In this document: positions 1 to 64,000 of the stretch, piece by piece
Layout of the letters: each line of letters starts with the position of its first letter
How positions within the stretch are numbered: position 1 is the first letter of the stretch
NCBI GenBank assembly: GCA_012295275.1
Contig: CM022665.1
Span: 33,728,001 to 33,792,000 of the forward strand
DNA from: Chrysomallon squamiferum
Taxonomy: Eukaryota; Animalia; Mollusca
Reading direction: 5' to 3'
Length of the DNA: 64,000 bases
Program-made: the position numbers and the translations under genes
The notes under the pieces: model-generated
Told to the model about the DNA's origin: nothing
The model's input: only the letters and a program-made list of their open reading frames with translations
Database searches by the model: none

Positions 1-3000
1 GACACATAGCCCATTGAGTGTTGTCAGTACATTTCTTCCCACCTATTATCATAATGCAAAATAACCATCTGTTTGATACTTAATAACCATTACTGTTAAA
101 ATGGCATTAATAAGTGTCTGTATGGGCTATTTTTAATTATGGAAACCAGTGAAATTAATTTGATTACTGAATTGTGTTGTATTTTATGAAATAAATAGTG
201 ATGGAATAATGAAATAAAAATATAACTTTTAAATTGTTTATTTAATACAATTTAAAAGTAATACAAATCAACCATTACTGATCCAGCAGTCATTAATCTG
301 ACAAAAAATTTGGCTATTTTTATATCAAATTTCCTGCACTGCCACACAATATTGTTGCTAATCTTTGATGGCACATCTTGCTGCATAAATGCTGTTGATG
401 TCACTGGCAACATAGCCAAGCCATTCCAGTGTTGTTGTTTTTCCAATTTGTTGTCATAATCTGCTAATTTTTAACCTAACCATGTTTTCAGTGAATAACA
501 AAAATGCTTCTCATTATGTAAAGCACAAACACAATACATTGTCCATAGAAGATAAGATTGACCATGTCAAAAAAAAGTAATAGCAATACTTAGTGGTATT
601 TCATCAATAAGACAAGGTGGTGAATTGTTGAATAAAATGTATTCAAACCTGATTACTCTGTTATGTGGCAAAATCACTAATCCAACATTCTGCAATGATG
701 CCAGATTAATGATGGTCAGTCTGTATTAAACAAATTTACTTATTTAATATTTCTTACTCTGTTTTTTACTTTTGTGTCTTTCTTCTTTTTTTTTTTCTTT
801 TTTTCTTTTAGTTTTTTTTTTTTTTCATGTTTCTTTTCTTGAATCTGGTTATTGCCTCTTTCTGTGTGTTCTGTCTCTCTTTCTCACTCTGTCTCAGTCG
901 CTCTCTCCTTCTTACTCTTCATCTCTCTCTCTCTCCCACACACTTTTTATTTATGTTTTATCAGTAGGTTATATGGCTTCCATCACATTATTACTCACTG
1001 CCATTTGTACAGCAGCAGGTATCAAGGAGAACCAGACTGATACAAGTGTCTAATTTGATCTGTTGCAAGGCCACAAAGTGTACCTTGCATCTTCATTTGC
1101 TACTTGCAGTTGGAACTGCTGACAGAGATAATCTTGTCTTCTCATCAAGTGTTGGCTTTCACCATTCTCCTTTAATATCACACTTGAAGTAAAGAATGCT
1201 TCAGCTATTGATCTCCTGCTATCATTTATTACTAAACAGCAATACATTGGTGAGGATGGTGACAGCTATAACTGGAAGAAGGTTTGTCCATCAGTAATTC
1301 TAATGTTTTCTGCCTGTTCTGCCATCCTTATTTTTTATTATTATTATTATTATTATTTTAAACTGAATAAGGAGAAGGTTTAGTTCACTGACCAGTGAGA
1401 TAGTGCTGAGGTCATGACATCTGTATATGATAGAAAGTTTGTCCCTCAGTCAGTACATTATTTGGTGCCTGTTCTTGCTTATTTTAAAGGACTAATCTGG
1501 AGTCACTAACAGCTGGTGACAGCTCTGATTACTTGAAACTTTGTCCATCAGTAAGCGATATGCATTTTTTGGTTGTTTGTTTTAATTTTTTATTTTAAAT
1601 ATAGACTTTGTATTGGAGGTCACTGGTGGTGGCTTTAATTAGCAGAAATTGTGTCTCTCAGTCATTTAGATGCTAAGATTTTAGTTTTGGTTATTGTTAG
1701 TTAAAGATCTAACACAAAAACAAAAACAACAAAACAAAAAGGAAATAACAGGGTAAAAATAAACAGTTGGTGCTATTATATTTAGCATGAAATGTGTTTG
1801 TTTAAAGGTCATTGTGCTTCCTCTTTTATTGAGTTTTATAACTGATTTTAAAAATTAAATAAATGGCTGTGAATGTTAAGAATAACCAACATCAGAAACA
1901 CTGTTGAATTTGGTGACAGTTTTAATTGGTCCTGTATTTGTATGTCTATCACTGATCAGTGTGACTGATGGACCATCAGTAATTCTGAAGTTTGATGTCT
2001 GTTCTAATTTAACAGTTTCAGAACTTAATTTTTTTTAAATATGTTATATTTTTATTATCATGTTGATGTATTCATTATGAAACATTAAAGAAAAATAATG
2101 ACCCAAATCACTATCAAAACACAAGTGTAAGTGATAAATGTATCTCTGGATCTATGCATAAATTAGTTTTTAATAATTTTCAAAATTTACCAAAACCTCT
2201 GTGCAAAATAATTTTCGGATTTACACAAGATTTTTAGTCAAAATAATTTTTTCATTTTTCTCATGATTCTTAACTACAGTAATATCAGCACAACACCAAA
2301 ATATTCCACTAATTTTGAAGTCCAGCATTTTCTATTCAGTCTGACTGACTGGTGGTGTGATTCAGTGTTAATTAGCAGCAACTGGTGCAGGGTATTGATC
2401 TCAAGACTCACTGAATGAGAAATTAACTTCTTGCTTGTTGATCATTTCTTGGCTTTGTCAAAAGTCTCTGGAACATTGCAAGACTGTGAAAAAAGTGAGA
2501 ATATTTTGCTTAATGAAACAGTTATTAAGTCATGATTTTTTTTTTTTCAAACACACAAGACTGCTGTGTGCCTTATAGATATCCAGATTAATTGTGACCT
2601 TAACTGTTTCTGCTGTGAGTTATGGTTTATGCCTGTATGTGTATGTGTTCATGTGCCTTTTTTTTTCTTCTTGTTTTTTTCTTTTTTTTTCTAGATTATA
2701 TATTGAACATTATGATTTTTATGAAGGAGTTTAGTGAAAGATAAAACAAATTCAAGCTACAAGAAAATGATATATGATAAAATAAATAAAATATATAAAA
2801 AATATGATAAATGAATGAATGGATAGTTAATAATACAAAAAAAAAACAAAAAAAAAACATCAGCTAGTGGTTGTTAACAAAATTATAAAGATGAATATTT
2901 ATAACAGATAAAATAAATGAATGAATATTAAATGTACAAAAAAATTATTAAAAAAAAGTTTGAAATTCTTGTTTCTACTTCAAAGCAGATACAAACTATA

Positions 3001-3600
3001 TCAAGATTACATATTCATCATAAACATTTTTATTAAAAGACAGAATTTCAATACAGAATTTCTTAACTCATTTAATTTGTGAACATAAAAAATTTATAAA
3101 ATACTAAGTACATGAGTTTGTGTGGTTTGTATTTATTTATTTTTAATTTGTATTATTTTATTTCATTTACAGTAATCAATATAACTGTAGTATTAATGTT
3201 ATGATTCAACTGTGATTGTAACAAAAGATTAACTGAGTTTATTTTTCTTATTATCAGTTTTCATTATGTATTTTTTCTATTATTATTATTTCAACACAAT
3301 CACAATGTAAGTATATAAAGAATTGATCATAATCATAATATTAACTGAATTCCCTTATTGATAACTGAATAATCAAACCTAACATAATCACATAGGTAAA
3401 TGTGCACTCAGAGAATAACTGAATTATCATTTAATCAGCTTAGGTCAGTGACAAATGAAGATTATTTCACTAGGGATATAAACATAGTAATTACCAGCAG
3501 CAAGTTTATTATTCACTTTATTATCTGAGCCAAGTTTTATTAACCTGCCTTGATATAAAGATATTACATTTGTTGCACCTTGTGGAACTGTTGATCAAAT

Positions 3601-3800
3601 GGCCTGCAGCTTAGATATTAGAGTATTGGCCTGAGGTGGCCTAGATTATGAGATCGACACTTCTTAGAGCTATTTATATTATGTTTTCAGTGCCCTGTTA
3701 TTGATTTTCAAATTTGATACATGTTTTCCTGAATGAAAAGAATACATATACTAGCTGCTAATTGATAATAGTAGTCTTGCAGTGAAAAAACATTTTTCCT
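3601..3800 (+). mobile_element. SINE-like copy, highly decayed
   Basis: gcagcttagatattagag head, gagatcgac, gctattt, tttcctgaatgaaaagaatacatata..gctgctaattgataatagtagtc follow the same block order as the other copies. Confidence 0.35.
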
Positions 3801-5629
3801 TTTTTGTGTCACAAACATACATTAAGAAATTAAATCAGTAATTTAAAAAAATAATAATTATAATAATAATTATTCATTCATCAGCATGCTTGACCACAAG
3901 ATTCATCATTATAGCATTTGCCAAATGGACCATTCATTTTCTATCAGTCTATGTCAATTTTTTCTTCAAAAACTTGATGACAACCCATAATAACTATCGT
4001 ATTGCATTTCTACTTCTCTACTAGCTTTGTCACTACAGCAGTGGCTCATCACAGTATTCTCCATATCAATTTTTTTCTTTAAAATCTTATTGTCCACACA
4101 TTATAGCAATATCTTATTACATTTCCACTTGACCACTAAGATTATCACAAAGCAGTGGCCAACTGCAGCATTCTCTGTGTCAATCTGTTAGCACCTAATC
4201 TGCCCTGGAGATCAAAAAGTGATGCATGTGATTTTATTTGATTCTGGTATTGATCCATAAACTTTCCAGAGTCTGTGAGATTTAAGTGTATCCCAGGAAA
4301 GAGTTAGATACACTCAGCACCCAATATCATCTTTGCTTTCTGGAGCAGATAATAAAGCTGTGATTATTTTAGATGCTGATAGATGCCAGCAGCTAATTTA
4401 TATTTTCAATTCATCATTTTTGTTTAAATTATTGCCAAGGGAAGCTGTCTGACCATTAAAATAACACTTTGATGCTGATACAAAAGCCAGATAGTGTGAG
4501 AACCTGTTAGTTTCATCAGAACAACCCACCATCAGTGTTATTAATCTGATCATTGAATAAATAGATGTATGAATATTTCATGAGACCATAGCATTTTAAT
4601 ACCAATTGATCTGTATGCTTTCATTTTCATCCTTAATTATAATGGTTATTTGTGATATTTTATGATGTACATTAAAATGACAAATCATTACAAAGAGAAG
4701 CATTGTAAACTAACTTCATTGTCATTTTAATAAAAATGATAATGACAATAAATTTTTAAAAATATTAAACTTTTTATCAAACAATAATTAATGTTAATGT
4801 AAATTATAACATGACTTGAACTGAGTTCTGTATCATGAATGTTTTCATGCAATATATGTTTTATCTTTAATTGTCATCTTTATAGTCCATATCATGATTT
4901 CTCGCAGTGCTCTGTCACAAGGTTATCTGATGACAAGACATGCACAGTGTTTAATACTGTATCAGCATCTAAAGAATATTACTCCATCATATAATATTCA
5001 TTAGAAAAGGAAACATCTCAATAGGTGCACTGTTGAATATTAATCAGAAATTTGTTGTCTGTATTTTAGTTATTCAATGAATGGTAATATCAAAATTGTA
5101 ATTTTTATTTTACTTTATTTTATATTTTTCTTTATTTTTCTCTTCTTTTATTTTTTTTATTATCATTATGATGATGACAATTATTACTACTACTACTATT
5201 GTTGTTGTTGTGGGTTTTTTTGTGTTTGTTTTTTTCTTTGTTCCCCTTAAATCAGTGCTCACAACTGGAAACAGCCATAGAATTTAATTTGTTATCTTTG
5301 GTGATACAACTTGATAATGTTTTTATTAAAATTAACATCATGATAAGACACTTAGACACTTTTAACTATATTTACAGCTGGAATGATACAACTTGCATAA
5401 TGTCAAAACCAGCCTGAAGTTTTTGTTTAAAAACTTTAATGCTTGATAAGCTATCCTTATTAAAGCTTAATGTCAATGTTATCTCAGTAATATGAATTTT
5501 GATGTATTTAAAGATTTTATGTGTGCCTGTGTGTGTGTTTGTGTGTTTATGGTACAACAGTATGAATATTCCAACATTTTTATTAATATATTTATTTATT
5601 TAAGTATAGAGTATGTCTTTTGTACACTA

Positions 5630-6050
5630 AATCAGTAAATTTCAGTCATCATAACCTGGTTCTATCAATTTCAGTGATTATGTTTTTAGTCATTATCTGT
5701 TGGAATGGTCAACTTCAGTAAGCTCTGTATCAGTCATGTACAGTGGATCAGTCAGTTTCAGCAATTATATAATGGATCAAATAACTTCATTCATTATACA
5801 TAGAATCAGTCAGTTTTACTCTTCATGCACTGATTAGTAACTTTCAATCATTAAATATTGGATCAATCACTTTCAGTGGTTATATAATGGATCGTCAACT
5901 TCAGACCTTATAAACTAGATCAGTGAGTTTTAGTAATTGGACACTGGATCAGTCAGTTTTGGTCATGATGCATTTATTAGTAACTTTCAATCATTATAGA
6001 CTGAATCAATCATTTTCTGTCATTAATACATTGGATCAATTTACTGTAAT
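5630..6050. repeat. Old minisatellite, about 29-bp unit (cagtcattatacattggatcagtcagttt-like); related array at about 9230-9440
   Basis: Recurring ggatcagtcagttt and tcattata blocks in both regions. Confidence 0.7.
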
Positions 6051-6896
6051 CTCTTCTTTGTATTTTACAATAATAACAATATGTCATTACTGTTTTCATT
6101 TCAGACTAAATATTAAAACTTGTATGTCAAGATGTTCTTTAAGATCAAAATTCTGTTTTGTTATTTCTCATTTTTCTTAAACCTGCAATTTTTATTCTTT
6201 GATTCTTTAACGTTTGTTTCTGTCAGTTAAGTAGAACTTTACATACTGCGAACCATTAAGACTGATGTTGCTCTAATTGAATTTGATTTCTGCCCAGGAA
6301 TTGACAAAATTAAGTTATCATTTCTTATGAGTTCTGACCACTCAGAATGTGTTTAACATTAAGAGGTGATTATTGTCATCTACATTTAATAGCGGGTTTA
6401 ACTGCTGTTTAACAAGCTTGGGTCATCTGTTGTTTTACTGACTTATGTCATCATACTGTCTGGCAGTTGTTAATGGTTGGTTTAACAGTTGTTTAACAGA
6501 CACAGCTCTTTAAGTTTAATGTTTGTTTATCAGGTACAGATTTGAAAATTTAACTGCCATTTAACAGGCACAGGTCTTTAAGTTCAGAGGTCTATTTGGT
6601 AGGCACAAGTTTTTAATTCCAATGTCTTTTTGGCAGATAGGTCTTTAGGTTCAATATCTGTTTAATAGGCACAAGTTCAAGGTCTGCTTGGTAGGCTCAG
6701 CTTTTCTAATTGCTATTTAACATGGACAGTTTTCTTTTAATCCTGTTTTACAAGCTCAAGTCTTTAACTGCAAGCTTATATCAATAAGTCCTATTTAGGA
6801 GGCCTTACATTTTAGCAGGTCCAGGTTGTTAACTGCTGGTTGACCAGCTCCTGTCTTCAATTGCTGTTTAAAGCAAACCAAGATTTACAACCAGCT

Positions 6897-6933
<37 letters not shown>

Positions 6934-7326
6934 GCTTTTTAGTAGGCTGAAGTCACCTGTGGTTTTGTTGACTTTATTTGTTTTTCTAGTGAAGTTCACT
7001 TCAGCTGATATGTTCTCTGTCATCTGTTGTTTATTGGTCTTGTCATCTGATGTTATACTTGACTTATGATCACATTATGTATGCTATCCACATACCTGTT
7101 ATTGTTCACTAATGCATTCTCTTTACTTGTACATTAAATTTACATGATGTCATGGGTATATGTTATTTTACCGCGTACTTAAATCACTAAAATTTAAATT
7201 ATGCCTGTCATGGATACTTGGTTGAAAGTTTTCTGCAATAAACAAGACTACATGACAATGGAATGTAAGGTCTTTAATTTGACAAGTTAACAGATTATAT
7301 AATACATATATATATATATATATATA

Positions 7327-8596
7327 TGTTACAGTCAATAGGTAAAACCAGTCATTTGGCCTAATGTCTGAAATGTTTAGGCATTTAGTGTAACGCCCAA
7401 GACCATGAGGCATTTGGCCTAATTACTAAAATTTCCAGGAATTAGACCAAACGACTGAAATTTCGAAACACATTCGTTTACTCCAAACTTGAGTGACATC
7501 TTGAATTGCACAGACGACTATGCTTAAAACATTCACAATGTTTTGTTTGACACCTCTTTGTCTCCCCACAGTTGATTCATTTGACACTGCTGCTCTAAGA
7601 GACATTGTACTTTCTCTGTTCAGATTATCCCTGAAGGTAAAATAGCACACCTTAGTAAGTATTTTAATATGCAAGTATATCAAACTAACGTTCTGCTTAG
7701 CAGAATATTAAATTAAAAATCAGTTAACAATAACACTACGTGGTATCAATGCTTACAAGTGCTGATGGTCAGCGTTGACCTCAGATTACCAGCTATTCTT
7801 ACTCGTGATTTAGAGGTAATAGCCTACAGTTTACTTTGATCAGTCTGATTTCAGATTACCAACTATTATGAAATGATGGTTATACTACTTCAATACATAT
7901 ATCTATAATTATATAGTTAAATAGGAATTTATTAGAAAGCCACATCAAACTAGCTTTCAGATACTTAAACATAGCTGTAAAAACTTATAGTTACCTAACT
8001 CAGCTGGATCTATATAAATGCCACATGTCTGTCCTGTATGGTGTACAACTGATCTCTCCCAACCAAAATGTGACATCTGCTTTTATTGCCTTGGAAGGAC
8101 CACATAGGGGGTCTTTTAACATTCCTGTCTCAGGATGGTGCTAAGACTGGTTGGAAGTTTAGTAGACATGCAGCACTGGTGGGTTCCCCAAAACAACACT
8201 TCACCATAGCTTATATAAATTTTAAGGAAATCTAATATCTACTTCATATAAAAGAGGAGACTGTTGTCTCCGTCACACTTAGCTTATCTAATTCTTAAGT
8301 GTTCTCTCTGTCACAGGATACATATAAGTAGAGCAGGATCAGATTAATGAAAATAAAACAAATTCAGTGTTAAAACATTTTGATTAGTTAGATATAATTT
8401 ATGTGCTCTATTATTTTGCATTTTTTATTATTGATATTGTATATCAATAACCTGTAAAGCTTTTGATAATAAAGAATTCCTTCAATGAACAGATGGAAAC
8501 AAAGCATAAAACCCATACGACTCTTTGCCTGAATTGCTATCAGGCAGAATGTCAAACACTAGGCCAAATGTCTAGCTGGAAATATCGACTGTAACA
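7327..8596 (-). mobile_element. Decayed, internally deleted DNA transposon with TGT...ACA termini and KRBA2/SCAND3-like (Ginger-type) integrase remnants
   Basis: Imperfect TIRs of about 50 bp: left tgttacagtcaata..agtcatttggcctaatgtctgaaat; right reverse-complemented tgttacagtcgata..agacatttggcctagtgtttgacat. (TA)n on both flanks. Minus strand gives SLRAAVSNESTVGRQ, a frameshift, then CQTKHCECFKHSRLCNSRCHSSLE* (about 7605-7478). Confidence 0.8.
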
Positions 8597-9870
8597 TATA
8601 TATATATATCTTTATTTGACTCAGTTTTTCCATTTTGTTGTTTTTACTTTGTTTTGATACTCAGTAGCTGATATGTTTTTTTGTGTTGGGTGTCATTAAA
8701 TATTTATTCATTCAAGTCAGTTTTTGGATCTGTTGGCCAGATTAAGTTGTTTTTCACTCTTCATAACTTATGATCTGCAAGTCATCTTATATGAATTACT
8801 TAGTAATTTAGAAATATTTGACAAACAAATTCTTGTGTGTAACATTTGTAGGGTGTTATATCTATGGAAAACAGTTTCAGATCTGTATGTTTATTCATAG
8901 CAAAAGAATGAATAAATTATTAGTTTGATGACCTTACTTTATTAATGGCATTACTGGTAACAGTGAAAATCATTTATACTTGTAACAAACAACAAATGTA
9001 GATCTGTATAGATCATCATATTAATGGTTTTATTGAAACAAATTTACATTAGTAAATTAGTCTGCCTGTTCTGTCTATGTGTTCATTTGAATTTAGCAGG
9101 AATCCTATGGTCAGATAGCCTCTACATTCACTGGTTGCTCTGAAAAAGGTGCAACGTTTTAAAAGATTTTGATTAGCTTTTTCATTACAGATTATTTCAT
9201 AAATTAAATGTTTCTGTTAATATGTGGATATCAGTTATCATATGTTGAATCTGTCAGTTCCAGTTAATGTTATATATTGATAACAGCTATCAGTTACTAT
9301 ATTAGTCTATGAGTATTGGATACACATGAGTGATATTATGTTTATTTATCAGATTAGTCAGTTTTAGTCATATACTGGATCATTTAGTTCCAGTCACTAT
9401 ACATTGAATCAGTCAGTTTCAGTCATTATACTTTGGAGCAATCAAATTAATCAGTATGCATTGTATTCAGCAATACTAATAAGTGTAAACCAAATGACAG
9501 TTCTTTTTTACGTGTCATATACTGTGTTATCGTATGCAGATTATTTTGATGGTCTTTTTGCATTAAATCTGTTTTCTAACCTATGTGTTACTCACCAGAA
9601 AACAACATGCCCAGTTATATTGATTTGCCCACGTCATCATGGATAGTCCTGCACAAATTAGCCCTAATAATGTGATTTTTATGCATATTTTCTGGTAAAT
9701 GTAACTAGAAAGTTGAATACCATAACACAGACTATTTCTGATTTACTTGAGTGGTCTTTGTTAGCTTTTTTCCTTTGCTGAAGAAGTGTTGTGTTCAGTT
9801 AAATGTCAGTTGTCACACAGTATGAATATCTATTCTGTTTATTAATAGACAGTCTTTAATGTGCGCATGC

Positions 9871-9876
<6 letters not shown>

Positions 9877-9919
<43 letters not shown>
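9877..9919. repeat. (CA)n microsatellite, representative of many: (CA)n ~16956-16995 and ~30151-30180; (CT)n ~20759-20791; (TG)n ~25826-25860 and ~33480-33506; (TTA)n ~47790-47828 and ~61671-61710; poly-T 6901-6930; poly-A 33733-33764
   Basis: Directly visible simple repeats. Confidence 0.95.
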
Positions 9920-9923
<4 letters not shown>

Positions 9924-10389
9924 CATGCATGCCTGCATGTACACACAGATAAATATTACTTCAGTTTGTATATAAACCCCAACATTCATATACATGTTTA
10001 ACAATTTTATTCAAGTATATTGCAGTAATGGAAATTAGGTTTTTGTTAAAATATAAATTAAATATTAAAATATGTAAACACACACATACACATGTATATG
10101 GATAAGCAAACAAAACAGCAAATCTATTATTTCCACACAAAGATATCACCTTCATAATTTTCAAGAAACAACAAAATCAACAAATACATATTAAAAGATA
10201 CAGAATATAAATACAGAGACACAGAATGCTACTGTATAACTAAGATTCTACAGATTTAAGTGTTGTATGTGAGATGAATACAAGTTTGTTTCTGAGACTG
10301 GCACACTGCAACTGTCACACAATACTACATTATTTACTCGATGGAATTTCAGTACAATCTGTTGTAAAATTGGTGAGTATCTGATACAG

Positions 10390-10875
10390 TCATCATCATC
10401 AGCATTATATTCTTCATCATCTCATTTATATTCTTGATCATCAAATCATTATATTCTTCATTACTGTATTTATACCCTTGCTAATTAAATCATTTATACT
10501 CATGATCATCACATCATTTATATTCTTGACCATCAAATCCTTTATATTCTTGATAATTTAATCATATACATTGTTGATTATATCATTTATATCTTAATCA
10601 CCAGATCATCATATATATATTTTTGATCATCACATCATTTATTTTCTCGATCATCTCATTTTTTATACTGTTCAACATCTCATCATTTATATTCTTAATC
10701 ACCACATTTATAGTCTTGATAAAGGCAATTTTAGTCTTCATTATTGTGTTATTTAACTCTTGATAATTAAACTTTATACACATGATCATAATATTATTTA
10801 TATTCTTGATCATTTCATCCAATATATATTTTTTATCATCACCATTTACACTCTTGATCATCAAATATTTTATAC
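10390..10875. repeat. Old minisatellite, about 24-bp unit (catcatttatattcttgatcatca-like)
   Basis: Many periodic tttatattctt(g/c)atcatc blocks; explains the I/K/N/M-rich ORF 10598..10915. Confidence 0.8.
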
Positions 10876-12663
10876 TGTTATTAGCTGTAGTAGTATGGTG
10901 ACTTGTGTTAAACACAGTTTTCAGCCAACCATTTCCGTTTTATTACTTTCTCTTGTTCCGGCCTTACTTTTACATTTATTCATAGAACTCTAGAATTTTC
11001 TCTAGACAGACTGGTTACATAGTTGTTGTTTTTCTTTTGTTGTTGTGCTTTTTTATTTTTATGATCTGTATATATGCATATGGACAAGTATGTTACTATG
11101 TGCATGTATGTGTGTGTGTACATACGTGTTTAAATGTTTGTGCACTAATGTTAGTGAGAACATATACAAGAAAACACAGATGTATACATGTCTGTTCATG
11201 TACATGTATGTGTGTATCAGTAGCATTAGTTATTTAACACTGGAAGAAACATTTATCTCTTTCTGTTTAAAACCCCCCCACAAATTAGTGAGAAAATGCT
11301 TTATATTTTGCTGGTTGCGAAAATAGAACTAAAAGTTAGCCTAATGGGAATTTCAGTTATAAAATGTGTGAAACAGCTGTCACTGTCATATTTTTTATTG
11401 GCAAAATACAACTAAGTTATTATAATTTTTACTTCTTAATTTTGTAAATATATATATATCTTATTATTATTTTTTTTTTTAATGAGAAAAGTATATTTTT
11501 ATTCCTACTTGAGTAACAGAAAACACAGAAGATAAAGCACAGTAAGACTAGTTTAAGATGAGCAGATTTCCATGTATCAGAATATTTCATCAGTTCTGGT
11601 ATCAGATATAAATTTGCAGTTATGATGTACTGTATGAAGTGATTTTCGCCACTGTTTATAGAAACAGAAAAATATTGGCTAGATAGTTTATTTCTATTAT
11701 GAATGAATTCTTATTAATTATTTCAAAACTGTTATTTATCAAAATTGTAAAATTAAAAAATACCTTGACAATATATATTCACTTGATGTGTAAAATAGTT
11801 AATTTTATTATTTATTTATTACTGTGATTATTTTTATTGTTATGTCTTATTTTGTTTTTAGCCATAACTTTAAAAGATGTTTATACAAAAAGCTCTTCTA
11901 TAAAATACTTTTTTGTCACTTTTGAAGCTTTCTGGCCAAGCTGCATCGTGTTCTTTTTTTATGTGCTTCATTTAACAGATTTGAAAAGATGTTTATACAA
12001 AAAGCTTATGTATAAAATTATCTTCATTATCTATCATTACACTTGAAGTTTCTCTGGCCAAACTGCAACAATTTTTTCTTGTATATGGTTCATAAAAACA
12101 AAGCCATCATGAAGTCTGGAAAGAGAAAATGTCTTTATTCAAAACAAAGAGTCAGTGAAACATTTACACAGCTCTTGACATATACCTCTTGTTTAGATAA
12201 TAAATTTATAAAACAATTAATGTAGAACACGCACATGGCATTGTTTACATGACTGTTGGTGGGAGACTGCTAAAACGAAAAGTACTAGTCTCTCTGCTGC
12301 AACTAAAACTTTTATGTCACTATTTCTGTTATCAGTACTATCATGAGTTGTTATTTTTGTTATTGTTATTATTAGTGTTATTTGTTATTATTGTTGTTGT
12401 AACTTATTTAATTTTCTAAAATGCTTTTTTATTAATAGTTTTATAATATTATTTTGTTTAAATATAAATTTCTTTTTATGTAGTTACCTCTGTTTATCCA
12501 TCTATCTATCTATCTAATTGATCTATCTAGCAATCTGTATATCTATCTTTGTAGTTATCTTTATGGAAACACATTTTTTTATATAATGAAAAACACTAGT
12601 GAAGAAAAAAAAATCTGTTATAATTCTGGATGATATATGCTCTACATTTAACAATATATATAT

Positions 12664-12753
12664 ACTTTCAACACTCTTTTTAGCAAAATTAAACATCAGG
12701 TGTATATATATATATACCTGATGTTTAATTTTGCTAAAAAGAGTGTTGAAAGT
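12664..12753. repeat. Perfect inverted repeat, 38-bp arms around a (TA)n spacer
   Basis: actttcaacactctttttagcaaaattaaacatcaggt / acctgatgtttaattttgctaaaaagagtgttgaaagt. Confidence 0.97.
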
Positions 12754-15700
12754 GTCCAGTATTTTTTATGCATTGCAGTGGTAGAACTGATGTTTGATCA
12801 AACAGTAATAGTCATCATCATCAGATCATTTATAATTTTCATCATCCTGTTATTTAAACCTTCATTACAACATTATTTATAACCCTTACATCAGTGATCA
12901 CAAAATAGAATTAAAGTTGTGACCCTCCAGCATCAAATTTTAAAGCTTCATTTTGGATAATGGCATCTTTTTCTCTTAACTTTTTTACCCAAGCACTTTT
13001 AACTGAATCAAGAAGCCAATTTTAGGCCACTTTCTTGCTCTTTTTAAAAGATAATTTCATCAAACTTTACTTTTGCATTTTCATATTCATTTATAAACTT
13101 TTTTTTTTCTCTCACTACCTGATTCAAATGTTTTTATAAATTAAAACTCTGAAATTGGCAATACATTTTTTTCCACTTTTTTATCACTTTTATTTCCTCC
13201 TTTTTTTTTTTTTGGGGGGGGAGAGGGTTTGCGTTGTTTTTTTTGTTTTTTTGTTTTTTTTTGGAGCTGCTGACAAAACCTTCAATAATATATTATATGG
13301 ACTTAAGTATGCTATTTTCAGAATGTTTAAAATATTAGTAGGCCATTTTAAGATCTCAGATCACTAAAGTCCTCAGAAATTCAGGTTATTAACTAATTGT
13401 TTATCTCTCCACATTAATTACCTACAGGTATAAATTTTACAAATAATACTTGTCTTTTATTCTTTATCAGAGGTTCATCTGGTTTTAGGTAAGTTTCATT
13501 AAATTTCTAGTTACCAAATGGTCATGATCCTCAGAATCAGATATTATTAACTAATTATGTATCTTACTTAATTTTTTCTTAGTGAACATAACTGGCTCAT
13601 ACATTTTAATATCATTATAGTTTCAAGAACACTTTATCCACAGATCATCAGGATTTTTATTTGTGTCAAAAGTTACTAATTGGTCATGATCCTCAGAAGT
13701 AAAGTTATTAATTAATAGTTTTTATGTCTTTGTTTTCATTAGAGATCGTAACAGCCTCATACATTTTAAAATCATTATATGTTTAGTAACACTCTATGAA
13801 TTGTTCTTTTAGGTATTCAGCATGTATGTAAAGATCTCAGATTTCCAAATGCTGATAGTCTAAATATCCTTTAGGAATCATAATAGGATTGTTATACTAT
13901 TTTTCTTTCAATAAATATAAAAGGTTTGGTTATCCATGGTATGTTTTATCGAATGATTTATATTTGTTGCCTTTTGAATAATTGTTTATTTTAGACCTTC
14001 AGTTTCTAATCTTGTTCCCACTTTTGCAAATATAATGGATTTATCAACTGGATTCAGAGAAGAATCGAATACTTGTTAGTTTAAACAAAGTTATCAGTAT
14101 AAATGTTATCTCCATTGTATCAATACGTGTTCAACTCGTTCATTGAATTGATTTTTCTCACACTGTTTTGTTACAGGAACTGTTACACAATTTTGTGTTA
14201 TTTCATATCTAAACTAGTGTCTTCTTGTACCAAGCATGTCTAAAATATTCCTCTATGATTTAAATCAAACTTAATTTAAAATGGCCCAATGAATACAGAG
14301 AGTAACTGTAAACTGATTCATTAATTATTAATTTTTGTCCACAATGAACTTGTCCTCCTTGTACAATTTCAAGTTAAGTCTGAATTGTTTTGTATTTTAA
14401 ATGGTAAAAAAAATAAAGTGAGCAACTACACACTTGTTCAAAAACTATTAATTTTTTGTCCAGTCAACTGATATGTATTTTAAGTTGGTCAGTCTAACAG
14501 ATCAGAATTAAGTTTATCAAGATTTTTACAATAGGCTTATTGTTTACAACACTGTAATGGCTATTTTAGACTGACCTTTTCCAAACTGGATGTTGTTTTG
14601 TATGCAGATTCATTCACTTTACATCTTTATGATTGAGATACCGAAAATTGTTAACTTCATTAGTGTTTGATTTTTAATTTGATATTATTTCATGTCACTA
14701 AAAACAGAGTTCAGTTCCCAGAGATGTTTTTATCAAATTATCTGCTATGTAGCAAAACACACTGACAATAAGTTCATGGAACATCACATTAACTTTTCTC
14801 AAGTAACATCACATTAACTTTTAAGCTAATAGTAGCTGTAATTTCAATAGACAACATCATAAACTTATGAACTATTCCTAGGGCACTGGACTTGTTCTTT
14901 ATATCGATTTAGCTTGACATCGTCATAAGTTTAAATTTAATTTTGTTTAAAATATGTTTCACTGAATTTTTCTTGCTTTGTGTTTTTGTTATGAACATGA
15001 CAATGACATTGTGTTTGTTATCTCAGTGTAAACGTCTTTGAATAAAAAAATTGTAATAATTAAAATAAATGCCAGATTACTGTAATGTTAATGACACTAT
15101 TGGAAGAAAAAGAAAATGTAACTTAAAAAAAATCAGAATGTTTCTAAATTAAAGGAATGTAGATGTTATTTTTCTTTCTAGATACTTTGTTAATAAATAT
15201 ATTTCTCTTATTAATAAATTTAACGTTTTAAATAAGGAATTCATTTCTCTCCTAATCAAAGAGATGGTAATTTCAGATAAAATGTGTTATGAATGTTCTT
15301 GTATGTAACATAATAGCATAAAGTAATAAACTATATCTTACACACATCTGTAGTTTTTCTCTATGCTAACAGATGATACAAACAATATTGTAAGTTTACA
15401 AATAACTGGTATCACTGGATTTATCTTTGAATAATATACAATCATACACAAGCACTTTTTCACACAGAACTTGCATACTTAAAAGAACACTTTTTTCATC
15501 TTTTATATAATTCTTGTTGTTCTTGTTACTGTAATGATAATGATCATTGTTATTATTATTTCTTTTATCATCACTATTATCATTATCATCATCATTATTT
15601 TTTATTGTTAATATCATTATCATTATTATTATTATTAGTTATACATTTTTCAGTTAGTAAAAACATTAGTGTCAAATACTGTATACTTCTAACAATAAAC

Positions 15701-16327
15701 AGCTTAATGATAGAAAGACAACAACACTTGGATATTTTACACCAACAATGAAGCTAGTTCATTGATTATTCTGCAGATAAAAGGTGTTGTTCAGTATTTG
15801 TTAATCACAGCTGTCAGTTGAAATCCACAACCATCACATTACCTTACCTTTGTAAAATCATAACAATCATAAAATATTGACAAATTGTCTTTTACCTTAA
15901 CAAAAATGGGAAAGCAGTTAAAGTAGATAAAGTTTAAATGAGACGTCAATGTTCACCATGGCAACATCAAAGTCAATTTTTACTGATGAGAGTCCATTTT
16001 CTGATGTTTAGATTCTTCATGTTAAATATTTTTGTATAAAATTGATTAAGTATTTGGTATTAACTTGTTTGAGAATTTAGTGTGAGATCCATTGTTTGTA
16101 CACAAAATAAAAGTGAAAATCAGAAATTAATATAAATACTTTTCTTCTCTGGTTTAAATTAGTTGCTTCACGTGTGTGTGTGTGTGTGAAATGTAATGTA
16201 GCATGTTCTGCTGAGATACATAATTCTTCCAACATCATCATAAAATGTTATTATCATGTAAAACATTATTTATCATGTAAAAACATCTCATTACCACATA
16301 AAACATCATCATTGTTATGTAAAACAC

Positions 16328-16454
16328 AAATTATATGGACACAGTAATAATATTTTCATGGTAATGATGAAATTTTACATAGTCATAATGATATCATGAC
16401 TATGTAAAATTTCATCATTACCATGAAAATATTATTATTGTGTCCATATAATTT
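16328..16454. repeat. Near-perfect inverted repeat, about 59-bp arms, 9-nt spacer
   Basis: aaattatatggacacagtaataatattttcatggtaatgatgaaattttacatagtcat and its reverse complement, with one mismatch. Confidence 0.96.
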
Positions 16455-16602
16455 TAATTTTATTGCAGTAGCAACTATCAGGATGTTTTATCTGTTATAT
16501 ACATAAATCAGATTTTAATATGTTGTAATGTTTTTGCACATCAGTGATAAAATAATTTTAGAAATAGTTTCTTTTAAATATTTAATGGTTTGTTTTTTGC
16601 AG

Positions 16603-16680
16603 GGTTCACAGACAGGTACACCAGTTACACTCCGTGTTGACAAGAATGGCTATATCTTATTCTGGAGGGACCAAAACAAG
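16603..16680 (+). CDS. PLCB: PLC-beta exon (78 nt, phase 0-0), PH domain: [26 protein letters not shown]
   Basis: ttttttgcag| acceptor, AAG|gtattt donor; resembles the PLCB PH segment ending WxDQNK. Confidence 0.93.
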
Positions 16681-16953
16681 GTATTTAGAAATATACACAC
16701 ACACATAAAGACACTCACATTTTGGCTGAGATCAAAATCTCAGCATTTATCATTCTCTTTTTGTATTAGAACCTGACATCTTTGTTTTTCAGAAGACTCA
16801 CATGAAATGTTTCTTTATAAATAATGCAATCATTTAAAATGACCTGTAAAAATAAAAATGTTTTATGATGATGTTTTACATCTTTGAAAGTGATATAAAT
16901 ATATCATTAAATAAATAAGAATACATACATTTGTATTAACACTAACACACAAA

Positions 16954-17000
<47 letters not shown>

Positions 17001-20000
17001 TTCTTATGTACATTCACAAATGTATGCATACATATATGCATATACACATACATGTAACTTTCCCTGGACATGAAAGAATACACTCTGGTCTTTAGAAAAA
17101 TCCCAAACAAAAAAGAAAAGAAAAGAAAAAAGATAGTACCAACGTTGATACATAAAATAGGTATGTTACAAAAATATTCATCTCTAAGATACCAGAAAAT
17201 GTCCTGTTTCATTGGATAAGAAAGAAACAAAATGAGACCTAATTTTTTTAAATATCTTGAAAATTGAGTTATGGCAATTTCAGCTGCTGGAAAATGTACA
17301 GATTTTTTCCTATTGTTTTATTTTGTCAATTGGCTAATTACTGTGATACAGAGTAAAAGAAAGAAAAAAAAAATGACAACATTTTTTGTTTAGTTGAAGC
17401 CAAAGGAAACATCAACAAAAAATGAAAAATCACTGAAAACAGAATTAAAGGATAAACAAAAGCATTCATGTAGTTTATAAATAAGGTAAACAAACACTCT
17501 CAACCAATCAGAAGGCAGCATTTGGTTGATGTGTCCTTATTCCTTCAGAAACCAAGACCATTACCATAACAATGAATTGTGTTCAACATGGTTTGCCATT
17601 GAACAAACCATGTTCATAACATTAGATTTCCATGAAAGTTGGCAGAAAGAAAGTTAAATAAAATATCTATTGAAAGCATGTGTATTTTTTTTAAAAATCG
17701 CTTACCTGCTAAGCTTACTTGGATGACTTTTTAAGGCAAATTTTAAACTTTTTTCACAAGAATATTGGAGATGTTTATGTTTAATAGAAATTAAATTTTC
17801 GAAAGTGAAGATGCATCGAAATGTGTGCAGAACATCATCAAAAAAGATTTATTCTTAGAAATGTATTTATAAGCTGTCAGGAGGCCATTTTCTGAGGGTC
17901 CTCTCTCCGTCCACTGCTACTCGAGAATGACATTATCAGTGATCATTGGAAAAGCTGAGATAGCAGAAAGTGCATACTTGTAACATTGCTACTAAAACTG
18001 TAAGCTAGAAAGGCAGAATTTATTAATCTGTATTATGAAATGATATAGACTGTCAGTCATGTTATTCTGAACTGTTATGATTTGCGAGAAAAACAGAATT
18101 TGTTAATCTGTGTTATGAAATGATGTGCTCATTCTGTCATATAGATTGTTAATTATGTTATTTTGGGCATTTATGAACTATAAATATCTTGTAAGATTAG
18201 ATGAAAAATCTATAAAAGTAGGATTTGTTCAGCCGTTTATGAAATGATGACTTAATGTTATCTCATACATGATATACCAAAACTGGTTATTTTATGTTGT
18301 TAATTATCCATAAAGATCTGTTCAATGTAGATAAGACATCAGAAAAACAGAATTTATGGTCTGAAACAATGATTTTACACTATCATCAAGCAGATTGTTA
18401 ATCCACTCTGAAAACTGATTATTTTAGTTTGTTAATTATCCATAAAGATTTTTTGGTGAAGATAACATTACTGGGAAAAAAAAATTGTTTAGCTACATTA
18501 TGAAATTATCATCTTAACATTAATCCAGTTCCAAAAAACAATATTTTACACCATGATATCCACGAAAAAAAATTCTGTGTAGATAACATTAGTGAGAAAA
18601 AACCATTTGTTCAGCTATATGATAAAATTATGACTTCATGCAACCATCACATGTTAGTTCAGCCTTAAAAGTTTAGGCAATTATTATCCATAAAGATCTT
18701 TTCAGTGCATATATGACCCTGTGAAAACAGGAGTTTGTTAAGGCGTTATAAAATGAAGATAGCCATGTCATAAAAATGAAGATAGCTATGTTATAAAAAT
18801 GAAGTAGCCATATTGTAAAATGAAGGTAGCCATATTATAAAAGAAAGATATCTATGTTACAAAAATGAAGACTTCTTTGTTGGAGATTGTACAAAACAAA
18901 GCTCACTAACTAGTGTATAATACAGACAATAAAAACAGAGAACAGTCCTTTAATAATGACCATGCAATTTCATGAGTGAAAGAGGCCCTGTTCAATAAAT
19001 GATTGGAGAACTGTTTTATGAGTTTGTTATTTCTAGCATGTTTTGTATTAGGAAAAATGCAAATTTAGTTATTAAATGATTTGTGAATAGCACATAATAA
19101 ATAACTAACAGCATATATCATTTCCATATATAATAATAATGATAATGAAGATTATGATTAAGATAATAATGATGATGATGATATTGTGATGTTGTTTTTA
19201 AAAGTACTAGCAAACAGTGTTATTTTTTGTGACAGTATTCAAGATTCCAAATATCCCAGTACAAAAGCAAGCTTGCAATAATTCAGGTTACTATTTTTAG
19301 TATTATTTTTAAATTCAGATTATTTTTAAATATTATATTTGTTTGGTTTGGGCTGTATATTTAATGAAGGGGATCAGACATTAATTTTCAGTTTGTACCA
19401 GTATTTGATTTTAGAAAAAATATTTTACAAAAATAAAAAAAATGTAATGAAGTGCATTAAAATCTTACCTATATGGAAATATTTAAACTTTTGTTCAGTA
19501 TTATTTATTTATTTATTTATTCTCACCTAATGATTTAGCATCAGTTAACACATGTTGATTCTCTGCTAAAAAAAACATATCAGTACACCTGTTGAAAAAT
19601 TAAGAAACATTTGTGACATTCTGTTACAAACCATACTGATAAAAATTAAACAGTTATCATTTTAGTAAAATTGTGATTCTTTACTGCCAAAAAATATATA
19701 GAAATTCTAATAGTAATGTGATTAGAATTCTGTTTTTTGATCTTAGTAAACAGTATTTGTTTTAAATACTGGTTTGCTATTGTTTTCTACCACAAACTTC
19801 ATTATCATGATGTTTTTATAACCCATCATGGTGCATGTACTTGATCTTTCTACATTTGGATGTTTTATTACTGAATATAAAATGTAATGTTTGAGCTATT
19901 GAATTGTAACAATACTCAAACAGGTTTTTATTTGTTTTAACATTCTCTGACTGGCAGTAGTATCTATGATAGCAACATATCCTGTCAAAGGCATGGCCAA

Positions 20001-20757
20001 TCACTGTTATGAAAACTTTGATACCTTTTTTGTGCTTATTTTAAGCTTTTTCAGAGAAAAATTAGTACCTTCCAGTAATTTATAATCTATATATATATAT
20101 ATGTGTATAATGTTATGTATATATTTTATACCAGTGCATAAAAAAAAATAATGTTCATTTTGAAATCTCTGTTTACAAGTCCCATCATGTGGATGTTTTA
20201 CCAGAATGGCAGTAGCTGAACAATGGATAACACAACAGCCACTCTTGAGCTGTAAAAATCACTGAATTGAACAGATAATTATATTTTTGATGTGAAGTGT
20301 GAAGTTTGATTGGTCAGTGTCTAGACACATGTCTGTTACCAAGTGTTCTAACAAGTACTTGATGAAAATTCTAAAGTTACTGTTTCAGTGTTATCAATTA
20401 TTTCAAGAGAAAACATGAATATTAATTATTATAAGCTTATCTCCATTGCCACTGTGATGTTTCAATGTCTCAGATAATAGATACATCATCACAACAAAGC
20501 CAAAACAAAATAACATCATGGCTGCTCCTTTTGTTTTGTAATTTGAAGCTATGGAAATTACTCATACCAAATTTTATAAATTCAACAAATCACCATAATT
20601 TTATATCTTTATTCTTCTCTGTCTGGCTACCAGACTTTCACTTTTTTCGCTCTTTCTCTCTGTCATCCTATTTTTTTTCCCCTTTCTAGCTATCAGACTT
20701 ACACTCTGTCTCTTTCTCTCCCTCTCTCTTGAGATATCCGATTTTCACACTCCCTCC

Positions 20758-20793
<36 letters not shown>

Positions 20794-23700
20794 CTTTATG
20801 TAGTATGAACCAGAAATTAGTTTTTGATAAACTGTCTATTATTATGAAGAAACAGCAGTTGGATGAGTTGTCATGGCAGTGTAAAAATATGTTATTTACT
20901 TTTGTTCACAGTGGTAAAATTAATTACCGTATATACTTGTGTATAAGTCGAATTTTTGGGAGACTATATTAAGGTAATATTTTGGGGGTCGACTTATACA
21001 TAGGTAATGCTTTTGTAGCTGTTGCTGAAGAGTCGCCATTTTGACTATTTTTTGCTATGGGATGCATCTAAAACAATCGCGGTCTTTCAGCTTTTCAAAA
21101 ATATAATTTTATCGTATAAAAAATTTGGAAAAATTAAATAACAAAACCAAATATGAATGTAAAACATGATATTCTTCCGTTTAATGACATAAAAATACAT
21201 TTTAAAGCGAGAAAACCGTCAGTATGGCGTTATGCCTTACGGCGTCTTGCAATGATCTAGGAATGCAGACTTCTCTGCCAAATTGCACTAAATATCGGTC
21301 CTAATTTCATAAACAAAACTCACTTGTGTAATTGTAAAGAATTTGGTGAAATAATATTGCAATCGTCATTAATATCCACTACCGACAAATCGAAAACAAA
21401 CTAAATTTCTATAAACGTTCTGCAACAAAAATCAGTTCAACTTCTCGCCATATTTGTTATTCTAGTCAGTTGCCAAGTGCGCGAAGCCTCGGCCAATTAG
21501 CGCGCTAGGAATAGGATCGGGGGCGTGTCTTGTAGCAGAGTTTCGATAGAAAAAAATATTGCTGAGGTTCCGAAATTATCTTACTTTGAATTGCACGTGC
21601 AAGTTACAGCTCGTGCAAGTTATGTTACAGTAGGCGCACAATGTAGGCCTTTATGGCACTGTCACACTGGTCTAAAAATAGTGAGGGCAAGGGCAACCTT
21701 TTTCGAGAAGCGGGCCATATGACACATGGCACATCCACAGGCGGGCTGCAGGTACTAATTTAGGCGATTCTGGAGAATCGCATGTGAAGGAGGTAACTCT
21801 GTATCAATGATTAGCTATTCCGGCTGCGGAAGCCCTTACATGTCAAAATAAACTCTTTTTTTTAAGAAATTTTTCATTTTCATTTACTTCAGGAACTGTT
21901 ATAATAAAAAAAATTACATGTGTTTTAGTGTATTTGTAGATACAAAATTGACTCATTTTATAAAAAAAACACAAACAAATTTTAATACAATAAATTAATT
22001 ATAAATATGAATTTTTAATAAATACAATGAATGAATACCAATGACTGAAGATATATCAGTAGAAATGAAATAGGGTCATTTTATTAAAAAAAATTTTTAT
22101 ACATGAGTCTATTTTATTTCTACTAACATACTGAAACAAATTTAGATTTTCAATTATAACAGTTCCTGAAGTAAAGGAAAATGAAAAATTTCTTTAAATA
22201 AATACTTCGGAAAAACACAAATTTATTTTGATGCCTCTGCAACCAAAATAGCTAATTGTTGATACAGAGTTACCCTCTTTGCACACACATTAAAAAAAAG
22301 AAGGGAAGTAACTCAGTGAAATTAGACAGGCCACTCAGAAAGCTGCGTGGGCGACAGTTTGCCCAGGACTGTAATAGATCTTGCCTTTGAATTAAAAGAT
22401 ATTTTCAGACAAAGATTTCAATTTAAGATACCTTTATTGCTGTGTTTACATACATAACAGTTTATGTTGATATATGTTGTTTTGTTTCTGAATTAATTTT
22501 TTAAAAATCTAAATTTTCTTATTATAGGAAATGGATTTTCTGGATATTTTACTCATCAGAGATGCAAGACAAGGAAAACATGCAAAAGTCCCAAAGGTAA
22601 TGAGATTTCTATAAAACTTTTATTACAGGGGCATTCCTGCCAAATATTAGCATTATTGAGGAGAATGATTCATATGTTTAAACAAACAAACCATTTAGCA
22701 ACTTAAAACATTCTTAATTGTAAAACTAATTTTTAAATAAAAAATTTTTCCATGTTTTAATCATAATAAACAACACTTTTAGTAGATCTCCATGGCTTTT
22801 CACTAGTTACAACTGTCTTCAGTACTTGAAACAGTAAAAGATATTTTTAAAATCATTTGACATGCTGCACCCATTAAACCCTGGAAAGGATGAATTCATG
22901 ATTAATCTGTTGTCTCCTAATAATACTACTAATAAAATAATGATTTAGAAAACTAAAATAAGTGGACTGATAATACCAATGTCAGTAGTAAAGACCAGAT
23001 GTAAATAACTGTAAATCTGATACTAAAATAGTTTCCAGCTTTCAGTATTCATTAGTACTATGTAACAATATTATTCTGACTCCAGTGAACTATTTATAGT
23101 GCAAAAATAACTGACCCTCATAGTCACAAAATCCATCATATTTTAACTATTTTATGAATTAAATATGTCAAAATATTTGTCATTAAATATATCAATAAAC
23201 TCATCATTAAATACACCAGCAGTAATGTGCCATTTAATACCACTTCAATAACAGGCTTGTGTCAAATTTAATACTGTGGATCAGAAAATATTAATGACCT
23301 TCACATTTAGATGAAACTGGTGACATACTGGAAATAGAGAACATAGCTAGGTCAGCATATCAAACACTGGTAAAAACAAGCTGATTTTGATGCTGTGTAA
23401 AACACAAAATTTCCAGCTGTAATCTCAAAACATCTGAGTAAAGCTACTTATCTCTTTTTAATTTTAGTTTAAGAAAATAATTATAATAAAAATTTAAAAA
23501 CTAAAAAGAAATTATGGCATTAATAAACATCAGTCTTGAAATATTTTAATTGAATGCTATTTAATCTCAAAAGACAAAGATGACATTTTACCTTTTTCTA
23601 AAAGACAATATCCATCCTTGATATAAACACATTTTTACATCACTTCCAATTTGCAAATTTTATTTAATATACCCAGAAATGATTATGCACCAATAGTTGG

Positions 23701-25821
23701 AGCATTAGAAAAAAAGAGAAAAGAAAAGGAATCATAATCTTCTACATAGATTTTAAAATTTGCAGCAATGTAAAAAGCTGTTCAAACTAATAGCTTTTTG
23801 CAGTGTTTGAAAATAAGATAAATACAGTGTTTTCACATTCATATATTGATGTTACCTGGCAACAGGAATGCAAACAGTGAAAATCTGCATTAATAAATTC
23901 TGCAGGAAGAATACATTATCTGACACTTGTAAAAATAATTATTTAAAAAATATAACCACATGATTAGTTGTGATTGTCAATATTAAGAAATTACTTTAAT
24001 CAGGATTTGAAATCTGGATAAAAAGAGAATACCATTTTGAAAGAATAAATTAAGCATTGATTATTTTTTTATCTCTGGTTATCATACATAAAGGTAGTTT
24101 CACTGAGCAATTACAAAACATAAAAAAAGTATAATTCTGATTTAAGTGTTTCAAAAAAACAAAACAGAAAAAAAATAGTTTCCAGTTTGGTTAATTTGAT
24201 TTAAAAGACCACAGCCAAAATTCTCCAAGCACATATCTTTCTTCTTATGTTCTACCAATCAGCTTTTTCTTCCATTCTTTTTTCTTCCTTATTTAGATGC
24301 AGTGCAGGTTTTAATGAAAGTTTTTTTTTCTCTTGCAAATAATCAACAGTCTCTGGAAATGAATACCAGAAAAGTTTGCAAGATTCTAAGTACATTGGAA
24401 AGAAATTATTTTATAGTAATTATTTTTAAAAAATATTTAATATTATATACATAATTATGTAATAGTCTTTTAGATGTATTATTATTATTTTTTTTAATGA
24501 CATAAATATTATTGTGTAGCTAGGATTCAGCTTAAATTTAAATATTTAAGTGTTGTATTATAACATTGAAATTCTTGACTTATATCAGTCATTTTCTAAC
24601 AGACATTATGAAAAAAGGAATACTTATTTAAAAGTACATTTTTTAAATAATGTTTTTTTTGTTGTTTTTTGTTAAATAAAATCTTCTCAATTAAGGAATT
24701 CTGTTGCTGCCATGCTTTACATTATTTCTTTTTAATGGCAGAAGTAACAATTGAACATTATGGTAAACAGAAAATTTTAATGGCCTCAAATAATCATTTT
24801 TAATGATTGGAATTGGAAATGAAGAAAACTTTTAGCATCAGCAAGTATTGATCCTGAAACTCATGAGTGGTTTAATTTGCCAGTAACATTAAATCCTGTA
24901 TCCTGTTCCCAATTGGTAAGCCATTACTGGTCTATGAAAGACCTTGGCATGTATTGTCCTGTCTCTAGGAAGATGCTTTACTGCAAAAAAAAAAAAAAGA
25001 GTAGCCCATGACATGGCAGCAGCAGATTTCATCTCTCATTATCTGTATAATCTGTAACTTTGTGTGATGCCAAGTAACCACAGATTTTTATGTCTTTTTT
25101 TAATTTAATTTTATTTTTGTATCCTGTTTAGAACTTGGATAATTCATTGAAGAAAAAAAAATTAATTTTTCTTCTGTAGCTATTATTTGTTACGTTTGAT
25201 TTGATAATTATATTTTTCATCCTATTGTATTATGCAAACTTTTGTCAACCAAGCATGGTTTTAATAAGATAAATGTAAATAAGGAAGGAAATCTTTTTTG
25301 CTAGTGATCAGACACATTGGTTTTGAAATATAGTTATAAGTGATTTAAGTATCAATATACATCTTGATATATCCTAGGATTATATTTCTCTACTCATCTT
25401 GTTAATGTTCAGAAATATTGTGATTTTAATTTCTAAATATCTTTTCTCTGTATTGATGAATAATGTTCAAATATTGAATTTTTATATATATTTTTTATTC
25501 AATTAATCTAAATAATATTTACAAATATTATCATCTTAATGTTGAAATATCATTTGTCTCTATAATTAGATAATGTTTAAAATATTTCAATTTTAATTTG
25601 TATACAATTAGACATGTCTTATGAAAAAGGTTGTCTTTTTAATTTAGATATCGGCTGTATAATGTATGCCTGCTTTATTACAAAATGAATTCAGTTATTG
25701 ACATAAAAAATATGTCAGATCCAAATGACTTATTTTATTGGGTCTTAGTGCTGATGCTGAAATCTGAAACCTAATCAATACCTAGAAACTAATAAGATTT
25801 CAGTACATAAATCAATAGTTT

Positions 25822-25862
<41 letters not shown>

Positions 25863-28800
25863 AAATATGCACAGATATCTTAAGACAGGAATCAGTTAAA
25901 ACTGTTATATAGCCCTTTTAATTAACATGAAGTGATCTTTTATATAGACTTACTTAATGGATATGGTAACTGACTTTTAGAAGTCATGTCCATGAGGGAT
26001 ATGCTTTAACTACAGAACTGATCAAAGACATATTATATGTCGTTTTTAAAAAATGTATAATCAACAATCCAAAGCAGAATAACACACACCACAGCTTTTG
26101 TGGAGTATTAGCTTCTTGTAAACCAGCAGCATTTCAAAGTCTCATCCAGCTATCATTAATTTTTTATGAACAATCCCTGTCTAATCTGGATGCTGTCTAC
26201 TTCAGATTACTGGTGTAAATTCAAGAACAAAAGAACAAGTTGCAAAGTTGTAAAGTAATTAATTTTGTCAACATCAGCACACAAATTTGCAAGTACTATC
26301 ACTTCTTAAACAATAGTGGCAATTTGCACCTGATTAGACTACTTCATGAGATGAAATGATCTCACTTCTTTGAAGGCTTAATACTGCCATACTTTTTGTA
26401 ATTACTAGATGCATCTAAATGAACAAGATTATTATTGAATTCACTCATTTAGATTTAATACCAGAAAACAGAAGTCTTCATAAATACATATGGTACACAT
26501 TTTGCAGAGTCTTACTGAATATGTCGTAATGGTAGAATGTCCTAAAAAATGGCAACATATCAAACTTTTTAAAACAAAATGAACAGAAGAGTTTTCATCA
26601 AGCCCACTGTGTAAACACAAAGATTTAGCTATATGAGGTTCACTCTAGACTAGAAAAATATAGAAAAGTGAGGTTTTGTAAAGGCGAAATGAGACAATAT
26701 GATGGAACCAAGACATCGTCACAAGCCTAAAATTAAACATCTACATGTATACATTGACATTCTGTTTCTAACAAGTCAGGGCCTTTCATAAGATATTTTA
26801 CACAGACTCATGCTGCAGGTGATAAAATTATTTAACCAAAATTTTATTCTTATGTTTGTTTACAATTACATGCAGCCTGCTGTGTCCAGCATCAGACCAC
26901 TACTTATGTTGGTTTGTTAATTGTATTCTTTATTGTAGTTATAATTCTGTACAGTCAGTTGTCATGTCCATCTCAGTTAATTTAATTTGTATAAAAGTTT
27001 AAAAGAACTGTGTTTATAATTTTTATTGTCGACCTCTAATCACAACAGTAAACAATGCATTTTTGCAGCTATTCATATTGTACAGTTGGTCACATAATTC
27101 ATTAATAAATATAATTTGACAGAAATAATGCTGGGTGATTGCAAAATGTGTATTGCAAAATGTGTACGGAACCAACATTTTGAAGGAGAATAGTGACCAG
27201 CAAATTCAAAAATCCGAATGGACTGACAATACACACAATGATCCAATGACCAACATTTCATATACAGATAATCTTAAAATGATAAAACAAATAAAAAAAT
27301 GTTCCTGCTACTACAGAAAGCAGACTTTCACAACTGATGTTAAACATGGAGGCCATGACAGAGGAGTTTGCTTTGGAGAAAAATATTAAAGAAAAAATGC
27401 AGTAACAGACTGTTTCTCAGCTGACTCAGTAGATGTTTAACTGTAACATTTGTAATACAACATAATCCAGTTTCATGTTTAATCTTTATAAACCAGCACT
27501 CTGTCTAAAACAGCATATCTCACTGGTCCCAAGTGAATCCAGTTTTGACAATCCACTGAATATACATTAATGAGAACTGAACTTAGACAAGTGTTTTCCA
27601 GTGGTGTTACAGTTGCATGCTTTTTGTTTAATTATGAACATACCATTAGTGTAATCATGAATAAAGCATGATACATTGACAGTGTGATGCAACTGATACG
27701 GGTTTATTATAAAAATTAAACTGACAGTATGTTATCACACAGGTGGGGTGGGTTTGCTATGGAAACACTATGATACACTGACAGTATGTTGTGAGACAGG
27801 TGAGGTGGGTTTGCTATGGAAACTGGCATACTATGCTGTAATACCGGTTAGGTGGGTGCCTGGTGGAAACACTACTGATAAAATGCGATGTCGTATTAAC
27901 ACATTTACAATAAGCTGACAGCAATATTCTGGTATGTGTTCTGCCTTAAGCTAATTGATCACAAGTTTATTATGTATATGTTTCTGTTTATCACCATGGT
28001 GCAGAAGAAAACACTGAAATCTAATGGTTCATTTTCTGCCATTAGTTTAATGAAGGAATTATGACTTCCAATAAAACGCAAAAGTAAAATACATGTATTT
28101 CTTTTATAACTACAGTTATATTTACAACACTTTTAATATAGTTATAGAATTTTTCACCAGTTCCAACTATTTTCACTACTTGACCAGTCATCTGATAAAA
28201 AAGATATGTATGGAAGAAGTAAACAGTTTGAAAATATAAATTAATTATTATTGGACGTATTTAAGCATTTGGAACTGTTAGGGAAAATGTGGTTTATCAT
28301 TAATGGTAATGGAAAATAGTCAAGAGTCATTTCTTTAGTCAAAGATTATTTATTAATCATTGATTATTTTGACTTTAAAAAGAAAGCAATCAGTATTTTT
28401 GGTTTTATTTCCCTGCAAGTTTGGTATACTATCCAAGCCTTACATGTAATACATAAACTAGTGTGGACCACCTACAACAAAGGACACACAAGGTCACAAA
28501 GCATAATCAGTGTGATATTCTTTATATGCTACAGTTAACAACTTTCTGTTATTTTGTCTAAAACTGCAGTTTGTGGTTATTTTACCGCCATCTTTACATT
28601 TGTTAAAACTGGAGTAGAAGGTTCTACAGATGAATTTTTATACTGGTGTAAAAAGAAACTAGCTGAATGGTATTTGAAACATAGATGTGTTTAGCAATGG
28701 ATATCCTTTTAATACTATAACTACTGTAGTAAATCAAATAGCTATGATACATTATATTGCTATAGAAGAGTGAATATTTCAAAATAAACTGTATCTGTCT

Positions 28801-29680
28801 GTAAATATAAAGCTTTTAACTTATTAGTTTTAAAAGGCCATAACTTTATTATGAATTAGTGTTAATGCGTGAATCATATTAAACCTTATGATTTGTGTTT
28901 TCTGAATAGATAACAAATTAATAATTAAAAAATCATTTTACATTATTTTAGTGAAAGATTTCATTTCATGTTTTAGAAGTAAATATCTAAAAATATTTAT
29001 AAAAAAAAAATTACAAACACTGAATAGTGACACTAAATATTTTGTGTTTTGGATTAACTAAGCATTTTACAATATTTAAAAAAAAATTTTTATGTAACTT
29101 AGTGGGAATGAATATTGGTAAATTTATTTATTTATTTATTTTATTTTATTTTTTTAAATATCTTTTGTAACAAATGAATAAATGAAATTGATTTTTTTAT
29201 TATTTTTTTAACCCAACATTATATTGGAACAAATCACATTTGTCTGTTTACACTAGCTGGGAAAGTCATCAAATGTTGCCACCATCAACCACAACATATT
29301 AATATTAGTACATGTAAACCACACACATATATTTATATGTTGTATTTTATTTCATGGCAGACTGATGCCTATTTGTATTTAACATGATGCAAACAGCTGT
29401 AATTTCAACTGAAGTGTAAATTCAAGTGACAGATTAATGTGCTTTGCCACAGACAGGATATCACCTAATGGGTCCTCAGGGGAGGCTACTCTGAATGTGA
29501 CCAGCACCTCCAGCAATAACTCTGTCATTTAGCAAACATTTTCTTCTTTCCTTGTTAGAAGTAAAGACATAATTGACAACATTCCATTATTTTCAGATAT
29601 AAGAAATCAAAGTATGTAGTGACTATGAAGCTGATAACTTAGTGATGAGTTTTGTAAGGATTTGTTTTTATTTATTATTA

Positions 29681-29715
<35 letters not shown>

Positions 29716-30135
29716 TATTGTTATTTATTTGTATTTGGTTAGATTTATTCAGCAAAAATGTATGATAGTTGTTATTGTTTATTATTGTGGTGATGGTGAA
29801 GGTAGTGATGGTAGCAGAATCAACAGTAGTAGCAGTAGTAGCTGTAGTAGTGACAGAAGTAATATTAGTAATAGCTGTTGTATAGTTGTAGTAGCCATTG
29901 GATTAGTAGTTTTAGTTGTAGTAGAGATTGTAATAGATTTGTTATTGTTGTTATTTTATATTATTATCATTATTGTTGATGTTATATTATTATTATTACT
30001 ATGTCTATGACTATGTCTTTCTTTCTATTGTCACACATCTCTTACTACACATCAAGAGACATGAGAAGATTGTTTTCTTCAACTGATTAATTTCTATGCA
30101 GATTCTTTTTTTCCACTTTTTTCCATCCTCTGTTT

Positions 30136-30182
<47 letters not shown>

Positions 30183-33100
30183 TATCACTCAGAGTTTATT
30201 TGCCAGGATATCAGTCTAGTGGACTTAGGTCTAAGTCTGTCATAATTGCTCTCAGAAGTCTCCTGTGAGTTTCGTAACTCACCAGAGTCTGGATTTATCC
30301 AATATAAACTGACACAATCCTGATCAATTGCATTACTCAATCCAGAGTGAAATAAATATGTATCCCTGAAGAATTCTCCAATGCTGCTCACTTCATCAGC
30401 CAATTTGCTCTTATTATCAATGGCTGCTATGTTGATGTTGTTGGGATATAAAATAATTTGCTGATACATTAGAGATATTTAGTGTTGTGTTAAACTTTTT
30501 TTTTTTTCAAAACTGAATTTTTATATTTTAAATTGATTAAGTGACAAGTTTAAATAATAATTGCTGCTTAACTAGAAATTTCAAACGCAGAAACATGAAG
30601 TGAAGTAAACATTTTAAAATTTTAAATTAAGTAAGGATCTTTATTAAAACTAATAATAAAAAGTTAATACTCTGAATCATTTCTGAAGTTTTGTGTTAAT
30701 GAACTAATTAAGAACTTACATTAAAACACTAATATTCTGAAAAAAATTAAATTAAATTAAATCCATTAAGTAGAAAGCTTAAATAAAATATTGAAATTTT
30801 CAGCATTAAAAGAATTTAAATGAACTCTGAATTACTAAACTGATTAAGTATTAACTAGAAATTTAGAACTACTAAAACATTAAAGATATACTATTAATTC
30901 AAAATCTTTGATAAATCAGTTTTAATACTTCAAAAATGTTTATATAATTTAAACTTCCATACAGGACAATATTTATGAGGTTTGTTTCATTTGTTTGTTT
31001 TTGTTTTTTTTTAAATAAAGAAATTTCTGATAATATAATATTAAAACAGGACGAAACAAAAAACAGAATAACAGATTTTTGAAATAATATTCTTCAGTTT
31101 AATTTAAAATGTGACTGCAGATTAATTATTTCATTCTTACAGTTTTTGTAAAATTTATTTTATATTCAGCTGCAACAAATAATTATGTTGTTTAATAAAA
31201 CCGTCTTCTGTGAAATCTTTATACAGTATACAACTTATGCAACAGTATACATAAGTATGAAAATGCTCACTTTTCATTTTAAAAAGATCAGTATAACCAC
31301 TGCTGAACAAGTTGTTTGGTAAGCCAGGGTATTTATGCTTTCTCGGTCTGTGCTAACAAGGAGTGAAAATATTGATAACCAGTCAGCTGTCTGCAATCAT
31401 TCAATTTAATACTGTCTGGACACTCAGATTTAATTGCTGTTTTGTCCACGTATCTGTAAAATGCCATCAACTTTCTGTATAAATATGAAATTTTCATAAC
31501 TACAATTATTTTCACTGCACTCAATGTGAAGATTGTTTCTGGTTTGTTACTGATGGTTTCATTTCTGCCAGACTGACTCTATATTGCTAAGTTAACAATC
31601 TGCATTATGAGGCATCCCTGTTGACTTTCCCTATTAGTACCATCTCCCTGCCCTTGTTGACATCTCTGCTCACAATTGCTGCTACAAAAACTAGTGTGTC
31701 CCTTGATGCTTCGTAACATTCACCAGTTATCTATACAGTTCTGAGATTGTCAGGTAGAGCTCTACATAGCATTCACCAGTTATCTATACAGTTCTGAGAT
31801 TGTCAGGTAGAGCTCTACATAGCATTCACCAGTTATCTATACAGTTCTGAGATTGTCAGGTAGAGCTCTACATAGCATTCACCAGTTATCTATACAGTTC
31901 TGAGACTGTCAAGTAAAGCTCTACATAGCATTCACCAGTTATCTATACAGTTCTGAGACTGTCAGCTAGAGCTCTACATAGCATTCACCAGTTATCTATA
32001 CAGTTCTGAGATTGCCAAAAAACTACATAACATTCCCAAATTATACTTGTACATTTTCTGAGATTATCAAAAAGTCTGTTATGATGGTTTAAGAGAGTAT
32101 CAAGCCAAAAGCCTGCCTTTATAATGAAGAAGAATGGAAGATGGCTTGTGTGAATTAATAAGAGTGATAAGGATACAAAACTTTGTATTGCAGTTGAACA
32201 GATAATATCTCATTGTACTGTCTGAGATAATAGAATAATAAGAACAAAAATAGAGTCAAAATATCAGAAACACACATAATTTGATAAGAATTTATTCATG
32301 TTTTTGAACAATGTTTCTATACTTAATGGTTTTTGTTTGTGCTTTCACTCCTTTTTTTTCTCATTCTTTTTTTAATACTCTTTGAGAATATTTTGGCTTT
32401 CAGTGTAAAATGTTCAAATTTTTCATAATTGTATATATATTACTGTATGTTTGTATGTGCATAATGCCTGTCTTTTATTTCATTTTTGTGTCTTTCTGCA
32501 TGGCTAGAATAATTAAGTCCCAGTGTATGTTTACATCAGTATGTTTATATCAGAATGGATACACAGAGAGATCTTTGAGAAAAAATACACACTGAAAGAA
32601 TATTACTTAAGAAAAAAGCAAACATAAAGTTGAAAAACAAGTGTATTGTTATACAAAAAGACATTTTTAAATACAACATAGATAATGCCATTGAGAAAGA
32701 TATTTTCAAATTACTTTCTGGTCTGTATTACTGTAATAAGTAAGTTTTATAATTAATCAGATGATTTGTCAATGTAGATAACTGTTTAGTTATAAAATAA
32801 TATACTTAATTATATATAATTTGTTTTACCGCTATCGTTTTAAATGTGTTTTCTACCAGTATTACATACTGAATTTTACAGACTTCAAACTGATGTTACT
32901 TTTTATGTCTTTGTTTGAAAGTTGTTAATTTGTGAATTGATTTTTGTCATTATGTCTCCAGGATGTTTTTCTTTTTCTCTTTCTTTTTATTTTATACCTT
33001 GTTTTGTCACAGTCACACACCTTCCTGACATTTTCTAAAAAAAAGAGTTAAAAGTAAATCTGTATTGAAGGATATCTATTGATCTTTGTTCATGTTTGCA

Positions 33101-33729
33101 AACTTTGAATGAATATTTGTACCATCTTCTTCAATCAATCACATTATCACTGCCAATGCTGTTGTTGTCACTTGAAAGGATTTGTTTCAAGTAGTGTTGT
33201 TGATTCAGTTGCATTCAGTTTTTGAGTATTAATCTATCATGTATTTGATTAAAATGATAAAAATAAACAGTCTGATATTGATCATAAAACAATAAAACAT
33301 ACAGGTGTTTGCACAATGATTAGTGATAAATGCATATGCTTACAGATTAAGAAGCTGTGGTTTTATTCTGTCACTGATTTTATTTCAGATTCAAAAATAT
33401 TTAAAATCAAAAATTTAAGTGGCAGTAATATTATATCTTTTTCATAGTATAGTTGTCTTTATATACATGTGTGCATGCATGTGTGTGTGTGTGTGTGTGT
33501 GTGTGTCTTTGTTTAAAATTATTGTTTTAGAATGAAACCTTACAAATTTCTTGAATCCTCAAAAATAATAATTTCAATGCAGATTAGATATTGTTGGTTT
33601 TGTAAAACTCATAAGCTTGCATTTACAAAGCAACATGCAGATGAGCCATATATAAGCTGAAAAGTTTATTCCAGAAATAGAATATTTAATAAAGAAACAA
33701 AAATGTCTGAAAAGAAAAGAAAACCCAAA

Positions 33730-33768
<39 letters not shown>

Positions 33769-36700
33769 TTTGTCTGATGTTGATGAAGAAGATTTAATTT
33801 ACTTTGGTATTTTTATCCTGTCATCGTTGAAGTGTGTTGTCCAGGATGTTGGTCTCAGCTGTGAGTTCTGGACAGAGATTAATGTTATTGGTGTACAGTG
33901 TACACCTTGTGGGCAACGCCAATTGATTAGCAACTGGGGAGCAGCTCATTGTGTATTCTAACACATGAAACAGGACAGCTTAGATCATGGTCTCTGACTT
34001 ACTGGTTTTTATTTTCAGTAGGATTTCTTTTCCAATGGTCATTTGTCAAACAGTGAAAAGATATGTTTGATTCAGTATGTACATGATGAAGACTTAGATG
34101 GATACTTTCCAGTTCCAGTCAGTCCTCCATAATTTATCATTTCATGTTTTTTCATTGTTATTGAACATTTCTTGCAAAAGAACTTTTACTGTAAATAATA
34201 GGCCTACAGGAAGCAAAATGTCCTAATTTGAAATCAAGACCCTTTACAACCTTTTATAGCAGCTACAGTTACAAATTAAGACCACTAAGTTATTTTAATG
34301 TTATTTATGCTTCAGTTTATCCTTTGACATAAAATTTACAAACAGAAATTTAAACTGAGGAACAGATAACATTTTGGTTTGTAACTGTTTTTATCTGTTC
34401 TTTACAAAGAATTTTATTTTTTTATTTTTTATAGTTTTTTAATGTTGAAATAACATAACTGAAGTATTTCCCAATGTTGAACTCACAAGATGTCATAGAA
34501 ATATTTTTAAGGACTATATACAAAAAAAGTACTGAGTATGTTTATCCTGCAAGTCTTTTCCTTTACCGTACATACTAGTTTTAACATGTTATTAACTTAT
34601 CACATTGTCTGCTAAATATTAAATTATTTAATATAAAAATTGTTAACCAATACACAGATAAAGTATTGTTTTGTTTATTATTGTTTTTCTTTCTATTGTT
34701 GTTGGGGTTTTTTGTTATTTTTTTGGTTGTTGATGTTTGTTTCATTTTTTGGTTTTTTGGTTTTGTTTTTTGTTGATTTTTGTTACTGTTGTGTTGTTTT
34801 TTGCTCTCTTTTTTCTTTTTTTTTATTATTATTATATAAACCAAATTATTCAACATTTGTTACACTTGTATTCATAATATTTTTTTATAAACAAATCTAT
34901 TACTTTAATTTTTAACAATAGTTTCTGCAGTAAAACGTCTGTCTTCTGTAAGTTTGTACAATGCAAAAGAGTAGAAAACATCATGCTACTTTGAATGGAT
35001 GCACTGTAGTTATCTAAAAACAGATTTGTCTTTGATTAACAGTATACTGATAACCAACTCTTCAAGTTGCTTCATTCTGCTGTTGCTTTGCCTCCAATTT
35101 AAAACTGTAATTGTAATGCAGAGGACACTGACTGGTGAAACAGTCTTATCATTGTAGATATGTATTGTAATAAACATGTTTGCAGAAGCCAGTCATTGAT
35201 TTTACTGTAAGAAGTACATGTGGTTTCAATCAGCATATGTTGTTTCATATAATAATTCAGAATTTTTTTTTTAAATAAAATTTTGAAAAAATAAATGTCA
35301 TAAAGGTTTATATAGTATATGAAATTTAATGATTGTTTTAAACTAAAGAAGAATATCCTTTGAAACAAAATGTTTTTATAACTTTAAAAAATATTTACAA
35401 TATATGTAAGGTTATTATAAAGTGATTGTGCGATTCAAAAATTTTATAATTTCTGGTCTATGCATGATAGTACAATCTGTAAAAATTATTAAAAATAATT
35501 TTTTGATTTTTAAATATAATTCTTGCTGATATTCTTAATTTTCAATATGACCACTGATTTTATAATGATCCTGTATATATTTTGATATATTTGTGTGTGT
35601 GTGTGTGTATGTGTTTTTAATTAGACATCAGAAAAGACAGTTATAATGTACATTATAGTTTAACTGGAAATAATATTAAACACAAATATTATTAAAAAAA
35701 TATGGTTGAATTCGGGTTTGGCCTGCACAAAACTTCAAATAATATATATACTTAAAATTAAACACAATTTAATATTAACAGTTATAGTGCTATTCACAGG
35801 CTCATATATTCCATTCATTACTGTAAAATACTGCAATTATGAAATTATGAAAAATCGTATTTTGGGGCCAAGTTAATCTTACAAAATTATTCAGTGGTCA
35901 GAATCCATTAAGCACTCAACTTTTGTCCTTTTATTCTATTACTTTAGGCTAAAAAGTCTTTGAAAAAATAATTCATCTATAATTGCATTTGAGAATGATG
36001 ATTTGGGGAACATTTTTGTCTACATTGTTATGATCTCATAAGCACCAGTGTGTTATAATCAAGAATTTTATCAAGCTGCTGTTTCATGCTAGTTTAATAA
36101 TTGGATGTTATTATTAAGACATCATATAGCTGTTAATATTGGCATGAGATTGTTAAATTTAGAAATGTATCAATGGGCACTGGCACATGAGTTCATTACC
36201 ATAGCAAATTGCAGTAATGACAGATCCAGTGGAGAGAGGAGAAGCCATTACCTTTATTTGGATCACAAGAGCAAATATCCTTGGCCAGTTGCAGTAGACA
36301 TTTCCAATTAGGTCAGCGATATCTCAATAAACATTGCTAGAAACAGCAAAACAGCACTTACAATGGAATAATACAAGGGCTGACATCTGTAGTGCTGGCT
36401 TCCTTAAGCTTTCTTGTCAATTACTTTGTCAGTCTCAGTTTGTGCTGTTGACAGCTTGCTGCTCATCACTGGCAAATTTCATTTGACTTCATTCATATGT
36501 TTCCCTATCTGTAAACTTCTGTGTCCAACAGCATAAGTATTATATGTTCTGGGAAATGGATAAAATTTCATTCATTTATGTTTTCTACTAGTATATTTTA
36601 ATATTTAAAAGCCAAAGTATTTTTTTTGCATTATTCATTTATACATTTTCCAACTGTAAATTTTTACATCCAACTGCCAAAGCATTCTGTGCTGAATGTT

Positions 36701-39700
36701 ATTTATTCACATATTAACAGCTGTAATAAATGAAAAACTGATTATTTGATATAGAAATTGATTAGTAACTGTATTCATTTGTTCCTAACAGAAAACAAAT
36801 CTAATTTATATGAAATGAAGCCATTTTAATCTTTTTTTTTTCTTTCTTTCTTTTTTTATGTTGTACAATGGACATTGAGTAAGCCACAAATTAGAGAGCA
36901 TTTAAATTAGAAATTACAATATTCAGTTTATATGAATGCCATGCCTTTTAATGAATTTTATAATAATGCCTATTACCTTACTGAAAAATGTATATAATTT
37001 AGTAAAAATTCACACCATACTGTTATTTCCAGTGTATGCTTTTAATTCATCAGCATCTTAGCCAAATATTATTATAATCTTTGCTAACAGGTACATCCTG
37101 GAATAATTAACATAGTTTTAATTCAGTTGTTGTTTAGGTTTTTTGAGTATATCTGCTCATTATAATTAATCAAGTTTAGATAAATATTTTAGATTTATTT
37201 AGTGTTTTTCCTGGTGCAGGCAAATATAGACTAGTATGTTGTTAGCAAATTTAATTCATTTTGTTTTCCATTGTTTAACTCAAAACTATTACTGACATGT
37301 AAGTTCACAGTAGTATATTCTAGGAACATATAATGCATTTTTCCTTGACCAGACATATTATTATTAAAGAAATGGGAACAGAAATATGTTCTAAGTAAAT
37401 TTAAGTTTTTGCACAGTATTAATGAAATGAATGGAGATGTACTTTTTTCATGCAAAAATTTGTAATATGATTATTTAAACATTATACAGTTATAATTCTT
37501 GTTTCATTTGATTTTGTTTTTAATTTTTTGTTTTTAATGTATTTTATTTCTTACAGGATGGAAAACTTCGAGACACACTGATGATAGGTCAACAAGATAT
37601 TCCCCTGGAAGAAAAGACACTGTCTGTTTGTTTTGGTACTGACTTTGTCAATGTGGAATGGATTAATTTTGTCAGTGCTCACAGAGAAACAGCAAAGGTA
37701 AAAATCTTTGAATACCACTATTACAGTCCTGATTTTTGGCCTCTTCTGTACCTTTAAGTGTCACAATACACTAAGTTGTAACAGAATATATTGTACGTTG
37801 TCTTCAGGATGCTTTTGTGACATTTTTTTACCCTTAGATGGCAGTACCCACATTGATAGTGACGAGGTTGATTTATAAAAAGCTTGCTTGTTTATTATAT
37901 ATTATTTTCCCAGTTGTATAGTTAATGTAATGAGATGTATGATTTATACCAAGAAAAATATTAAATAAACTGAGTTTGTTATTGATCTCAGAAAAAGTGG
38001 ATTAATAATTAAAAAATGGCTGTCAAATGTTGACATTAAAAAAGATACTAATTACAGATTTGTAAAAGAAAGGAATATGCACAGAAAAATGACAAGAAAA
38101 AATACATAGCTTACATGCCTATATTTAAACATGTACACAGTTAGCTCTCTCTCTCTCTTTCCATTTATCACCCTTTGTTTATCTCTGTCTCTCTCCCTTT
38201 TCTTTATTTCTCTCTGCTTTATTTTTTTATTATTATTATTTTTTTATCTCTCTCTTTCTCTGGGTTTAAAACAACAGAGCCTGAAAACTAATTTTTTTAA
38301 AAACAAAAAGGAAAATCCCACTTATTGTCATTTGCCTGCATTTTCATTTAATATTTTCACAGGAATGGGCAGACAATATTTTCCAGTATTCTACAAATCT
38401 TCTCGCTCAGAATGCCAGTGCACTCACTTTTCTGGAAAAATCATACACACGACTGTCTGTTGTGCTCAATCAGGATGGAAAAATACCTATTAAAAAGTAA
38501 GTTTTCTTTTCAGTCTTTTTATAGTAGAAAAAGAAAGAGACTGAATGTCAAAGAAATAATCCTTTGTCACAGCTATCCAGTCTTTGTTAATATTAAGGTA
38601 TGATAACATTTTTCTCATATATTTTAACTGAATTTTATAAATATTAATGTCAGAAATCCTTGACAGACTATGGATATCACAACTTTGTAATGATTTACTC
38701 ACTTTGTTGGGTTTCTTATCTGTTTTTCATGTACAGTATAACAGAGGAAAATACCAGTCACTACTATGTATATTCAAGATCTTGTCATAGAACTGTCATT
38801 CTTTATTTATATTAGCAAAATGATAAACACAAAACTGTATTTTTAGGTGACATACAGCATGATAGAATACTATAGTTAGTATGATTTACATCTAAAACTA
38901 AGTTTTAGCAGTTCTTAGTGATACATATAGGTGAAAAAGCTTGCTTGTTTATTATTTATTATTTTCCCAGTTGTATAGTTAATGTAATGAGATGTATGAT
39001 TTATATCAAGAAAAATATCATATAAACTGAGTTCATTATTGATCTCAGAGAAAGTGGATTAATAATTAAAAATGGCTGTCTTTATCAAGTTATCAAATGT
39101 TGACATTAAAAAATATAATTGATTGAATGTACAAATGCCAGTATATCTTGAATGGAAATTGTTAAGTTAATAGTCATGTTTGTATGATTGATTGTTTGCT
39201 TGAGGAAAAATGGTAGATTTATGTAAATATTCAGAACTGTTCAGTTGTATATGAAAATAGATTAGAACATAACAATAAAACATATATATAGACATGAAGA
39301 AAATACTAATTACAGATTTGTAAAACAAAGGAATATGTACAGAACATGTGCAGGGTGAAATTCCTTCATTTTATAAGTGTCCCTAGATACTTTTAAGGAT
39401 CCTGGAACCATATATCCATGTATAAAGTAGACCAACTGTAATAAAAAATATATTTTTAATATAACTGATGACCAATAAATAGCAATAGTTAAACAATAAA
39501 GACATCATTTCATTTGAAAATCCAAAAAGCACATATTTATTTCTGTCTTTAAAAATTAATCATGTATTCTCTAAAGCATAGTTCAATGTTAAGATTTCAG
39601 AAAAAAAGCTTTTACATTTTCCTGCAAATAATTTGAAGAAGAATTTAATGATGTGCAAAAACCATAGATGTGCACATGACAACAGCAAAGTAGCTACTGT

Positions 39701-42700
39701 GATGTGTAAAACAAGATGTCATTAAGAAAAAAACGTCAGTGTCAAAGCTAATTGTTTCACTCTTGAGGAAACTGTAAACACAAGATTGATGATTTTCTGT
39801 TGTTTTTACATGAAACACAACTCAAGTCAAGTCCTGTTTCAAACACTGACAGCAGAGTTGCAGATTTATGTTCAGAAAAATAAAAATGTGGTCTGAATGA
39901 AAACTGAATGTAGAAATTCTGATAAATTTTTGTTTAATGTGTGGGTTTAATTTTCTATCTAAGCTGTATAGTGTAATGTTTGTTTTTATTTAATGACAAA
40001 AACTAAATTAAATGTTGATAAAATTTCAGTCTCACATGAATTTTTTTTATTTCTGTGACATACTGTCCTCGGGGAAAATAATTTCTGTAGTAGCATCTTC
40101 AAATAGTCATAAAAATGGCAAAATATATGATGAATATCATTATGGAGAACTGACTAGAAGACAAAATGCTCCAGTAAGCACACTAAGAAGGAATGATCCC
40201 ACAACCTATCATGTCTTACATTGGAACTGAACTACTAGACCACAGTGCACTCAGCAGAATAAATTTAGAAATTTGAATCCAATAAGTATATGATATGTGT
40301 GATGGATAAAAAACAAATAATAATAATATTAATAATCCTATATCTGTATCTATCTTTTATATATATATATGTGGATATAAAACATAATATACACCAGATT
40401 AAAAATAACAAAAAACAACTCATATATATTCATATTATCACTTTTCTAAAAAATTATCATTGTAAAATAACAATTTAAATCAACAATAAAAAATGCAAAA
40501 TCATTAAGAGTGTGTAATATTTGTTTTATTAATTTATAGAAATAAACAGATTTAAAAAAAAAAAAATTAAAGTTTACAGATTTATGTTATTTAAAGTAAG
40601 ATAAATTAATTTTGTTGGTGTTATTTATTTACTTTTTTTGTTTTAGTTATTTATTCATTTATTTTATTATTATTATTATATTTTTTTTTTCACTGTTTAA
40701 AGAAACTAATTAAATTACAAATAAATTCTAAAAGAAAAATTCTTTTTTCAAAAGGTCAGAAATATAAATAATAATAATAACAATATCAATAATAACAATA
40801 ATAATAACAATAATAATAATAAAGAAAAACGATGATGTGATACTAGATTTTTATCATGTGACACAATGGAATAATTACAAATTTCCATGGAGAATTATAG
40901 ACATGGTATACAATACATTCTAAATCTGTAAAACTTGGTGTATTGACAATAGTGATATAATAGAAAGGATGAAATAACTTGTCAGTCTATAGCAACCTAT
41001 ATTATTATAAATTATATCAATCCAGCTAAATTTATGGTAATAGTATTTTCATAAACACTTTCAAAACTGTTAAGCATTACCTGTTGAATATCTTCTTTTT
41101 TATTTTTTATTTTATTTATTTATTATTATTATTTATATATATGTGTGTGTGTGTATACATTATATATATATAATGTATACACACACACAAAACCAGATCA
41201 GTGGTTATTATTACTTTTTATGCATACATCTGACATTTTCAGCATATCAAATATTGATGATTGATACCTATTATTGTTATAGAAAAAGCAACCATTCTAT
41301 TACAACTATTTGAGATCTTGAAATGAGGTTTAGATATTTTTTTCAGAAATAAAAATGGAAGAAGAAAACATCAATTTTCATTTTATAGACAAAAATTTTA
41401 ATGTCTTCTCACTGATTTTGGTGCCCTTGATTGTTGTTAATTTAGCCGATCACAGGCTTATATTTTCAATGCCACCTGACCTGCCATTTTTTTCAGTATT
41501 TTTATAATTAAGAAACTGAAATACAAAACATTGTATGAGGTGGGTGATTAATTTACCTTTTAAATAAATACTCTTTGTCCAGACTCTTTTCAGTATTTAA
41601 TAAATTATTGAAATTCATTGATGTGATACTTCATTTTTACATTATTCATCTCTTTCTGACAATAGTACATTTCTAGATTTTTATTAATAAAACCAATTTA
41701 AAAAAAAAAAAATTAATTCCCAATAAAGGACTCGTATTAAACTTGTCATCTTAAATCATTTTTATTTTTATTGAATAAATTTGACATCAAGTTTCCTTCC
41801 ATGGCTTTGTGTTATACTTTTTTATATTTTTAAATGAAAAAGAAATTAAAATGACTGAGTAATTTTGGTTTAGTTGTCATGTCATGCCATGCAAAGCAGA
41901 CAGAGAATGTTGTATGGTATCATAATGACACATGGCTCTTCTATTTCTTGCTGTGATATGTTATATGGTGTGAGAGTTCCTAGAATCAATCCTCCTAATT
42001 CTCACATCAGGCTATTTGCCATCCCACCTTTTTTTTCTTTATGTCACTTCATTCACATTAGCCCACAGTTGATTTATCAAATACTGCTCATAAATACAGA
42101 GAAAAAACCCTGATTGTTAGTGATATACAATTAATCATTTTCTCTCCCAATAAATTATCATTATAAACTTATACATACATATATAAATGTAAACACATAC
42201 ACACTTGTATACATATACAATATATCTGACATCAAGTAGCCAATAATGATAAAATATATAAATATTATTCATTTATTTATTTACAGTTTTGCTACTTTAA
42301 GTAATATTAAAAAATGTATTTAAATAAAAAAAAATTTCTTCCAGTGTTCAGAAGATGGTTGCAGTGAACCGGGAAGATCGGAAAAAGGTTGAAAGTTCTC
42401 TAGAAGCTGCAGGATTTCAGACAGGAAAAGTAAGTTAAACACTAAATTAACTGCTGTTCTAGTTTTTGCTTCAAAATTTTAATTTTCTAAATTAATAAAG
42501 ACTATTATAAATTATTCTTCCAAAAATAAAGTGGCCTATGGTAAATTAACTGGCATTTTAAAAAATATTGTTCATCAGTATTACACTTTACCAATTGATA
42601 ATGATTGATAAAAACTAGAAACTGATTTGTTATGAATTATGTTTCTTTATAATAAAATAAATAATGATTTAACTAGAAGACTGATTTAGTTATTCTTAAT

Positions 42701-45700
42701 TTCCTTTAAAATTATGGTTAGCAAATGGATAGGATAAAGCTTTTAAAAAATTGGATTAATACTAATTGTTTCTTGTATCAAAGTTTTTAATCACTGTGTA
42801 AATTATTGCTTGTCTGTTTCATATATTTCTGATAACTTCAGAGCATTTCCATTTTTTATTATTATTATTTATTCATTTATGCATTATTTTATCCATTTAT
42901 TTTCATTTATTTATTTATGTTTTTAATTCATTCATTCAGCATTCATTCTTACCGAGTCAACAAAACAGGGATAAACTGGTCATCCATATGTTAATAAAAT
43001 TCAGCATCAGCTGAATCATTTTGTTATATGTTTGAATATATAACAAAATTCTTGTTTTCAGCTCTTAAATTTATTTTTAAACATCAAGACAATTTTTGGT
43101 GAAGAAATCGGTCTCCATTTTGAAGACACTGCTGTATGTTTTTTTATTTCATTTTCAGAATGAATATTATAGCTTTGAATCTGTCTAAAACATTTCAGTG
43201 TATCACGATTAATTTGATGACAACATTAAATATGTCTTTTAGGTCCTTGGAAGCTGAATATTTCCACTGAATTTCTTTATTGGCTTCAGCATGAAACTTT
43301 AAACATGGATTTCTTTTTCCTCAATTGCTTTTACATTCCATGTATAAAAGAAATTAAAGCCAAGATGTTAAGTTTATTATCTTGTTAATCAGTAAACTAT
43401 TTTTTTTCTGTTTTGTTTTAATCTTATCATGTGTCAGTGGTTTTACTTTATAAAGAACTTGCTTGTAAATAAAGAGATCTTGTACAATGCAGCTACTGGT
43501 AGCAACAGCAAACCGCAAAGCTGGTGGCTATGAAATAACTAGCTGGAATGGCACCACACAAGACCCTAGGCCAGACAAGAACTTGGTGTATTTTTTGGGG
43601 GAGATTAGTGACAAACAGTGGCATGAGACTATCCATGCAACACAATGTTAATATCATACTAAATAGCACTTAATTATACTAAACATGCATGAACAAGCAA
43701 TTATCTGATCATTACTGAAGACAACAGATGCTATTGTCTGAAGAATTACATGCACAACTACAGTTCATGGCTGGAGCACAAAGGAATTTAATGTAGATAC
43801 AACCATTATATGTTTAAATGCTTAAACACACACTGCATAATTTAAAGTTTGTTAGACATTATATCTTTCAGTTTTTATTAGTGTGTTTCACTGTTTTTAG
43901 ATATACTAGATGTGTTTCAGTGCTTGTACATAAAACGTTTTATGTGTTAGTGTTGGTATACATTATATATATGTTTCAGTATACGTAAATATACTGTATC
44001 CATTTCACTGGTTGCACATAAATTGTTTTTGTTTCAATGTTGGTACATATATTGTACTTGTGTTTTAGTATTTCTAAACAAACTGTCCATATCACTGCTT
44101 GTACATACACTGTTAATGTATTTCAATATTGATACATAGACTGCATATATGCTTAATTGGTGTGTTTTCACTGTTTAGTTTATTAATTAATTAATTTATT
44201 TATGTATTTATTCATTCACATCAGTATGCAACACTGAATCAATAAATTCAGTTTGTTTTTGTTTCTACCTGGCTGTGTGTGTTAATATTCACATCACATA
44301 TTTTGTCTGTTATTTTGTTACCTATAATGATGAAATATTCACATCACATATTTTGTCTGTTATTTTGTTACCTATGATGATGACAGAGAGAATTCTTGGC
44401 AAAACTGACATTTTTAACTTGCTTCTGTGAGGGTCATTAACAATGTGAAATACTCTCATCTTCCCAGTATTGTTTTTGGCACCAGAGTTTGAACATTATT
44501 GATCACAGAAATATTTGTCTGCCCACAATCTACTGGCTTATTGGATATTACACACGTGTATATTTAGCAAAGAAAACATTAAAAAATATGTTTTAACCTT
44601 GCCAATAATTGTTAACATACTGCTTTTTTATTATTTTTATTTTTTATTTTTTAATTAGTTTATTTATTTTTATTTTTTATTTTCTTGTACAAATTCAGCA
44701 AAGAAAACATTAAAACAAAAAGTTTTAACGTTAACAGATGTCACTGTATTAATAATAACAGTTACGGTTCATTTGGATTTTTGCTGTTATGTTCTAGTTC
44801 TCACAAGTGTGCTTAGTGTTTGTTCTTTTTCACTCATTTGTATGCTTGTACAAATTCATCAAGGAAAACATTAAAAATGTGTTATAACATTGCAACATGT
44901 TCTTTTACTGATAGTAACAATTATGTTTCCTTTGGAGTTTTGTTGCTGTATTTGTATCAATATAGGTTAAACTTGTTTATTGTTCTGTTATCCAGCTTTT
45001 ACATAATTTAACACTTTTTAAAATGTTTCTATTTGATTAACAGAGAAAGTTATGGTCCCATTTATGATATTTTATTTTCATAAGAAGATGAGCTGTGGCT
45101 TAGTGGTCAGATCTTTTATCTAAAGTGTAATACGCTATAGGATTTGTTGTATATTGGTGCATTTGTTGGATATTTCCTATTCCAGCCAGTGCTTCATCAC
45201 TGATTTATGAAGTGTCATAGGTTGTTCTTTCCTGTTAGTGGGAATGTGGATATAAAATTATAAAATATCCCTTGTTGCTTTTCATTATGAACAGTTTTCT
45301 TGAGTGATTTCTCCTATCATATTATAAGACTAATATCAAATACAGTGCTAATTAAACTAGTTCAGCTTCAGTCACCCTGTAGCTATTCACCAATTTAAGA
45401 AACACTATGGTTAACATTAAATTTTGTTGTTAAACATTCATTTTGTCATTTATTTATCACCAGTACAAGTTAGACACATCTGATGTTCTGTCCATCAGAA
45501 GGTGTTTTTTAATTTTTTTATTTGTTTTCATTTACTTAAACAAAAAACCTAAAGCACTAATTCATACACATACTAAAAAGTGTCATAAATATTAATAATT
45601 TATGATGTATACTACATTTAACTTAGTCGTTTCAGGTACAGTGTTTCTGACAATCATCTGTTCAGTTTTCAGTATTCTGAACCATTAATAACATTCATTT

Positions 45701-47783
45701 GTTCATAAGTGTGCTTTAGTCAGCCTATAAAGCTGTAAAATATCAGTTGTCGGGATCACACGTTTTTACTTGTTAAGAAGCAGAATGCAAATAAACATAC
45801 GTGTTAATTAGTTTACATAAATGGCTGGATAGAATTTGTCAGTACTTACTTTGGCATTAGGATCATATTTTACATGTATTTATTCAGTGCATTTTTACAT
45901 CTTTTGTTAAGTATAAACTTGTAAAAGTCTGGTTTGTGAAGTCTTATCCTGCAGTATGGGCAACTTCTGTATGAAGATTTTGTTCTTGGCCGAGCCTGTA
46001 AAATATTTTTAAATGGTGAGATATAAAAGTGATATAATGGTTTTTCCATTGCAAGCATCATTTGTTTCTTACACAGACAAGATGCACACAGTTTGTGAAA
46101 CTGCTTTCAACAACTCATGAATATTGAGTTAGATTGTTTTTTTATATTTATTTTCACATAATCTTACAGACTGTTTCTTTCAACCTTGACTAGTGCCCAT
46201 CAGGCATACACTTTCTGTAGCTGGGCTGCACTTATCCACTGTTGGCCATTGAAGATGTCTTTGAAAATGGTCATTACATTTCTGTTTGAAGCATCAGTGA
46301 GTTCTGAGCCTGTTAATTAGCAATCTTGACAGGAATGTTCTAGCACTGAGGAATCAACTTTGAACCCAACCTATTATTATTATTATTTTTGTTGTTGTCG
46401 TTGTTGTTATAATCAGATGGTTAATTCAGTATTGGTTTTATCCACATCCTTGTAAGAGTAGGCATAGTTGAATGATTATAAAGTTTTGCTGTTATTTGCT
46501 GTACATTAATTAATGTATCTGATTTATTCATGTTTTATGAAGTTATCATACAAAAGGAAATTTATATAATATTACAGTCATGATAGTAAAATGGTAGTAT
46601 ACATTTTTAGTTTACTTTTATGCCATTCCATATTTCTGATGCAGAAAAAAAAGAAGAAAAATGTTATAATTATTACACCTCTGTTAATTTGTTTGAACCC
46701 AAACAATTATTACAATATAAAAACAGAAGATTAATTAATTCTATATCCCTGAAATTAGAACAGTTTTAACCTTCTAAAAATATTGTCTCATATTTCAATG
46801 TTAATGGATTTTGTTTTACTGATATCTTCATGTAATCCAGTCTGGTGGAAAGAGTAAACATGGAGAGGATGTCTTGGTGTTGACTTAGCATCAGACACAT
46901 CTTAGGTTTATTTTCAGAACTGGTCAACAGCAATGCAAAACAGAAACTGGTGTCAGTTTGGAAATATATTTGAGGAATCCTTCATTTAATTGATAATTTG
47001 TGAGTTAAATGAATATGTATGAAAGAAGGTTCATAGTATCATACTATAGACATTTTGATGTTGATGTTTGGATGAATTCACAGACTGAGTGCCTGTTGGT
47101 GTGACCATTACACCAATGTCCTGTTTCCAGCTGTTCTTGTCACATACTTAATCATTCTGCTTGATCTAACAACACAGACTGTACTATAGAAACTGACATC
47201 ATTACTCAAACCTGTTCACTGTTTAAACAAAAACAAACAAAAAATGTTTAATCAGAATGAACATTAACTCGATAAATAAATAATGAATTACCATGCACTG
47301 CTTTTTGGATGGCATTGCAGTTTTAGTTAGTTATGTAAGGTTAAATACAGTTTACAAAAATGGACCCCCCTCAAGAAAAAACAAAACAGGTTAAGAAAAG
47401 GCACCGATATGTTAAAACAGCCAGTATAGCTGTTGTATATGTGATATAAGTATATCTACATACTACATGATGACTTATTTTGCCAATACACTGTTTAAGT
47501 AGGTCAGACATTGGAGGAGATAATGAAAATTTGTTTACTTTGATACTTTATTAATTGACTTCATGCTGAGATGTGGAAATTACCTACAGCAGAGCATATA
47601 ATTACTTAGAGGATCATCCTATATAGAATTATAGCTACAATGTGCAGTATCATGAGTGAAATGATTTTCACTTTAAAAAAATAAAATAAAAAACAAAAAA
47701 TCATCAGTAATCAGTCATCACAAAATATCATGGATGCATGTGTATCAGCATCTGCATGTGCTATTCTACATAATATAATCATA

Positions 47784-47829
<46 letters not shown>

Positions 47830-50800
47830 ATTCAAAGATAATGACAGATAAGAAAAATGGGTTATTGAACACTTATTGAAATATAAATAACTTCAATTTT
47901 CCAAAGGTAAAATAAAGAGGATTTGTTAATACAGAATTCATATAAAGAATTATCTGTTCATTATTATTATTAGCAGCTTCCTTGGAATTTGTACTGTTTG
48001 GATTAAACAGCTATATCTGAAATAGAGGTTATAATAAATATAGTGGTTGGAGAAGAAGAGAAAACTGGTTGAAGAAGAAGAGAAACACATTGGTTGAAGA
48101 AGAAGAGAAAACTGGTTGAAGAAGAAGAGAAAACTCATTGGTTGAAGAAGAAGAGAAAACTGGTTGAAGAAGAAGAGAAAACTCATTGGTTGAAGAAGAA
48201 GAGAAACTCATTGGTTGAAGAAGAAGAGAAAACATTGGCTGAAGAAGAAGAGAAAACATATTGGTTGAAGAAGAAGAGAAAACTGGTTGAAGAAGAAGAG
48301 AAAACTCATTGGTTGAAGAAGAAGAGAAAACTCATTGGTTGAAGAAGAAGAGAAAGCATTGGCTGAAGAAGAAGAGAAAACATATTGGTTGAAGAAGAAG
48401 AGAAAACATTGGTTGAAGAAGAAGAGAAAACTCATTGGTTGAAGAAGAAGAGAAAACTCATTGGTTGAAGAAGAAGAGAAACTCATTGGCTGAAGAAGAA
48501 GAGAAAACATTGGTTGAAGAAGAAGAGAAAACATATTGGTTGAAGAAGAAGAGAAAACTCATTGGTTGAAGAAGAAGAGAAAACTCATTGGTTGAAGAAG
48601 AAGAGAAAACGTTGGCTGAAGAAAAAGAGAAAACATAATGGTTGAAGAAGAAGAGATAATAAACACATGGATTGAACAAGCCTCTGTTTTCATAAATGTC
48701 ACTGACTTCTCACATGTTAATGCAAAAGGAAATTGATTATTTAATTTATTTTTATTTTTTCAACAGATATCTGTCTCCATTATTGCAAATTATTGACTGA
48801 CATTCACAATAAGATCAATTGTTACTGCAGACTTTGAATAATTTCTATCTAATCCTTTTGTACTTAAATTCAAGCAGATAGCAATAATTGGAAAAAGTGG
48901 TTTATATGTGCTTGTCAATGTTTAATATATAAAAAAAAGATATATATATGATGTCCAAGAATTGTAATAGTTTTCTGATGATCTGTTTTGTTGTTGTTAG
49001 GTTTTTAGTTGTGGATTTCTGAAAGGTTAAAGCTAATGTTCTAATGTTTTATTTCCCTTTCTAATTGTGTTTTTACTCAGATAAAAGCATTTACATACAC
49101 ACTTCACCATGATCTTTATCATCACTATCATCCATTATACACAAATATATTAAAAACATATAATACAATAATATTCTTGTTTTCCTTTAAGTAGCTTGTG
49201 TAACTTAAAACGATATTTCCAAAAATAGAGTCAAAAATAAATTTTAAAACATTAGTATTTTACATTCCATCTCATACAAAACCTGTTTAAACAGATATTT
49301 TATAAACATTATCAAAGCTTTCAGACATAAATCAATAAATTAGTATTTTGCTAAATGTTATTATCTCCACTTTAATAATAATAAAAAATACAATAATATT
49401 TGGAAGCAAAGTTAAAGGGCAGACATAAATAATTAATTTTATGATGCAGACTTATTTCCACTTTCAGTGGCTAAATGAGCTTCAGTTTAATTTTTACGTC
49501 TCTGAAAACAAGACATAAAAAGAGCTTTACAGAATAAAGATAAAATTTTAACAGTATTCTTCAAAGTAAGAAAAAACTGCAAAGCCAAATAAAATGGATA
49601 ATGGTTTTAGTCCATGCAAAGTTTGACTGTAAATTCCTGTTAGCTATACAAAAGAAAACAAAAAACAAATCTAAATACATAGTGCATATTTCTCAGTTCA
49701 TCAGTGGCTATTATTTAAAGTTAAATTATAAATACATTTTATTAGATTTATATATGGCTCAGTAGATGATATATTTGTGTGCTAAGCTCTGGAAACATTT
49801 ATGTATTAATTATAAATAGGTAATATAATACATGTTAGAGATACCTCACTTTATCACTAGTTTTAATTGTAAAATTAATGTAGTTCCATTTTTGTTCCAA
49901 AAGGTTTTTAAAGATGATGATTAAATGCACATAGCTTTGCATCTTTAGCCATATAGAATGTTGAGATTCTTTTATCAGAAATTATGAGCCTTAGGCTTAA
50001 AATACTTCTTGACTTCATAATTTGGTAAATGACCTTCAAATGTCCTTTTCTTGTAGACTAACTAAATGTCCTTGAATGAACCTTGTTTTCTTGTTAATAC
50101 ATATATTTAATGTCCTTGACATAAAATTCAAGGCAATATTCAGTTTGTCAGTTAGGTATTTCAAACACAGTGACTTTATATGAGAATAGATGATTGCATT
50201 ACAAATGATGAAATGATTATGTTTTATCTTGTTGATGAGATACAGTGCAAAAGTCAGTTTTTCTAAATCTGATCATCTTGAAATCTGCATATGTAGACAT
50301 AAATCATTGTGATTCTTGCATTGTTGTCCTCAGTCTTCTTAGTACAATGTCAGACTCGTAAAAGATTAAACAGTTGATTGAGATAAACAGACATGACTTT
50401 ATTTAATTTTGCCAGTAGTGAAACTTGTATGCTCTTCATTGATCACTATTGGAACCTGTTTGTAAAATAACTTTATTTTACCTTAATGTGTACTTTTATT
50501 ATCACTTATGTAAAATTTATTACATTGTAAGTGAAACTTCCAGAATATGTTTGATGTTAATGCAGATTTCTTCAACCACTACATTAATGGAAAAAAATGG
50601 TACTGTGTAGATTTGGAAAAAATGGCACCCTCTTTATTTTTTTCAGTATAGTTGCTTTGTTAAAAAAATGTAAAAGTATTTTTGAAAATACTGTTTATTC
50701 ATACAATATTGTTACATATATAGCATCACTCAGCTACTTGGTTTTGTTTACAAAGTTCAATATTATATCAGAGTTTAATATTATACATATACACATACAT

Positions 50801-53800
50801 ATACACACACATATATATACACAGATTCATACATATGTATATATATAGATGCACTAGAACGTTCTTGCCTACAGACACGTTCATAGAGATGTATCTAATT
50901 TAAATATGCATACCACAGTTAAAATATCCTCCAGAATGATTTCATTTTTACATTAGGTACATCTGTATGAATGTGTCTATATGTATGAATGTACTCATTC
51001 ATCTGTGCATGTGTGAAAGATACGTGTGTGTGTGTGTGTGTGTTTATAGGGGACATACTTATCCTTTTACTGGAATTGACCTTTGAATAGTGACCATTAT
51101 GCTACTGTATAGAGACCATTAACATTATAGAACAGAAACCAAGCAGCCTTGAGTATAGGCCAAGTCTTTTACTCATAAGACCAGTTCTGGTTGCATTCCA
51201 TGTCAGGGTTTGACTGTAGAGAACACATCAGTGATTTACCATTATTAACTATAGATGAAGGAGAAAAATTTGCCTTGCCTCCATTAACACTCTTGTCTGA
51301 TCAAGACACTTGTCATTTTGTAAAAGCAGTAAATCATGAGAAAAGAAATTTTCTTTCATTTCCCAAAACATCCATTACTGGTGTGGAAGTTAGGCAGCCA
51401 AGTACATCAGTTTCCATTAGTGGTCAGATTATTTACATTGCTCCTGACACTTTGAAAGATTTAAATACAAGAAAGAAAGAAATGTTCAGTCCACCATCAC
51501 CTCATTAATCTCTGTTAGTTGTAAGAAGGTAATGTCACAACCATATGGCATTGATGGTGTTAGTTATGTAAGAACTATCAGAGAGAGATTCTGTATTTGC
51601 CCTATGGGTGTTCAGTTACAAAAAGGTAATATAGAACCTACATGGTACAGACATACATGTTTAGAAAAATTAATCTCTTAACTATAGATTTTTAAATTCT
51701 CATTTTTTCAATCTCTTTTAAAGTAATATTAGTAGTTATAAAGCATGGATTTCCCATTTTGTCATTTTCTATAACTAGAAGGAATAGATTTATCATTTAT
51801 CAGTTATTGTTGAAAACTAAATGGAAAAATGTTTTTTACTTTATCTTATTGGATAATTTGATGTTAGTTACACAAAAATTAGCAGGTTTTGACACATACA
51901 TATTAATTATTAGGATTACTTAAAGCAGATCAAATTTCCATATACCTGTATAGCTTTGATATTACTTTGTATGGTGTGAGTTACCATGTTTCACATTTCA
52001 TATGATTTAAGAATTTCATATATTTAACAAAAATAATTAACTAAATTTAATTGATCAATATAAATAATAATAATTTCAGCAAAAACAATAGTTTATTTTT
52101 CTCTTTTATTATTTTTATTTATTTTATTTTGATAAATTTATTCATTCATTCATTCATTAATATAAGTACATTCTCAAAATGTTCCTGTTTTCAAAAACTG
52201 ATCTAAATATGTATTGTTAAATACAATAACCACTATAGATGTAATGAAAGACAATAGAAATTTAAACTCGTTAAAGTTTGTAAATGTAGTGTTTCTGTGT
52301 TAAAGTGTACACTTACAAAAATGTTAAGTGCATGATCTTGTGGTTTGTTTGTATCCTTAGTCATCTTACATTAACAACTCCAATTACACTAAGAAATGAT
52401 ACATTAAATGTGAGTCTTTGATTAGATGAATTGAGACAATAAATCTTAGCATGCTAGTGTAGAGAATAGATTAGATTCCAGTATTTTTCTTTTTTACAGT
52501 TTACTGGAGATAAATATTTTATGTATTTTTGTTTTTTCAATTTTTTTAATCTAAAAAATACTGTCATTTTAATATTATTTTATTTTATTTTGTTATATTA
52601 TCTATCTATCTATCTGTCTGTCTATATCTGTGTATATATGTGAGTGTATATTTATGTATATATATATATATACATGTGTGTGTGTGTGTGTGTGTATCAA
52701 AAATGTGTTTTGTTTTTGGAATACTACTTTTGTGATGTCATAAATAAATAGTTTTTCTGTTATCAAAGAATGTATGTAGAAATTTATAATGACAATAGAC
52801 TGCTGCTACTTTAAACTTAATATTATTCTGTCCTATCATCCAAAACCATAAATAGAACATTTATAACTGACATTAAAAAAAACAAAATAAAAATACAGAT
52901 CATTTCTGGATCTGTGTTGTGGTTTATTAAAAACAGCAGGTCATTTTATTTATTTTATTCATAACAGATCATGTTTTGAATAAGTTGTAGTTCAGTGGTA
53001 GATCTCTTTGCCAAGACATAAAGGGGTTTCTCCTTAATATGTTGATTTGGCTATTTTATATTTTATAGTTCATCAGTGACCTTTCCTAACTATGGGAAGG
53101 TGCATATACAAAATAATTTGCCTCTAACAAATAAGAATTTGCTGGATTGGTGGCTTTAAATTTCATATCTCACATAGTTGTTTATGATAAAATACACATG
53201 ATTGATATATAGTGAGAAAGTTTAATATGAAATGAAATAAACACAACCAGTAGCCACTTGGCTTTCATGGCAGGAATTTTAATCCGAAGTGGGACTGGTA
53301 AACAGGCTTATTTGTGATTCTGGCATTCCTGAATCTGGCAGTGAGATTATAACACATCTTAATTGGACACACCAGTTGTTCCATTTCTGGCAGTTTATTT
53401 CTCACCCTTACTAACTGGTGTTCCGTCACCTTAATTGATGGAACATCACCTTAATTGATGTACTTTTCTTAAACAGTATTTTGTCCATAATTTGAAAGCA
53501 CATTCAGTCATACTTTACACAAGAAATGTCCCAGAAAACACTCCACCGCAAGCTGACAAGTAGGAAGCCGTGTCCTGGGTACACATGACGTACTGCAATC
53601 CCAGCTGTACAGCTTGTGCTTGTCTTCTGGTAGTATTTCCTGTCTCCAAATTTTACTGAGATATAACATTAATTTCATGTCTCCAAACATTAATTTTCTT
53701 GCAGTCTCTATTCCAGCTCACCTCTGCTCTTCACTGCTCATTAAGGTTAATCTTGTTAAACGCCCCATCTGTTCTTCACACATCTCCTTATCCCCATGCG

Positions 53801-54940
53801 TCTAAATTGACCTTAATTGCTCACCCAGTTTTCCCATTTCTGGAAGCAGATTAGAACACCTCACCACTTACCTAATCTGGGGACTGCCAGTTTTGGGAAC
53901 ATACCGGTAAACAATGTATTTTACATAGGGTGGCCATTTCCTTATTTCCAAAAAGAAAAATATTTCTAGAAAATAATTTTTAGCCTAAATTAAACATATT
54001 GAAATATAAAAAGTTGTATAAAATATACAAAATATGCTTTGAAGTGTGTATTTGTAACATCACTATTCTGTAGTTGGTGTATGTCAGTTGGCTACAAACT
54101 CCAATGCAGCCACTGAGATGCAGGGTAATAGCAAAAAGTACCTTTTTGTCACACACCTATGTAAGGAAAATTATATAAAAACAACAGACAAATCAACTTC
54201 CATCTTGAGGTGGTACAGTCTGCAAGACAGAATGCTTAAAAGCAGAATGTCTGGCCAGCCTAATTCTACACTGTATGCTCATATAGATATGATTTTAAAT
54301 TTGGAGGAATTGTGGCAGCCAGGAGTCACAAGGGGAGAAATGTGACCTGGGACACTGAGAATCATTTTCTAGATGTTGCATGAATTTTGATTAGCATTAA
54401 AATGTGTTTGTATGATGTTAAGCATTTATTCATTCAACCACTGATCTATCACTCTAACCATCTTTATTTATTCATTTATTTATAAGGATTATTTTTTGTT
54501 CTTACATATGCCACAGATTTACAGCCATTTTTAATCTTTTGTTTCACATTAAACACAAAAAGCAGTCTCTGCAATTTATTTCTAAATCAAACTTTTGTGA
54601 GATCCCTATCTCAGTATGTTAATGTTTTGTTTTTATAGTTCCTCTCATTCACCTGCAGGAAATCTAGCTCCTGAATTTTTGGTGACATTTCATTGACTTT
54701 CTCATAAACCTGAAGTCAAATACGTCCATTTCCTGCTGATCATGTCAGTTATTTCCCTTTTCAGATACTTCTTTTTAAGAGAAGACGCTAAAATGAATAT
54801 TGACCAGTCTTTTATGTTTGATTTGTTCTTTTGAATTTTGATCCTCATTTCTGATAAAAAAAAAAATTAATGTTATTTTTCACAAGTTATTGTTGAATGT
54901 TATTTTTATAGCAGATGTTTATTACTGTCTGTGTAATGTT

Positions 54941-54973
<33 letters not shown>

Positions 54974-57900
54974 AAATATATATATATTTTTTTATTTATT
55001 TGTTTGCTTATGTTTTCATTAATTTTCATGTTTATCAATTTTTTCTCTAAATTTATTTATAAATGTCATTAATTTTATTTATTGAAATTTTTTTTTTTTA
55101 CATAATTTTAAGTTTAAATTTTGTTTGAGCAAATATTCATTAAATTATGTATTTGCTTATTTTTCATTTTAAATGCATTCTTGTAATGTTTGTTTTTTTA
55201 GTTTAATGAATTTTTAGTTTAGTTTATTTTTTAATTTTTACTTCAAATTTCAGTTTCTGGAGAAAATAAAAGTAGAAAAAAAAACCATTTAAATTATTTT
55301 TTATATTATCATTAACAAAGAATCCATTGCTTCAAATACATGCCTACAGTAAACTATGAATTGATTTTGTTTTAATTTTCCCTTGCACTGTGTGTACATT
55401 TGATATTTTGTTTTTCAGAATGGAAATATTGACCCATACAAGTTGACATTTGAGCAGTATTTCAATTTCTACCGTCATCTCACTGGAAGAACAGAAGTGG
55501 ACAAAATATTTGATGAAATGTATGTCCATTTAATTAAAACAATTAATTATTTCTCTACTGGAATTTAATGACTGACTACAAACAAGTAATTCATCTGTTC
55601 ACTCAAAGCAAAGAAAAAGAAAAGATCTTTAATTAAATTGTCATTTATTATCTTTTCTGTTTAATATGATATTAAAGATACTTATAAACGTACAGGTGGT
55701 TAAATTGTGGTTCAGCTGAAAGGGATATCTCCTGTTAATAATCACTAAAAGTATTTTTCATTCATTTAAAGGGCTCATAATATTCATAAGAAGCAAATTT
55801 CTCTTCTTAAGGTGCTGTTTTCTTTCTCTTTTTAAATGTTTTTTTGTTGTTTTCTGAATTCTTTGATTTTTTTTTAATTATTAATATTTGTATGTATATA
55901 AATTGTGTGTGTGAGTGTAATTAATAACTTAGTAACTGAATCTTGCACATTACTTAACAATAGATTTAACAAATAATTAAATTCATACTCTATTTACATA
56001 TATATATTTATATGTGTTTTGAACTGGTAAAATCAGTTACTTTTGTCTAAATTTATTAAGCCCCATTGTGAAATAAAATAATTAGAATAAGCTATATTAG
56101 GCTTTATTATTAGATTTAATCCACATGCTGACATACCCAGTACGCACTCCCTCTGTTATGCAGTAATATAATTAATGTAATTTTCAAAACTGTATCAAAG
56201 TCGAAATGTCTTCCTTTCTTAAAATTTTGGTCAGTTCCTGGATGCGGCTGGCTTACTTCCAGAACGTGCCAAAGACACTGGGTTTGACAAACAGTTGGAT
56301 TAAATGTAGTTTTCATAGAAAACAGTTTGAGACATTTAAAAACAAAATGTTGATGAATTGGGTTAATCTGCTTCTGGTTTAGACAGAATGGAATATGTTA
56401 ACTGCTGGTCTTTCTTTGTATGCTTGCAGCCCAATGGTTAGAGAACTTGTCTGACGCATTATTGATTTAAGGATCACTAGTTCATTGACGGTTTCTTGTT
56501 CTAGCTAATGCTGGTTTATTTTATACCATGGTTTATGCATTCCTGCCTATAGAATGAGGGATGTAAAAGATTCTTTGTTGCAGGTTGATATGAATAATCA
56601 TTATGTGGCAGCAGCAGGTTGTCTTTTATATCATTATTAAAAACATATTTAAAAATGTACTTGAAAAAAGAGGTATTGAGAGAAATCTTTTAAAAAATGT
56701 ATACATTATTGTTTTAATTATGTGAATACAAAAATGTTCTTCAGATTCAAAGAGTAGCTGAAATGTGCATACTGTTTCACTTATTATCCATTCAAAACAG
56801 AAATCTGTAACATTTAAAAATCAGAATGAAAACAAAATCATCATAGTCAGAATACTTGAAATTGGTTTTATCTCAATTTTTTGTTTTTAAATATTCTTGA
56901 CAAATAAATTTGACATTTAAAAATTGATTTTTCTTCTTAAATTTTAAAGAAAACAACTCCAAAATGAACACATGGAAAAAGAGACAAAAAAAAATGATTG
57001 ATTATAATTTTAGTAATTTAAGAAAAAAAAATGAATCCACTGTCATATCATTGAGTCTTGTAGACAGTGCAAAGGTTTGTATCACAAAAATTAATAATAA
57101 TAATGAACTACAGATTGATATTTGACACCACCAGAATTAAATGTAGAATGTCATAAGACTGAAATATTTCAGGATTTTAAGTGCATGGTAAATGTGCATT
57201 GTAGAAGATAAATACAAATTGATTTTAGCCTTCCAATTTTTGGACATTTTTTTTATTTTTAAAAATAGAGCCTGTGCAAAAATGTAAATAATTTGGTAAT
57301 AAATTTGTTCAGTTGAATATGTGCAAATATTAGTATTTATTTATTTATGCATTCATTCATTTTTTTCTTTTCTTTTTTTTTTTTTTTTCATTTTTTTAAT
57401 ATATATTTTTTTTAACTTATATAGATAGATACAAAATTTTATTGTTTCTTAAGCTTTTTTTTTCTGGAATCCAAATTAAGAATTCAAATTAATTTATTCT
57501 GATATTTTTTGATCGGCTGAATAAACAATTTTAAATATAAGAATTTAGAATTAATGTAATATTTGACAAATTATTAATATTTGTTGTTATATGTGGGGTT
57601 TTTGTTTGTTTTGGTTTTTCAGTTGATGTAGTTTTAGATTGTTATTTGTTGTTTTTGCTATTTTATTCTTTAAAGAACATGATAATAACAGTGTCCTCCC
57701 CTTAGATAACAAACAAAATCTTGCTACTGAAAACCTTTAATTTGCTATTTCATATATTTCTTTAATTTAATTTATTGCATTGCAGTGTATAGTATTGTTA
57801 TATATTATTTTATTTTATTCCACATTGATTTGATTACATTGGATATATCAGTTTAGTTCAGTTTAGTTCAGTTTTGTTTTGTTTTATAATTTATTTTCTT

Positions 57901-60900
57901 ATTAACAGTGGAGCAAAGAAGAAGCCATACCTAACTGTTGAACAGTTTCAAGAGTTTCTGAACAAACATCAGCGAGATCCTCGACTTAATGAGATCCTGT
58001 ACCCATTTTATACCAAGGAACAAGCTCAGGCCCTAATTGACACATATGAAACCAAGCATGGAATGGCTGCAAAAGGTTTGTTGTTAGCACATCAAAGTAT
58101 CTTTTACAGATATGTAGCTAATAGAAGTATTCTCTTTCACTTAATAACATTTTCTTAATAATGACTATTTTGCAGTTTAAAACAGGTGGTTTGTTGCATT
58201 AGTGTGTATTCTGAGAATTTTATGGTTATTATGGAATTGCAGTTTGGAGCCTACAGGCATGGAAAAACCTGATTGTTTCCTAACTGATATAATTAATAAT
58301 GATAATTAAACAAATTACTAAATTTATGTTAAAGGATTTTTAATACAGAGAATATTTTGATAAACTGTAAAAGTATGAAATGTATTCATGTATGTGTGCT
58401 TCTGTGTTTGTGTGTGCTAGTATGTGTGTATGTGTGCAAATGAGTATGTGTGTTCATGTGCACATACATTTATACATGAATATATATGTATATACACTGT
58501 TTTTAGTGAATGTATTTTCTGTTAAAATATCTTAAGGAAATTGTTTTTATAACTGTTTTTTCCTGTTTTCTTGTTTCCAGAAAAAGGTAAGATTGTGCAC
58601 CAGTGACAAAATACTATATTATAGTTTTGGCTTATATATGCATGTGAGGTTTAAACAAATATATTTTTATATTTTTGTGTGAATGTTCATTTACCATGTT
58701 GCTTTATGTATATATAACCAATTTTTTTTTTTTCTTTCTTTTTTTTTCAAATTAATTCTGTGTGTATAGAATGTTTTATTTTCATTTTATTACTGTATTT
58801 TCATAACATGCATTTATTTTAGTTGATCTATTTACAGTTATTTCAGTTTATTTAAATTTGATTGTATCCAAATTACAGATTATCACACTTGGTTAATGAT
58901 AGGATTGGTCACATCAGAAAAATATAATTCCTTTTTTATAAATAGATCTCTAAGCTAATGTGTTGTATGCACATATGCAGAGTTTAAAATATAAGAAATA
59001 TATAAAGATTAACATTACTTAACACTGATATGAAATACAGATATAAATATAGTTTTAGTGTTGTCTAATAATATATAGATTCTAAATGCAGTGTGTTTAT
59101 CTGGTGTGTAATTTAGATATACAATATAGCATTTAACTTGTGTGAGATTTACATACAAAATACAGTGATACCTCGAGTTACATGTGCTGCAGCTTACAAG
59201 TTTTCCGAGTTATGAACAGTCACTTGGTCGATTTTTTGCTTTGATTTGCGAGCCAAAATCTGAGTTACGAGTGAGCTTCAGAAACACCGCCGCTAGTTGA
59301 TGCAACGAACAACACAACATCCGCCCAGCATCCCACGACTCACTCATTTACTTCAGTTGGAAACATCTTTGTTGTGTTGTGCTTGCATTTTGTGCAATGT
59401 TTTGACAAATTTCCATGGATCCTAAGAAAGTGAGTGCAAAGGACAATGCTGAGAAGAAGAAGCAGATGATGTCCATTGAATTAAAGCATGAAATATAGAA
59501 AAACACAAATGAGGTGTGCATGTAGTCCACTTGGCTAGTCAGTACGAGCATAGTACTTCTACGATGTGTACCACACTGAAGCAGAAAGAAGGAGTCAATA
59601 AAGGCTTATCTCCAGCAAAAGGCATTAAAATAATTTCTAAGCTGTAGACCTCTGTCCATGAAAAGATGGAAAAACCCTAACCTTGTACACTTTACAAAAC
59701 CAATTTATTTCTTTACATTCTCTTTTATTTTGTTATAATACAATGTTATTCATTAATACATTTTTCTTATTTAAAGACATATGAAAAAAATTGGGGTTGC
59801 TTTTTTGGGGGGACAGAACGGATTAATGGTATTTCAATTAATTTCACTTGGGAAAATATATTTGATATATGAGCAAATTGAGTTAGAGCTCAGTCATGGA
59901 ACAAATTAAACTCGTAAGTCAAGGTACCACTGTATAGCATTTAACTGATGTGAAATTTAGATATAAAATATAGCATTTAACTGATATGAAATTTAAACAT
60001 AAAATGCAGTGTTCTAATGATACAGAATTTAGATATAAATATAGTTTAACTGTGAAGTATAGATACAAATGTAATAAATAAAGATTTATTTGATATAAAA
60101 TTCATATTAAGAAAACTTGATTAGGCCACTATTCATTGTATAATGACATCAGATTGTAATATAACAAATACTGTGATTTCAAATATAGATATAAAATATA
60201 GTGACAAGAGTCATAATTTACCAGTCATGATACATGTGCTGTAACAAGTATAACTCTTATCAACAGCTTATTTTGTTCTGTGAAGCAAGCACTAACATAG
60301 AATATTTAAAATCTGAAAATAATCTACTGTTTCAATTGCTTATTATTAACTAACTGTAAAACTGCTAAAAAAAAAATTCTCCATTCTCTCTAAAATAAGA
60401 ATTTGAATTATTTTTAATAATAGTTTTATTAATTTATTTGCTTATTAACTAAGAAAAGGTAAGCTAAAGTTTACCAACTTCATTAAAAACAAAATAAAAA
60501 ACATAAAAGCTACATTTTTAATAATTACATTAGTTATTGTTTGTTTCATTTGTTGTTTTTATTTTTGTATTTGTTTTTTTTTATGTTAAAAGAATTTAAA
60601 AAAATAATGCAATGTAGATTTTAGAAACAGTAATAATTTTATATTTTTTATTTTAAGAACGACAATATAAAATTCTGAGATAAATTAACATTATAAATAA
60701 ATTCTTTATATAAAACTGATACCAGTATGCATAGACAATTTTCAAAATGTGATTTATAATTCATTATAATGTACATCTAAACCTTTTCCAGGGAGACAAC
60801 TCCAAAACTGAAAATAATGGCATTGAAGTCTTTCAAGGAAGATAACTGATATTTTACTTGAGAAAAATAATGACCCAAAACAAAGAAAATAAAACAGATG

Positions 60901-61657
60901 ATGTTAAAACAGATAATATCAGGGAGAATTATTATTTTTGTTTTGTTTTTTTGTTTTTAAACAACTAAGAGGCAAGTAAAAGTAAGCCATAATAATAATT
61001 TCCCAAGAACTATGTTTTTTTTACCTATAATAGATAAATAAACTTTTAAGACGAAACATTAAAGTCATGCCTTGGAATTGAATTGTTTTTGGCTATGGAT
61101 ACAGTTATCGATTAGGACAGTATTTTATTGGCAAGTAAAGGGTGAAATTTACTCTCAGAAGAAAAAGAGGTATAAAGCATTTGTCATTTAATGATTTAAA
61201 AAAATCTTTCTTAACTTTTTTTATTAAAAGAACATTGTTGTAGATGGCATTTAGAAAGTTTTCTTGAGTTCTGAAATTTAAAAAATATATTTTAAATATC
61301 ATTAATTAATACACATTTATTACACAGTAAGGTATATATTTGATGTCCCAGTGAATTTTGTTAATTTGTTAGAGAGCATGATTCCATTATGTTTGATAGC
61401 AAAATTCATTGTTTCATTTTTAAATTGTTCACTTGAAATTTTTTGCTATTAGATTTTTTTTTTTTTTTCAAAGGAATGTCTTTGTTTATAGTTTAGTTCT
61501 ATGTTACTATAGTTTTACTGTTGCATTAAACTAAGTGTTTCTATAATTACATGACTTAGATGATGAAAAAACATATTAATAACACAAGACCCAGTCTAGT
61601 AAAGATGTAGATTTACTCTAATTAATAGGAACAGTGATGATAATAATAATAAAAGTA

Positions 61658-61710
<53 letters not shown>

Positions 61711-63870
61711 GTGGAGTAATGACAAATATCAGTATTATTTTAAATACATTATTCATTTTTATTTTATTTATTTATGATTTAACATCATGAAATCATGAAT
61801 AGTTTAAAAACAAATATGACGAGTAAAGTTTGTAATTATTGTTCTTTAAGTTCATTAAAATAAATAATTTCATAACTCATTATTAATTCAAATATATATA
61901 TATTCTTTCTTCTTGTAGATCATAACCATGAAAAGAATTTAAAGTTTTCAGGCTTTTTTTGTATTATTAGGTCATTTGTCTCAAGAAGGATTCCTCAAAT
62001 TTTTGATGAGTGAAGAAAATAACTTAATTCCTCCGGAAAAACTTGATCTCAGTGAAGACATGACTCAGCCATTGTCTCACTACTTCATCAACTCTTCACA
62101 TAATACATATCTCACAGGTAAAAATTCAAAACATTTCACAAATAAAAAAAATATCAATATGTCACAAACATGTCTCACTACTTCAATCAAATCTTCATTA
62201 ACATATCTCACAGGTTAAAAATATCAGTATGTCACAAATGTTTTTTACCACTTCATCAACTCTTCATATAACATCTCACTGATAAAAAAGAAATACACAG
62301 ATGTGTTTCCTGCTTCATGAATTTTTCATATAACAGGTATCTCACAGATAAAAAAATAATATCAACTTTTTACAAACATTTCAATGGTTAACAAAAAACA
62401 CTTATATATCAGAAACATGTTTTTATTTTGTCAGCACCTACAATATGTGTACTGTCAGACGTTAATTAAACTATTATTTTAAATGTTTGAACAGTGTCTT
62501 ACCTATAACAGGACATCAGCAGAATTGTAATGTTAGGTATTAATTAAACTATGTACTGCCTGTGACAGGACATCAGTAGAGGTATATTGTCAGGTGTTAA
62601 ATAAATAATGTGTTACCTGTGACAGGACATCAGCTGACAGGCAGGTCATCAGTGGAGGTGTATTGTCAGGTGTTACTCAGTGGCTGTCGCTGTGTTGAAC
62701 TTGACTGTTGGGATGGGAAAGGTGCTGATGAAGAACCAATCATAACACATGGTTTTACAATGTGCACTGAAATCCCATTTAAAGTAAGTCAAATTAAAAT
62801 TTATGGATTTAATTTCCACAGTTAAATTCTTCAAAGGCAAATTATTTATTTTTTAAAATATGCTTCATAATGAGCACTGAAAATATTTTAAAAGTATATT
62901 GTTGTTAGAAGATTCTGTTAAATTATTATTATTGTTGTAATTTATCTTTAACTGTACATGTGTACTGTAACAGAACTATGGCCCACATCATTCTGTCTAA
63001 AGTTTCTTTCTTACAACAGTTAACTTGTTATAAAACTTAAGTGCTACAAATCATATCTGCTCAGTATGATTTATTAGTTTGTATATATTTTTGGACTGTT
63101 TCTTTTAATTCAAATCAATTTCTTTGACATTTTAAATTATGTATGCATGTTATTATTGTACAAGACTTGTATAATGTTTTAAATATTAATATATGTGGTG
63201 TTCTAAAATATTTAATAGTTTTAAATTGTGTTGTTTTAGGATGTAATAGAAGCCATTGCACTCTGTGCCTTCAAAACATCAGAATACCCGCTAATTTTGT
63301 CCTTCGAAAACCATTGCTCGTAAGTATCTTCTTTTGTTTTTAATATTTAACCACTGCTATTGCCAGAGCACTTTCAAATTTATCATCATGTTAGATGCTG
63401 CTATACATTTATTTTATAGAGGAAAATAAATCATAGGACAGCATATATTAAAACAAAAGCTTATGAATTAGATGGTCAACACTGAAGAAAAGAAAATATA
63501 AATACATATACAAATACAAAAATATAAACACAGACACATCTAAAACATAAAAACACAAGAATATACATCTATATAAAATATAGTTACTTAAAATTAATTA
63601 CAGACATTCAGATTAATTATTTGTACCCTCACATTCACATCTTTCTACTTAGATCATCAATTACAGAGGTGATGGTGTGGCTTTTACATTATCAGTAATT
63701 AATTATTAAATTAATCCACTTCTACCATTACATTTAATTGATTTTATCAAAATTCTTTGGTAAGTAACATCTTGTTTCTTTTCAGACCAAGGCAACAGGC
63801 AAAGATGGCCAACTACTGCAAAGAAATATTAGGAGATATGTTGTTGACCTCCACACTAGAAGATCATCCA
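16603..63870 (+). CDS. PLCB: Phosphoinositide phospholipase C beta (Plc21C/PLCB1-3-like), partial spliced CDS: join(16603..16680,22528..22596,37557..37697,38363..38496,42345..42429,55419..55519,57909..58075,61971..62117,62626..62783,63240..63319,63786..63870)
   Basis: The 11 exons all have AG/GT boundaries and compatible phases and join into 415 stop-free codons. Family motifs: [65 protein letters not shown] and [11 protein letters not shown] fit the Plc21C/PLCB1-3 group better than norpA/PLCB4 (from recalled sequences). Incomplete at both ends. Confidence 0.97.
18005..18872. repeat. Decayed tandem array (units up to about 120 bp) followed by a ~22-bp array (aaaatgaagatagccatgttat) at 18750-18872
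   Basis: Repeated aaaacagaatttgttaatctg..ttatgaaatgat and aattatccataaagat blocks; about 6 copies of aaaatgaagatagc. Confidence 0.7.
20927..21780. mobile_element. CpG-rich composite non-autonomous insertion: pogo/Tc2-like left end (TA|ccgtatatacttgtgtataagtcga) plus a hAT-Charlie-like end fragment near 21683
   Basis: TA|CCGTA start with internal inverted motif tataagtcga/tcgacttata; abrupt rise in CpG; gggcaacctttttcgagaagcgggccatatgac resembles hAT MITE ends (recalled). No matching right TIR found. Confidence 0.55.
21781..22290. repeat. Long imperfect inverted repeat (foldback or MITE-like), arms about 190 bp, spacer about 120 bp
   Basis: ggtaactctgtatcaatgattagctatt and aagaaatttttcattttcatttacttcaggaactgttataat (21792-21905) pair with attataacagttcctgaagtaaaggaaaatgaaaaatttctt and aatagctaattgttgatacagagttacc (22153-22274). 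Confidence 0.85.
22528..22596 (+). CDS. PLCB: PLC-beta exon (69 nt, phase 0-0), PH domain: [23 protein letters not shown]
   Basis: cttattatag| acceptor, AAG|gtaatg donor; LDxxxIRDARxGKxAKxPK motif. Confidence 0.95.
23851..23863. promoter_or_regulatory. Candidate RFX X-box (GTTACCTGGCAAC)
   Basis: Exact fit to GTNRCC(N0-3)RGYAAC; motif match only, no functional evidence. Confidence 0.25.
24890..25085 (+). mobile_element. SINE-like copy, 3' portion (same family)
   Basis: ctggtctatgaaagaccttggcatgtattgtcctgtctctaggaagatgc..gagtagcccatgacatggcagcagcagatttcatctctcatt aligns by eye with the 45.1 and 56.4 kb copies. Confidence 0.55.
31716..32070. repeat. 53-bp minisatellite, about 6 near-identical copies plus a decayed seventh
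   Basis: Unit cattcaccagttatctatacagttctgagattgtcaggtagagctctacatag starts at 31717, 31770, 31823, 31876, 31929 and 31982. Confidence 0.97.
37557..37697 (+). CDS. PLCB: PLC-beta exon (141 nt, phase 0-0), PH domain: [47 protein letters not shown]
   Basis: tttcttacag| acceptor, AAG|gtaaaa donor; GxDxVN..NF motif of the PLCB PH domain. Confidence 0.95.
37877..39344. repeat. Dispersed direct repeat of about 210 bp on either side of exon 38363-38496 (copy A 37877-38086; copy B 38934-39112 plus 39301-39344)
   Basis: aaaaagcttgcttgtttatt..cccagttgtatagttaatgtaatgagatgtatgattta..tgttgacattaaaaaa recurs at an offset of 1057 bp; copy B has about 190 bp of extra internal sequence. Confidence 0.92.
38363..38496 (+). 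CDS. PLCB: PLC-beta exon (134 nt, phase 0-2), end of PH into EF-hand: [44 protein letters not shown](N)
   Basis: attttcacag| acceptor, AA|gtaagt donor; NLLAQN..FLEK.YT.L..GKIPIKN motif. Confidence 0.95.
40100..40248 (-). mobile_element. SINE-like copy on the minus strand, 5' portion
   Basis: Reverse complement gives ctgtggtctagtagt..gtgggatcattcc..ttctagtcag, matching the head of the 45.1 kb copy. Confidence 0.4.
41144..41189. repeat. 46-bp perfect palindrome centred on (TA)n
   Basis: tgtgtgtgtgtatacattatatatatataatgtatacacacacaca. Confidence 0.93.
42345..42429 (+). CDS. PLCB: PLC-beta exon (85 nt, phase 2-0), EF-hand: (N)[28 protein letters not shown]
   Basis: tttcttccag| acceptor, AAA|gtaagt donor; DRKxVExxLEA motif; phases match both neighbours. 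Confidence 0.94.
44284..44382. repeat. Recent 50-bp tandem duplication
   Basis: aatattcacatcacatattttgtctgttattttgttacctat(a)atgatga occurs twice head-to-tail. Confidence 0.9.
45089..45340 (+). mobile_element. Old tRNA-derived SINE-like copy
   Basis: A-box-like gtggcttagtggtcaga, then tatttcctattccagccagtgc and tcctgttagtgggaatgtggatataaaa..atcccttgttgct; these blocks recur, degenerate, at other sites in the window. Confidence 0.6.
48043..48657. repeat. Purine-rich minisatellite, 22-27 bp variable unit (tggttgaagaagaagagaaaa[ctcat]), more than 20 copies
   Basis: Directly visible; it produces the low-complexity ORFs at 47950-48679. Confidence 0.97.
52983..53175 (+). mobile_element. SINE-like copy, highly decayed
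   Basis: A-box-like gtagttcagtggtaga; ttggctatttt; tttcctaactatgggaaggtgcatatacaaa. Confidence 0.45.
55419..55519 (+). CDS. PLCB: PLC-beta exon (101 nt, phase 0-2), EF-hand: [33 protein letters not shown](I)
   Basis: tgtttttcag| acceptor, AT|gtatgt donor; RxEVDxIF motif. Confidence 0.94.
56425..56636 (+). mobile_element. Old tRNA-derived SINE-like copy (same family)
   Basis: A-box-like gcagcccaatggttagag; tttcttgttctagctaatgc; tcctgcctatagaatgagggatgtaaaagattctttgttgc; gtggcagcagcaggtt shared with the 24.9 kb copy. Confidence 0.6.
57909..58075 (+). CDS. PLCB: PLC-beta exon (167 nt, phase 2-1), EF-hand: (I)[55 protein letters not shown]
   Basis: ttattaacag| acceptor, AAG|gtttgt donor; diagnostic [12 protein letters not shown]. 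Confidence 0.97.
58581..58586 (+). CDS. Candidate 6-nt cassette microexon (AAAAAG, phase 1-1) adding Glu-Lys
   Basis: Long pyrimidine tract tgttttttcctgttttcttgtttccag, then AAAAAG, then gtaaga. Length is a multiple of 3 and it adds no stop. TGCATG at 58639-58644. No transcript evidence. Confidence 0.55.
59163..59932 (+). mobile_element. Tigger/pogo (Tc1-mariner superfamily) internally deleted element, 770 bp, TA target duplication
   Basis: TIRs cagtgatacctcgagttac and (reverse complement) cagtggtaccttgacttac; TA at 59161-62 and 59933-34; disrupted transposase N-terminus inside. Confidence 0.92.
59415..59675 (+). pseudogene. Disrupted Tigger transposase N-terminus (HTH-psq/CENP-B-type DNA-binding region)
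   Basis: [27 protein letters not shown] / [26 protein letters not shown] / [20 protein letters not shown], with frameshifts and a stop; no DDE domain present. Confidence 0.85.
61971..62117 (+). CDS. PLCB: PLC-beta exon (147 nt, phase 1-1), last EF-hand and start of X box: (G)[48 protein letters not shown]
   Basis: gtattattag| acceptor, CAG|gtaaaa donor; contains the first catalytic His and the Ca-binding Asn (SSHNTY). Confidence 0.97.
62072..62370 (+). repeat. Degenerate tandem copies of the 3' end of exon 61971-62117 plus its donor site
   Basis: Exonic tgtctcactacttcatcaactcttcacataatacatatctcacag|gtaaaaa is echoed at about 62171, 62246 and 62310. Confidence 0.88.
62495..62675 (+). repeat. 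57-bp-period tandem copies of the acceptor and 5' end of exon 62626-62783
   Basis: acag|gacatcag with the AG ending at 62511, 62568 and 62625; tagaggtatattgtcaggtgtta (62576) mirrors exonic tggaggtgtattgtcaggtgtta. Confidence 0.88.
62626..62783 (+). CDS. PLCB: PLC-beta exon (158 nt, phase 1-0), X box: (G)[52 protein letters not shown]
   Basis: cctgtgacag| acceptor, AAA|gtaagt donor; Ca-binding E/D of CVELD and second catalytic His (ITHG) are intact. Confidence 0.97.
63240..63319 (+). CDS. PLCB: PLC-beta exon (80 nt, phase 0-2), X box: [26 protein letters not shown](S)
   Basis: ttgttttag| acceptor, TC|gtaagt donor; [17 protein letters not shown] motif. Confidence 0.97.
63786..63870 (+). CDS. 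PLCB: PLC-beta exon (85 nt, phase 2-0), X box: (S)[28 protein letters not shown]
   Basis: tttcttttcag| acceptor, CCA|gtaaga donor; QQAKMAxYCxxIxGDxLL motif. Confidence 0.96.
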
Positions 63871-64000
63871 GTAAGAAACTATAATTTCCAAATATAAAAA
63901 TATACTTTTACAATATTTTTTGTTATGAAAAATTAAAAAGTTTATGTCAGTCTGACCTTCACTCATTTTCTGTATTCAGACAATTAAAAATATTTTCCAA

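Follow-up and report, generated by a model that had tools for sequence, protein, structure and literature searches.

A six-nucleotide candidate microexon in a snail PLC-beta gene lies at a junction where other molluscs and annelids carry short optional inserts

The window, a stretch of 64,000 nt (64 kb) of contig CM022665.1 of the snail Chrysomallon squamiferum, carries on its forward strand the part of a PLC-beta gene that encodes the PH domain, the EF hands and the start of the X domain. The span given for this host gene is that of the exons found within the window, and some of the exon ends from the scan are off by 1-3 nt. The exon directly upstream of the intron discussed here is 95% identical to its counterpart in Gigantopelta aegis. 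In a FastTree tree (midpoint root, no clade test, with Gigantopelta in place of the window's own protein) the mollusc proteins form one group, the annelids are its neighbours, and Drosophila Plc21C and vertebrate PLCB1 lie further out; the outgroup rows are presumably PLCB4-like. Judged by its PH-EF-X exons and by the grouping with mollusc orthologues near Plc21C and PLCB1, the host gene encodes a gastropod PLC-beta that belongs to the Plc21C/PLCB1-3 type. The features that matter for the following are:

16606..63870, forward strand: PLC-beta host gene, 11 coding exons (PH, EF, start of the X domain), located by tblastn with the Gigantopelta aegis protein (P0001)
57909..58075, forward strand: constitutive exon of 167 nt on the upstream side, running from the EF3 loop to EF4 and corresponding to human PLCb3 G234-R288
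about 58390..58460, forward strand: TG-rich tract 5' of the microexon, a putative element read from the sequence
58548..58553, forward strand: possible branch site TATAAC, an imperfect match to CUAAY, proposed from the sequence, in a 42-nt AG-free zone
58554..58580, forward strand: polypyrimidine tract and CAG acceptor, 18/20 pyrimidines, no UGC
58581..58586, forward strand: candidate microexon AAAAAG, 6 nt, phase 1, adding Glu-Lys between Lys (the PLCb3 R288 equivalent) and Gly
58587..58592, forward strand: donor GTAAGA (AAG/GTAAGA), shared letter for letter with the clam-like microexon described below
58639..58644, forward strand: TGCATG, an Rbfox motif by PMC4317164, starting 53 nt past the microexon
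61971..62117, forward strand: constitutive exon of 147 nt on the downstream side, coding for the EF4 strand and helix and running into the X domain, containing the PLCb3 E294 equivalent

A sequence-only reading of the window had proposed the exon from a strong acceptor, AAAAAG and a near-consensus donor, and on re-reading the sequence all three are present at 58554-58592. Its further description also holds, that is, a phase-1 intron between exons of 167 and 147 nt, a gain of Glu-Lys without frameshift or stop, a TGCATG about 53 nt downstream and a TG-rich tract upstream. AAAAAG has the size of an in-frame microexon (3-27 nt, a multiple of three, no stop). Unspliced contigs that cross the site in three of four RNA runs from this species show zero differences from the window, so the site is no assembly error.

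Some other peculiarities of the gene were seen in passing. Just after exon 61971-62117, degenerate copies of the end of this exon lie at 62130-62350, and at 62490-62634 there is a 57-nt tandem repeat before exon 62626 that resembles the start of that exon; both are partial exon-end duplications. An intronic low-complexity, tandem-like repeat with long Glu/Lys-rich open frames occupies 47950-48760. Isoforms of mollusc PLC-beta (P0132, P0134, P0144, P0155, P0184, P0189, P0225, P0242) have other short optional inserts of 7-27 aa at further PH/EF junctions, and a scan of the window introns 16681-22527, 22597-37556 and 42430-55418 gave no strong candidates matching these.

The strength claimed for the acceptor is borne out by the whole window. 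With the scan set at the candidate's own values (18/20 pyrimidines, an AG-free tract, donor 6/7), which were chosen after the candidate had been seen, it is the sole sense-strand match in the 64 kb, the antisense strand has none, and among 1000 dinucleotide-shuffled versions of the intron no site of this strength turns up. At looser thresholds (15/20, 5/7) a match with a length divisible by three arises in 38/1000 shuffles, and the gene span then gives two antisense matches against one in sense. The canonical splice sites at 58581-58586 exceed chance, and as the thresholds were set post hoc, conservation is the better test than the strength of the sites. TGCATG was counted 19 times in sense and 20 times in antisense, and 1.8% of the positions in the gene span have a TGCATG starting within the next 60 nt. 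Three other sites in the same intron were considered and dropped as unsupported: 60454-60458 (5 nt, frameshifting) and about 60970-60981 (6 or 12 nt possible), each with an AACTAAG acceptor and a GTAAGC donor, and 59427 (3 nt, a weak tract inside a repeat). The intronic repeat at 59200-59940, which many divergent contigs cover deeply in each of the four RNA runs, is likely a transcribed transposon-derived repeat.

Five runs of C. squamiferum contain this stretch, and four of them, from one study, are recorded as RNA; their sequences are contigs, which have no tissue labels and drop rare forms. The junction search proposed together with the exon succeeded for the skipped form, as the joint 58075 to 61971 is present in the contigs of all four runs, and failed for the included form, since no joint with AAAAAG was found in these contigs. 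This shows that the exon at 58581-58586 is not constitutive, and it is no proof of disuse, because rare forms are lost from contigs and the tissues are unlabelled. Contigs of three runs end near 58600, which might be taken for a trace of splicing, but as other parts of the intron are covered alike they are taken for unspliced RNA or DNA with patchy coverage.

Orthologous proteins point to use of the site. The comparison drew on 641 proteins, 530 of which cover both anchors of the Lys/Gly junction. Of these, 36, which are redundant isoforms from 12 mollusc and annelid taxa, have an insert of 2-7 residues placed exactly between the Lys and the Gly (a count that excludes spacings above 10 residues, i.e. 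read-through ORFs, duplications and aberrant models, and nine rows whose +1 to +4 residues do not follow the K[..]G pattern). An exact K-EK-G, the form predicted here and suggested as a search target by the sequence-only reading, is present in P0406, a caenogastropod Logan contig of 7068 nt with an uninterrupted ORF of 1418 aa that groups with Littorina (nearest at 67%), and an abalone protein, XP_046551116.1 (P0122), has K-EE-G. EK and EE were each found in one sequence in the whole search, and 106 shorter proteins gave no further example of either. The inserts of bivalves are GDVEP or GDIEP in scallops, EEE in C. virginica, EQSSLDE in Ruditapes and Mercenaria and DGTLEE in Dreissena, and those of annelids are DPQVPK in Capitella and DPEVPK in Ridgeia. 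Both forms are annotated in Dreissena and C. virginica as well as in Mizuhopecten (8/11 with the insert), Argopecten (5/7), Pecten (1/2), Ruditapes (8/10) and Mercenaria (5/6), these being numbers of annotated isoforms and not inclusion levels. Among the isoforms listed, Gigantopelta, Patella, Physella, Biomphalaria and Bradybaena and, of the bivalves, Magallana, Ostrea, Saccostrea, Mytilus and Mya are free of an insert, and an incomplete sample of arthropod, vertebrate and cnidarian proteins has no junction insert and an unchanged loop length, large clusters being represented by 15 listed members. Representatives at 50% identity (84 rows with both anchors) added no further junction insert of 2-7 aa, and in two annelid-branch proteins the loop is of a different, +4 kind. 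One protein of the set, P0572, is labelled norpA (Drosophila busckii) in its source, yet by its EF-hand region it is a Plc21C, which makes a mislabel likely. RefSeq and GenBank models of PLC-beta (XP_021345449.1, XP_060592648.1, XP_046551116.1, CAPTEDRAFT_170497) place their inserts at the same Lys/Gly junction and in phase 1; they are automatic, however, and differ from the window exon in length and sequence, and the Gigantopelta model lacks the insert.

Genomic DNA of relatives was found in 15 metagenome loci with the orthologous region, of which L014 and L015 were left out. Two clam-like loci (L004, L005), whose upstream exon is nearest to Dreissena, contain an unannotated 15-nt phase-1 exon (DEAGE) in the same intron, 632 nt from its start, with a perfect branch site TGACTAAC, two UGC, an AAG acceptor, the donor AAG/GTAAGA and TGCATG at +9. 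The microexons of L004 and L005 differ by one synonymous base, which is weak evidence because the loci are about 96% alike overall. The clam-like microexon (L004 1922-1936, L005 1416-1430) has an internal CAG that would give a 6-nt form, and the 15-nt and 6-nt versions may both exist. Two annelid-like loci (L001, L002), nearest to Capitella, have an unannotated 18-nt exon (DPSIPE) that resembles the inserts of Capitella and Ridgeia; its distance from the upstream exon differs between the two loci, there is one synonymous difference, and it opens the sole sizeable conserved island (about 170 nt, 73%) of otherwise unalignable introns. No TGCATG lies within the examined part of the L001/L002 introns. 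The coral-like loci L007-L010, L012 and L013 have no convincing microexon, L011 has a weak 12-nt candidate, and L003 is spliced or intronless. The proposed comparison of orthologous introns thus recovered a microexon in both the clam-like and the annelid-like pair, and the accompanying TGCATG only in the former. Distant relatives in which the exon has a counterpart are the caenogastropod and the abalone (P0406, P0122) and the organisms behind L001/L002 and L004/L005, and as the clam-like and annelid-like loci match, the microexon slot is common to molluscs and annelids. Since molluscs and annelids have tiny optional exons at the same spot, it is very likely, on these comparisons of sequence, that 58581-58586 is an optional in-frame microexon of the snail PLC-beta, and its inclusion in this species is highly probable.

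As to how inclusion may be regulated, the window exon resembles two known classes to different degrees. RBFOX-promoted microexons, which Li et al. 2015 (PMC4317164) describe in human and mouse, show inclusion in brain, heart and muscle, and like the window exon they are very short, keep the frame and have TGCATG in the downstream intron, where it stands at +53 in the window and at +9 in L004/L005. Unlike them, the exon belongs to molluscs and annelids, and TGCATG is found in two of the three lineages with genomic DNA. The eMIC code of neural microexons (Srrm3/4, Srrm234), as given by Torres-Mendez et al. 2022 (PMC8797185), consists of UGC near a weak 3' splice site and a strong CUAAY branch site. 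A long AG-free zone is shared with this class, but the window exon has a strong acceptor, no UGC and an imperfect branch site and thus does not follow this code, which the clam-like orthologue has in full (a CUAAC branch site, a weak acceptor with UGC nearby, a UCUC-like tract). In the supplement table of that paper, as far as it was available, Plc21C is absent and the sole PLC-beta entry is a 36-nt exon of mouse Plcb4. This hints at a regulatory code that differs by lineage, Rbfox-type in the snail and eMIC plus Rbfox in the clam. Tissue control of the snail exon by Rbfox has slightly better than even chances.

The upstream exon aligns gap-free to human PLCb3 from G234, and its last Lys is therefore the equivalent of R288 and the Glu of the downstream exon that of E294. 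By homology, the insert would follow the R288 equivalent and lie inside the EF-hand G-beta-gamma site, 28 residues downstream of the equivalent of Asn260, which we take to be a G-alpha-q contact of PLCb3 (reportedly described as such by Waldo in 2010). G-beta-gamma rather than G-alpha-q is for these reasons the likely target, and G-alpha-q, which the sequence-only reading had named, is probably the wrong partner. According to Falzone and MacKinnon 2023 (PMC10194004), this second G-beta-gamma interface comprises 21 residues, is mostly electrostatic and includes K236-Y240, N282, Q284, F285, R288, M293 and E294 (SI Table S2), the side chain of R288 having no density in the liposome model, and according to PMC13626650, cells in which the EF-hand site has the substitution R185E lose nearly all of the G-beta-gamma signal driven by receptors. 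On the human PLCb3-G-beta-gamma complex of these two sources (PDB 8EMW) the window insert maps between R288 and M293/E294. The snail protein is identical to PLCb3 at 6/21 interface residues, among them all five named specific contacts, and three more are conservative (three positions were counted by hand), and the vertebrate sequences fetched are insert-free at this position, unlike the mollusc and annelid forms. An AlphaFold model of the included form of Dreissena keeps the EF fold (with Foldseek, a TM of about 0.72 to both PLCb3 and PLC21) and places the insert in the loop between helix 287-290 and EF4 strand 300-302, with a pLDDT of 71 against 91-94 beside it. Cuttlefish PLC21 (PDB 3QR0, 3QR1), also a mollusc PLC-beta, has a loop here that is fixed at two residues longer, yet it is divergent from the window protein (about 50% identity) and the loop is basic, very much so at residues 287-296. 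The EF4 loop of PLC21 might be a fixed or included microexon; its length speaks for tolerance of extra residues and says nothing on origin.

The preferred explanation, to which about even chances are given as a whole, is an optional microexon that is included in some tissues, predicted to be nerve and/or muscle, likely by way of Rbfox, and whose Glu-Lys lengthens the EF4 loop and likely weakens stimulation by G-beta-gamma. Skipping would be the default, and inclusion would take place where Rbfox is active (nerve, muscle) and bound to the downstream TGCATG. The added Glu-Lys would lengthen the EF4 loop, which contributes to the second docking site for G-beta-gamma in human PLCb3, the extra residues would push apart or repel G-beta-gamma contacts, and potentiation by G-beta-gamma would fall with activation by G-alpha-q left intact. 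That the insert alters G-beta-gamma binding may be so or not with equal probability, and the direction, a weaker response, is guessed from the mostly acidic character of the inserts (8/10 distinct sequences are net acidic, EK being net neutral) beside basic contact residues.

It might be objected that nothing is spliced in here and that the site arose by chance, is a decayed exon or serves recursive (ratchet) splicing through AAG/GT, and indeed the RNA contigs show skipping only and AG/GTAAGA after a strong tract resembles a ratchet point; but the site predicts exactly the residues of P0406, neither the shuffles nor the antisense strand produced its like, the intron has just 3.9 kb and the first AG is the CAG immediately after the tract, which makes this very improbable.

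If the exon is real and regulated, its insert could still sit in a tolerant surface loop with little functional effect, only the splice sites being kept. Length (2-7 aa) and sequence of the inserts vary widely across lineages, the cuttlefish loop is longer by two residues, the two annelid-branch proteins have their different +4 loop, and the Dreissena model accommodates its insert. Against this, EK is identical in distant snails, the annelid inserts are conserved (DPxxPx) with synonymous changes only, the slot is retained in two phyla, and the loop keeps its length in the arthropods, vertebrates and cnidarians sampled, and an insert without much effect appears unlikely. Instead of the response to G-beta-gamma, the insert could also affect coupling to G-alpha-q, GAP activity or the basal activity. 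It belongs to the same EF3-EF4 module as Asn260, EF4 runs straight into the X domain, and G-beta-gamma control of the mollusc enzyme is unproven, no report of G-beta-gamma activation of a mollusc PLC-beta having been found in the literature searched; the distance of 28 residues from the Asn260 equivalent and the listed G-beta-gamma contacts that flank the insert on both sides nevertheless render such a role rather unlikely.

Regulated microexons as such are already known, and relatives of this exon sit unremarked in automatic gene models. In the literature searched, the inserts of the bivalve, abalone and annelid models are nowhere described as microexons, and the exon, its spread and its position at the G-beta-gamma site are undescribed, though microexon supplements (e.g. 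Torres-Mendez 2019) may list it. From the sequence comparisons it is very likely that the exon is conserved and real, and the mechanism proposed for it is specific and testable. More tentatively, and with rather less than even chances, the slot may predate the split of molluscs and annelids, with a fixed position at which 2-7 mostly acidic residues turn over, and serve as a tissue switch on the EF-hand G-beta-gamma site that sets Gq-Gi crosstalk in nerve or muscle. Most gastropod annotations miss the exon, and it offers a concrete lophotrochozoan case for microexon evolution, for which most data are from vertebrates and flies. The EF-hand site was found in 2023 and its role is under study with engineered mutants. 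If the preferred explanation is true, the exon would be a natural test of this recently found site, with natural isoform pairs ready for assay, and the persistence of an optional exon there in two phyla would be evidence from nature that this surface is both in use and under regulation.
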